DNA of 44,464 bases from a virus. Taxonomy: Duplodnaviria; Caudoviricetes. The stretch lies in IMG/VR virus record IMGVR_UViG_3300005573_000143, positions 1-44,464 of that record; one strand, written 5' to 3'. How positions within the stretch are numbered: position 1 is the stretch's first letter; each line of letters starts with the position of its first letter. Shown one piece after another: positions 1-44,464 of this stretch. The position numbers were made by a program, and so were the translations under genes. The notes under the pieces are model-generated. The model worked only from the letters and a program-made list of their open reading frames with translations, had not been told where the DNA came from and searched no databases.

Positions 1-121
1 AATCACTACCAACTTTAATTAAAGTATTAACATTAAGAAAATTATTCCCAGAGCCCAAGCAACTCCAATCTGAAGTTCCAGTTGTTAATTTCATAACAGA
101 CGGTGCTTTTAAAATTTTTAT
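1..121. repeat. Terminal overlap, left copy (circular assembly)
   Basis: 1-121 is identical to 44344-44464, and an ORF reads in frame across the join. Confidence 0.97.
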
Positions 122-2395
122 CCCACCATCTTGCGGTGAAGCCCAAAAACCATAAACTTCTTTAAAACAATGATAAACATTTTTATTACCTAAACCAGTT
201 CCGAATTGTGTCCATGTTCCATTTCCGCCTGTTAATTTATAAACTCCATAGAAGATAGTTGAAGCATAGAAATCTGAACCATCCTTGAAACAATGATAAA
301 CCTCTTTATCACTTAAACCAGTTCCGAATTGTGTCCATGTTCCACTTCCGCCTGTTAATTTATAAACTCCACTGTTAGTTGAAGCATAGAAATCTGAACC
401 ATCCTTGAAACAATGATGAACAAATTTATTATCTAAACCAGTTCCGAATTGTGTCCATGTTCCACTTCCGCCTGTTAATTTATAAACTCCATAATCAGTT
501 GAAGCATAGAAATCTGAACCATCCTTGAAACAATGATAAACATATTTATTACCTAAACCAGTTCCGAATAATGTCCATGTTCCATTTCCGCCTGTTAGTT
601 TATAAACTCCATAGCCACCAGTTGAAGCATAGAAATCTGAACCATCCTTGAAACAATGACGAACCTCTTTATCACTTAAACCAGTTCCGAATTGTGTCCA
701 TGTTCCACTTCCGCCTGTTAATTTATAAACTCCATAATCAGTTGAAGCATAGAAATCTGAACCATCCTTGAAACAATGATGAACAAATTTATTATCTAAA
801 CCAGTTCCGAATAATGTCCATGTTCCACTTCCGCCTGTTAGTTTATAAACTCCACTGTTAGTTGAAGCATAGAAATCTGAACCATCCTTGAAACAATGAT
901 AAACATATTTATCACTTAAACCAGTTCCGAATTGTGTCCATGTTGTTTGAGAAGAAGTATCCAATCCAACAATTAAATCACCACTAGTTTCTTCATATAT
1001 TACTTTTGCAGTTAAATCTGTTATACCTATACCAACATCACTCCAGGTAACAGTATCCCCAAAAGGGGACTTTTTAATTCCTTTGTCTTTAACTGCGGCA
1101 TAAAAAGCATTCTGTAAAGAACTATATTTACTATTATAAACTGTATCTGTTAAATTAGTTCCCATTAAAGACCAATTACCACCACTTTTCGGTATATAAT
1201 AAACACCACTATTTGTAGAAGTTATTAAATAATAGTTAGATGAAAATACATCATAATATTCATAAATTTGATTAACCACAATAGAATTTAATCCAGTACC
1301 GAATATATTCCAATCAGTATAAATTGGAATATAATTAAATTGTCCAATCACATCCATGAATCTTGCATAGTTATTTATATCCCCTGTGCCATCAATTTTA
1401 AACACATTATAATTTTTTAAAACTTTATGTGAAGACCATCGATAAGGGGTAAAATCTTCCCAATCAAATTCATAAACATGAGTGTCATTTTGTACACCAC
1501 AAACTAAAATATATTTTGTTTCTTTTGTTAATGAAGAAAAAAGTTGTAATAAGGCTACTTCATGCCATTCATTATTTGTTCCAATATTTTGACTATCATA
1601 TTGAATCATATATCTATTTATTCCAGAATTATAAGTACATCCATTTAATGCCCTTTGGACTGTCATCATTGCATTTGTATTTGTATAAGTCAGAGCAGAA
1701 TTCACAATAAAATGTGTTCCGTTTACAATAGAGTTTATTGTTCTAACCATTCCATTAATATTAACTGTATAACCAGTAGATAAAATAGAAGTTCCACTAT
1801 TAAATACTTGCACGCATGTACTTGATAAAGATATATTGACATTAACTCCAATCCCATTAGGATAAGCATTAGAAAAAGTTGTACTATCATACAAATTATG
1901 TCTTATAATCCCACACCAGGTAAAATCTCCTGTATTAGTATCAAATTCATGTAGAAGCAATTCTGTAGATTGATCCAAATTTCCAGTATCATTTATAAGG
2001 CACATTATTCTATCTGTAAATTCTAATACATAAGATTTATGATTAGTTCTATCTATTTGAATATAAACATCTGGATAATTAGTTTTAAACAAATCATAAT
2101 CAAAATCGATAAAATCATTAAATACATCCAATAATTCTCCTAATTCATCTCCATTTATAGAATAAAAATAAAGAGTTCTATTAATTTGTAGAACCACTTT
2201 ATTTTTATGAACTATAAAAGCTTTTACAGCTCCTTCTGCTGGCAAATCCAAAACATCTTTTTTATCATATCTTAAGCGCCATCCATCTCTATCTTTTGTA
2301 AGATTAATTATTTCTTTTACATGTTGTTGGTCTAAATTATTATCTCGTAAGTCCATTCCAAGTATATTAGAAAGATTTATACTTCTTCTTTCCAT
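1..2395 (-). CDS. 5' part of large tail nozzle/tail tubular B-like protein with inserted beta-propeller (continues at 44343..41492; ~1748 aa total)
   Basis: Missed by the ORF track. ATG at 2395 (MERRSINLSNILGMDLRDNNLDQQHVKEIINL...), open frame down to position 1, in frame with the MKLTT ATG at 94/44437 (2301 nt = 767 codons). Lies after the adaptor and before the ejection genes. Confidence 0.85.
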   Translation of the reverse strand, partial: MERRSINLSNILGMDLRDNNLDQQHVKEIINLTKDRDGWRLRYDKKDVLDLPAEGAVKAFIVHKNKVVLQINRTLYFYSINGDELGELLDVFNDFIDFDYDLFKTNYPDVYIQIDRTNHKSYVLEFTDRIMCLINDTGNLDQSTELLLHEFDTNTGDFTWCGIIRHNLYDSTTFSNAYPNGIGVNVNISLSSTCVQVFNSGTSILSTGYTVNINGMVRTINSIVNGTHFIVNSALTYTNTNAMMTVQRALNGCTYNSGINRYMIQYDSQNIGTNNEWHEVALLQLFSSLTKETKYILVCGVQNDTHVYEFDWEDFTPYRWSSHKVLKNYNVFKIDGTGDINNYARFMDVIGQFNYIPIYTDWNIFGTGLNSIVVNQIYEYYDVFSSNYYLITSTNSGVYYIPKSGGNWSLMGTNLTDTVYNSKYSSLQNAFYAAVKDKGIKKSPFGDTVTWSDVGIGITDLTAKVIYEETSGDLIVGLDTSSQTTWTQFGTGLSDKYVYHCFKDGSDFYASTNSGVYKLTGGSGTWTLFGTGLDNKFVHHCFKDGSDFYASTDYGVYKLTGGSGTWTQFGTGLSDKEVRHCFKDGSDFYASTGGYGVYKLTGGNGTWTLFGTGLGNKYVYHCFKDGSDFYASTDYGVYKLTGGSGTWTQFGTGLDNKFVHHCFKDGSDFYASTNSGVYKLTGGSGTWTQFGTGLSDKEVYHCFKDGSDFYASTIFYGVYKLTGGNGTWTQFGTGLGNKNVYHCFKEVYGFWASPQDGGIKILKAPSVMKLTTGTSDWSCLGSGNNFLNVNTLIKVGSD
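165..944 (-). repeat. Coding tandem repeat, 6 full plus 1 partial unit of 120-123 bp (40-41 aa propeller blades)
   Basis: Unit consensus TWT[QL]FGTGLxxKxVxHCFKDGSDFYASTx(2-3)GVYKLTGG[SN]G; DNA nearly identical outside the x positions. Confidence 0.95.
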
Positions 2396-2400
2396 TTTTA

Positions 2401-3747
2401 TTATCTCCAGAAATTATAAAAATCTGAAGTTATGCTATCATTATAAATATTAGCCTCATCACTATCCAGTGAATATTTTATATTTTGTTTTTCAGTCTCA
2501 TAATCATTTTTATGTAAAACTGCTTTTTCAGGTCTATTTCGACGCAATTCAGCTTCAATACAAGCGTGAATAGAAATTAATGGTTGAATTTCTAATGGGA
2601 ATTGGTCTTCTTCATATTGATATTTTAAAGGATAAGATAATGATAAATAATTCATTACAAAAGGAACGAATTTAATTTGATCGCCATCCGTAAAATATGG
2701 TCTATTATCTACATAAATTATAAGTCCAGAAGCTGTACTACCTGTATAATTAGTATTTAATTCAAAACTTGTATTACTGGTTATACTTGCAACTGTGCCT
2801 ATATTAGTTCCATCATAATAAATAGAATCTCCAACGGTTAAATCCGTTAAAAACAAAGTGTCTGTCCCTATAACTGTAGTGCTTCCATTAGTTAATGTTA
2901 CAGAACCAGTAATTCTTAACATATTTTTATAATCATTTAATAAATCAAATCCTGTAATATATAAAGTATATTCAGAATCTTCTACAGTTTCTTCTATTTT
3001 TGATACTCTTGCATATTCATATACTCCAGCTGATACATCATATATTTGTATATAACATTTCACATTTTCCCATTTAAGGATATCTTCAAAATTATAAGCA
3101 TAGCTCCATGTTCCATCTCCAGTAGCCAAACTGGTATCAACTGTAAATGTAGTTATATTAACAATAGATGTTACAGTTCCTATAGTTCCAGCAGAATCTT
3201 TTACTTTATATCCAACCTGTAATTGTGATGTTAATCCACCAGAAATTGTAATCGTATTACCGCTGACAGATATTGTCCCTATACCAGTAGTATAAACAAC
3301 ATCATCTACTACAATAATACCATTATTTCTATCAAAAGATTTTATTTTAAATGGCAACTGAACATCTTTCGATTCAGGTGGATTTAATAAAACTAATTTT
3401 TTTCTATTTTTATCAATTCTAAACATATTATCATATAAACTTAATCCACCAAAGTTTTTTGTAGTTTCCACATTTTCTTTATTAAGAGGTGAATACATTA
3501 TTTGATTATAAACATCAAAGATACTAATTATTGATTTAAAATCAATTGGCAAATCATATTCATCAACATATAATTTTGGCATAATAAAAGTATATCTTTC
3601 CAAGCACTTTAATTCTCTGGCTATAACTTTTCGTGAATTATTTATAAATACAGTCAGTGCAGAATCTGTATGATATGGTGGAACATTTGCTCTAGGATTA
3701 TCTGAAGTTCTCGCCCTTATATCTCTTATATACTCATTCAGGTTCAT
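2401..3747 (-). CDS. Putative head-tail adaptor (tail tubular A-like) with inserted beta-rich domains
   Basis: Adaptor-like N-terminus (MNLNEYIRDIRART...FINNS..VIAREL) and helical C-terminus; lies just upstream of the nozzle gene; two internal G(D/Y)xI...V.SI...T.F modules. Confidence 0.6.
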   Translation of the reverse strand: MNLNEYIRDIRARTSDNPRANVPPYHTDSALTVFINNSRKVIARELKCLERYTFIMPKLYVDEYDLPIDFKSIISIFDVYNQIMYSPLNKENVETTKNFGGLSLYDNMFRIDKNRKKLVLLNPPESKDVQLPFKIKSFDRNNGIIVVDDVVYTTGIGTISVSGNTITISGGLTSQLQVGYKVKDSAGTIGTVTSIVNITTFTVDTSLATGDGTWSYAYNFEDILKWENVKCYIQIYDVSAGVYEYARVSKIEETVEDSEYTLYITGFDLLNDYKNMLRITGSVTLTNGSTTVIGTDTLFLTDLTVGDSIYYDGTNIGTVASITSNTSFELNTNYTGSTASGLIIYVDNRPYFTDGDQIKFVPFVMNYLSLSYPLKYQYEEDQFPLEIQPLISIHACIEAELRRNRPEKAVLHKNDYETEKQNIKYSLDSDEANIYNDSITSDFYNFWR

Positions 3748-3931
3748 TTATAATTTCCTCTTTTTTCTTTTTTCTTTTTTTATTATTTTTCATATATACA
3801 AATCTTTTTTTTAAATATTCCTTCATTTTTTTTACTTTATCTTCTTTATCTTTATTCATCTTATCATTATTCATATTATCAAATTTATCCTTCTTTTTGT
3901 CAGTAGTTAGTATACTTATTACAATTGCCAT
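3734..3931 (-). CDS. Small Lys-rich hypothetical protein
   Basis: AGGAGG RBS, tightly packed in the operon; low complexity. Confidence 0.55.
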   Translation of the reverse strand: MAIVISILTTDKKKDKFDNMNNDKMNKDKEDKVKKMKEYLKKRFVYMKNNKKRKKKKEEIINEPE

Positions 3932-3944
3932 AAATTTTTCCTCC

Positions 3945-4919
3945 TTATTTAAACATTTCGAATGCTATTTTTTCTGCAAAATATTCACTTGAAAAAGTTT
4001 TAGCATATTCAGAGAATAAAAAATTCCTCATGTTTTTTATTCTCTTTTTATATTCATTTAATTCCATTTCTTTTATTTTTTTATATAATTCTTCATAGTC
4101 TACAATTCCGTTTATCATAGGATTTATTAAAAAATTATAATCTTTAAAATGATGGTCTTCATATCCAAGATAAATCGGAATAGTTCCTGCAAATATAGAA
4201 TCCCATATTTTTTCTGTTATATATCCATAATCAGTTAACAAATTTTCATAACAGATAGCAAATTTATATTGTTTCAATGTTTGAATTTTTGATTTTACAT
4301 TTCCCTTATATGTTTTAAATCCATAATTTTCCCAACCAATACCATATAAATCGAAATCTTCTGGATGATTATTCTCGAACCATTTTATTGCTTTTAATCT
4401 TTCAGAATATAATTCATTAGGATAATTTAACATTTTATTACTTACAATTGTACAACACAATTTATCTCGTTCATCAGTTATAATATCAGAAGGAAATTTA
4501 TTAGGAAAATGAATTTCAATATATTTTTTCCCATCTATTAATCTTTTATCCCATGTGAATATTTTCTTGAAAAACTTATCATTACTATAATTATAATTAT
4601 CAGGTTTTACCATTTCATTTTCAAAAAGGATTAGATATAATTCTATATTATTCTCCATACATTGATTAAGAAATGTTTCTGAATTTGATGGATAATCAAT
4701 AAACAATATCTTATTACATTTTAGTGGATGTATTATATCAAGAGTATTAATTTTAATATTATTTTCATTCAATATTTTCTTTAATTTTATAAATCCATCT
4801 CCCAAATTTTCGCCTATTGGATAACTTCCTGGATTAAATATAGCATTATTATAATTAAAATGAGGATAATAATTATAAATTCCTACATTAATTTCAGAAC
4901 TTTCTGTTATTATATTCAT
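3945..4919 (-). CDS. Glycosyltransferase family 10 (alpha-1,3-fucosyltransferase-like)
   Basis: YKFAICYEN...GYITEKIWDSIFAGTIPIYLG matches the GT10 alpha-1,3-FucT motif; upstream ...VSNK...LYSER...FDLYG.GW is also typical. Confidence 0.85.
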   Translation of the reverse strand: MNIITESSEINVGIYNYYPHFNYNNAIFNPGSYPIGENLGDGFIKLKKILNENNIKINTLDIIHPLKCNKILFIDYPSNSETFLNQCMENNIELYLILFENEMVKPDNYNYSNDKFFKKIFTWDKRLIDGKKYIEIHFPNKFPSDIITDERDKLCCTIVSNKMLNYPNELYSERLKAIKWFENNHPEDFDLYGIGWENYGFKTYKGNVKSKIQTLKQYKFAICYENLLTDYGYITEKIWDSIFAGTIPIYLGYEDHHFKDYNFLINPMINGIVDYEELYKKIKEMELNEYKKRIKNMRNFLFSEYAKTFSSEYFAEKIAFEMFK

Positions 4920-5644
4920 TACACACCTTCTTTAAAACTATTTAAAGATACCATTCCATTATGAACAGTAAGTATAGAAGTATCAACCCAGGTATCAATT
5001 CCCAATTCTCTACATTTTTCTGTTATCCAAAAATCTTCGCTTAAATATGTGCCTCTTTTCCCAGTTTTTCTATATTCTTCTTTCATTTTTTCTGTTAATC
5101 CAACTCTAAACAAATCATACATTTCAAAGTCAGAATTTATTGATATATCTCCTCCAGTTAACACACTATTTCCATCATATACTGCACCTTCTTTTTTTGC
5201 TTCTTCAACAAGGAGTTCAATCACATGTCGTGAAAACATAATAACTGCAGTGCCAAGCCATCTTACTTTTAAAAGAGTTCCTTCGTATAAATTATCCATA
5301 GCCAATGGCTTTCCATTTTCATCGTTTCCAATATTAAAGTTTAATATATTATTAATAGATTTTAATCTAACTCCAGCACCAACAATATCTTTATTATAAT
5401 TATACAATTTTTTTATATCCTGTCCAGAAACATAAATATCTGCGTCAACAAATAAAAGTTTATCAAATTCCTTGTGATGATAGAAATAAGAAGCTATAGT
5501 ATTTCTTGCTCTGGTTATAAGACTTTCATTTCCTATACCATACAACATATATTGCACACCACTTACTGCAGCCTCAATCATAGTTTTCTCGTGATCTAAA
5601 TGAACCATGCCATTATAGGCTGGTGTTCCTATTAACAATGCCAT
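4919..5644 (-). CDS. GT-A fold glycosyltransferase-like protein
   Basis: IGTPAY, ESLITRARN, LLFVDAD (DxD motif), GTAVIMFSR, YLSEDFW, WVDTSI..H. Confidence 0.8.
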   Translation of the reverse strand: MALLIGTPAYNGMVHLDHEKTMIEAAVSGVQYMLYGIGNESLITRARNTIASYFYHHKEFDKLLFVDADIYVSGQDIKKLYNYNKDIVGAGVRLKSINNILNFNIGNDENGKPLAMDNLYEGTLLKVRWLGTAVIMFSRHVIELLVEEAKKEGAVYDGNSVLTGGDISINSDFEMYDLFRVGLTEKMKEEYRKTGKRGTYLSEDFWITEKCRELGIDTWVDTSILTVHNGMVSLNSFKEGV

Positions 5645-5832
5645 AACAAATTCTCCTTTTTTAAAATTTTTTTTATTATTTCTGACAATTGATTTATTCT
5701 TTCTTTTAAATACTCTTTATGAATTTTTTTTGCCATAGTATATGATATTTCTCCTTTATCAATAAGTTTCAATAATTCAACTGTCCATTCTGGTGGTATC
5801 AATAATCCATACAATTTAAAATTTTTTTTCAT
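5632..5832 (-). CDS. Small helical hypothetical protein (GatB C-terminal-like motif)
   Basis: In operon after a terminator; IPPEWTVELLKLIDKGEISYTMAKKI resembles the GatB/Yqey helical segment. Confidence 0.5.
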   Translation of the reverse strand: MKKNFKLYGLLIPPEWTVELLKLIDKGEISYTMAKKIHKEYLKERINQLSEIIKKILKKENLLWHC

Positions 5833-5835
5833 ATA

Positions 5836-5867
5836 AATAAAAACATAGGGGAGAAATTCTCCCCTAT
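5836..5867 (-). terminator. Rho-independent terminator after capsid/decoration genes
   Basis: Inverted repeat ATAGGGGAGAA-n-TTCTCCCCTAT (5845-5867) followed on the minus strand by GTTTTTATTT. Confidence 0.8.
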
Positions 5868-5875
5868 TATTCTCC

Positions 5876-6814
5876 CTATAAATTATTAACTACACAAGCT
5901 ATGACACGGGAGTTAATGTTCATAGCTACTCCGATATTTCCAGTAAATTCTGTAGTAGGTGCGGCATTAACCGTAAAGGCTCTCGCATTTATAAGAGAAT
6001 CCACAGTTCTATAACTAGTACCACTATCTGTTATAGTCAATATATCGCCCACCTTTATTAAAGAACCAACCACAGAACTATTAACTAACCAAGTTGTACC
6101 TGCAGTACAAACATTCACCACTGCATTAGCTGGAACATCTACTCTTCTGCTTATTACATTTGCACAAGAAGCAGAAATTCCAGACTGTAAAGCGGTAGCA
6201 CCAGCAAAAATTACTTGACAAATTGAGCTTACTCCTGAAGCAAGCCCTTTACCAAAGGCCAGAACACCTACGCCTATTGTACTATTATTAGGCATTGATG
6301 TAATAGTAGTTACAAAACTATTAACATTCAATTGTATAGTATCTCCTACTCGTGCCAATAGGTCACAATTAGAAGCTGTTCCTCTTTGTAAAATAAATGT
6401 GCAAGCCGTTGTATCTACCACTACTGGTGCATTCATTATATTACATACAGCGTTAACGCTTCTCATTCTTCCGTTCATATGAGGAACTAATACTGTATTT
6501 TGGTAAACACAACTTTCACTATCGGATACTATGTCAACCATTGTATCTCCATGCCATACAACTCTTGCATAGAGTCCTACATATCTTGCGTCAACATTAT
6601 AATCAGCCACTGCATTTGCTTTTTTCTGTACATTATCGCATATAGTAGCATATCCCTCACTATTTATTTGTAAAGGTGTTCCTTTGCGCACAAATGTACC
6701 AGAAGGGAAATATACTACTTTATATATTTTCTGTCCATCATCGAAACATTCATTTAGCATTTTATAATCATCTGCAGAGGCGACCCAGCCATATTGTGGA
6801 TTTAAATTAGTCAT
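5876..6814 (-). CDS. Putative capsid decoration/cement protein with extra beta domains
   Basis: Directly downstream of the MCP; beta-tulip-like N-terminus (RKGTPLQINSEGYA...AVA...VVWHG) followed by Ser/Thr/Val-rich modules. Confidence 0.55.
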   Translation of the reverse strand: MTNLNPQYGWVASADDYKMLNECFDDGQKIYKVVYFPSGTFVRKGTPLQINSEGYATICDNVQKKANAVADYNVDARYVGLYARVVWHGDTMVDIVSDSESCVYQNTVLVPHMNGRMRSVNAVCNIMNAPVVVDTTACTFILQRGTASNCDLLARVGDTIQLNVNSFVTTITSMPNNSTIGVGVLAFGKGLASGVSSICQVIFAGATALQSGISASCANVISRRVDVPANAVVNVCTAGTTWLVNSSVVGSLIKVGDILTITDSGTSYRTVDSLINARAFTVNAAPTTEFTGNIGVAMNINSRVIACVVNNL

Positions 6815-6824
6815 ATTTCACCTC

Positions 6825-8045
6825 CTATTCACCATACGCACTTTGACATAAGTTCACAAACACATTAGGTAAAGTTATAACGCCCATACATCTTCGATTG
6901 GAATGATAATACATTAATGTGCTTCTGACTGATTTCTGTTGTACGCCATATATTGTTTTTATGTATTCCCAATCATCCCATTTCCAGTTACATTGTTCAT
7001 TAGCCTCAAGGTGCATAAAATCTGTATTAACAATATAAATTTTATTTACTGGCATGATAAATGTTGGAGAAGAACCTATAGTATCATTAACCATTCTGGC
7101 GTCTTCTTGGAAGACAGGAACTCCACCTATAGTGTAGGTTAAGTTTCTGCTTATAGGAGCAGTTTCTTTTTCTTTAGCAAGATTAGTTGCAGAAATCTTA
7201 ACTGCAGAAATTGTAGCTTCCAAAGATGGTAACCAGGCATACTCATAGATTTGAGGAGACATAATAACCATTATGTTTCCCTTACTACCAGCAGGAGTAT
7301 AAGTTAAACATCTATTAATAGCTTTATCAAGTATATCATAGAATGGAGTTCTTAAAGTTCCAGAGGTTACAGTCGTAGCTGCAGCAATAGTTGCAAAATC
7401 AGTGGCTATAGCATGTCCAAACACGCTACTACTACTTGCATAAGCTGATTGTAAATCCCATGACCATGATTGCCATTCCCACCAATCGGAAGTAGTCAGG
7501 TTACCATAACTTCCTGTTCCTATAGCGGTTTTCCAACCATCAAAATCTGGTCTAACTTTACCATCTGGTCTTGTAGTATTTGCACCATCCCCGTTAATTA
7601 TAGAATCCAATATAGAAATTCTCAATCCTTCTATAATTCCAGTCATATAATCCTGAATCCAGTTTGAGAATTTTTTTCCCTTACCTTCATACATTATCAT
7701 CTGCAAGTCTGTATCTGAAACTTGTAAAGTGAATCCTTTATCTACTGCATTAAACTTTGCATAGATATAATTTTTTGCTCCCAATCCTTCTTTTACATCT
7801 CCCATTTGAATATTGAATATTTTTCTATCTCCATATGTAATAGGATAGTGAGCATTAATCGGTATTTTTACTTCTCTTGTAGTGAATGTAGGCAAATTAG
7901 CTATACCTTTTTCACCTGCAGGTTTTAGAATTTTTGTAAGAATTTCATCTTCTTTTACCAATTGTTTTGTTAATACATCAGTACGCACATAAGGTTCAAA
8001 CAATGTATCTAAAACTGCCTGCATTTGAGCATTTGATTGATTCAT
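6825..8045 (-). CDS. Major capsid protein
   Basis: Follows portal and scaffold; ~406 aa; motifs IINGDG, DFDGW..AI, IMSPQIY, IGGVPVFQED, NKIYIVNTD..HL. Start at 8045 chosen for its AGGAGG RBS. Confidence 0.75.
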   Translation of the reverse strand: MNQSNAQMQAVLDTLFEPYVRTDVLTKQLVKEDEILTKILKPAGEKGIANLPTFTTREVKIPINAHYPITYGDRKIFNIQMGDVKEGLGAKNYIYAKFNAVDKGFTLQVSDTDLQMIMYEGKGKKFSNWIQDYMTGIIEGLRISILDSIINGDGANTTRPDGKVRPDFDGWKTAIGTGSYGNLTTSDWWEWQSWSWDLQSAYASSSSVFGHAIATDFATIAAATTVTSGTLRTPFYDILDKAINRCLTYTPAGSKGNIMVIMSPQIYEYAWLPSLEATISAVKISATNLAKEKETAPISRNLTYTIGGVPVFQEDARMVNDTIGSSPTFIMPVNKIYIVNTDFMHLEANEQCNWKWDDWEYIKTIYGVQQKSVRSTLMYYHSNRRCMGVITLPNVFVNLCQSAYGE

Positions 8046-8151
8046 ATTAACCTCCTTTTTTTCACATATCAATCTTATTTTATTTTAAAGAGAGATTAAT
8101 ATTCATCCACAACGGGTGAATTTCTGCTCTTTTTTTTAAAAAAAATAAATT

Positions 8152-8859
8152 TCATTCTCCAAATATATTATTCAATTTCTTCTTTACATATTCTTGAAAT
8201 TTTGGGTCTTTATATCCGTTTATATCAGCCAAACTTTCTTCTGGTTTTTCTGCTGTTTGATTAGTGCTACCGAATCCAAATATTTGTTTTCTTCTATTCA
8301 TTTTTTCTTTTAAATCAAGTAATTCATCATAAATTTTGTCAAAATTTTGAATTTTTAACATTTCTTCAGGAGTAAAATATCTTCCTTCTTTAGCCGACCT
8401 ATCGAAAAGTTCTTTTTGTATTTCATCTTTATTGAAAATCTTTCCATATTTTTCATGTTGTGCAAGTTCTTGCATTTCTTTCAAGAAACTTTCAGCCATT
8501 GTTCTTTCATCAATTCTTTTAAAACCACTTTTTGCTTTTTCCATTTCTTCTTTTAATTCATTATTTTCTTTTTTAATTTCTTCAATCTTATTAGTAAGAT
8601 ATGTAATTTGTTCTTTCAAAGTTCCAACACTTTTTTTAGCTTCTTCTACAACAGATTTAGATTGAGCTTTACTATATTCTTTATGCACTTTAGCTCTCTC
8701 TTGTAAAATTTTTTGAGGATTTTCTTTTATTTCGTCCTCTTCATTGTTATTTTCTACAACATTTTCTTGCTCATCAGAAGAAGAATCTTCTTCTGTAAGA
8801 TAAGGATTAATTAAATCAGTTAAATTTTCTTCAACATTAATATTTTCAGCTGATTCCAT
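8152..8859 (-). CDS. Putative scaffolding protein
   Basis: Acidic N-terminus and coiled coil; lies between portal and MCP. Confidence 0.7.
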   Translation of the reverse strand: MESAENINVEENLTDLINPYLTEEDSSSDEQENVVENNNEEDEIKENPQKILQERAKVHKEYSKAQSKSVVEEAKKSVGTLKEQITYLTNKIEEIKKENNELKEEMEKAKSGFKRIDERTMAESFLKEMQELAQHEKYGKIFNKDEIQKELFDRSAKEGRYFTPEEMLKIQNFDKIYDELLDLKEKMNRRKQIFGFGSTNQTAEKPEESLADINGYKDPKFQEYVKKKLNNIFGE

Positions 8860-8862
8860 ATT

Positions 8863-10893
8863 TTATCTCCTATTATTTTTTTCCATTATTGTTTTATTAA
8901 CTAACTCCTCAAGATAATTTAAAATTTCTTCATAAGGAGTATTATTATTAATTTCTTCATCCACAGCGACATTAAATATTTGGTCTATTTTTTCTGATGG
9001 AATTCCATTGTCTTCAAGTTCCTGTCTTTTCTTTTCTACTTCTTCCCAAAATTCTGGTGGATATTTTTCTTCATTATTTTCCTCTATCATTTGTGTTCCT
9101 TGTTCTGGAATTCCCTGGTTTGTTATTTGTTGTTCTTGCATTCCCATTTGAGCTTGTAATTGTTGATTTTGTAAAGCTTTTGCTTGTAATTGTAATTCAT
9201 AATCTTTTCTTAATTCTTCAATCATTTTTTCTGGGAAAAGACCAGGTATAGTTTCATTAGTCCATTCAATTAACATGTAAAAAGGCATATATTCTTGAAT
9301 TTTTGCATATTGCATATATTCTTTAATAATATTCCATTTAGCTTCTTTACTTAATAAGTTAGCGTCTTTTGTTTGAATTTCTATTTTATATAAATTATTT
9401 ATAATATCATCAGATGTTATTTGAATCATTTTCCCATATGTTTTCTTTATTACATTTCCAGATTTATCTTTTATTTCATTTTCATAATCAGGGTCCCAGA
9501 TAGATATAGCTCTACCCTCAATATAATTTGCAAGTAATCTTAATGCTTTTTCTGCTATTCTCGAAAAAGTTTTAAGAAATTTCTTTTCAATCATATTAGG
9601 TTCAGCGGCTGCAGATTGTTGTAAGGCATTCAATTTAGCTCCACTATAAGTCCCAACTGGATTTTCTCCGCCACTTAATACTCCCAGATTTCCCACTCTT
9701 TCTGTTAAATCTTGTTTTAGCATATTATAACGAGCATTATAATCACCAGCAGATATATAACCGATAGAAGGTAATAAAGGTGAAATTCTTTGGTTTACAT
9801 TACCAGTATAATGTCCACCAGGTTTTCTTGCTTTTAGCATTGATTTCAAATCAATATTAATTCCAAGAGTTGGTGGGTCTGCAAACATCATCCAGTTCCA
9901 ATCCATACTTGAAAGTAATTTATTAATTTCAACATTAATTGGTATAATATCTTTTGCAAGACTAGTCCCATACCATTTTATTAATACTTCTCCTCTAAAT
10001 ATTTCAAAGGGTAAATCATCATAAATGATTTGTTCTAATGGTTTGCGGTCTTTATCTTCTCTATCAACTAATTTTATCCATTTATTTTCATAAATCCAGA
10101 AATTTATCCATTTATTTTTACCAAGTTTATCCTTTGCTCTTATCCAATAAATGTCAACTTCTACAATATCCATATCATCTGGCTCTGTTTTTTTATAATC
10201 TGAGGTATAATCTGTCAATTCTTTCAATTCCCAATATTTTAATTTTAGAGTTTGAATAAAATAATCCGCTTCATCTATTTTAGTTGCTTCGGGGTCAACA
10301 TATACATTAACTGGATCTATATATCTAATTTTAATAGGAATAACAGTATTAGATTTATCTTCATCTATTTTAATTTGCACGAAACAATATCCATCAACCA
10401 GAGTTTCTTTTGCAAGAATTTCATATAATTCTTCGAGGTCATTTTCTTCATGAAATATAATTTTTAAAAGCAAATTAATTTTATGTAAGATTTCTTTATC
10501 ATAATTATAATCAGACTTTGCTCTAGCTACTGGCAAAGGTGATTTTTGCACAAAATAGCTAACTAATTTATTAATAGTTGATTTAGTAATATTATGTGTT
10601 CTTCTTGGTCTTTTATTAGCATCTGCTCCATCACTTTGAAATGTTGAACTAAAATCATAAATAGATTGTCCAAAAGCATTATAAACCAAAGAACTTTTGA
10701 TTTGTTTTTTAAAATCCCATTGGTCTCCAGCCACAAATCGTCTAATAACATCTTTATTTTGTAAAATATTTTCTTCTCTATCTTTTAAAGCGATATCTTT
10801 TAATTTCTTAAAAAAATCTATATTAACTTCTTTTACTTTAAAATTTCCATCTTTATCAAGATAATCACCTTTAAAGATTTTAGTTGTTAACAT
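8863..10893 (-). CDS. Portal protein (podovirus/P22-like)
   Basis: 676 aa after TerL; RFVAGDQW, NITKSTIN..V, IDPVNVYVDPEAT.IDEADYF, SGAKL..LQQ, Gln-rich C-terminal barrel region. Confidence 0.85.
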   Translation of the reverse strand: MLTTKIFKGDYLDKDGNFKVKEVNIDFFKKLKDIALKDREENILQNKDVIRRFVAGDQWDFKKQIKSSLVYNAFGQSIYDFSSTFQSDGADANKRPRRTHNITKSTINKLVSYFVQKSPLPVARAKSDYNYDKEILHKINLLLKIIFHEENDLEELYEILAKETLVDGYCFVQIKIDEDKSNTVIPIKIRYIDPVNVYVDPEATKIDEADYFIQTLKLKYWELKELTDYTSDYKKTEPDDMDIVEVDIYWIRAKDKLGKNKWINFWIYENKWIKLVDREDKDRKPLEQIIYDDLPFEIFRGEVLIKWYGTSLAKDIIPINVEINKLLSSMDWNWMMFADPPTLGINIDLKSMLKARKPGGHYTGNVNQRISPLLPSIGYISAGDYNARYNMLKQDLTERVGNLGVLSGGENPVGTYSGAKLNALQQSAAAEPNMIEKKFLKTFSRIAEKALRLLANYIEGRAISIWDPDYENEIKDKSGNVIKKTYGKMIQITSDDIINNLYKIEIQTKDANLLSKEAKWNIIKEYMQYAKIQEYMPFYMLIEWTNETIPGLFPEKMIEELRKDYELQLQAKALQNQQLQAQMGMQEQQITNQGIPEQGTQMIEENNEEKYPPEFWEEVEKKRQELEDNGIPSEKIDQIFNVAVDEEINNNTPYEEILNYLEELVNKTIMEKNNRR

Positions 10894-10905
10894 TCAATTC
10901 CTCCA

Positions 10906-11085
10906 TTAGAATTTAAAATAATTAATGAAATCACTTTTTGTAGTTTGTTTTTCATTGTATCTAACTTTATTATTTGCCAAAATATCATTAATTATATTTT
11001 TTATTTTTCTTCTCACATTTTCATCGATTTCTATAAGATATTCAATGTCTTCAATTATTTTAAGTATTTGTTTACTATCAAGCAT
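10906..11085 (-). CDS. Small hypothetical protein (59 aa)
   Basis: Not in the ORF track: MLDSKQILKIIEDIEYLIEIDENVRRKIKNIINDILANNKVRYNEKQTTKSDFINYFKF; GAGG RBS; fills the TerL-portal gap. Confidence 0.65.
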   Translation of the reverse strand: MLDSKQILKIIEDIEYLIEIDENVRRKIKNIINDILANNKVRYNEKQTTKSDFINYFKF

Positions 11086-11100
11086 TTTTACCTCACTTAT

Positions 11101-12741
11101 TTAATAATATATCCATTGATCTATATCCTCATCATCAGCATTTGTATAAATTATTGATTGAGAATATAGGTCATCGATAGTTTGTATTTTTGATTTTTCT
11201 TCTTCTTGTCTTTTTGTTTTTCTATTTATTCCATCAAGATAGCCCCATCCGTTTAATACTCTATCAGCAAATAAAGTCATCATTACAAGGTCATCGTCAG
11301 AATATTTAAATTCAGCCTGATATTTTTGACAACCTCTTATTTTTGTTCCATGATAAAAAATTCCATTATGAGTTTTTGTTTCCCCTCTATCCTCTTTTAC
11401 AAAATGTTCAAATTGAATTTTAGTCATTTCGCAATGGAGTAATAATTTTCCATTTTCTAAATCTTTTTTAGTTTGAGCCACCATTTGACTTTTATTACTT
11501 GGATCTGTTACAATACCAAACTTAAAGCTCAATTGAGTAGTTTGTTTTAATTGCTGATTAATAACGTCAACATACAAATTTTTATAACCCAATTTTTTCA
11601 TATCACTCATTACAGCAAATCCACAACCTTTCAATTCACCAGCCGCCAATGCATTATTATAATATTCTCCAAGTGGCATAATAATATTTTTAGCAAGTAA
11701 TTCATAGTTATAGATATTTGAAAACCATACTGCTATTTGTTCCCCTGTTTCATCAAATATTCCAATTGCAGTTGCATTTTTTCCTATTCCTTCCGATACA
11801 TCCCAGGCTATAACATAATTCATATTATCTTGTTTTTCTTTAAAAACACGTAAAAAACCAGCCTCATTAGGAACAATGTCACCACCGATTACATCGAATC
11901 TTTTTGGAATGATTTCTACATAGTTACTCTCATTCCATATGGTTGGAGGAAACATTAGCTGGTGATTACGTTCTTTAAATTTTCCATAAAGTAAAATTTC
12001 TTTATCAATTTCATCAACCTCATTAGCTATTCTATTAGCTTCTTCTGGAGGAAGTTTAGGATTGTCCTTAAATTCATAACGACCAATAAATACATAATCT
12101 TTATTTCTGAGCTCATATACCCAATCATCTTCCTCAAGTTTATCCATTGTATATATTAAATATCCATTTTCATCTACGATTCTCATTCTTAATTGTTTCC
12201 TAATTTGCTCATTATAAATTCTTTCATCTTTTAATGCCCAATGAATTTTTACAGAAGTGAAAGAATCAATCCCCTGTTCTTCACTTTTAAATACAATTTT
12301 GCTTCCGTTATTAAATTCAATCCAATATTCTCTATCTTTTTTATTTTTAACAAAAGCTTTAATTCTATTCAAAGGCAATCTTTCTTCAAATTTGTCTATC
12401 ATTCCACCAGGTTCCCACAACTTTTCAAATTTCTGAACTATAACCCAGCCAATATTTGGTACTTCTAATTTAATAAACGGATGTTCACCTAACGCTAACC
12501 AACAAACATCTTGTATTGCCATAGTAGTCTTTCCGCTTCGTGGTGAACCTTCAAGAATTCTAATCTTTTTACCACATCTGTGAAAATCAAGATATTTATA
12601 TTTGTTTTCTGTGCAATTATCATCTGGGTCTAACCGTAATGGAATATAATTATAATAAGGATATTTCATTCTATTTTTAATTTCATTATAAATGTGCCTT
12701 AATCTTTCAATCTTATATTCAACTGTTTCCCTAATATTCAT
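11101..12741 (-). CDS. terL: Terminase large subunit
   Basis: Walker A GSPRSGKTT, NGSKIVFKS, Walker B WALKDE, nuclease IAWDVSEG...DDDLVM. Start at 12741 forms a TAATG overlap with the upstream stop. Confidence 0.92.
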   Translation of the reverse strand: MNIRETVEYKIERLRHIYNEIKNRMKYPYYNYIPLRLDPDDNCTENKYKYLDFHRCGKKIRILEGSPRSGKTTMAIQDVCWLALGEHPFIKLEVPNIGWVIVQKFEKLWEPGGMIDKFEERLPLNRIKAFVKNKKDREYWIEFNNGSKIVFKSEEQGIDSFTSVKIHWALKDERIYNEQIRKQLRMRIVDENGYLIYTMDKLEEDDWVYELRNKDYVFIGRYEFKDNPKLPPEEANRIANEVDEIDKEILLYGKFKERNHQLMFPPTIWNESNYVEIIPKRFDVIGGDIVPNEAGFLRVFKEKQDNMNYVIAWDVSEGIGKNATAIGIFDETGEQIAVWFSNIYNYELLAKNIIMPLGEYYNNALAAGELKGCGFAVMSDMKKLGYKNLYVDVINQQLKQTTQLSFKFGIVTDPSNKSQMVAQTKKDLENGKLLLHCEMTKIQFEHFVKEDRGETKTHNGIFYHGTKIRGCQKYQAEFKYSDDDLVMMTLFADRVLNGWGYLDGINRKTKRQEEEKSKIQTIDDLYSQSIIYTNADDEDIDQWIYY

Positions 12742-13220
12742 TAGGCACTCTCTCCTTCTTGCTTTTCTACTATGTTCTTCCAATTATTTTTTCTGATAAA
12801 AACTAAAACATCATTGTATAAACTATTAAATTCATTAAATAATTCCTCAACACTTTTGTTAGCCAACTCTAAATCATCTTTTTCTATAATTTCACCAAAT
12901 TTCTTTTTGTGATCCATAATCATCTTAAACCAATATTTTTTATCATCTTCTGTCTCTGCCGTTCTATATTTCTCCTGTGCTTCTTTAAGAAGCCAAATTA
13001 TTGATGGTATTGGTTTTGCTTCAATGTCCGAAGACATTAACTCTACTAATGCTTTAATCGTAGGATGTTTCTTGTATCTATAAGCAGTCTGTCTATTAAA
13101 TCCTGTTTCCTTTATAATTTTTGCTATAGATTTATTCTTTTTATAACTTTCCCAGAATTTCTTTAATCTACCATCCATGCTACTTTCTATGATTTCTATA
13201 ACCCTGTCTATGTTTAACAT
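12741..13220 (-). CDS. terS: Putative terminase small subunit
   Basis: HTH-like IAKIIKETGFNRQTAYRY; directly upstream of and translationally coupled to TerL. Confidence 0.65.
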   Translation of the reverse strand: MLNIDRVIEIIESSMDGRLKKFWESYKKNKSIAKIIKETGFNRQTAYRYKKHPTIKALVELMSSDIEAKPIPSIIWLLKEAQEKYRTAETEDDKKYWFKMIMDHKKKFGEIIEKDDLELANKSVEELFNEFNSLYNDVLVFIRKNNWKNIVEKQEGESA

Positions 13221-13270
13221 CTCATCACCTCAAAATGTATATTTTTTTATACATGTATCTTTTTATATAC

Positions 13271-13297
13271 ATTATACCTTATATATACTAATGTCAA
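13271..13297 (-). promoter_or_regulatory. Sigma70-type promoter for the structural arm
   Basis: Minus strand TTGACA-N15-TATAAT about 50 nt upstream of TerS. Confidence 0.7.
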
Positions 13298-14030
13298 ATT
13301 TCTAATTTCTTATATGGCTTTGTTAAATATCTTCATTATATCCTGTATACCTTTATATACATGTATACTTTTGTATACACTATAAAACAATATATCACCT
13401 GTTATTAAAATTAAAATTGGTAAAATCTAAATATTAAACTTCCTGGAAGTTCAAAATTTGAAAGTTTAAAATTTGAAAGTTTAAAAAGAATAAATAAATA
13501 TGGGCGTTTAAAATAAAAATAAAAAATAAGATGAAAAATAAAAAAAAAGAAAAAAGAAAAAAGAGAGAGATGAAAGTCTTAATCTCATATGAACTTTACT
13601 ATAAAACTGAATTTTTGGATACCCCAGTATGTAATATTGTATCAATTTAGCATATATCATGTCACAATAACACAAAGCATAAAGTAACTGAGTCTTTTTG
13701 AAATAAACTTTTGAGATATAAAGAAATGAACTTAACATAATGCATCTTATAAGAAATTAAAGAAACTTTTTGAAAGTAAAGAAAAAACAAAAGAGAAAGG
13801 TATATATAAAAGAAGGAAGCAATACCTTTTTATTTTTTTTTATTTCTTTTCTAATTTATTTTTTATTTCTTTTCTAATTTACTTTTTTTATTTCCTTTTT
13901 TATTTTTTTTTAAACAAGCGAAAAAGGAACAAAAAGAACCATTTTTTTATTTCTACTATTATATATTATATTATTATTATTTTATTTTATTATTTATTAT
14001 TGTATTTATTATTGCTTTAGAGATACATAA

Positions 14031-14058
14031 AGCATAAAGCATACCAAAAGTTTGTCAA
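14031..14058 (-). promoter_or_regulatory. Possible second leftward promoter
   Basis: Minus strand TTGACA-N16-TATGCT. Confidence 0.4.
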
Positions 14059-14391
14059 GTTTCGAAGCGAAATAATTGTAGTATTTTTTTCTATACACAT
14101 CATGTATACATTTCCATACAATTATTACACACTGTATCTTATTACATTATCGAGAATTACGACATTATATTTTTCAGTGTATACTTTTTTCTGACTCATG
14201 TATGAAAAAGAATACTTTTTTATTCCCTTTTTTATTACTTATTATTTATTTTTCTCAACAAAAAAGTTTTTATCTTATTTACTTGCTTATATTTATACTA
14301 TTCTGACAAGGAATTGGCATATGGATTGCATATATATAGCAGAAGCAAAAAAAGTTAAAAAACATTTGACTTTTTTTGAAGGAGGAAATAT

Positions 14392-14799
14392 ATGAAAGAA
14401 GAAGCAACAACAACTCTCTGGGAAGAACTTGCAGAAAAAAGAAAGATGAACCTGAATTCTATACTTTTAGGGAAGGTTTCTATTAAGATTAAGATAACGG
14501 GTTCTGTCATTGCTGGGCTGTTACTTTCTGAATTGGACGACCTCGTCAGTCAAAAAGGGTCTGATGAAATTAGTGAGCAAGATTTGCTACAAAAAACTTT
14601 ATTATCACCAGAAGAATTTAAAATTGCAAAAGGGATTTTATGCGAAAAAGGATTTATTAAAAATAAAGAAGGAGATATTTATTACGTTGATTATGAAAAA
14701 GTCTACAACGCTATGGAAAATGTAGAAGAAGAAGGCGTAAAAAAAACAACGGTTAATTATAAAAGAGTAGGTGACAATAAAACATATAAGTTTGTATAA
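14392..14799 (+). CDS. wHTH protein, stand-alone paralog of the initiator N-terminal domain (copy 1)
   Basis: ITGSVIAGLLLSEL...LLSPEEFKIAKGILCEKGFI aligns with FTGDVNSALLLSQL...LNKYKTMTAKKHLEKLGVI of 24810; GGAGG RBS. Confidence 0.7.
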   Translation: MKEEATTTLWEELAEKRKMNLNSILLGKVSIKIKITGSVIAGLLLSELDDLVSQKGSDEISEQDLLQKTLLSPEEFKIAKGILCEKGFIKNKEGDIYYVDYEKVYNAMENVEEEGVKKTTVNYKRVGDNKTYKFV

Positions 14800-14806
14800 A
14801 ACATAA
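14572..14806 (+). repeat. 235-bp dispersed direct repeat, copy 1
   Basis: Matches 24192-24426 with 2 mismatches. Confidence 0.93.
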
Positions 14807-14858
14807 TCGGGGGAGTTATCCCCCGTGCATTTATTTTTTTAAGGAGGAAATATAATAT

Positions 14859-15164
14859 ATGAGAAGTTATCAAAGTAGTATTCAAAGTACAAGAAGTCGC
14901 TTTCTTCTTCGGAAGGGGAAAGCAGTGTGGTATGACTGGTATAGTCATCCAAACGGAGCTCGATGGATAGTTCTATATCACGAACAATTTTACAAAATTA
15001 TTCACGATGGAACCGGAAACCAATTCTTTTGCTCTCACGCCCCCCGCAAAATTTCTGAAGCGGAGGCGAAGGAAATATTGAGCGAATATGAAAAGGCATG
15101 GGAAGAAGCCCGAAAACTATGGAACTGGGAAAGTTTGGACGAATATCTAGAAAAAAACATATAA
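14859..15164 (+). CDS. Hypothetical protein (copy 1)
   Basis: AAGGAGG RBS; identical to 15231..15536. Confidence 0.8.
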   Translation: MRSYQSSIQSTRSRFLLRKGKAVWYDWYSHPNGARWIVLYHEQFYKIIHDGTGNQFFCSHAPRKISEAEAKEILSEYEKAWEEARKLWNWESLDEYLEKNI

Positions 15165-15230
15165 AATAGGAGGCAAACTCGGGGGAGTTATCCCCCGTGC
15201 ATTTATTTTTTTAAGGAGGAAATATAATAT

Positions 15231-15536
15231 ATGAGAAGTTATCAAAGTAGTATTCAAAGTACAAGAAGTCGCTTTCTTCTTCGGAAGGGGAAAGCAGTGT
15301 GGTATGACTGGTATAGTCATCCAAACGGAGCTCGATGGATAGTTCTATATCACGAACAATTTTACAAAATTATTCACGATGGAACCGGAAACCAATTCTT
15401 TTGCTCTCACGCCCCCCGCAAAATTTCTGAAGCGGAGGCGAAGGAAATATTGAGCGAATATGAAAAGGCATGGGAAGAAGCCCGAAAACTATGGAACTGG
15501 GAAAGTTTGGACGAATATCTAGAAAAAAACATATAA
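15231..15536 (+). CDS. Hypothetical protein (copy 2)
   Basis: Identical duplicate of 14859..15164. Confidence 0.75.
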   Translation: MRSYQSSIQSTRSRFLLRKGKAVWYDWYSHPNGARWIVLYHEQFYKIIHDGTGNQFFCSHAPRKISEAEAKEILSEYEKAWEEARKLWNWESLDEYLEKNI

Positions 15537-15623
15537 AATAGGAGGCAAACTCGGGGGAGTTATCCCCCGTGCATTTATTTTTATTCGAAAAATATATATA
15601 TTTTTTTTATTAAGGAGGTTATT

Positions 15624-16202
15624 ATGAAGATTTTTACAATTAGACCCCCAGAGATAAAAGAGGGGGTTGGAGTGGAAAAGTTAACTCTCTCAAATGGTGT
15701 CGTGATAGACACTATCCAAATTGGAGAGAGTGGAAGAGGTAGAAAGTTGGGAGTAGTCCCAGTAAAGCTTCTCACAGAGTGGGATGGGAAAGGTGGTAGA
15801 ACAATTAAGAATGTAACGCTTGGCACGACACAGAGTGGAAACCCGAAGTTTTATGAAATTCCAGCCGAACAAGACAAGGATGAAAAGTTTGTCCTTGTCT
15901 TTAGGACAAAATTTGGTTTTCGTGGCAGAAATTATCATTATACCATCTCTCCAGCTGGGGAAAAACAACAATTTGGAGATGTTGAAAATGAAGATTTCAA
16001 ACTTCTCGTTAGGGGAGTTGTTGCGGACGGACAAGCTGGATGTATGGCGTGGGGCTATCAATTTATTGTTGTTGTAAAACCCCCATTAAAAATCTTCGTC
16101 CAGCTGACTGGACGATTATATGGACACCCTGGAGAGTTTAATTTTTATGTAAAAAAAGATGGGGTTAGTGTCTTAACCCCTGAAGAAGAAGCTTTGCTAT
16201 AA
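15624..16202 (+). CDS. Hypothetical Gly-rich beta protein
   Basis: AAGGAGG RBS; visibly higher GC than its neighbours; no recognised motif. Confidence 0.8.
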   Translation: MKIFTIRPPEIKEGVGVEKLTLSNGVVIDTIQIGESGRGRKLGVVPVKLLTEWDGKGGRTIKNVTLGTTQSGNPKFYEIPAEQDKDEKFVLVFRTKFGFRGRNYHYTISPAGEKQQFGDVENEDFKLLVRGVVADGQAGCMAWGYQFIVVVKPPLKIFVQLTGRLYGHPGEFNFYVKKDGVSVLTPEEEALL

Positions 16203-16224
16203 AATATTATAAAGGAGGAAATAT

Positions 16225-17064
16225 ATGAAAAGAAGAATAATAGGACACAGTAATGTTGATTTCGATTGTTTGCTCGCAACATATTTAGCTGAAAGGTATT
16301 TCGTTCAGCAGGGTGATGAGGTTACTATCATTTTTGATAGTAACTGTAGTAAGGGTGGATTTGAAATAAAGGGGGGAGATGTTTTTGTTGATATGTTCCC
16401 CTCTTCTGATGAGACCGTTTGGCCTAAAAACGAAACCTTTTATTTATTTGACCATCACAAATACCCGTATCTACTTGAAGAAAGCGCAAGTAATAGTGTA
16501 TTTAAGAATTTATATAATTTAAATCCAGTTTATGCAAGGTTGGTTGAAGAGGCTAATAACGAAGACCATCTAAGGGATTTAAATTATAACGGGATTAATA
16601 TTCGATGGTATTTGAATTACCTTAAAGAGACCCTTAAGGATGATTACAAGGTATATGAAGAAATGAAGAAGCTATTTGATTATATAGTGTCAGTTGAGGA
16701 AAAGAGAGTTGAGGCTAAAAAGGAATTCGAAAAAATGGGTGGAAAAATAGAAGAGGTAAAGGGAAAGAAAATTGCAATTGTTGAAGGAAATTTACAACCA
16801 TATATGAGTGGATGGTTATATGATGAAATGGGAGTGAGTTTTATAGTATATAGAGATGGTTTTAATATTGGAATATTGAGAAGTGTAAATGAGACATTTA
16901 ATTTGAATATTGTAAAAAGCAAAATGACATTTGAAAATAAAGACAAGTGGTTTTGCCACCCACAGGGATTTATATTTTGCTGGGGAAGTAAGAAATTCCC
17001 AGCAACAGAAGATAGTGGAGTGGGTATAGAAGATTTATTTCAATTGCTTATAAGTTGTTTATAA
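16225..17064 (+). CDS. DHH-superfamily phosphoesterase (MYG1-like)
   Basis: GHSNVDFDC, VFVD, FDHH motifs and C-terminal FCHPQGFI. Confidence 0.7.
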   Translation: MKRRIIGHSNVDFDCLLATYLAERYFVQQGDEVTIIFDSNCSKGGFEIKGGDVFVDMFPSSDETVWPKNETFYLFDHHKYPYLLEESASNSVFKNLYNLNPVYARLVEEANNEDHLRDLNYNGINIRWYLNYLKETLKDDYKVYEEMKKLFDYIVSVEEKRVEAKKEFEKMGGKIEEVKGKKIAIVEGNLQPYMSGWLYDEMGVSFIVYRDGFNIGILRSVNETFNLNIVKSKMTFENKDKWFCHPQGFIFCWGSKKFPATEDSGVGIEDLFQLLISCL

Positions 17065-17081
17065 AAAAAAGGAGGTTATAT

Positions 17082-17411
17082 ATGAAAAGAATAACATTAG
17101 TAGATTTAAATGCACCAGAGATAGTTTTTCAAAATATTTTTAGATGGCCTTATGGTGCTTCGTTGTTGTCACCTACTAATGAGGAAGATGAAAGGCAAAA
17201 ACTTAATGAGATTTATAATTGGTTGTCTGGGCTGAATGAAAAATATGATTTAGGATTGGAAATTAAAATTTCAAATAATGTTGTTGAAGCGTTTAAAGGA
17301 AATAAAAAAGTTTCATATTTTTACTATAAGCATGATAATAGAGGTATATTTAAAAATCAAGATTTCAGAGGAATTTTAAAACTTATAAAAGTATATTTTA
17401 GCAGAAAATAA
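17082..17411 (+). CDS. Hypothetical protein, paralog of 24439..24768
   Basis: Shared KRITL.DLN.P.IV..N..RW...E..KL...Y.WL..LNE...LG...YF.Y.......K.QDFR..LKLIK; start at the GGAGG-preceded ATG. Confidence 0.8.
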   Translation: MKRITLVDLNAPEIVFQNIFRWPYGASLLSPTNEEDERQKLNEIYNWLSGLNEKYDLGLEIKISNNVVEAFKGNKKVSYFYYKHDNRGIFKNQDFRGILKLIKVYFSRK

Positions 17412-17423
17412 TTAAACCAATTT

Positions 17424-17453
17424 CGGGGCTTATGCCCCGTGTCTTTATTTTAT
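17424..17453 (+). terminator. Type-2 intergenic hairpin (terminator-like)
   Basis: CGGGGC-TTAT-GCCCCG then TGTCTTTATTTTAT; identical copy at 18708. Confidence 0.7.
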
Positions 17454-17518
17454 TTTTTCTTTTCTTAGTGATGATATAAGAAGAGGACAGCAAATTGAAT
17501 AAAAAAATTAAAAAATAC

Positions 17519-17545
17519 TTGACTTTTTTTAAAATGTGTTATAAT
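17519..17545 (+). promoter_or_regulatory. Early promoter
   Basis: A-tract UP element, TTGACT-N15-TATAAT with TGn extension. Confidence 0.75.
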
Positions 17546-17617
17546 GTTTACATAAAACATAATTTTGAAGTTAATTGAGACAAAAGTAATTTTGTAAAGT
17601 ATATAAGGAGGAAGTAT

Positions 17618-18112
17618 ATGAATGAAAGAGAAAAAAGAGAAAGAAGAATTTTTAGAAGGTTGGTTAGGTTTTTAAAAGACAATGATAATGATAATGATTT
17701 TGATTCAGAGAAGACGAAAAGATTTGAAGAGGAGACTGGAATAAGTATTAATATGATTTACGATATTTTGTATGATTATGTATATGATGATTTTGATGAG
17801 TATGCTTATAATTGGATGAACGGTTATGAAGATACAATTGATTTTTCAGGGTCTTGGGATGATTTAAAAAGTTATGAAAGGGATAATCTTATCAACGGTG
17901 TAACCGAAGGGTATTATCTCTATAAAAAAGAAAATAAATATAAAGAGATTAACGATATTGAGAATATTAAAAATTTTAAAGAATTTGTTGAATATGCATA
18001 TTGTTTGCATCTTTTAGACAATAATGATATAGAGAAGGTTGTTGGAAAAAATTATAATAGAATTGCTGAAAGATTTAATTATGATGATGAAGATGAAGAA
18101 GATGAAGATTAA
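17618..18112 (+). CDS. Highly acidic hypothetical protein
   Basis: Asp/Glu/Tyr-rich with tail DDEDEEDED; has its own promoter and RBS. Confidence 0.8.
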   Translation: MNEREKRERRIFRRLVRFLKDNDNDNDFDSEKTKRFEEETGISINMIYDILYDYVYDDFDEYAYNWMNGYEDTIDFSGSWDDLKSYERDNLINGVTEGYYLYKKENKYKEINDIENIKNFKEFVEYAYCLHLLDNNDIEKVVGKNYNRIAERFNYDDEDEEDED

Positions 18113-18162
18113 TTTTTTGATTGAAAAAGAAGCCGAAAGGTTAAAATTAATTAATATTTTCT

Positions 18163-18194
18163 CGGGGGAGTTATCCCCCGTGCATTTATTTTTT
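18163..18194 (+). terminator. Type-1 intergenic hairpin, fourth copy
   Basis: CGGGGGA-GTTA-TCCCCCG-TGCATTTATTTTTT, as at 14808, 15180 and 15552. Confidence 0.75.
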
Positions 18195-18227
18195 AAAGAT
18201 TTTACTTATAGTTACAGGAGGTGCTTT

Positions 18228-18326
18228 ATGAAAGAGAAAAAAAGCAAAAAGGGAATTATATATTTAAAAAGAATTAATTTAAATTTAGAAAAAAGAAAAA
18301 AATATTTAGTATGGCAAATTTTATAA
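18228..18326 (+). CDS. Possible 32-aa basic peptide
   Basis: AGGAGG RBS 7 nt upstream of the ATG; MKEKKSKKGIIYLKRINLNLEKRKKYLVWQIL. Confidence 0.4.
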   Translation: MKEKKSKKGIIYLKRINLNLEKRKKYLVWQIL

Positions 18327-18375
18327 ATCTTATAAATAAAAACAAGAAGAATGAATAAAAAAAATTAAAAAATAC

Positions 18376-18402
18376 TTGACTTTTTTTAGAGTATGTTATT
18401 AT
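18376..18402 (+). promoter_or_regulatory. Early promoter
   Basis: Same upstream block as at 17497 (GAATAAAAAAATTAAAAAATACTTGACTTTTTT); TGnTATTAT. Confidence 0.7.
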
Positions 18403-18432
18403 TATATAAAGTATAAAGAAAGGAGGAAGTAT

Positions 18433-18699
18433 ATGAAAGAAAAATATGTTGTATATCATATTGAAACAGTTAACCCAAACGACATAGTGGCTCCCGCTTG
18501 CAATTTTTGCGGAACTTACAAATTTCCTGAGGGGAAGGTTTATGTCGTGGATAAAATAGAAGAGGGGTTTGGAGCCGCTCTCGTTCCTGGAAAAAATATG
18601 AATAAACTACATTATTGTTCGCTCGAATGTATGGAGAGGGGCGAGGAAACAGATGAATTTTATGAGAACACAAACAATAAGTTCAAAATTAATAAATAA
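18433..18699 (+). CDS. Small zinc-finger protein
   Basis: CNFC...YCSLEC (TRASH/MYM-like spacing); AGGAGG RBS. Confidence 0.75.
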   Translation: MKEKYVVYHIETVNPNDIVAPACNFCGTYKFPEGKVYVVDKIEEGFGAALVPGKNMNKLHYCSLECMERGEETDEFYENTNNKFKINK

Positions 18700-18707
18700 T
18701 TAAATTT

Positions 18708-18742
18708 CGGGGCTTATGCCCCGTGTCTTTATTTTATTTTTT
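18708..18742 (+). terminator. Type-2 intergenic hairpin, second copy
   Basis: CGGGGCTTATGCCCCGTGTCTTTATTTTATTTTTT. Confidence 0.7.
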
Positions 18743-18821
18743 AAAGATTTTACTTAATGATGATAGATGATGATAGATGATATAAGAAGAGGACAGCAAT
18801 ATATATAAAAGGAGGAAGTGT

Positions 18822-19283
18822 ATGGAAAAAAATGAAATAATTTTGGAGGAAGAACTTTTTAAGATATTAGATAAAGCAATAGAGGATAACAATATTGAAC
18901 TTATTAAAAAACTAATTTCCGAAGGGGTTAATGTAAATATAAAAGATAAATTCGGATGGACACCTTTAATGACTGCCAGTATTTTTGGACACATAGATTG
19001 TGTTCTGGAACTAATCAAAGCTGGTGCTAATGTAAATACTAAAACTAAAACTGGTATAACTGCCTTAATGAATGCGAGTGATTGCCCGAATACCGATTGC
19101 GTTAGAGAATTAATTAAAGCGGGGGCTGATGTAAACGCTAAAGACAAATATAATTGGACACCTTTAATGTATGCAAGTAGCCGTGGACATACTGATTGTG
19201 TTAAAGAACTTATTAAAGCAGGTGCTGATATAAATGTAAAAGATTATAGAGGAAAAACAGCTTTAGATAAAGATTTTATTTAA
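18822..19283 (+). CDS. Ankyrin-repeat protein 1 (N-cap plus 3 repeats)
   Basis: 33-aa repeats NVNxKDxxGxTPLMxAxxxGHxDCVxELIKAGA. Confidence 0.95.
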   Translation: MEKNEIILEEELFKILDKAIEDNNIELIKKLISEGVNVNIKDKFGWTPLMTASIFGHIDCVLELIKAGANVNTKTKTGITALMNASDCPNTDCVRELIKAGADVNAKDKYNWTPLMYASSRGHTDCVKELIKAGADINVKDYRGKTALDKDFI

Positions 19284-19347
19284 ATTATTTAAAAAAAGTA
19301 AATAAGAAGAGGACAGCAAGAAATAAGAAGAATAAATAGGAGAATAT

Positions 19348-19809
19348 ATGAAAAGTAAAATTAAAAATTATCATACTTCGTTGTTTTTAAAATTAATCTT
19401 TCTCATCTTCTTTATTTTTTTTCTTACTTTTTCTGTTGTTTTTGGAGAGGACAGCAAAAATAATTTAGTATTTCTTCTGCAAAATAGCTATTTAATATAT
19501 ATAGATATTTTTCTACAAACTTATCCCGCAATAACTTATCATAATGATTTGGAACCTAATCCTATAGCAAGAACATTTTTTAATAATAATCAATGGACAT
19601 TAGCTTATATTTCTGCAATTACTGCTAATTATCTTGTTGCTTCTTTACTTAATAATATAGATAATTCTGGAACTTTTTCGATGTGTTTTTTAGGAATAGT
19701 TGCAATAATCGAAACATATGTAATTAGTTTAAATCAGAAGTGGATGGACGGATATAAAGAAAAATCTTGTCTTAATTTTTATATTACATGTTTTGTTTAT
19801 GAATTTTAG
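19348..19809 (+). CDS. Membrane protein (DUF5658-like)
   Basis: N-terminal hydrophobic/signal segment, D...T...EPNPIAR motif, further TM segments. Confidence 0.6.
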   Translation: MKSKIKNYHTSLFLKLIFLIFFIFFLTFSVVFGEDSKNNLVFLLQNSYLIYIDIFLQTYPAITYHNDLEPNPIARTFFNNNQWTLAYISAITANYLVASLLNNIDNSGTFSMCFLGIVAIIETYVISLNQKWMDGYKEKSCLNFYITCFVYEF

Positions 19810-19863
19810 AAACAAAGATAAAAATATTATGTTAAGTTGAGAAAAAAATATTTTTTAAAATGC

Positions 19864-19890
19864 TTGACTTTTTAAAAAGTATACTATAAG
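19864..19890 (+). promoter_or_regulatory. Promoter for the recombination/replication operon
   Basis: TTGACT-N15-TATAAG (or N17-TAAGAT). Confidence 0.65.
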
Positions 19891-19989
19891 ATTAAAATAT
19901 AGCGTAACTTAAATGTAAAAAAAAGGAGATAAAATAAAAATGGTAGTTTAATTAGCGGGTTCTAAAAAATAAAAAAAAGGAGAAGAAAA

Positions 19990-20361
19990 ATGTTTATTTT
20001 TAAAACAAAAATTGGTAAAAACGAACTGGAATATCACGAAGAAACTCTAAAAAAAATTTTTAATTTCTCAACTTTGATAAGCCAAATCCCTACCCAATGT
20101 GACCTTTGTAAAAGTGACAATTTGTGGCTGGTATATAAGAAAACAAAGAACAATTACGATTATTATCTTGTTTCTTGCAAAGATTGCGGAGCAGAGGTTG
20201 CATTTGGACAAAAAAAAGAAGGTGGACTTTTTCTAAGGTACGGAGAGAAAATGAAAATTTATACACCTTCATCTTATCTCTCTGAAGCAAAAGAAAAAAA
20301 AGATGAAGAAGTAGATTTAGCAATTGAATCTTCTTCAAATGATAACGACATGGATTTTTAA
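19990..20361 (+). CDS. Zn-ribbon protein with SSB-like acidic tail
   Basis: CDLC...CKDC; C-terminus SSSNDNDMDF. Confidence 0.6.
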   Translation: MFIFKTKIGKNELEYHEETLKKIFNFSTLISQIPTQCDLCKSDNLWLVYKKTKNNYDYYLVSCKDCGAEVAFGQKKEGGLFLRYGEKMKIYTPSSYLSEAKEKKDEEVDLAIESSSNDNDMDF

Positions 20362-20362
20362 C

Positions 20363-20527
20363 ATGGCTTTTGAATGTATACTTCATCCTCACAAAGAGTG
20401 TTGGGGATGTGGAGAATGTGAAAATATTGATTATGATAATTTGCTTGATAAACAATTGCAGAAAAAAGATTATGAATATGACAGAGATAGAGACGACAAG
20501 CTCTGTGGAATTGGGAAAGGGAATTAA
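20363..20527 (+). CDS. Small Cys-rich protein
   Basis: MAFECILHPHKECWGCGEC...; starts 1 nt after the previous stop. Confidence 0.6.
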   Translation: MAFECILHPHKECWGCGECENIDYDNLLDKQLQKKDYEYDRDRDDKLCGIGKGN

Positions 20528-20534
20528 TAATTTT

Positions 20535-20567
20535 TTCCCAGCCTGTCCTCCTCCTGCAGGCTGGGAA
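20535..20567. promoter_or_regulatory. Perfect 11-bp GC-rich hairpin with TCCTCCTCCTG loop
   Basis: TTCCCAGCCTG / CAGGCTGGGAA, intergenic. Confidence 0.7.
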
Positions 20568-20599
20568 CGCATTTTTAAAAAACTTTTAAGGAATAAAAT

Positions 20600-21490
20600 A
20601 TGTTGAAAAATTTAATTTATTATTACTTACTTGAAAGTAGAAAAGACAGAGAAAATAAAGATATGGTGAGGTTTACTCCACATGCTCTTCCTGAATGTGA
20701 CAGACAATATTATTATCAATTATTTAGAACATCTATGGAAAGCAACCCACCAGAAGCTCCTTCTTTGCTGAAAATGGAGTTTGGAAGCGCAATTCATTTC
20801 GTCGTCCGAAAAATTTTAAAAGATATAAAAAGAGATAAAAATCTTTTTGAAAATTTGAAAGAAAGATATAAATATTTAAAAGACTTTGACTATATTGAAG
20901 GTGAAGAACTACGAGAACTACAAAAATGGGGTCTGACTTTTCGATACAAAGTTGATAATATCATCAAAATAAATAACGATAAATATGTGATTGAGATAAA
21001 AAGCACGTTTGGACGAGGATTTAAACGGATTGAAAATATTCCAGATCAAAAACATATAGCACAACTAATTTTTTATATGCTATTTGAAGGAATAGATAAA
21101 GGTATACTTCTTTACGCTGGTCGAGATACAGGATACTTATTAGAATATTGGATAGTGCTTGACAAAAAAAATAATCAAATTTTAATTTCAAAAAATTATT
21201 TTGAAATGACAGTTTTTTGTAAGAACATTTATTCTTATCTTAAACCGTTTATTTTAAAAATGCGAAAACTTAAAAAACAAATTGAAAATAATGAAATTCC
21301 AAAACGAGACTTTCTCTTAAATATGAAAAATATTAACGGAAAAATTGTATTTGATTTTATCTATAATGGCGAACAAATGACTACTTATCCATGCGCTAAT
21401 TATTGTGCGTGGAGAGATTTGTGTTGGAAGGATGAAATCGAAGAAATTAAAAAATATAAATTTTTTATAAATGGAAAATTTTTAAAATAA
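20600..21490 (+). CDS. Cas4-like PD-(D/E)XK exonuclease
   Basis: CDRQYYY, G.AIH, KVD...IEIKS, QL..Y, C-terminal CANYCAWRDLC (4-Cys Fe-S staple pattern). Confidence 0.85.
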   Translation: MLKNLIYYYLLESRKDRENKDMVRFTPHALPECDRQYYYQLFRTSMESNPPEAPSLLKMEFGSAIHFVVRKILKDIKRDKNLFENLKERYKYLKDFDYIEGEELRELQKWGLTFRYKVDNIIKINNDKYVIEIKSTFGRGFKRIENIPDQKHIAQLIFYMLFEGIDKGILLYAGRDTGYLLEYWIVLDKKNNQILISKNYFEMTVFCKNIYSYLKPFILKMRKLKKQIENNEIPKRDFLLNMKNINGKIVFDFIYNGEQMTTYPCANYCAWRDLCWKDEIEEIKKYKFFINGKFLK

Positions 21491-21524
21491 AAATAATTTT
21501 TAAACAAAAAAATAGGAGAATTTT

Positions 21525-21752
21525 ATGAACAAAAAAACAAGAAGACAAATTCAAACACACATTACGGCGATGATTAAAAGACAACTTCAAGCAAACAGGA
21601 AAAAAACTGATGATGAAACAATTATTTATGCAAGAACCTGTGGATTTTTATCGGCAATTATTGAATTTGCAATACTTGAACTCGCTGAATTTAATCCTAA
21701 AAAAGCATTTGAATTGGCAAACTGGGATTTGTATCGACAATTAAAATTATAA
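21525..21752 (+). CDS. Hypothetical protein
   Basis: AGGAG RBS, in operon. Confidence 0.7.
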   Translation: MNKKTRRQIQTHITAMIKRQLQANRKKTDDETIIYARTCGFLSAIIEFAILELAEFNPKKAFELANWDLYRQLKL

Positions 21753-21777
21753 TTATATAATATATAAGGAGAAAAAG

Positions 21778-22563
21778 ATGAAAGAAAAAGAGGAAGAACT
21801 TTTTGAAGCAGTAAAACTAAATAATATCGAACTCATAAAAAAATTTATAGCTGAAGAAGTGGATGTAAATGCACAAGATAATGATGGTTTTACACCTTTA
21901 ATGATTGCAAACATGTGTGAACATATTGATTGTATTAAGAAACTTATCAAAGCTGGAGCTGATGTAAACTTAAAAAATAGGGATGGAGAGACTGCTTTGA
22001 TGATTGCAATCTTACATGAACAGATTGATTATGTTAAGAAACTTATCAAAGCTGGAGCTGATGTAAACTCAAAAAATAAATTTGAAAATACAGCTTTGAT
22101 GATTGCAAGTCATTATGGACATATTCATTGCGTTAAAGAACTAATTAAGGCTGGTGCAAATATAAATGCGCAAGATAGAGATGGAGCAACTGCCCTGATG
22201 ATTGCGAGTTCATACGGATATATTGATTGTGTTAAAGAACTAATCAAAGTTGGTGCTGATGTAAATATAAAAGATAAGGATGGCTGGACTGCTTTAATAT
22301 ATGCAAGTTATCATGGACACAAAAATTGTATTAAGAAACTTATCAAAGCTGGAGCTGATATAAATGAAAAAGATAGGAACGGCTGGACAGCTCTAATGCA
22401 TGCAAGTTATCGGGGATACAGTGATTGTATTAAAGAACTAATTAAAGCTGGTGCAAATATAAATGCGCAAGATAGAGATGGAGCAACTGCCCTGATACTT
22501 GCAGAAAAACTTGGATATACTGACTGTGTTAAAGAACTAATTAAAGCGGGTGCTAAAAAATAA
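21778..22563 (+). CDS. Ankyrin-repeat protein 2 (type-A N-cap plus 7 repeats)
   Basis: Canonical ankyrin repeats. Confidence 0.97.
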   Translation: MKEKEEELFEAVKLNNIELIKKFIAEEVDVNAQDNDGFTPLMIANMCEHIDCIKKLIKAGADVNLKNRDGETALMIAILHEQIDYVKKLIKAGADVNSKNKFENTALMIASHYGHIHCVKELIKAGANINAQDRDGATALMIASSYGYIDCVKELIKVGADVNIKDKDGWTALIYASYHGHKNCIKKLIKAGADINEKDRNGWTALMHASYRGYSDCIKELIKAGANINAQDRDGATALILAEKLGYTDCVKELIKAGAKK

Positions 22564-22584
22564 AAAAATAATAAGGAGAAAAAA

Positions 22585-23280
22585 ATGAAAAGAAAAGTTG
22601 AAGTAGGAGAACTTTTTAATGCAGTAACATGTAATAATATTAGACTTATTAAAGAGTTAATTAAAGAAAAAAGAGTTAATGTGAATATGAAAGATAAGGA
22701 TGGCTGGACAGCTCTAATGTATGCAAGTTATTGGGGATATAATGATTGTATTAAGGAACTCATTAAGGCTGGAGCTGATATGAATATGAAAGATAAGGAT
22801 GGCTGGACAGCTCTAATGCAAGCAAGTTATCGAGGATACAGTGATTCTATTAAGAAACTAATTAAAGCTGGAGCTGATATAAATGCAAAAGATAATGATG
22901 GTTTTACACCTTTGATGATTGCAAGCATGTATGGACATATAGATTGTGTTCGGGCACTAATCAAGGCTGGAGCGGATGTGAATGCAAAAAATAAAAAAAA
23001 TTGGACAGCCTTAATGCATGCAAATTATTGGGGATATAGCGATTGTATTAAGGAACTCATTAAGGCTGGAGCGGATGTAAATATGAGAGATAAAAATAAT
23101 TTTACAGCTCTAATATATGCAAGTTATCGGGGATATATTGACTGTGTTCGAGAACTAATTAAAGCTGGCGCTGATATAAATGCAAAAGATAAAAATGAAC
23201 AAACTGCCTTGATGATTGCAGAAAGATATAGACATACTAATTGTGTTAATGCATTAATTAAAGCTGGAGCAAAAAAATAA
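22585..23280 (+). CDS. Ankyrin-repeat protein 3 (type-B N-cap plus 6 repeats)
   Basis: Canonical ankyrin repeats. Confidence 0.97.
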   Translation: MKRKVEVGELFNAVTCNNIRLIKELIKEKRVNVNMKDKDGWTALMYASYWGYNDCIKELIKAGADMNMKDKDGWTALMQASYRGYSDSIKKLIKAGADINAKDNDGFTPLMIASMYGHIDCVRALIKAGADVNAKNKKNWTALMHANYWGYSDCIKELIKAGADVNMRDKNNFTALIYASYRGYIDCVRELIKAGADINAKDKNEQTALMIAERYRHTNCVNALIKAGAKK

Positions 23281-23308
23281 AAAAATAATAAATAATAAGG
23301 AGAAAAAA

Positions 23309-23668
23309 ATGATTAATGAAGTTTTAAAAATTTTTGAATCGGTTGGTTTTAAATGTAGTAAACCAACCGCAATTAAATATGGGTTACAATATGGTTTTTT
23401 GAATAAAAAAGCAGATGGATTTCATTTTGAATTTATACGGGAAAAGTTTAATGATTTTATCAAAAGTTTAAAAATACCAGAAAATTATATCCCAGTCCAG
23501 GAAGCAATAAAAAAGTATAATATTAGTCGAGGAAGAATCGTTTATGCGAATCTCTCTGGAATTCTACGGACAATTAAAATTCTAAATAAAATTTTTGTAA
23601 ACGAAAATGATATAAAAAATCTTATTGAATATAAATATAAAATAAAAATTCTAAAGAAGGAGAAATAA
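23309..23668 (+). CDS. Putative DNA-binding protein (MerR/Xis-like HTH)
   Basis: YIPVQEAIKKYNISRGRIVYANLSGILRTIKI...IFVNENDI. Confidence 0.55.
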   Translation: MINEVLKIFESVGFKCSKPTAIKYGLQYGFLNKKADGFHFEFIREKFNDFIKSLKIPENYIPVQEAIKKYNISRGRIVYANLSGILRTIKILNKIFVNENDIKNLIEYKYKIKILKKEK

Positions 23669-24022
23669 ATGGAAATAGCAAAAGTGGCTGAAGAAATAGA
23701 AAAAAAAATTAAAGAACTTGATATTTTAAAAGAGAAGATTAAAATGTATGCAGATAAAAAAGCTCAAAGTCAAGCTCTTTACGATTTAGAGTTGGCAAAG
23801 ATAATAATCAGTTTAAAAAACGGCAAACAATTTCAATTGGCAGGCGAAATAATAGAAAATCCACCTATCACTCTTATTGAAAAGATAGCAAAAGGAATTT
23901 GTTGGGAGAAAGAATTGGAAAAAGAAAAGGCTGAGGCAGAATATAAAGGTTTAATTACAAAGATTGATACTGTATGTGCACAATTAAATGGTTGGCAAAG
24001 TATCAATCGACATTTGGATTAA
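23669..24022 (+). CDS. Helical hypothetical protein
   Basis: AAGGAG RBS; coiled-coil character. Confidence 0.75.
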   Translation: MEIAKVAEEIEKKIKELDILKEKIKMYADKKAQSQALYDLELAKIIISLKNGKQFQLAGEIIENPPITLIEKIAKGICWEKELEKEKAEAEYKGLITKIDTVCAQLNGWQSINRHLD

Positions 24023-24050
24023 ATATAATATAAAAAAAGGAGTGTAAAGT

Positions 24051-24419
24051 ATGAGTATAATATCAAATTTCTTTTCCCCAATCATTTTGAAAAAGATTTA
24101 TGTTAGGATAACGGGTTCAGTTGTTGCTGGGCTATTGCTTTCTGAATTGGATGACCAGGTTAGTGAAAGTGGGTCTGATGAAATTAGTTGCAGTGAGCAA
24201 GATTTGCTACAAAAAACTTTGTTATCACCAGAAGAATTTAAAATTGCAAAAGGGATTTTATGCGAAAAAGGATTTATTAAAAATAAAGAAGGAGATATTT
24301 ATTACGTTGATTATGAAAAAGTCTACAACGCTATGGAAAATGTAGAAGAAGAAGGCGTAAAAAAAACAACGGTTAATTATAAAAGAGTAGGTGACAATAA
24401 AACATATAAGTTTGCATAA
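24051..24419 (+). CDS. wHTH protein, paralog of the initiator N-terminal domain (copy 2)
   Basis: C-terminal ~75 aa nearly identical to 14392..14799; different N-terminus. Confidence 0.75.
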   Translation: MSIISNFFSPIILKKIYVRITGSVVAGLLLSELDDQVSESGSDEISCSEQDLLQKTLLSPEEFKIAKGILCEKGFIKNKEGDIYYVDYEKVYNAMENVEEEGVKKTTVNYKRVGDNKTYKFA

Positions 24420-24426
24420 AACATAA
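24192..24426 (+). repeat. 235-bp dispersed direct repeat, copy 2
   Basis: Matches 14572-14806; offset 9620 bp. Confidence 0.93.
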
Positions 24427-24438
24427 AGGAGGAAATTT

Positions 24439-24768
24439 ATGGAAAAAAGAATAACTTTACCAGATTTGAATCCACCAGCTATAGTCTCAGCAAACACATA
24501 TCGCTGGAGTTCTGGAGGTACAGCAGACAGCAGAAGGCGAAATGAGAAAAATAAGCTTGGGCAGGTATACGATTGGCTATTGACACTCAATGAGCGATTC
24601 GGATTGGGGATGTCTCTCACATGTGATAGTAATATAAAGGGAACTGTTGTTGATGAAAAAGGAAAAGTAAAAAGAATAGTATATTTTCACTATGCTGAAT
24701 CGTGTCATCATGTATATAAAAAGCAGGATTTTAGAAAACTTTTGAAATTAATTAAGACAAAAATTTAG
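24439..24768 (+). CDS. Hypothetical protein, paralog of 17082..17411
   Basis: See paralog; AGGAGG RBS. Confidence 0.8.
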   Translation: MEKRITLPDLNPPAIVSANTYRWSSGGTADSRRRNEKNKLGQVYDWLLTLNERFGLGMSLTCDSNIKGTVVDEKGKVKRIVYFHYAESCHHVYKKQDFRKLLKLIKTKI

Positions 24769-24809
24769 AAATTAAGGAAAAGGATTTGTGCAGAGTAAAG
24801 GAGATAAAG

Positions 24810-25937
24810 ATGAAAGAAAGAATAATTAATGCAATTAAAAAACATCGTGGTCGTGCAAATATTATAGCAATTCCGCAGGAATTTTTAAAATTCACAGGCG
24901 ATGTTAATAGTGCTCTTTTGCTATCACAATTGGTATACTGGACAGACAGAACAAAAGATGAAAATGGTTGGATATATAAGTCATATGATGATTGGGAAAA
25001 AGAATTGACTTTAAATAAGTATAAAACAATGACTGCCAAAAAACACCTTGAAAAACTTGGAGTTATAGAAACAAAAGCAAAAAAAGTAAAAAATCTTGTT
25101 TATGTTCATTATAGACTAACCGATAAATTTGAAACAATATTTATAGATTATCTTAAAACTAAAGAAACTAAAGATAAAAATATTAGAAAGTTAAAAAATC
25201 AAACTTCTGAAAGTAAAAAATTTAGAAAATCAAAAAATCAAACTTCCGAAGGTCTGGAAATTAAAAATTTAAACTATGAAAAATCAAAAAATTTAATTTC
25301 TGAAAATAAAAATTTTATACTTCCTACTGATAACAATATTACTAGTATTATTATTAGTAGTACTAGTAATAATATTAATAATAATACTAGTATAAATACT
25401 AGTAATACTAGTAATATTAATACTAGTATTATTACAAAGACTACTAGACATAGATTACATACAGAAACTATCGATGAAAATATTCAAAACGACTCCGTCG
25501 TTTTAATCGATGATAAAGACAAAAAGATAATGGCATGGAAATATTTTCTTAGTCGTTATCAATCTAAATACAACAGTTCACATTTACAAAACGCTAAAAC
25601 AATGTCGCAGTTTACACAAATCTGGAAACAATCTGGGGAACGAATTTATGACCTTATCGACGCATTCTTAGATTGCAACGAATATTGGTATATAAAAAAT
25701 TGCCATCAAATCGGTCTTTTACTTAAAGACATTCAAAAATTTTTTGTATTAAGTTCTACAGGGAAAAAAATGATAACAAAAAAAGAAGCAGAAAAGATTG
25801 AAAAAGAATCAAGTTCTTACATCGATTGGGAAAGGATAAAAATGATTGATGAAGAGTATGAGAAATATAAAGCAGAAGGCGGGGATAAAAGTATTGTGGA
25901 ATTTACAATGGATTTTAAGAAAAAAAATATTTCATAA
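24810..25937 (+). CDS. Replication initiator (lambda O-like, N-terminal wHTH)
   Basis: FTGDVNSALLLSQLVYW....GWIYKSYDDWEKEL.L......AKKHL..LGVIE, then a low-complexity iteron-encoded linker. Confidence 0.85.
   Translation: MKERIINAIKKHRGRANIIAIPQEFLKFTGDVNSALLLSQLVYWTDRTKDENGWIYKSYDDWEKELTLNKYKTMTAKKHLEKLGVIETKAKKVKNLVYVHYRLTDKFETIFIDYLKTKETKDKNIRKLKNQTSESKKFRKSKNQTSEGLEIKNLNYEKSKNLISENKNFILPTDNNITSIIISSTSNNINNNTSINTSNTSNINTSIITKTTRHRLHTETIDENIQNDSVVLIDDKDKKIMAWKYFLSRYQSKYNSSHLQNAKTMSQFTQIWKQSGERIYDLIDAFLDCNEYWYIKNCHQIGLLLKDIQKFFVLSSTGKKMITKKEAEKIEKESSSYIDWERIKMIDEEYEKYKAEGGDKSIVEFTMDFKKKNIS
25193..25450. repeat. Putative replication origin (iterons within the initiator gene)
   Basis: About five degenerate AAAAATYWAAYTTCYGAA repeats (25193-25325), then six TACTAGTA palindromes at 25340, 25361, 25385, 25397, 25406 and 25421. 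Confidence 0.7.
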
Positions 25938-25961
25938 AAATATAAAATTTAAGAGGAAAAT

Positions 25962-26543
25962 ATGATAGTTTTTAAAAATATGGCGAAAGCGATCGAATAT
26001 TTTCGGAAACAGTATGAATGGACAGAAGAAGAAATAGAAATAATTATTGAATATTTAAAAACATTAGACAAAAATTTTGTGCTTGATAAATTTAGTGATA
26101 TTTTTTATGGTGGAATTGATAATGAAAATAAAGACATTACTAATTTTTTATCACACTTTTTCCAAATTACTCCAAAACAAGCTTGGGCAAAATGTTTGAT
26201 GGGGAATGATGAAAGTATCTCCATTGTTTTAAGTGATTATATAACACAAGTCTTTCAAGAAGTCTTGCCTCTTGTAGAAAATAAACAAACTCAAGAGGCC
26301 ATGAAAATCTTTTTAAGAAAATACAAAGAAATTAAATTAAAGAATTGGAATCAAAAAGAAAACTTTTTTATTTCGTATGGCACAGATATTACGAGTAGAG
26401 AACAAGCAGAAAGAGAAGCTTTAAGATTAAGACTAATACAACAAAAAGATTGTTCTTATCTTGAAAAAGATTTGATAAAATTACCAACTAATCTTTTAAA
26501 TTCTTTAAAAAAAGTAGAAATAAAAGAAGGAGAAACTTTATGA
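25962..26543 (+). CDS. Putative helicase loader/initiator partner
   Basis: Directly after the initiator; QAWA...DE..SIV....I...F...Y...ISYGTD...RE.A.REALRL pattern resembles proteins found at the lambda P position. Confidence 0.5.
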   Translation: MIVFKNMAKAIEYFRKQYEWTEEEIEIIIEYLKTLDKNFVLDKFSDIFYGGIDNENKDITNFLSHFFQITPKQAWAKCLMGNDESISIVLSDYITQVFQEVLPLVENKQTQEAMKIFLRKYKEIKLKNWNQKENFFISYGTDITSREQAEREALRLRLIQQKDCSYLEKDLIKLPTNLLNSLKKVEIKEGETL

Positions 26544-27532
26544 AAAAAAAAGAGAAAAAATTATTTGAGGCAGTAGAACTAAATAATGTTGAACTTCTCA
26601 AAAAACTTATTGCTGAAGGAATAGATGTAAATTCTAAAGAAAAATATGGTTGGACTGCATTAATGCTTGCAAGCACACGAGGATATCTCGATTGTATTAA
26701 GGAACTCATTAAGGCTGGTGCAAATGTAAATGCAAAAAATGAAAATGGCTGGATAGCTTTAATGCATGCAAGTTATCGGGGATATATTGACTGTGTTCGG
26801 GCACTAATCAAAGCTGGAGCAAATATAAATGTAAAAGATAAGGATGGTTCTACACCTTTGATGATTGCAAGTTGTTGGGGATATATTGATTGTGTTCGGG
26901 CACTAATCAAGGCTGGAGCGGATGTAAATTTAAAAAATAATTATGGCTGGACAGCTCTAATGTATGCAAACAGGCATGGACGTATCGATTGTGTTCAGAA
27001 ACTAATTAAAGCTGGAGCTGATGTAAATATAAGAGATAAAAATAGTTTTACAGCTCTAATGCATGCAAGTAATTGGGGATATATTGATTGTGTTCGGGCA
27101 CTAATCAGGGCTGGAGCGGATGTGAATGCAAAAGATAAAAAAAATTGGACAGCCTTAATGTATGCAAGTTGTTGGGGATATAGCGATTGTATTAAGGAAC
27201 TCATTAAGGCTGGAGCGGATGTAAATATAAAAGATAAGGATGGCTGGACTGCATTAATGGATGCAAGTTATCGGGGATACAGTGATTGTATTAAAGAACT
27301 AATTAAAGCTGGTGCTGATGTAAATGAAAAAAATAGGAATGGAGAAACTGCCTTAATGATTGCAAGCATGTATGGATATATTGATTGTATTCGGGAACTA
27401 ATTAAGGCTGGTGCTGATGTAAACTCAAAAAATAATAATGGAGAAACCGCTTTGATGATTGCAGAAAAATATGGATATACTAATTGTGTTAAAGAACTAA
27501 TTAAAGCGGGTGCTAAAAAAATAAAAAAATAA
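26540..27532 (+). CDS. Ankyrin-repeat protein 4 (type-A N-cap plus 9 repeats)
   Basis: Canonical ankyrin repeats. Confidence 0.97.
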   Translation: MKKKEKKLFEAVELNNVELLKKLIAEGIDVNSKEKYGWTALMLASTRGYLDCIKELIKAGANVNAKNENGWIALMHASYRGYIDCVRALIKAGANINVKDKDGSTPLMIASCWGYIDCVRALIKAGADVNLKNNYGWTALMYANRHGRIDCVQKLIKAGADVNIRDKNSFTALMHASNWGYIDCVRALIRAGADVNAKDKKNWTALMYASCWGYSDCIKELIKAGADVNIKDKDGWTALMDASYRGYSDCIKELIKAGADVNEKNRNGETALMIASMYGYIDCIRELIKAGADVNSKNNNGETALMIAEKYGYTNCVKELIKAGAKKIKK

Positions 27533-27545
27533 TAAGGAGAAAAAA

Positions 27546-28751
27546 ATGAAAAGAAAAGTTGAAGTAGGAGAATTTTTTGAAGCAGTGAGATGTAATAATG
27601 TGAAGCTTATTAAAGAGTTAATAAAAAAAAGAGTTAATATAAATATAAGAAATAAATTTGGAAATACACCTTTGATGATTGCAAGCATGTATGGACATAC
27701 TAACTGTGTTCGGGCACTAATCAGGGCTGGAACTGATGTAAATGCAAAAAATAATTTTGGCTGGACTGCATTAATGCTTGCAAACAGATATGGACGTATC
27801 GATTGTGTTCAAAAACTCATCAAAGCTAGAGCTGATATAAATGCACAAAATAATGAGGGTTCTACATCATTGATGATTGCAATCTTACATGAACAGATTG
27901 ATTGTGTCAAGGAACTTATTAAAATGAATGCTGATATAAATATAAAAAATAATTATGGCTGGACAGCTTTAATGCATGCAAGTTATCGGGGATACAGTGA
28001 TTGTATTAAAGAACTAATTAAAGCTGGTGCTGATGTAAATGAAAAAAATAGGAATGGAGAAACTGCTTTGATGATTGCAATAAGATATAAACGCACTAGA
28101 CATATTGATTATATTCGGGAACTAATTAAGGCTGGTGCTGATATAAACACACAAGATAAAGATGGAGAAACTGCCTTAATGTTTGCGAGTTCATGCGGAT
28201 ATATTGATTGTGTTAAAGAACTAATCAAAGATGGTGCAGATGTAAATATAAAAGATAAAGATGGCTGGACAGCCTTAATGTATGCAAGTTATCGGGGATA
28301 CAGTGATTGTGCTAAAGAACTCATAGAGGCTGGAGCTGATATAAATATAAGAGATAAAGATAGTTTTACAACTCTAATGCATGCAAGTAGTTTGGGATAC
28401 AGTGATTGTGCTAAAGAACTTATCAAGGCTGGTGCGGATGTAAATGCAAAAGATAATGATGGTTTTACAGTTCTAATGTATGCAAGTTGTTGGGGATATA
28501 TTGACTGTATTCGGGAACTAATCAAAGCTGGAGCAAATATAAATGCAAAAGATAAAGATGGTTTTACACCTTTAATGATTGCAAGTATGTATGGACATAT
28601 AGATTGTATTCGGGAACTAATCAAGGCTGGAGTTAATGTAAACTTAAAAAATAAGAACGGAGAAACTGCCCTGATGATTGCAGAAAAATATGGATATACT
28701 AATTGTGTTAAAGAACTAATTAAAGCGGGTGCTAAAAAAATAAAAAAATAA
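27546..28751 (+). CDS. Ankyrin-repeat protein 5 (type-B N-cap plus 11 repeats)
   Basis: Canonical ankyrin repeats. Confidence 0.97.
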   Translation: MKRKVEVGEFFEAVRCNNVKLIKELIKKRVNINIRNKFGNTPLMIASMYGHTNCVRALIRAGTDVNAKNNFGWTALMLANRYGRIDCVQKLIKARADINAQNNEGSTSLMIAILHEQIDCVKELIKMNADINIKNNYGWTALMHASYRGYSDCIKELIKAGADVNEKNRNGETALMIAIRYKRTRHIDYIRELIKAGADINTQDKDGETALMFASSCGYIDCVKELIKDGADVNIKDKDGWTALMYASYRGYSDCAKELIEAGADINIRDKDSFTTLMHASSLGYSDCAKELIKAGADVNAKDNDGFTVLMYASCWGYIDCIRELIKAGANINAKDKDGFTPLMIASMYGHIDCIRELIKAGVNVNLKNKNGETALMIAEKYGYTNCVKELIKAGAKKIKK

Positions 28752-28764
28752 TAAGGAGAAAAAA

Positions 28765-29670
28765 ATGAAAAGAAAAGTTGAAGTAGGAGAACTTTTTAAT
28801 GCAGTAAGATGTAATAATGTAAAACTTATTAAAGAGTTAATAAAAAAAAGAGTTAATATAAATATAAGAAATAATAATGGAAATACAGCCTTGATGATTG
28901 CAAACATGTATGGACATACTAACTGTGTTCGGGCACTAATCAGGGCTGGTGCTGATGTAAATGCAAAAGATAAAAAAGATTGGACAGCTGTAATGTATGC
29001 TATTGTTTATGATTATGGACATATTGATTGTGTTAAGGAATTAATTAAGGCTGGTGCTGATGTAAATATAAGAAATAATTATGGCTGGACAGCTTTAATG
29101 TATGCAAGTAGCCGTGGACATACTGATTGCGTTAAAGAACTCATAGAGGCTGGTGCTGATGTAAACTCAAAAAATAATAATGGAGAAACTGCCCTGATGA
29201 TTGCAGTAAGATATAAATACACTAGATATCTTGATTGCGTTAAAGAACTTATCAAGGCTGGAGCTGATGTAAATATAAAAGATAAGGATGGCTGGACAGC
29301 TTTAATGTATGCAAGTTGTCATGGACACAAAAATTGTATTAAGGAACTTATTAAGGCTGGCGCAAATATAAATACAAAAAATGAAAATGGCTGGACAGCT
29401 TTAATGCATGCAAGTTATCGGGGATATATTTATTGTGTTAAAGAATTAATTAAAGTTGGCGCTGATATAAATGCAAAAGATAATAATGGAGAAACTGCCT
29501 TAATGATTGCAAGCATGTATGGATATATTGATTGTATTCGGGAACTAATCAAGGCTGGAGCAGATGTGAATGCAAAAAATAATAATGGAGAAACCGCTTT
29601 GATGATTGCAGAAAAATATGGATATACTAATTGTGTTAAAGAACTAATTAAAGCGGGTGCTAAAAAATAA
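28765..29670 (+). CDS. Ankyrin-repeat protein 6 (type-B N-cap plus 8 repeats)
   Basis: Canonical ankyrin repeats. Confidence 0.97.
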   Translation: MKRKVEVGELFNAVRCNNVKLIKELIKKRVNINIRNNNGNTALMIANMYGHTNCVRALIRAGADVNAKDKKDWTAVMYAIVYDYGHIDCVKELIKAGADVNIRNNYGWTALMYASSRGHTDCVKELIEAGADVNSKNNNGETALMIAVRYKYTRYLDCVKELIKAGADVNIKDKDGWTALMYASCHGHKNCIKELIKAGANINTKNENGWTALMHASYRGYIYCVKELIKVGADINAKDNNGETALMIASMYGYIDCIRELIKAGADVNAKNNNGETALMIAEKYGYTNCVKELIKAGAKK

Positions 29671-29686
29671 AAAAAAGGAGAAAAAG

Positions 29687-30106
29687 ATGAAAAGAAAAAT
29701 TGAAGTAGGAGAACTTTTTAATGCAGTAACATGTAATAATATTAGACTTATTAAAGAGTTAATTAAAGAAAAAAGAGTTAATGTGAATATGAAAAATGAG
29801 GATGGCTGGACAGCTGTAATGTATGCTATTGTTTATGATTATGAACATACTAACTGTATTCGGGCACTAATCAAGGCTGGTGCTGATGTAAATGCAAAAG
29901 ATAAAGATGGTTTTACACCTTTAATGATTGCAAGTATGTATGGACATATAGATTGTATTCGGGAACTAATCAAGGCTGGTGCTAATGTAAACTTGAAAAA
30001 TAAGAACGGAGAAACTGCCCTGATGATTGCAGAAAAATATGGATATACTAATTGTGTTAAAGAACTAAAGCGGGTGCTAAAAAATAAAAAAAGGAGAAAA
30101 AAATGA
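29687..30106 (+). CDS. Ankyrin-repeat protein 7 (type-B N-cap plus 3 repeats, frameshifted C-terminus)
   Basis: Start MKRKIEVGE after AAGGAG; a 4-nt loss in the C-cap gives KELKRVLKNKKRRKK. Confidence 0.93.
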   Translation: MKRKIEVGELFNAVTCNNIRLIKELIKEKRVNVNMKNEDGWTAVMYAIVYDYEHTNCIRALIKAGADVNAKDKDGFTPLMIASMYGHIDCIRELIKAGANVNLKNKNGETALMIAEKYGYTNCVKELKRVLKNKKRRKK

Positions 30107-30444
30107 CAACAAAAAGTAAAAAAGCAAAAGGAAAACGGTTGCAAAAAATAGTTTGTGAAATTCTTGCAAAAAAATTAAATATAGTTTATAATCAGCAAGA
30201 TGATAATTGTTTAATTCATAGTCGAGAAATGAATCAATCAGGAGTTGATGTAATTCTACGAGATGAAGCTTTTAAAAAATTTCCGTTTTTGATTGAATGT
30301 AAAAATCAGGAACGGATAAGTTTAAATAAAGTAATAGAGCAAGCAAAAAAAAGAGGAGAGAATTGGTTGATTGTTTATAAAAACAATCATTTAAAAAATC
30401 CAGTCGTTATTTTAGATTTTCAAATATTTCTTTCAAAAATTTAA
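30103..30444 (+). CDS. Holliday junction resolvase (Hjc-like)
   Basis: SKKAKGKRLQ..V...L, SGVDVIL, IECKNQE. Confidence 0.85.
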   Translation: MTTKSKKAKGKRLQKIVCEILAKKLNIVYNQQDDNCLIHSREMNQSGVDVILRDEAFKKFPFLIECKNQERISLNKVIEQAKKRGENWLIVYKNNHLKNPVVILDFQIFLSKI

Positions 30445-30454
30445 GGAGGAAAAA

Positions 30455-31150
30455 ATGGAAAACAAAAAAATGTTTTTAGAAGTTTTGGTTATATGTTCTT
30501 TTGTACTAAATATATTTTTTCTTTTTTTATTTTTCTCAAAAGAGCAACAATATAAATTGGAAAAGAACATAATCTATAATATTTTGTTAAATAATTGTGA
30601 AAATGAGGTTTATAATACTTTTTCTAATTATCGTTCAAAAGACCTACAAAAAATTTTTGAAACAGCAAATCAAAAAACCTTAAATCAACTGAAAAGTTTG
30701 AGAATTGAAATTAAATCGCAAGAACAAAATCTGACAGATAGTATAATTTTTTTTAATCCACTCGGAGCAAAAAAAATATTTGTCACTTCCTGGATGGGAT
30801 ATAGGAAAAAAATCTCAAAAAATATTGGTGGAAATTCTTTAAGAAAGCATGAAGGAATAGATTTAGTCGGTTCAAAAAAAATTTTTGCAACTTTTGCTGG
30901 AAGGGTCAGTTTTGTTGGGAAAAAAGGGGACTATGGAAATCTAATAATTATTCAACATAGAGATAAACTTGAAAGTAGATATGCTCATTTGTCTAAAATT
31001 TTTGTTAAAAAAGGAGATTTTGTTTTTGCTACAGAATTGATAGGATTAATGGGGCAAACAGGAAGAACTACAGGAGAACATTTGCACTTTGAAATACGAA
31101 AAAATAATAAATTAATAGATTTAAATAGAATTTATTTTAAAAACATCTGA
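30455..31150 (+). CDS. M23 family peptidase with N-terminal membrane anchor
   Basis: HEGIDL, YGNLIIIQH, YAHLS, GQTGRTTGEHLHFEIR. Confidence 0.93.
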   Translation: MENKKMFLEVLVICSFVLNIFFLFLFFSKEQQYKLEKNIIYNILLNNCENEVYNTFSNYRSKDLQKIFETANQKTLNQLKSLRIEIKSQEQNLTDSIIFFNPLGAKKIFVTSWMGYRKKISKNIGGNSLRKHEGIDLVGSKKIFATFAGRVSFVGKKGDYGNLIIIQHRDKLESRYAHLSKIFVKKGDFVFATELIGLMGQTGRTTGEHLHFEIRKNNKLIDLNRIYFKNI

Positions 31151-31183
31151 AATCATTATAATTTTTTTAATAGGGGAAAAATA

Positions 31184-31732
31184 ATGAATGATAAAGATAA
31201 TAAATATAAAAGTTATATGAATGTTGTTGCAGAATGGAAAATAGATAATCTCTTTATAAGATTAGCTTTTATGGACAGAAAATATATTTTATTGTGGGAT
31301 TATATAAATCAAGTCGAAGAAACAAATGAACTAAGGTTTTTATTGGGAGAAATACCATTATCTGTTTTATTAAAAGGACAGAAAATTTTGTTTATTATAA
31401 AAGATATAGAAAATAACATCACAAGAAGAATAAAAATATTTTGTGATGATGAACATTATAAATTACTTATGGAATATAAAAAAAATTCTTTCAAGGAAGT
31501 TTCAGAATTTATAAGAAAAGAAAGAGGTATATATTCAAAATTGAAGTGGAAAAAAATATATTTAGATGATAACACTCTCTGTAAATCAAAAGCTTGTGAA
31601 AAAAGAAATTTATGCAAACTTAATATATATAATTCTAACGGTGATCACTTTATAAATGAATCTACGAAGTTTATAAATGTAGGAGACTGTATAAATTATT
31701 CTTTTAGATATTTTATGAGGGAAAAAAGATGA
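31184..31732 (+). CDS. Hypothetical protein with C-terminal Cys cluster
   Basis: CKSKACEKRNLC...C; in operon. Confidence 0.7.
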   Translation: MNDKDNKYKSYMNVVAEWKIDNLFIRLAFMDRKYILLWDYINQVEETNELRFLLGEIPLSVLLKGQKILFIIKDIENNITRRIKIFCDDEHYKLLMEYKKNSFKEVSEFIRKERGIYSKLKWKKIYLDDNTLCKSKACEKRNLCKLNIYNSNGDHFINESTKFINVGDCINYSFRYFMREKR

Positions 31733-32271
31733 AAATTTTAGATATTATTAGAGGAGGTCAAGTTCCGCCTCTTTTTAAGGAACGAGATAAATTTGATTCT
31801 TTAATTAAAGTTTATGCAGATGAATCTAAAACATATATTCAAGATATCACAAAATTTGTCAATACAGATTTCTGTTATGATTATCGAGGTGGAATTTTAA
31901 AAGAAGGTGAATATGGTGGTATATGTGGATTAAGACAAGATAGAATAAATAAACCGAAGGTAATTTATATTTTTAACTTAAGATTTTGGGATATAATAAA
32001 TGATAAAGATAAAGATTTAAAAGAATATATGCGTATATTACCATCTATAATTCCCAATCCTAATCATAATAACAAAAGTATTATAACACAAGTATTAATA
32101 CATTCTGATAATATAGTAGGAGGAGGTTCTCATGGATGTATTACTGTTTTCCCAACCGAGTGGAAAAATTTTATAAGTTTATTTGAAATAAACGAAAAAT
32201 GTAAAATTAATCTTATTAGAGATCCAAGATACAAATTTAATTTAGATTTTAATGAGCTATCGGAGGGATAA
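31729..32271 (+). CDS. Putative cell-wall enzyme with YkuD/L,D-transpeptidase-like catalytic motif
   Basis: VLIH.......GSHGCITV (His...SxGC). Confidence 0.6.
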   Translation: MKILDIIRGGQVPPLFKERDKFDSLIKVYADESKTYIQDITKFVNTDFCYDYRGGILKEGEYGGICGLRQDRINKPKVIYIFNLRFWDIINDKDKDLKEYMRILPSIIPNPNHNNKSIITQVLIHSDNIVGGGSHGCITVFPTEWKNFISLFEINEKCKINLIRDPRYKFNLDFNELSEG

Positions 32272-32272
32272 A

Positions 32273-33043
32273 ATGATTGAAAAAAAAGAAGAAGAGAGAA
32301 AAGATATTATTTCTGATAATAATTTATCAGAACAACATCAATTAATACATATAGAAAAAAGTAATCATACAATTCCTACAAAATATGATATAACTACCAT
32401 GAATAATGATTTAGAAAAAATAGAAAATAATCCTTTTGTAGGAATATCAGAAAGTGCTTTTTCAAAAGAGATACAAAAAAAACTGATGGAAAAAATTCCA
32501 GAAGAAGAAATTCAAATTAGACCAGATGGTATAATTTTTCTACCCGAAATAAAATACAGGCAAAGATTAGATGAAGCTTTTGGAATTGGTGCTTGGGCAT
32601 TAAGAAGGGTATCAATTACTCAAGAAAAAACTAATGAAAAAATAATAGTTTATTTTGATGGAATATTATACATATATGGTAGATATATTGCTCAGGCAAT
32701 AGGAGAACAAGAATATTTTGCAAATAATAAAGAAATGACTTATGCTACTGCGGCAGAATCTGCAAAGTCAAATTGTTTAATGCGATGTTGTAAGGATGTC
32801 GGCATAGCAAGAGAATTATGGGATATTAAATTCATAGAAGAATGGAAAAAGAAATATGCTATAGCTGTTTGGTGTACTTATATTGGTAATGGCATAAATA
32901 ATAATAAAACGAAATTATTATGGCGGAAAAAAAATAGTCCTCCTTTTTTGTATCCTTATAAAGAAATGCTAAATGATAATGATATTAAGAACACAGAAAA
33001 AATGGAAAATGTACAAAATTCAAAAAACAAAGATATTATTTAA
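32273..33043 (+). CDS. Mgm101/Rad52-like single-strand annealing protein
   Basis: IRPDGIIFLPEIKYRQRL.EAFG.G.W.L, GEQEYF, AKSNCLMRCCKDVGIARELWD..FI closely follows the Mgm101 core. Confidence 0.88.
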   Translation: MIEKKEEERKDIISDNNLSEQHQLIHIEKSNHTIPTKYDITTMNNDLEKIENNPFVGISESAFSKEIQKKLMEKIPEEEIQIRPDGIIFLPEIKYRQRLDEAFGIGAWALRRVSITQEKTNEKIIVYFDGILYIYGRYIAQAIGEQEYFANNKEMTYATAAESAKSNCLMRCCKDVGIARELWDIKFIEEWKKKYAIAVWCTYIGNGINNNKTKLLWRKKNSPPFLYPYKEMLNDNDIKNTEKMENVQNSKNKDII

Positions 33044-33059
33044 TAAAGGAGATTAATAT

Positions 33060-33398
33060 ATGATGATAAGTTTATTATTACCGACAAAGAACAGAACAGA
33101 AAAATTGAAAGAAGCAATTGATTCTGTATCTAATACTATAACTAAAAGGAGACCAATAGAAATTTTAATAGGTATAGAAAAAGATGATAAAAATACTCTT
33201 AATAGTATTAATGAAATAAATGTTCCTCCATCTGTTTCTATAAAACCTGTAATTTTTAATCAATTTGAATATGTAAACAATACTAAATACTTTGAAATGG
33301 ATAAAACATTATTTAACACTTTACAATCCGCAAGAATTGCCGAAATTAACAAATTAAAAGAATATATAGAAGATTTTAAGAAAAAAAATGTTACTTAA
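33060..33398 (+). pseudogene. Truncated GT2-like glycosyltransferase
   Basis: GT2 N-terminus (ISLLLPTKNR...L.EAIDSV...IEILIGIEKDD) but only 112 aa, with no DxD core. Confidence 0.5.
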
Positions 33399-33666
33399 TT
33401 AAATTTGTATAATTTGTTTTAGAAACATTCGTAATAATAATCTTTTCTAAAAAATTAGTTAGTTTTTGTAAATTCAAATTTATATTCGTTTTTGTATCTA
33501 CAATTGTTAATTGTCCTTGTAAAGTTTGCACTGTTGTTTTATTTTCTGTTTGAACTATTGTTTCATTCCGAACATCAAAGTGTTGTTCAATTTTTTTGGG
33601 TGCAACAATATATCCAATTGTTCCACCACCTAAAAAAAGTAAAATATAAATTAAAATTGCTGGCAT
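33391..33666 (-). CDS. Membrane-anchored Thr/Asn-rich protein (spanin position)
   Basis: Start MPAILIYILLFLGGG after AGGAGG; single N-terminal TM segment; follows the holin-like genes. Confidence 0.6.
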   Translation of the reverse strand: MPAILIYILLFLGGGTIGYIVAPKKIEQHFDVRNETIVQTENKTTVQTLQGQLTIVDTKTNINLNLQKLTNFLEKIIITNVSKTNYTNLIK

Positions 33667-33689
33667 TTTTTTCACCTCCTGTATTAAAA

Positions 33690-33896
33690 TTATTCTGCAA
33701 AACTCTGCAGGGCTTTCGTTCCGAATATTACTCCAGCAAGTCCCACAATGCAAGTTGTAGCTTTTTCTATTTGTCCAGTTATGACTGAATATACAGAAAT
33801 AAAAGCCAATAGAAAAAATCCTGCAATAGCTAAAATTCGCATTGTGGATGGAACTCCTTCTTTTTCCTCAATTATTTTCTTTAAATATTCAATCAT
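33690..33896 (-). CDS. Putative holin
   Basis: 68 aa, two TM helices, PSTMR motif. Confidence 0.65.
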   Translation of the reverse strand: MIEYLKKIIEEKEGVPSTMRILAIAGFFLLAFISVYSVITGQIEKATTCIVGLAGVIFGTKALQSFAE

Positions 33897-34219
33897 TTTC
33901 TTTCCTCTATTATAATTCTGTTTTTAAAATATTGCAAAAAAGAATAGGTTGTTGCCGCAATAGTTAATATACCTACAATGATTGAAATTAATAAATAAAG
34001 AAAATTAAAATTTTGCTTTTTAATTGATTCTTTTGTAGAAATTCTAACCATAAAATTATCAATATCTTTATGTCGTGTATTACATTGTTCGATTTGATTA
34101 AGTTTAAACTGTGAAAATTCTTGATTTAAATTTTTCACTTCCTTTTTTACTTCAGCAATTTCTTGTTTCATTTCAGCAAGAACATTCAAAATTAATTCAT
34201 CATTTTTTCTTTTTTCCAT
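33893..34219 (-). CDS. Coiled-coil protein with C-terminal TM (XhlA-like lysis accessory)
   Basis: Coiled coil plus one TM segment, upstream of the holin. Confidence 0.6.
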   Translation of the reverse strand: MEKRKNDELILNVLAEMKQEIAEVKKEVKNLNQEFSQFKLNQIEQCNTRHKDIDNFMVRISTKESIKKQNFNFLYLLISIIVGILTIAATTYSFLQYFKNRIIIEERK

Positions 34220-34230
34220 TTTTTACCTCT

Positions 34231-34893
34231 CTAAACTATAATTTTTCTTCTTGCCCATATCCCCACCCTTGATCCTGCTCCTATTGCATTTGTTTGTGAA
34301 CTCCATAATACTATTGAAGTTATATTATCTATCGAATTATTCCAGTTAGTAGTCGTATTATAATTTCTATAATAATTTTGTGTATCTGTATTCCAAAAAC
34401 CCGTATAACCTTGTATTAAACGAGAAGTTCCAGAAAGTGCTAAAAATCTAATCTTAAAATCAATCAACGAATTAACTGCTTCGCCATATCCTATCCAGCA
34501 ATAATTAAGATTTATATTTTCGCCTGCAGCTGCGGTACCAATACCTTTTAAAAATTGAATATAATAATTATTACCCGAATCATTATTAAATCTAAGTCCA
34601 AAATAGGTTGCTCCACTATAATTATTTATAATCTTTCCCTGAATAACATATTCAATATCTTCATCTCCATTCAAGTCATCAAAAGTATAACTCGTCGCAG
34701 CTTCTGTAAAAATTTTTTCTTTAATTAACATCATAATATCATTAGTATCATTTGGAATTAACATGGTTTTTAATTTATTTTCATGCTGTTGTAAAAGTTC
34801 TCCGATAGATTTAGATTGTTCTACAATTTGCTTAATTGCCAAAGCTGTTTTTGTATCTAATCCAGACCAATCAATTTTAAAACTATCAAACAT
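34231..34893 (-). CDS. Putative virion fibre/appendage protein
   Basis: Short helical N-terminus then a beta domain (LRFNNDSGNNY...W.N..DNITSIVL......IGAGSRV). Confidence 0.55.
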   Translation of the reverse strand: MFDSFKIDWSGLDTKTALAIKQIVEQSKSIGELLQQHENKLKTMLIPNDTNDIMMLIKEKIFTEAATSYTFDDLNGDEDIEYVIQGKIINNYSGATYFGLRFNNDSGNNYYIQFLKGIGTAAAGENINLNYCWIGYGEAVNSLIDFKIRFLALSGTSRLIQGYTGFWNTDTQNYYRNYNTTTNWNNSIDNITSIVLWSSQTNAIGAGSRVGIWARRKIIV

Positions 34894-34905
34894 AATTATT
34901 CCTTT

Positions 34906-35061
34906 TTATTTATTTTTACCTTTATTATGATAAAAATATAAAGCTCGCATATATGGTAAAGCAGCCTCTTTGGAAACATATCCTTTTTTATTTTTTTTCT
35001 TTCCAGTTTTCTGTTCCACAACATAATATTTCCCACCAATCTTTTCTATTTTATAAGGCAT
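34906..35061 (-). CDS. Small basic phage protein (51 aa)
   Basis: Not in the ORF track: MPYKIEKIGGKYYVVEQKTGKKKNKKGYVSKEAALPYMRALYFYHNKGKNK; GGAGG RBS. Confidence 0.75.
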   Translation of the reverse strand: MPYKIEKIGGKYYVVEQKTGKKKNKKGYVSKEAALPYMRALYFYHNKGKNK

Positions 35062-35065
35062 AAAT

Positions 35066-38000
35066 TTAACCTCCTAAGAAATTTTTAAAAAACTGTTTTA
35101 AATAAGAAGCTTTCTCTTTTTGTGATATTTTCCCTTCATCTCCTGCAGTTTTTATCATCATTAAAATTCCTTTCGCTCTATTTCTTATAACTTCAGCATC
35201 ATATTTTGACATTTTTTTACCTGATAGTAATAATCCTTTAATTTTATTAATCCATGCATTGAAATTTATTAATTCATCCATAATATCTTTTCGAGCGTCT
35301 TTACTTGCATATATTTTAGAAACATATGAATCATATGGAATAGTATTACCTATAAAGAATGTAGTTAATAATCTTACCCAAGATTTAGGATTAGTAGCTA
35401 TAGAATCTGGCCTAATATCAAAGGCCTGATTGGCAGTAGTTAAGACTCTCCAATCATCTAATATTGTTTTTAATTTTGGACTCATATAAAATCCAAGATA
35501 ATTTACAAGTTCTCCTTTACTTTTCATTAAATCTTGTTTAGTAACAAAACTTCTATTAGTTAAAATTTCAACTGGAGTTTTAATTAAAGGCGTAACATCA
35601 CTTACAATATCATCAATTGTGTTTTTTAAATGATTATCATTTATTGTTCTTACTATTCTTGTTAAATCAAATACAGGAAAAAATCCTTCTACTAAAAAAT
35701 AATTTGCTTTTCCCAAATCGCTTGAGGTTTTTATTTTAGCTTTTGTTTTAAGAAATTCTGTTTGCATTCTTTCATCTATTTTTTCTTCAGATGGTCTTGT
35801 TTTATTTGCAGATTTCCATAATTTAAAAATCATTCTATTAGGAGAAGAAAAAATATTGGATATTTGTAAAGGCAAATTTTTTCTTGTCCAGGTAAAAAAT
35901 GGTATAACTCTTTTTATTGCTTTTTCTGCTTGAGTTAAATCACTATAATCAAATAGGGCTTTCCAAACAGTTTTTATAGCTTCATCATAACTCTTTCCTT
36001 CTAATACTTCATACATAAACAAACCAAACTTATTTGTCTTTTCCATTAATTCGGACAATTTGGCTGGGGGTAAATTTCTAAACCAATTACTCCATTTATC
36101 TAATGTATTACTTAAATTTTCTACTGTTTTACCAATAAAACTTCTTGCAATATTTTCTCTAAATTCTAATCTGTGAGTATCCATTGCTCTAAAAGTAACA
36201 CCTGTCCCACCACGTGCTCTAAATTCTTTGAATATAGTTTGAATATCTAAATATTTACCAGATTGTGTAATAACCTTATAGTTCTGTCCCATCATTGCAA
36301 AAATGGCGTCTTTATGTGCTGCAAGTAATTTTGATGGTTTTTTTACAACTAAAATTGAATTTAATAAATTTCCTAAAGTATTTCTAATACCAGTTTGAAT
36401 ATGTGTTGATAAAGTTGTAGCTTTCCAAAAATTAGAAAAATCATTTATAAAATTACTCAATATACCCAATTGTTTACTATTTCTCGTATAATTCCAGGTA
36501 TTTTCTATAACTGTAGCCACATCTGGATCAAAATATTTATTAAATCCTGCTATTGGTTTTCCTTCAAAAGTAGGAATTCTCCAATTAGGTTGTTCTTTAA
36601 ATTTACTGCCAAACTTAGAAACTTCATCAAATAATACTTGTTGTTCTATAGTTCTTGCCATTCTACCGCCACGAATTTGTACTAATTTTGGAACATCCGT
36701 AGAAAAGAAATCAATATTTTTACCTCTAAATTTATCAAAATCATTCGCAAGTCTTAATAATCCTTCCGCTTTTTCTGCACTTTCTCCATGTGCCATAGTT
36801 CTTAAATAATCTGCAAAACTTCCTTTATTTATCTCTTCATTAATTTCATTTATTGTCCCTTGCCATCCTCTTTTTCTTTTAGACACATTTGTTATATATG
36901 ATTTAAATCCTTCAGAAAAATAACCTCTACTTTTACCAGAAAAAGTTTGATATATTTTCTTGGCTTCAGGTGTCATAACATGCGTCAAATATGCTATATT
37001 AGATAATAATTCTTCATTCATATTATTATCCAATATATTCATTCCATTTGTATTACGCAACATGTTTCTCAATTTATTTTCATATACTTGTAAATCAGGA
37101 GAAAAAGGATTGCTTTTAAATAATTTACTATAACTATTACTAATATTACTCCAATTGTCTATTTGTTCTTTTGTAGCAAACAATGGCTTTATTTTATCCC
37201 CACTAAATTTTGCTTCATTAATAATAAAATCATTGAAAACATCTTTAATATTATTAAGTATTTTAAATTCTTCTGAATCTTTTGCAATATTATATTTTTT
37301 TATCGCTTCCCAGGGTCTTTCTATTAAATCAGTTATAACATTATTAATAGTTTTATTATTCTTATTTATATATTCTATTATACTTTTATTGCTTTTTAAT
37401 AAAGGAACTAATTGTGTATCTATTTGCTTCTTAATTGTATTTCCAATATTTTGAACTTCATCTAAAACACCAGTCTTCATTAATCTTGCTTTCTCAATAC
37501 CAGCTTTATATTCTAATGGAACATCTGATTGAAATATTTTTCTAATCCCAGTTTTTTCTTTAAAATTATGAATAATATTATTAAATTTATCATCTGCTTT
37601 TTGAGCCATTTGAAATATTTTGCTTTTATTTATTTTTTCAGCTTGCTTTAAAACATCATCAGTTTTCCACATTGCCTTTAAAATTTGACCAGCTTCTTCT
37701 TTTAAACCATGATTAGAAAGAAAATCACTGGATTTTTTTAAAACTTCAAATACTGTATTTTTAGGAATTTTTTTGGGATATAATTTTAATAAATCATCTA
37801 TATCATTTATTAATTTTAAAGAATCTGGAAATTTATTTAATAAACTTCTTGTAGTAGTTAAAGTTGTAGCTAATACATTTCCAAGTTCTCCACTTTTTTC
37901 TATTTCACTAATTGTTTTTGCTTCTTTAAAAGATTTAATTGGAGAGCCAATAACTTCTAAAGTTTTACCTAATTTTCCTAACCATCCAGTTCCTTTAGAA

Positions 38001-38734
38001 ATTGCAGTAGCAGCCTTTCCTCCTGCAGAAGCCAAAACAAAAGGGTCTAAAACAAGATTACTCATAAATCCAAGAATAGCATATTTATTATCAAAATCTT
38101 TTAATTTTGATGTTTCATCTGAAGTAAGAGGAATTCCCTCTTGTGCTTTCTTTGTTATTTTTTGTATTTCTTCATTTGTTCCATATTGTCGTAAAGTTTC
38201 TTCCCAACCACTTCCACCCCATATAGGAACTTTATCTGGATTCTCTGCAAATACTTTTGCAAGTGCATTAGATGGAATACTCAATACATTTGCTATAGCA
38301 TTTAAACCTTCAACTACAGGATTTTTATTTAAAAGTTCATCTGGATTAATATTTTTATCAAGAAGATAATTTCGAACTGCATATAATCCTTTTCTTATTT
38401 TTAATTTCGTCGGTATATCAGCTGGTTCATAAGTATAAATATTATAAATATCTTTATATGCCTGTTCTGGATTCTCATCTATTTTTTTCTTTATTTCATC
38501 ATTTAATTCTATTGGTTGAAAATCAGAATCTGATTCTATTGATTCAGGATTTATATTAATTTTACTTTTTAATTCATTCAATAATTCTCTTCCACCCTCA
38601 ATTCTGGTTAAATCATTATCCGTTTCCGATAATACTGTTAATTCTTTAAGAGCCTGAATTGGATTTTTATTAATCAAATCTATAAATTGTTGAAATTGTG
38701 GACTTTCTTTTATACTATTAATATCGATTTTCAT
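35066..38734 (-). CDS. Large internal virion (ejection) protein
   Basis: 1222 aa, helical; ALFDYSDLT..EK.IKRVIPFFTWTRKNLP motif typical of podophage large ejection proteins; last of the pilot genes. Confidence 0.7.
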   Translation of the reverse strand: MKIDINSIKESPQFQQFIDLINKNPIQALKELTVLSETDNDLTRIEGGRELLNELKSKININPESIESDSDFQPIELNDEIKKKIDENPEQAYKDIYNIYTYEPADIPTKLKIRKGLYAVRNYLLDKNINPDELLNKNPVVEGLNAIANVLSIPSNALAKVFAENPDKVPIWGGSGWEETLRQYGTNEEIQKITKKAQEGIPLTSDETSKLKDFDNKYAILGFMSNLVLDPFVLASAGGKAATAISKGTGWLGKLGKTLEVIGSPIKSFKEAKTISEIEKSGELGNVLATTLTTTRSLLNKFPDSLKLINDIDDLLKLYPKKIPKNTVFEVLKKSSDFLSNHGLKEEAGQILKAMWKTDDVLKQAEKINKSKIFQMAQKADDKFNNIIHNFKEKTGIRKIFQSDVPLEYKAGIEKARLMKTGVLDEVQNIGNTIKKQIDTQLVPLLKSNKSIIEYINKNNKTINNVITDLIERPWEAIKKYNIAKDSEEFKILNNIKDVFNDFIINEAKFSGDKIKPLFATKEQIDNWSNISNSYSKLFKSNPFSPDLQVYENKLRNMLRNTNGMNILDNNMNEELLSNIAYLTHVMTPEAKKIYQTFSGKSRGYFSEGFKSYITNVSKRKRGWQGTINEINEEINKGSFADYLRTMAHGESAEKAEGLLRLANDFDKFRGKNIDFFSTDVPKLVQIRGGRMARTIEQQVLFDEVSKFGSKFKEQPNWRIPTFEGKPIAGFNKYFDPDVATVIENTWNYTRNSKQLGILSNFINDFSNFWKATTLSTHIQTGIRNTLGNLLNSILVVKKPSKLLAAHKDAIFAMMGQNYKVITQSGKYLDIQTIFKEFRARGGTGVTFRAMDTHRLEFRENIARSFIGKTVENLSNTLDKWSNWFRNLPPAKLSELMEKTNKFGLFMYEVLEGKSYDEAIKTVWKALFDYSDLTQAEKAIKRVIPFFTWTRKNLPLQISNIFSSPNRMIFKLWKSANKTRPSEEKIDERMQTEFLKTKAKIKTSSDLGKANYFLVEGFFPVFDLTRIVRTINDNHLKNTIDDIVSDVTPLIKTPVEILTNRSFVTKQDLMKSKGELVNYLGFYMSPKLKTILDDWRVLTTANQAFDIRPDSIATNPKSWVRLLTTFFIGNTIPYDSYVSKIYASKDARKDIMDELINFNAWINKIKGLLLSGKKMSKYDAEVIRNRAKGILMMIKTAGDEGKISQKEKASYLKQFFKNFLGG

Positions 38735-38735
38735 A

Positions 38736-40049
38736 TTATTTCTTATTTCCTAATAATTGTAATAATCCTTGTGCTATATCAGAAGACATTGCGCCACTTT
38801 GTAATTGTTTTTGAACATATGCCTGTGCACCTGCTCTATCCCAAATTCCTTCATGTTCATATCTTCTTTTTAAATCTAATATAGCTTGTTCTAATTCTGT
38901 TGTTTCTTTATGTTCTGGAGTCAAACCTTGAGAAGTATATTGATATTGTTGGTCTGCCCACTTAGATTCTAATGCTTCCTTTTGACTTTTTAAATCAAGA
39001 TATTGCTGATAATTCTGTAATTGTTTATTATATTCCTGTAATTGTTGCTGATAAGCCTCTTGAGCTTCTGGAGAAGATATTGTTGGTTGTATTGGAGCAG
39101 TGGGTTTTTGAGGTTCTGGTTGTTGAGATAATTGTTGTTGTATTTGTTCATATTTATTTTTATCTTGTTCATATTCTGGGACTTGTGATCTAAAACGAGC
39201 CCCATAAGTCTGTTCAGCTTCTGGTGCTATGTTTTTATCAAATTCTCTTTTTCCCATTTCTTGGGACATTTTTTTACCTAAGTAATTTAATCCACCTTCA
39301 GTTAAACCTTTTAATATAGAAGCTCCTATCGAACCCACAACATCTGTTGGTTTATAAGTTTGAAATACTATATTAGGTTCTTTTCCCATAATCATTGACA
39401 TTCTTAATCTTTTATATTCTTCAGGCAGTTCTACTTGAGGTGCTAATGTTGGAAAAGAACTCTTTTTTTCCTGAACAGCAGGCTGATTTATTGTTTGTTT
39501 CCCAACATCCTCTATTTTTTTAGGTATTCTAATAAGTTCATAATTCCCCATTTTATAAGGAAACTTTTCTTTAGGTTTAGAACCTGTAATAAAATAATTA
39601 AAAGCTTCTTTTAAATATGCTTGAAGTGTATCTGTTGCTTTAAATTGTCCTATTTTTTCACTTCCTTCTGGAAGATTAAACTGTCCCGTTGGTACTGTTC
39701 CTTCAGGCACTGCAAGATAATAATATTTATCAAAATCTGGAGGAGAAGAAGAAGGGGATAATCCAGCTCTTTCATATGCGAATTCATCTACTGGGAAAAT
39801 TCCTTGTTTTCTGTAATCTTCATTTTTTATTATATCTTCAAAAATAAGAGCACGATTAATATAGTCATTTAATGTTTTTTTATCAGTTGGAATTTTATAT
39901 TCACCTGTTATTTGATAATTTCTATAAAGAACTCCATCATATATTTTTTCTGCTTTCTGTTTTTTTTCTTCTTTAGTCAAATTTCCAGGTATTCTATTCA
40001 TTATAAATTTTAATACATCTGAATTTCTTTCTAATTGTGTGATAGACAT
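38736..40049 (-). CDS. Putative internal virion protein
   Basis: Gln/Pro-rich, helical; position in the ejection cluster. Confidence 0.6.
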   Translation of the reverse strand: MSITQLERNSDVLKFIMNRIPGNLTKEEKKQKAEKIYDGVLYRNYQITGEYKIPTDKKTLNDYINRALIFEDIIKNEDYRKQGIFPVDEFAYERAGLSPSSSPPDFDKYYYLAVPEGTVPTGQFNLPEGSEKIGQFKATDTLQAYLKEAFNYFITGSKPKEKFPYKMGNYELIRIPKKIEDVGKQTINQPAVQEKKSSFPTLAPQVELPEEYKRLRMSMIMGKEPNIVFQTYKPTDVVGSIGASILKGLTEGGLNYLGKKMSQEMGKREFDKNIAPEAEQTYGARFRSQVPEYEQDKNKYEQIQQQLSQQPEPQKPTAPIQPTISSPEAQEAYQQQLQEYNKQLQNYQQYLDLKSQKEALESKWADQQYQYTSQGLTPEHKETTELEQAILDLKRRYEHEGIWDRAGAQAYVQKQLQSGAMSSDIAQGLLQLLGNKK

Positions 40050-40076
40050 TTTTTCCTCCTTTTTATATTATTTGGT

Positions 40077-40769
40077 CTATTTTTTCTGTAGTAGCGAAAG
40101 AAGATATTCAGTTCCTCCCTTTGCTACCAATCCCAAAGCTTGCTGTAAAAATCCATCTGGCATTTGAGCTAATTGTTGAGATAAATATTGCTGTTGTTGC
40201 ATAGATAATCCAGTAGCAGCAATGCGTTGATTTAAACTATCTAAAATCGAAGCACGATCCATTTCTGTTAACTGTGTAGCATATTGTTGTTTTCTTCCAA
40301 GTTCAGTGCCTGCTTTTTGATAAGCCAATTCTTTTTCTCCTTTTATTGCAGAAGTTAAAGTTTGTCCGCCTTGTCTTTGTATAGCCTCATATTTTCCCAT
40401 GATTTCTCCAATATTAGGATTTTGTCCTTGTAATTGTGCTTGTCGTGCCATTCTTAATCCTTGCGTTTGAGCCTGAAGTGCTTCGTCTTGTAATTGTTGT
40501 TGCATTAATCTTAAATAATCTTTATCTATATATTTATTTTGAACATCTTTAGCTTCTAATAATCTTCCATATTGGTCTGTTGCTCCTTGCTTATACATTT
40601 CTTGTTCTAATTCTGCTCTTAAATTTTGTAATCTATTAAGTAGATTTTGATATTGTGGGCTTCCAGGGCCTAGAGTAGCTATGGTTCTTTGTAATTCATC
40701 AATTTGACTTTGTAATTGTTGTTTTCTTTCTGTATCTCCAAAAAGAAATTTTTCAAATTCACTTGCCAT
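40077..40769 (-). CDS. Putative DNA pilot/ejection protein
   Basis: Gln/Ala/Gly-rich helical protein following the nozzle gene. Confidence 0.6.
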   Translation of the reverse strand: MASEFEKFLFGDTERKQQLQSQIDELQRTIATLGPGSPQYQNLLNRLQNLRAELEQEMYKQGATDQYGRLLEAKDVQNKYIDKDYLRLMQQQLQDEALQAQTQGLRMARQAQLQGQNPNIGEIMGKYEAIQRQGGQTLTSAIKGEKELAYQKAGTELGRKQQYATQLTEMDRASILDSLNQRIAATGLSMQQQQYLSQQLAQMPDGFLQQALGLVAKGGTEYLLSLLQKK

Positions 40770-40781
40770 ATATTCCTCCTA

Positions 40782-41477
40782 TTATCTTAATCCAGCAAGA
40801 TAATTTGTTCCGCTATAAAGACTTTGTTGTCTTCGTTGATTTATTAAATTTTGTATAGCATTTTCTCTATCAAATTTTACAGAATAAGCTTGTGTTTGAG
40901 CTTGTGTATAAGGTTGTTCATATCCAGTTTCCAATTCTGTTTGTAAAGTTCCCTGTATAGAATCTTTTACACTCTGAATATAACTTTGTATAGAATCCCT
41001 GGCTGTTATTGCGTCTTGCCTAAGTTGTTCTTTTACTACAGTATCATCTTCTCGTCCAGTACGTATGTATCCTATAAGCTTCCATTTCTTGTCTTCGCTT
41101 TGCCACCAACCATATACATTAGATACTGTACTCCAATCAGCCATAAAATTTATTGCGTCATTAACTAATGCAGCACCACCATGACTTTCATAAAAAGCTT
41201 TAACCCCAGGATGAACCACGAACTCATCGTAAAGTAATTTTATAGTAGAAAAACTGCCTACAAAATTCCCATTATCGTCTATAACTCTTTTATAACCTCC
41301 AGTATAACCATAAGGAGCATTCATTTCTTCTTCTATTTTTTGTTTTAATTTTTCATTTAAAGTTTTTTCTAATTCTTCCTTTTTAGTCAAATATGCTTGT
41401 TGCTTATTATAATATTCTGCTTGTAAGTTTGGTAAGTTTTGTTCTATTTCATAGATAGAACTTGTGTTATTTTCCAT
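40782..41477 (-). CDS. Putative virion protein
   Basis: AGGAGG RBS; between the nozzle and pilot genes. Confidence 0.6.
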   Translation of the reverse strand: MENNTSSIYEIEQNLPNLQAEYYNKQQAYLTKKEELEKTLNEKLKQKIEEEMNAPYGYTGGYKRVIDDNGNFVGSFSTIKLLYDEFVVHPGVKAFYESHGGAALVNDAINFMADWSTVSNVYGWWQSEDKKWKLIGYIRTGREDDTVVKEQLRQDAITARDSIQSYIQSVKDSIQGTLQTELETGYEQPYTQAQTQAYSVKFDRENAIQNLINQRRQQSLYSGTNYLAGLR

Positions 41478-41491
41478 AAAAACCTCCTTTT

Positions 41492-44464
41492 TTAAATTAT
41501 ACCATCTTTTTCACTTTCCTCATTTATTACATCCATAGAAATTTGATGTAAAGTTGTAATAGTTTGATTTGTATCTGATAATCGTCCAAATTCTATTGTT
41601 ACTTCTATATCATTAAAATCTAATCCTAAAGGTGCTTTAAATTGACTAATTCCTAATACTGAATCTGGAGCTTCTTCAGATATTTTATAAATATCTGATA
41701 CATAACATTCATAAATTTGATTTTCATCGAAATCTCCATATTTCCTTATGTAAGTATATTGATTATTAATTAAACATTTTATTTTAATATAATCACAACC
41801 ATATACATTTTGAGAAATGTTTGCATTATTTATCAATTGGAATAATAATGTGTCCAATTTTTTAAGTGAAAAAATATTACCAAAACTTATTCTTTTTGTT
41901 GTAAATCTTCCAATTTTCTGTTCTGTTCCATCTTCTTCAGAAAATTCTGGTATTATTATTTTATTACCCACTCTTGCTATTAAATGTTCATTTAAATTAG
42001 AAATAAAATCATCATAACTGTAATTTAAATTATCTTGATAAGCATATATAGTATATGATAATTCATTGTAATTAAATACAGCAAAAGCTTTATTAAAAGT
42101 AATAGTAGTATCTGAAGAAACTCCATAATCTCCAGTTTTTAATATTGTAGTAATGGCAGACATTTTAGAAATATCAAGTGGGATATAAAGATTACCATTA
42201 ACCGTATCAACTCCTAATACATTACCAGCAGTTCTATGATATAAATATTGTTCAATAGGTTTTCCTATATTTGTTAATCCAGATGTATTTATCATCCATA
42301 CATTCTTTTTATTATAAATAAATGCCTGTTGTCCATTTCCTATTAAAGATTTAAAATTATCTTTTTCCAATCCAATATTGCTTGCCAAGAAAGATATTAC
42401 TAAATTATCTTCTGAAGTTCCTACTGCTATATAAATATCATTTTCACATACTATAACAATAATATTATTATTAATTTCCTGAATAGCTGTTGGTTTTGAA
42501 TTGAAATAAGCACTATTATAAAGATTCAAATATTTATATCCAGTAGAATAGTGCAAAGATTTTTTCTCATAATTTATAGCACACATTAAATCCACTGGAG
42601 ATATAGTCAAATCTTGTATTTCAAACAATACTTTATTTGATGTTTGCCAAAATGCATCCACAGAAAATAAGTCTCTTTCTGAATCACCGTGTTTAAAAAA
42701 TAATTTTCCATTAATTAAATAAACATCATTATCATTGGCAGAAATATTAAGATTATTAAATCTATAAGGTAACACATAATATTGAGATTCATCCATATCT
42801 GGATATACATTTTTCATTAAACTTTTATCTTGCGACCAAAATTTTAATATATAAGAAGATAATATACTATCTTTTGTTCCTTTAGATAATAAAATATATG
42901 GAACATATGAATCTAGTAAGCCAGAATTCATTAAATAAAAAATCCAGTATAAAAATGAATTTTGTTGAGAATCATCATTCAAAACAACTTGAGTACCACC
43001 ATCTATATCTATAGGGGTTCTGAAAAGTGAACCACTGGTGGCCACCATTTCATATTGTGTATGAATTTCATAAGAATTTACAGCAGTTGTTGAATATAAA
43101 ACATTTCCAACATCCGCAGAAAAATAAGGACGAATTGGAGTTTTTTTTGATTTATTAATTTCTGTTTGTATATATTCTTTTGAATTAGAAACTATACATC
43201 CTGCTATTAAACCTTCTGGGTCAGAAAAAGGAGAAATTTCACTATTATAAATTTCAGTAATTTCTGTTATATCTGATTCTTGCATTTGATTTCCAGTCAT
43301 TGTATATCGGATTAATTTCATCCCTTTTATTCCATAAATATAATGTTTATTATTATTATTTGATAAAGAGGCCGTTTTTGTTGTTACAATAAAAGTTTGA
43401 GTAGTTCCAATATATCCAACCTGTGCAGTATTAGGAATAGAAGTACCAACAGACATTCTTTCCATAGTTATAGTATTAGATGAACTACCAACTGTAAAAT
43501 CTATAACATCAAACTTTGAATTACCATCAACATCATAACAAGTTATCAAGGAATATCCTTTTATTGAAGGAACATTAATTTCATACATTTTATTTTGTAA
43601 TAGAGACATACCCACAAAAGAATCATAAGTAAAAGAATTAGCAATAGTAGCTGAAGAAATACATTGTGTTCCTATTGTTGCACTTTCTCTATAAGTGCCA
43701 TCTCCAGTTTTAGATATTACATAAACATCAATACTACGATTATTTGTAGCACATACAGAATATACAATACGAGTTTTATCATTAGTAAAAAATGAATCAA
43801 TTAATTTTAAAGCTTTTACAGATTTTGAGCTTAAATTTACATTTGCTACAACATAAGATAAAGTAGCAGAACTCATACATAATCTTGCTATTGCGTCATC
43901 ATTAGGAATATATATATCATATTCTATGTCTTCTAATGAAAGATAATAATCACTTTTATATACTCCATAAGCAAGCAATGACACATAATAATCATAATCG
44001 GATATAACTATAGAAGTTACATTAGATAAACTTGTTCCAATTCTTGTCCATGCCAAAGTATCATTTAAATAATAAACCCCTATATTTGTAGAACAAATAA
44101 ATTGGTCGGACATATTTTTTCCCATAAAGAAAACAGTAGCGGAATTTAATCCAGTTCCAAATTGTGTCCATGTTCCAGAATAAGCTGTTTGTTTAAATAT
44201 TCCATGTGATTCTGTACAAGCATATAAATCTGTTCCGTTATCATAAAGATATTTTATCGTATAAGAACTAATTCCTGTTCCCCAATCTGTCCATATATTA
44301 TCAACAAGTTTTTTAACTCCACCAGATTCTACTCCGATATAATAATCACTACCAACTTTAATTAAAGTATTAACATTAAGAAAATTATTCCCAGAGCCCA
44401 AGCAACTCCAATCTGAAGTTCCAGTTGTTAATTTCATAACAGACGGTGCTTTTAAAATTTTTAT
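41492..44464 (-). CDS. 3' part of the nozzle/tail protein (begins at 2395 across the junction)
   Basis: Further W..xG.G blades, then nozzle-like C-terminal motifs (SNIGL....SL......FIY.K..VW; FTTKRISFG.....KKL). Confidence 0.85.
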   Translation of the reverse strand: MKILKAPSVMKLTTGTSDWSCLGSGNNFLNVNTLIKVGSDYYIGVESGGVKKLVDNIWTDWGTGISSYTIKYLYDNGTDLYACTESHGIFKQTAYSGTWTQFGTGLNSATVFFMGKNMSDQFICSTNIGVYYLNDTLAWTRIGTSLSNVTSIVISDYDYYVSLLAYGVYKSDYYLSLEDIEYDIYIPNDDAIARLCMSSATLSYVVANVNLSSKSVKALKLIDSFFTNDKTRIVYSVCATNNRSIDVYVISKTGDGTYRESATIGTQCISSATIANSFTYDSFVGMSLLQNKMYEINVPSIKGYSLITCYDVDGNSKFDVIDFTVGSSSNTITMERMSVGTSIPNTAQVGYIGTTQTFIVTTKTASLSNNNNKHYIYGIKGMKLIRYTMTGNQMQESDITEITEIYNSEISPFSDPEGLIAGCIVSNSKEYIQTEINKSKKTPIRPYFSADVGNVLYSTTAVNSYEIHTQYEMVATSGSLFRTPIDIDGGTQVVLNDDSQQNSFLYWIFYLMNSGLLDSYVPYILLSKGTKDSILSSYILKFWSQDKSLMKNVYPDMDESQYYVLPYRFNNLNISANDNDVYLINGKLFFKHGDSERDLFSVDAFWQTSNKVLFEIQDLTISPVDLMCAINYEKKSLHYSTGYKYLNLYNSAYFNSKPTAIQEINNNIIVIVCENDIYIAVGTSEDNLVISFLASNIGLEKDNFKSLIGNGQQAFIYNKKNVWMINTSGLTNIGKPIEQYLYHRTAGNVLGVDTVNGNLYIPLDISKMSAITTILKTGDYGVSSDTTITFNKAFAVFNYNELSYTIYAYQDNLNYSYDDFISNLNEHLIARVGNKIIIPEFSEEDGTEQKIGRFTTKRISFGNIFSLKKLDTLLFQLINNANISQNVYGCDYIKIKCLINNQYTYIRKYGDFDENQIYECYVSDIYKISEEAPDSVLGISQFKAPLGLDFNDIEVTIEFGRLSDTNQTITTLHQISMDVINEESEKDGII
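44344..44464. repeat. Terminal overlap, right copy
   Basis: Identical to 1-121. Confidence 0.97.

What the first reader, a model, noticed from the sequence alone, without database searches (positions are those of the whole stretch)
18822..30106. A phage-encoded DARPin-like library: seven ankyrin genes assembled from shuffled modules
Seen: seven pure ankyrin proteins in three loci (1+2+4 genes) with 3/7/6/9/11/8/3 repeats, about 5.5 kb or 12% of the genome. Each has an N-cap plus internal repeats, six end in an AE(K/R)x(G/R)xT(N/D)C C-cap, and none has a signal peptide or effector domain. The scaffold (CxKELIKAGADxN, TALM) is nearly fixed. Variation concentrates in the beta-turn and helix 1. 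Sub-repeat modules recur in different genes, orders and flanks: ASYRGYSD, ASMYG, ASCWGY, AILHEQID, ANRxGRID, AIVYDY, AxRYKxTR, HGHKN. One example is a 37-nt identical tract at 19162-19198 and 29093-29129, in otherwise divergent genes 10 kb apart. Known: those variable positions are the ankyrin binding surface randomised in DARPins; ankyrin genes are known from Wolbachia phage WO and sponge ankyphages. Inference: recombination continually regenerates a repertoire of intracellular binders, for example inhibitors of host defence proteins or toxins, in the manner of a variable-receptor system.
Basis: partly seen in the sequence, partly recalled or inferred. Interest (0 to 1): 0.88.

Follow-up and report, generated by a model that had tools for sequence, protein, structure and literature searches.

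The report
Phage ankyrin genes shuffled by recombination
A small hot-spring bacteriophage spends an eighth of its genome on seven ankyrin-repeat genes that have swapped short pieces with each other, which likely gives it a changing set of protein binders for use inside its host, a pattern known from giant viruses and fungal immune receptors but rare in phages.

Summary
In detail: a complete 44-kb phage carries seven pure ankyrin genes (47 repeats, 12.4% of the genome). Recombination between repeats is shown. There are 79 exact shared tracts of 25 nt or more (68 between genes), and none of 500 clonal simulations reached the observed signal. Contigs of two hot-spring runs match unique parts of the arrays. 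A third, tiny run holds a three-way mosaic absent from the window, possibly an amplification chimera. The closest complete relative has no ankyrin gene.

The 'variable-receptor' reading is only partly supported. Binding-face codons evolve near neutrally (omega about 0.7, interval 0.4-1.4) against 0.16 for the scaffold, and no site exceeds 1. The variability profile is that of ordinary ankyrins. Repeat-private changes show no purifying selection. No reverse transcriptase, integrase or resolvase was found, and the same phage duplicated other genes too.

Best reading: a lineage-specific gene accordion kept patchworked by ordinary ectopic recombination, likely via the phage's Rad52-type annealase, likely encoding cytoplasmic binders of host proteins. 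Targets and host are unknown. This scan noted similar arrays before on other DNA, including one 160-kb phage (unchecked).

The parts
18822..19283 (+). A1: ankyrin gene, N-cap + 3 repeats + partial repeat; most divergent member, in the early cassette region
   Evidence: only 8% of it lies in exact tracts shared with other members
19948..19984 (+). Short copy of the ankyrin C-cap end and spacer in front of gene 19990, behind a three-codon mini-ORF; likely scar of a lost eighth ankyrin gene
   Evidence: 23-nt exact match 19962-19984 = 29660-29682; 38-nt cap+spacer matches with 4 edits, the only such place outside ankyrin gene ends
20600..21490 (+). Cas4/RecE-like exonuclease, likely partner of the annealase
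   Evidence: PHROG 1706 E 6e-17, 1990 E 4e-10, 434 E 1e-3
21778..22563 (+). A2: ankyrin gene, type-1 N-cap, 7 repeats
22585..23280 (+). A3: ankyrin gene, type-2 N-cap, 6 repeats
26540..27532 (+). A4: ankyrin gene, type-1 N-cap, 9 repeats; 27274-27337 has a second, mosaic form in run X3
27546..28751 (+). A5: ankyrin gene, type-2 N-cap, 11 repeats, one with a 3-codon insertion
28765..29670 (+). A6: ankyrin gene, type-2 N-cap, 8 repeats, with 2- and 3-codon insertions; AlphaFold pLDDT 96.5
29687..30106 (+). A7: ankyrin gene, type-2 N-cap, 3 repeats; C-cap end frameshifted in the window, intact in another assembly
30103..30444 (+). RusA-like Holliday junction resolvase, directly behind A7
   Evidence: PHROG 244 E 5e-9; PF24608 E 5e-6
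32252..33043 (+). Mgm101/Rad52-type single-strand annealing protein, likely driver of the exchanges
   Evidence: PF06420 E 1e-53, PF04098 E 7e-4

Best explanation
These are seven cap-to-cap ankyrin genes of one phage lineage whose 99-nt repeats have been patchworked by recombination between copies, likely through the phage's own annealase and exonuclease, and they likely encode cytoplasmic binders that would grip host proteins during infection. Steps: (1) one ankyrin gene was likely acquired after the split from the nearest complete relative (inferred; the relative has none). (2) It was copied into three loci and in tandem; the junction 'last repeat - stop - RBS - N-cap' is itself a repeated module, 86-95% identical among four copies (shown). 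Moving a junction would change repeat number and gene number (inferred). (3) Short tracts of about 30-120 nt are exchanged between any repeats, homogenising the scaffold and recombining hairpin and helix-1 variants (mosaicism shown; gene conversion or unequal crossing-over by the Rad52-type protein inferred from known phage biology). (4) Older selection kept the fold and left the binding face free to vary (omega 0.16 against about 0.7; shown on a single tree). (5) The genes lie among early and replication genes with strong RBSs and no export signal, so the targets would be host cytoplasmic proteins, most plausibly defence or toxin proteins (inferred, untested). It works like a gene accordion with concerted evolution, not like a programmed diversity generator.
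For: PHI p=0.0005. The far-minus-near incompatibility of 0.26 was reached in 0 of 200 clonal simulations and 0 of 300 rescaled to the observed identity. 79 exact tracts of 25 nt or more, 68 between genes, median 31 nt; 52% of ankyrin DNA lies in tracts of 20 nt or more found elsewhere. The nearest repeat lies in the same gene for only 3 of 41 (6.2 expected), and 30 of 41 repeats have different closest partners for their two halves. All 41 internal repeats differ in protein sequence. Omega: binding face 0.7 (0.4-1.4), exposed non-binding helix-2 positions 0.2, core 0.08. All 4 repeat-length changes are whole codons. Binding-face positions are rich in Tyr, Trp and Arg. The model of A6 matches a DARPin at TM 0.91-0.92. 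Annealase, exonuclease and resolvase are encoded, and Rad52-like phage recombinases work on short, diverged sequences (PMC3945230, passages). G001 (complete, TerL 58%, syntenic virion genes) has no ankyrin match. X3 holds a mosaic of A4, A3 and A6 letters absent from the window, and P0266 is a different form of A7.
Against: No site or class has omega above 1 with confidence. Changes private to one repeat are 14 nonsynonymous to 1 synonymous in the scaffold of A2-A7 (18 to 5 with A1), more than omega 0.17-0.25 predicts (p 4e-5 to 0.035), so present-day purifying selection is not seen. G001 also has the annealase (56% identity) and no array, so the enzyme does not by itself explain the array. 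7 of 8 tested variant groups in X1/X2 are just other window copies laid on the stretch: no common rearranged form was seen. One gene end is frameshifted and another seems lost. No host or target was identified.
Confidence: 0.58

Rival explanations
1. Mostly idle accordion: the array grows and mixes because the phage recombines any repeat it carries. One or two genes may matter and the rest are redundant or filler; the low scaffold omega is inherited from the ancestral gene's repeats.
For: Repeat-private changes look unselected. The A7 frameshift and the scar at 19948-19984. The same genome has a 372-nt exact tandem duplication, a 193-nt duplicated tract and a newly homogenised tail-repeat block.
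Against: Six of seven frames are whole over 5 kb, all length changes are in whole codons, and caps, stops and RBSs are kept at each junction. Recent, mildly harmful changes also look neutral before they are purged (general population genetics).
Confidence: 0.22
2. The proteins are immunity factors that neutralise incoming toxins (polymorphic or abortive-infection toxins) and so protect the infected cell; a narrower form of the best explanation.
For: Mycobacterium prophage ankyrin genes are annotated as polymorphic-toxin immunity proteins. Ankyrin domains occur in PADLOC models PDC-M72A and MzaA (generic repeat matches).
Against: No toxin gene is next to any of the three loci. No integrase was found, so long residence in a lysogen is not indicated.
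Confidence: 0.1
3. A dedicated diversity-generating system (retroelement, shufflon or cassette switch) rewrites the repeats at high rate.
For: Dense mosaicism; a three-part variant in X3.
Against: No RVT_1, Phage_integrase or Resolvase match in the genome, with controls ringing. No Rfam hit. Shared tracts cover all 33 codon positions. All donors are open genes, not silent cassettes.
Confidence: 0.05
4. Ankyphage-type role: proteins released from the infected bacterium dampen a eukaryotic predator or host.
For: Phage ankyrins with that effect are described (10.1101/608950, passages); 15 of the 30 GenBank phage-collection records with an ankyrin match are Wolbachia or Megaira phages.
Against: No signal-like N-terminus, whereas two Ankyphage proteins have one. 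No eukaryote-type effector domain. The two main holders are hot-spring metagenomes.
Confidence: 0.04
5. The mosaics are assembly chimeras of several strains.
For: Repeats longer than the k-mer break contigs, and no laid piece spans an array. A7's end differs between assemblies.
Against: Pieces of 135-457 nt inside A4-A6 match with 0 differences in X1 and X2, and an X3 piece runs from the flank 365 nt into A4 with 0 differences. Most tracts are about 30 nt, shorter than such pieces.
Confidence: 0.03

Closest known systems
Ankyrin 'genomic accordion' of Bodo saltans virus and other giant viruses (PMC5871332, passages read)
   Same: Tandem, same-strand ankyrin genes with varying repeat number (4-17 there, 3-11 here), recent duplication, proposed anti-host role.
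   Different: Here a 44-kb tailed phage of a bacterium; 7 genes rather than 148; no fused catalytic fragments; exchange shown at sub-repeat scale.
Highly internally conserved ANK/TPR/WD repeats of fungal NOD-like receptors (PMC4986451, passages read)
   Same: Homogenised scaffold, variation on inner helix and hairpin, recombination within and possibly between loci.
   Different: No NACHT or effector domain. Repeat identity is 61% aa / 72% nt, below their 85% criterion. Positive selection is shown there and not here.
Wolbachia and phage WO ankyrin genes (PMC3563639, PMC3287509, passages read)
   Same: Prophage-borne ankyrin genes whose repeat number and order change by recombination and shuffling.
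   Different: WO proteins are at most 37% identical, belong to an insect symbiont and often carry other domains. Here they are pure capped solenoids in a hot-spring phage.
Sponge Ankyphages, ANKp (10.1101/608950, passages read)
   Same: Tailed phage carrying ankyrin genes.
   Different: Those are described as secreted (two have signal peptides) and as acting on eukaryotic cells; the passages read describe no multi-gene shuffled array.
DARPin and ANK-N5C libraries (PMC8683736, PMC4308713, passages read)
   Same: N-cap + 33-residue repeats + C-cap; variable beta-turn and helix 1; predicted fold TM 0.91-0.92 to a DARPin. An ANK-N5C binder blocked transcription inside E. coli.
   Different: Engineered and randomised. 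Here only 4-12 residue types occur per variable site, drawn from a small shared pool, with 3-11 repeats.

Membership tests
Ankyrin-repeat proteins | 33-residue repeats matching Pfam Ank families | tested here: met
   All 7 far above the cut-offs
Ankyrin-repeat proteins | Helix-turn-helix solenoid with caps | tested here: met
   A6 model pLDDT 96.5, 18 helices; TM 0.92 to 6mol and 4rlv; a prediction
Viral ankyrin gene accordion (BsV type) | Tandem, recently duplicated ankyrin genes with varying repeat number | tested here: met
   absent from relative G001
Viral ankyrin gene accordion (BsV type) | Copy number changes within the population | tested here: inconclusive
   Scar at 19948-19984; sequence variants in X3 and P0266; contigs cannot give copy number
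Fungal NLR high-internal-conservation repeats | At least 85% identity among repeats | tested here: not met
   Mean 61% aa, range 42-97%
Fungal NLR high-internal-conservation repeats | Positive selection at binding-face sites | tested here: inconclusive
   Omega 0.7 (0.4-1.4); positions 13 and 32 at 1.2 (0.85-1.7); paralogous repeats on one tree, no alleles
Fungal NLR high-internal-conservation repeats | NACHT/NB-ARC domain | tested here: not met
   Proteins are repeats and caps only
Diversity-generating retroelement | Reverse transcriptase gene | tested here: not met
   No PF00078 match; controls rang in 3 of 14
Diversity-generating retroelement | Template/variable repeat pair with adenine-specific changes | not tested
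   No formal test; the X3 changes include G>A, G>C and T>C
Shufflon or cassette-switching system | Site-specific recombinase | tested here: not met
   No PF00589 or PF00239 match; controls rang in 14 and 12 of 14
Ankyphage ANKp | N-terminal signal peptide | tested here: not met
   Charged N-caps, low hydropathy
Ankyphage ANKp | Dampening of a eukaryotic response | not testable with these tools
   Needs bench assay
Phage anti-defence proteins | Binds or blocks a host defence protein | not testable with these tools
   Host not identified

The most novel reading that the evidence does not exclude
A small lytic phage keeps a live, self-recombining library of antibody-like binders. Its annealase reshuffles hairpin and helix-1 modules and gene junctions among 47 repeats fast enough that single infections yield new binder variants (as the X3 mosaic suggests), and these are selected against changing host defence proteins: an adaptive counter-immune repertoire in a phage.
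Probability: 0.22. Interest if true: 0.88.

Novelty: new variant of a known kind. Interest (0 to 1): 0.52.

Why it matters
Ankyrin genes are rare in phages: 30 of 50,697 GenBank phage-collection records matched, 14 of them Wolbachia phages. The known cases mostly point at eukaryotes. Here a compact, apparently non-integrating hot-spring phage gives 12% of its genome to pure, non-exported ankyrin solenoids that exchange binding-face modules. If they bind host defence proteins, phages can evolve counter-defence by recombining a generic binder scaffold, not only by collecting unrelated inhibitors, and pull-downs with these proteins would be a direct way to find defence systems of an uncultured host. 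They are also natural, probably heat-tolerant, DARPin-like scaffolds (stability inferred from habitat only).

Tried and rejected
No close relative was found. Viral-contig scans with TerL and P0133 gave none; A4 and the exonuclease gave one distant hit each. The metagenome scan with A5 gave the window's own record (L010) and 24 loci at 46% identity or less. The best A6 homologues reached 57% at most. The representative search returned only long generic ankyrin proteins. A1-A6 are not in the exact-sequence collection, so their variants could not be listed. Host search failed: TerL in genome contigs gave one 39% hit in a Bacteroidetes bin, and the M23 peptidase homologues were mixed. No RNA holder was listed. 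X3 has no cover from 27581 on, which is not evidence of absence. Reads were laid only on 25480-31200, so A1-A3, the scar and the 372-nt duplication are unchecked by reads. IQ-TREE's omega for small site sets stayed at its start value and a first own fit was numerically unstable; both were discarded for the grid fit. The first singleton count ignored letters already present in a column and was corrected. The tail repeats gave no significant PHI signal (p=0.19, 6 units). Sigma-70 promoter matches were not above shuffles (97 against 112). No complex was predicted because no partner was in view. Paper searches for phage ankyrin arrays or ankyrin anti-defence found no such report: searches returned 0 papers; some searches returned 9, 1, 3 and 1, judged from listings except the two opened. 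The library lacks most subscription journals, and supplements were not read (the Ankyphage list of 418 IMG/VR contigs may include multi-gene cases).
Full report
Setting. The window is a complete virus record with a 121-nt terminal overlap. It has portal, terminase and tail genes on the minus strand and a plus-strand block of early, replication and recombination genes from about 14.4 to 33.4 kb. All seven ankyrin genes lie in that block. No integrase, serine resolvase or reverse transcriptase was found, while control genomes rang. Three runs hold the region: two hot-spring metagenomes of one year (X1, X2; one may be the source and both may be one campaign) and a very small run X3. The host was not identified.

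Observation. Seven ORFs are ankyrin repeats and caps only: 47 repeats, 5,499 nt, 12.4%. The 41 internal repeats are all different as proteins, with mean identity 61% aa and 72% nt. A7 begins at the ATG at 29687, and its last residues are frameshifted in the window. An AlphaFold model of A6 (pLDDT 96.5) is a regular solenoid that absorbs both insertions and matches a DARPin at TM 0.91-0.92. None of the seven has a hydrophobic leader, and each has an AGGAG-type site before its start.

Mosaicism is real. Among the ankyrin genes there are 79 exact tracts of 25 nt or more, 68 between genes, median 31 nt, the longest 120 nt; 52% of the ankyrin DNA lies in exact tracts of 20 nt or more found elsewhere. 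A PHI test gives p=0.0005. Incompatibility between distant sites exceeds that between close sites by 0.26. This was reached in 0 of 200 clonal simulations on the fitted tree with site rates kept in order and 0 of 300 rescaled to the observed identity. Only 3 of 41 repeats have their nearest neighbour in the same gene, and 30 of 41 have different closest partners for their two halves. Simple tandem duplication is therefore rejected. The gene junction is also a module: the four copies of 'last repeat, stop, RBS, N-cap' are 86-95% identical. Each multi-gene locus starts with a type-1 cap followed by type-2 caps. A 38-nt copy of the cap end and spacer at 19948-19984, behind a three-codon ORF, looks like the scar of a lost gene (inference).

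Not an artefact, with limits. On 25480-31200, six listed pieces of X1 and six of X2 inside A4-A6 (135-457 nt) match with 0 differences (489 records not shown; no piece spans an array, so long-range order is not proven). Of 8 groups of variant letters in X1/X2 that I tested, 7 are explained by other window copies and one single letter (29446, X2) is not. The remaining rows were not tested by script.

Other forms exist. X3 has two contigs over 27244-27367, one identical (depth 9.5) and one with 10 other letters (depth 5.4). The nine listed letters make it A4 for 30 nt, then A3 (22833-22871) for 39 nt, then A6 (29460-29514) for 55 nt; no single window copy comes closer than 9 mismatches (the tenth place was inferred and left open). 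It changes at least five residues, mainly scaffold and hairpin. It is one contig in a 0.27-Mb run of unrecorded library type, and amplification can make chimeras (PMC1855051, listing only), so it is suggestive and not proof. A 7,582-nt contig of another assembly encodes A7 with an intact cap and an A5-type residue (P0266). This may be a strain difference or an assembly difference.

Selection. Entropy is 2.06 bits at positions 2, 3, 5, 13, 14 and 33 (DARPin numbering recalled; PMC4308713 passages name 2, 3, 5, 10, 13 and 33 for a similar library) against 0.87 elsewhere. The rank profile follows that of 96 repeats cut from 17 of 120 homologues (rho 0.78; inflated because the cutting pattern fixes some positions). 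PMC4308713 chose its positions from the entropy of natural repeats, so the location of the variation is generic to ankyrins. Codon fits on one tree give omega 0.7 (0.4-1.4) for the six positions, 0.2 for exposed helix-2 positions, 0.16 for the rest and 0.08 for the core. No site's interval lies above 1; positions 13 and 32 reach 1.2 (0.85-1.7) (a single tree is wrong under recombination). The binding face is thus clearly less constrained than an equally exposed non-binding face, which fits diverse binding but also relaxed constraint. Against tight current selection, letters private to one repeat are 14 nonsynonymous to 1 synonymous in the scaffold of A2-A7 (18 to 5 with A1). That is compatible with neutrality and above what omega 0.17-0.25 predicts (p 4e-5 to 0.035). 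Either recent mild changes have not yet been purged, or the copies are redundant.

Mechanism. The phage encodes an Mgm101/Rad52-type annealase, a Cas4/RecE-like exonuclease and a RusA-like resolvase. Rad52-like phage recombinases act on short, diverged homology (PMC3945230, passages), which fits the tract lengths; their role here is inferred. The process is not special to the ankyrin genes. The genome has 34 exact repeats of 25 nt or more in a tail-protein repeat block and 9 more elsewhere, including a 372-nt tandem duplication and a 193-nt copied tract. Four unrelated ankyrin arrays had the same internal identity (0.71-0.76), and two had a PHI signal. The nearest complete relative, G001 (TerL 58%, capsid 55%, annealase 56%), has no ankyrin match and only 16 exact repeats, one being its terminal overlap. 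The family is therefore specific to this lineage, and the annealase alone is not sufficient.

Function. Position among early and replication genes, no export signal, no second domain, and Tyr/Trp/Arg-rich faces point to binders acting in the host cytoplasm during infection. Host defence or toxin proteins are the most plausible targets. This is inference; nothing here shows binding or expression. An engineered ankyrin of this architecture blocked transcription inside E. coli (PMC4308713, listing and passages), so the mode of action is feasible.

Comparison. The closest systems are the ankyrin accordion of Bodo saltans virus (PMC5871332), the highly conserved repeats of fungal NLRs (PMC4986451), Wolbachia and WO ankyrin genes (PMC3563639, PMC3287509) and Ankyphages (10.1101/608950); I read passages of each, not whole texts or supplements. 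A megaplasmid preprint makes the same DARPin analogy for multicopy solenoid genes (10.1101/2025.09.30.679422, passages). It works like the first two but fails their stricter marks (85% identity, shown positive selection, NACHT domain), and it is not a retroelement or shufflon. In the GenBank phage collection 30 of 50,697 records match, at identities under 40%. My searches found no paper on such an array in a tailed phage. This scan's own notes list one 160-kb phage with 17 ankyrin genes and several giant-virus and protist cases (unchecked).

Verdict. A real, recombining ankyrin gene family in an unusual place: a new variant of a known kind. The bold reading, a selected and continually renewed counter-defence library, remains open at about one in five. 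Interest 0.52.

Noticed in passing
window 165-944 (- strand, inside ORF 2-2395, which continues across the terminal overlap into 41492-44464): Tail-protein block of about 6.4 repeats of 40-41 aa, 92% identical in DNA, varying at 8 positions in mixed combinations; the relative G001 has only diverged repeats there. A second possible shuffled surface, this one on the virion. The contig opens inside this gene.
   Followed up: partly
window 14807-15582: Exact 372-nt tandem duplication giving two identical 101-aa ORFs, bounded by copies of a terminator-like hairpin; not checked against reads.
   Followed up: no
window 14808-18723: Six copies of two GC hairpins (4+2) and three similar TTGACT promoter-like sites (17518, 18376, 19864) divide the early region into cassettes; terminator-like sites 19 against 4.8 in shuffles. 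They could serve as recombination points for gene cassettes.
   Followed up: partly
window 17481, 18787, 19307: A 13-nt motif occurs three times, twice flanking ankyrin gene A1; possible operator or recombination site.
   Followed up: no
window 14392-14799 / 24051-24419 and 17055-17411 / 24439-24768: Two gene pairs duplicated between the early region and the replication region (92% and 44% aa identity; 193 nt identical in the first).
   Followed up: partly
window 3945-5644 (- strand): Two glycosyltransferase-like genes inside the virion module, conserved in G001 and L044; possible virion glycosylation.
   Followed up: no
L017, L022, L023: Short contigs with two pure ankyrin genes sharing the C-terminal tail RRGGxxTTVYE and homogenised repeats (PHI p=0.001 in L017): a similar small family in an unrelated organism.
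   Followed up: partly
L041 6812-7183 and L043 11135-11329 (G001): The relative carries its own short-repeat proteins (GNISGNLY-type and GYGY-type) in the early region where the window has ankyrin genes.
   Followed up: no
L046 2004-2771, L047 7827-8615: Two related phages with a single coiled-coil + ankyrin gene next to the terminase.
   Followed up: no
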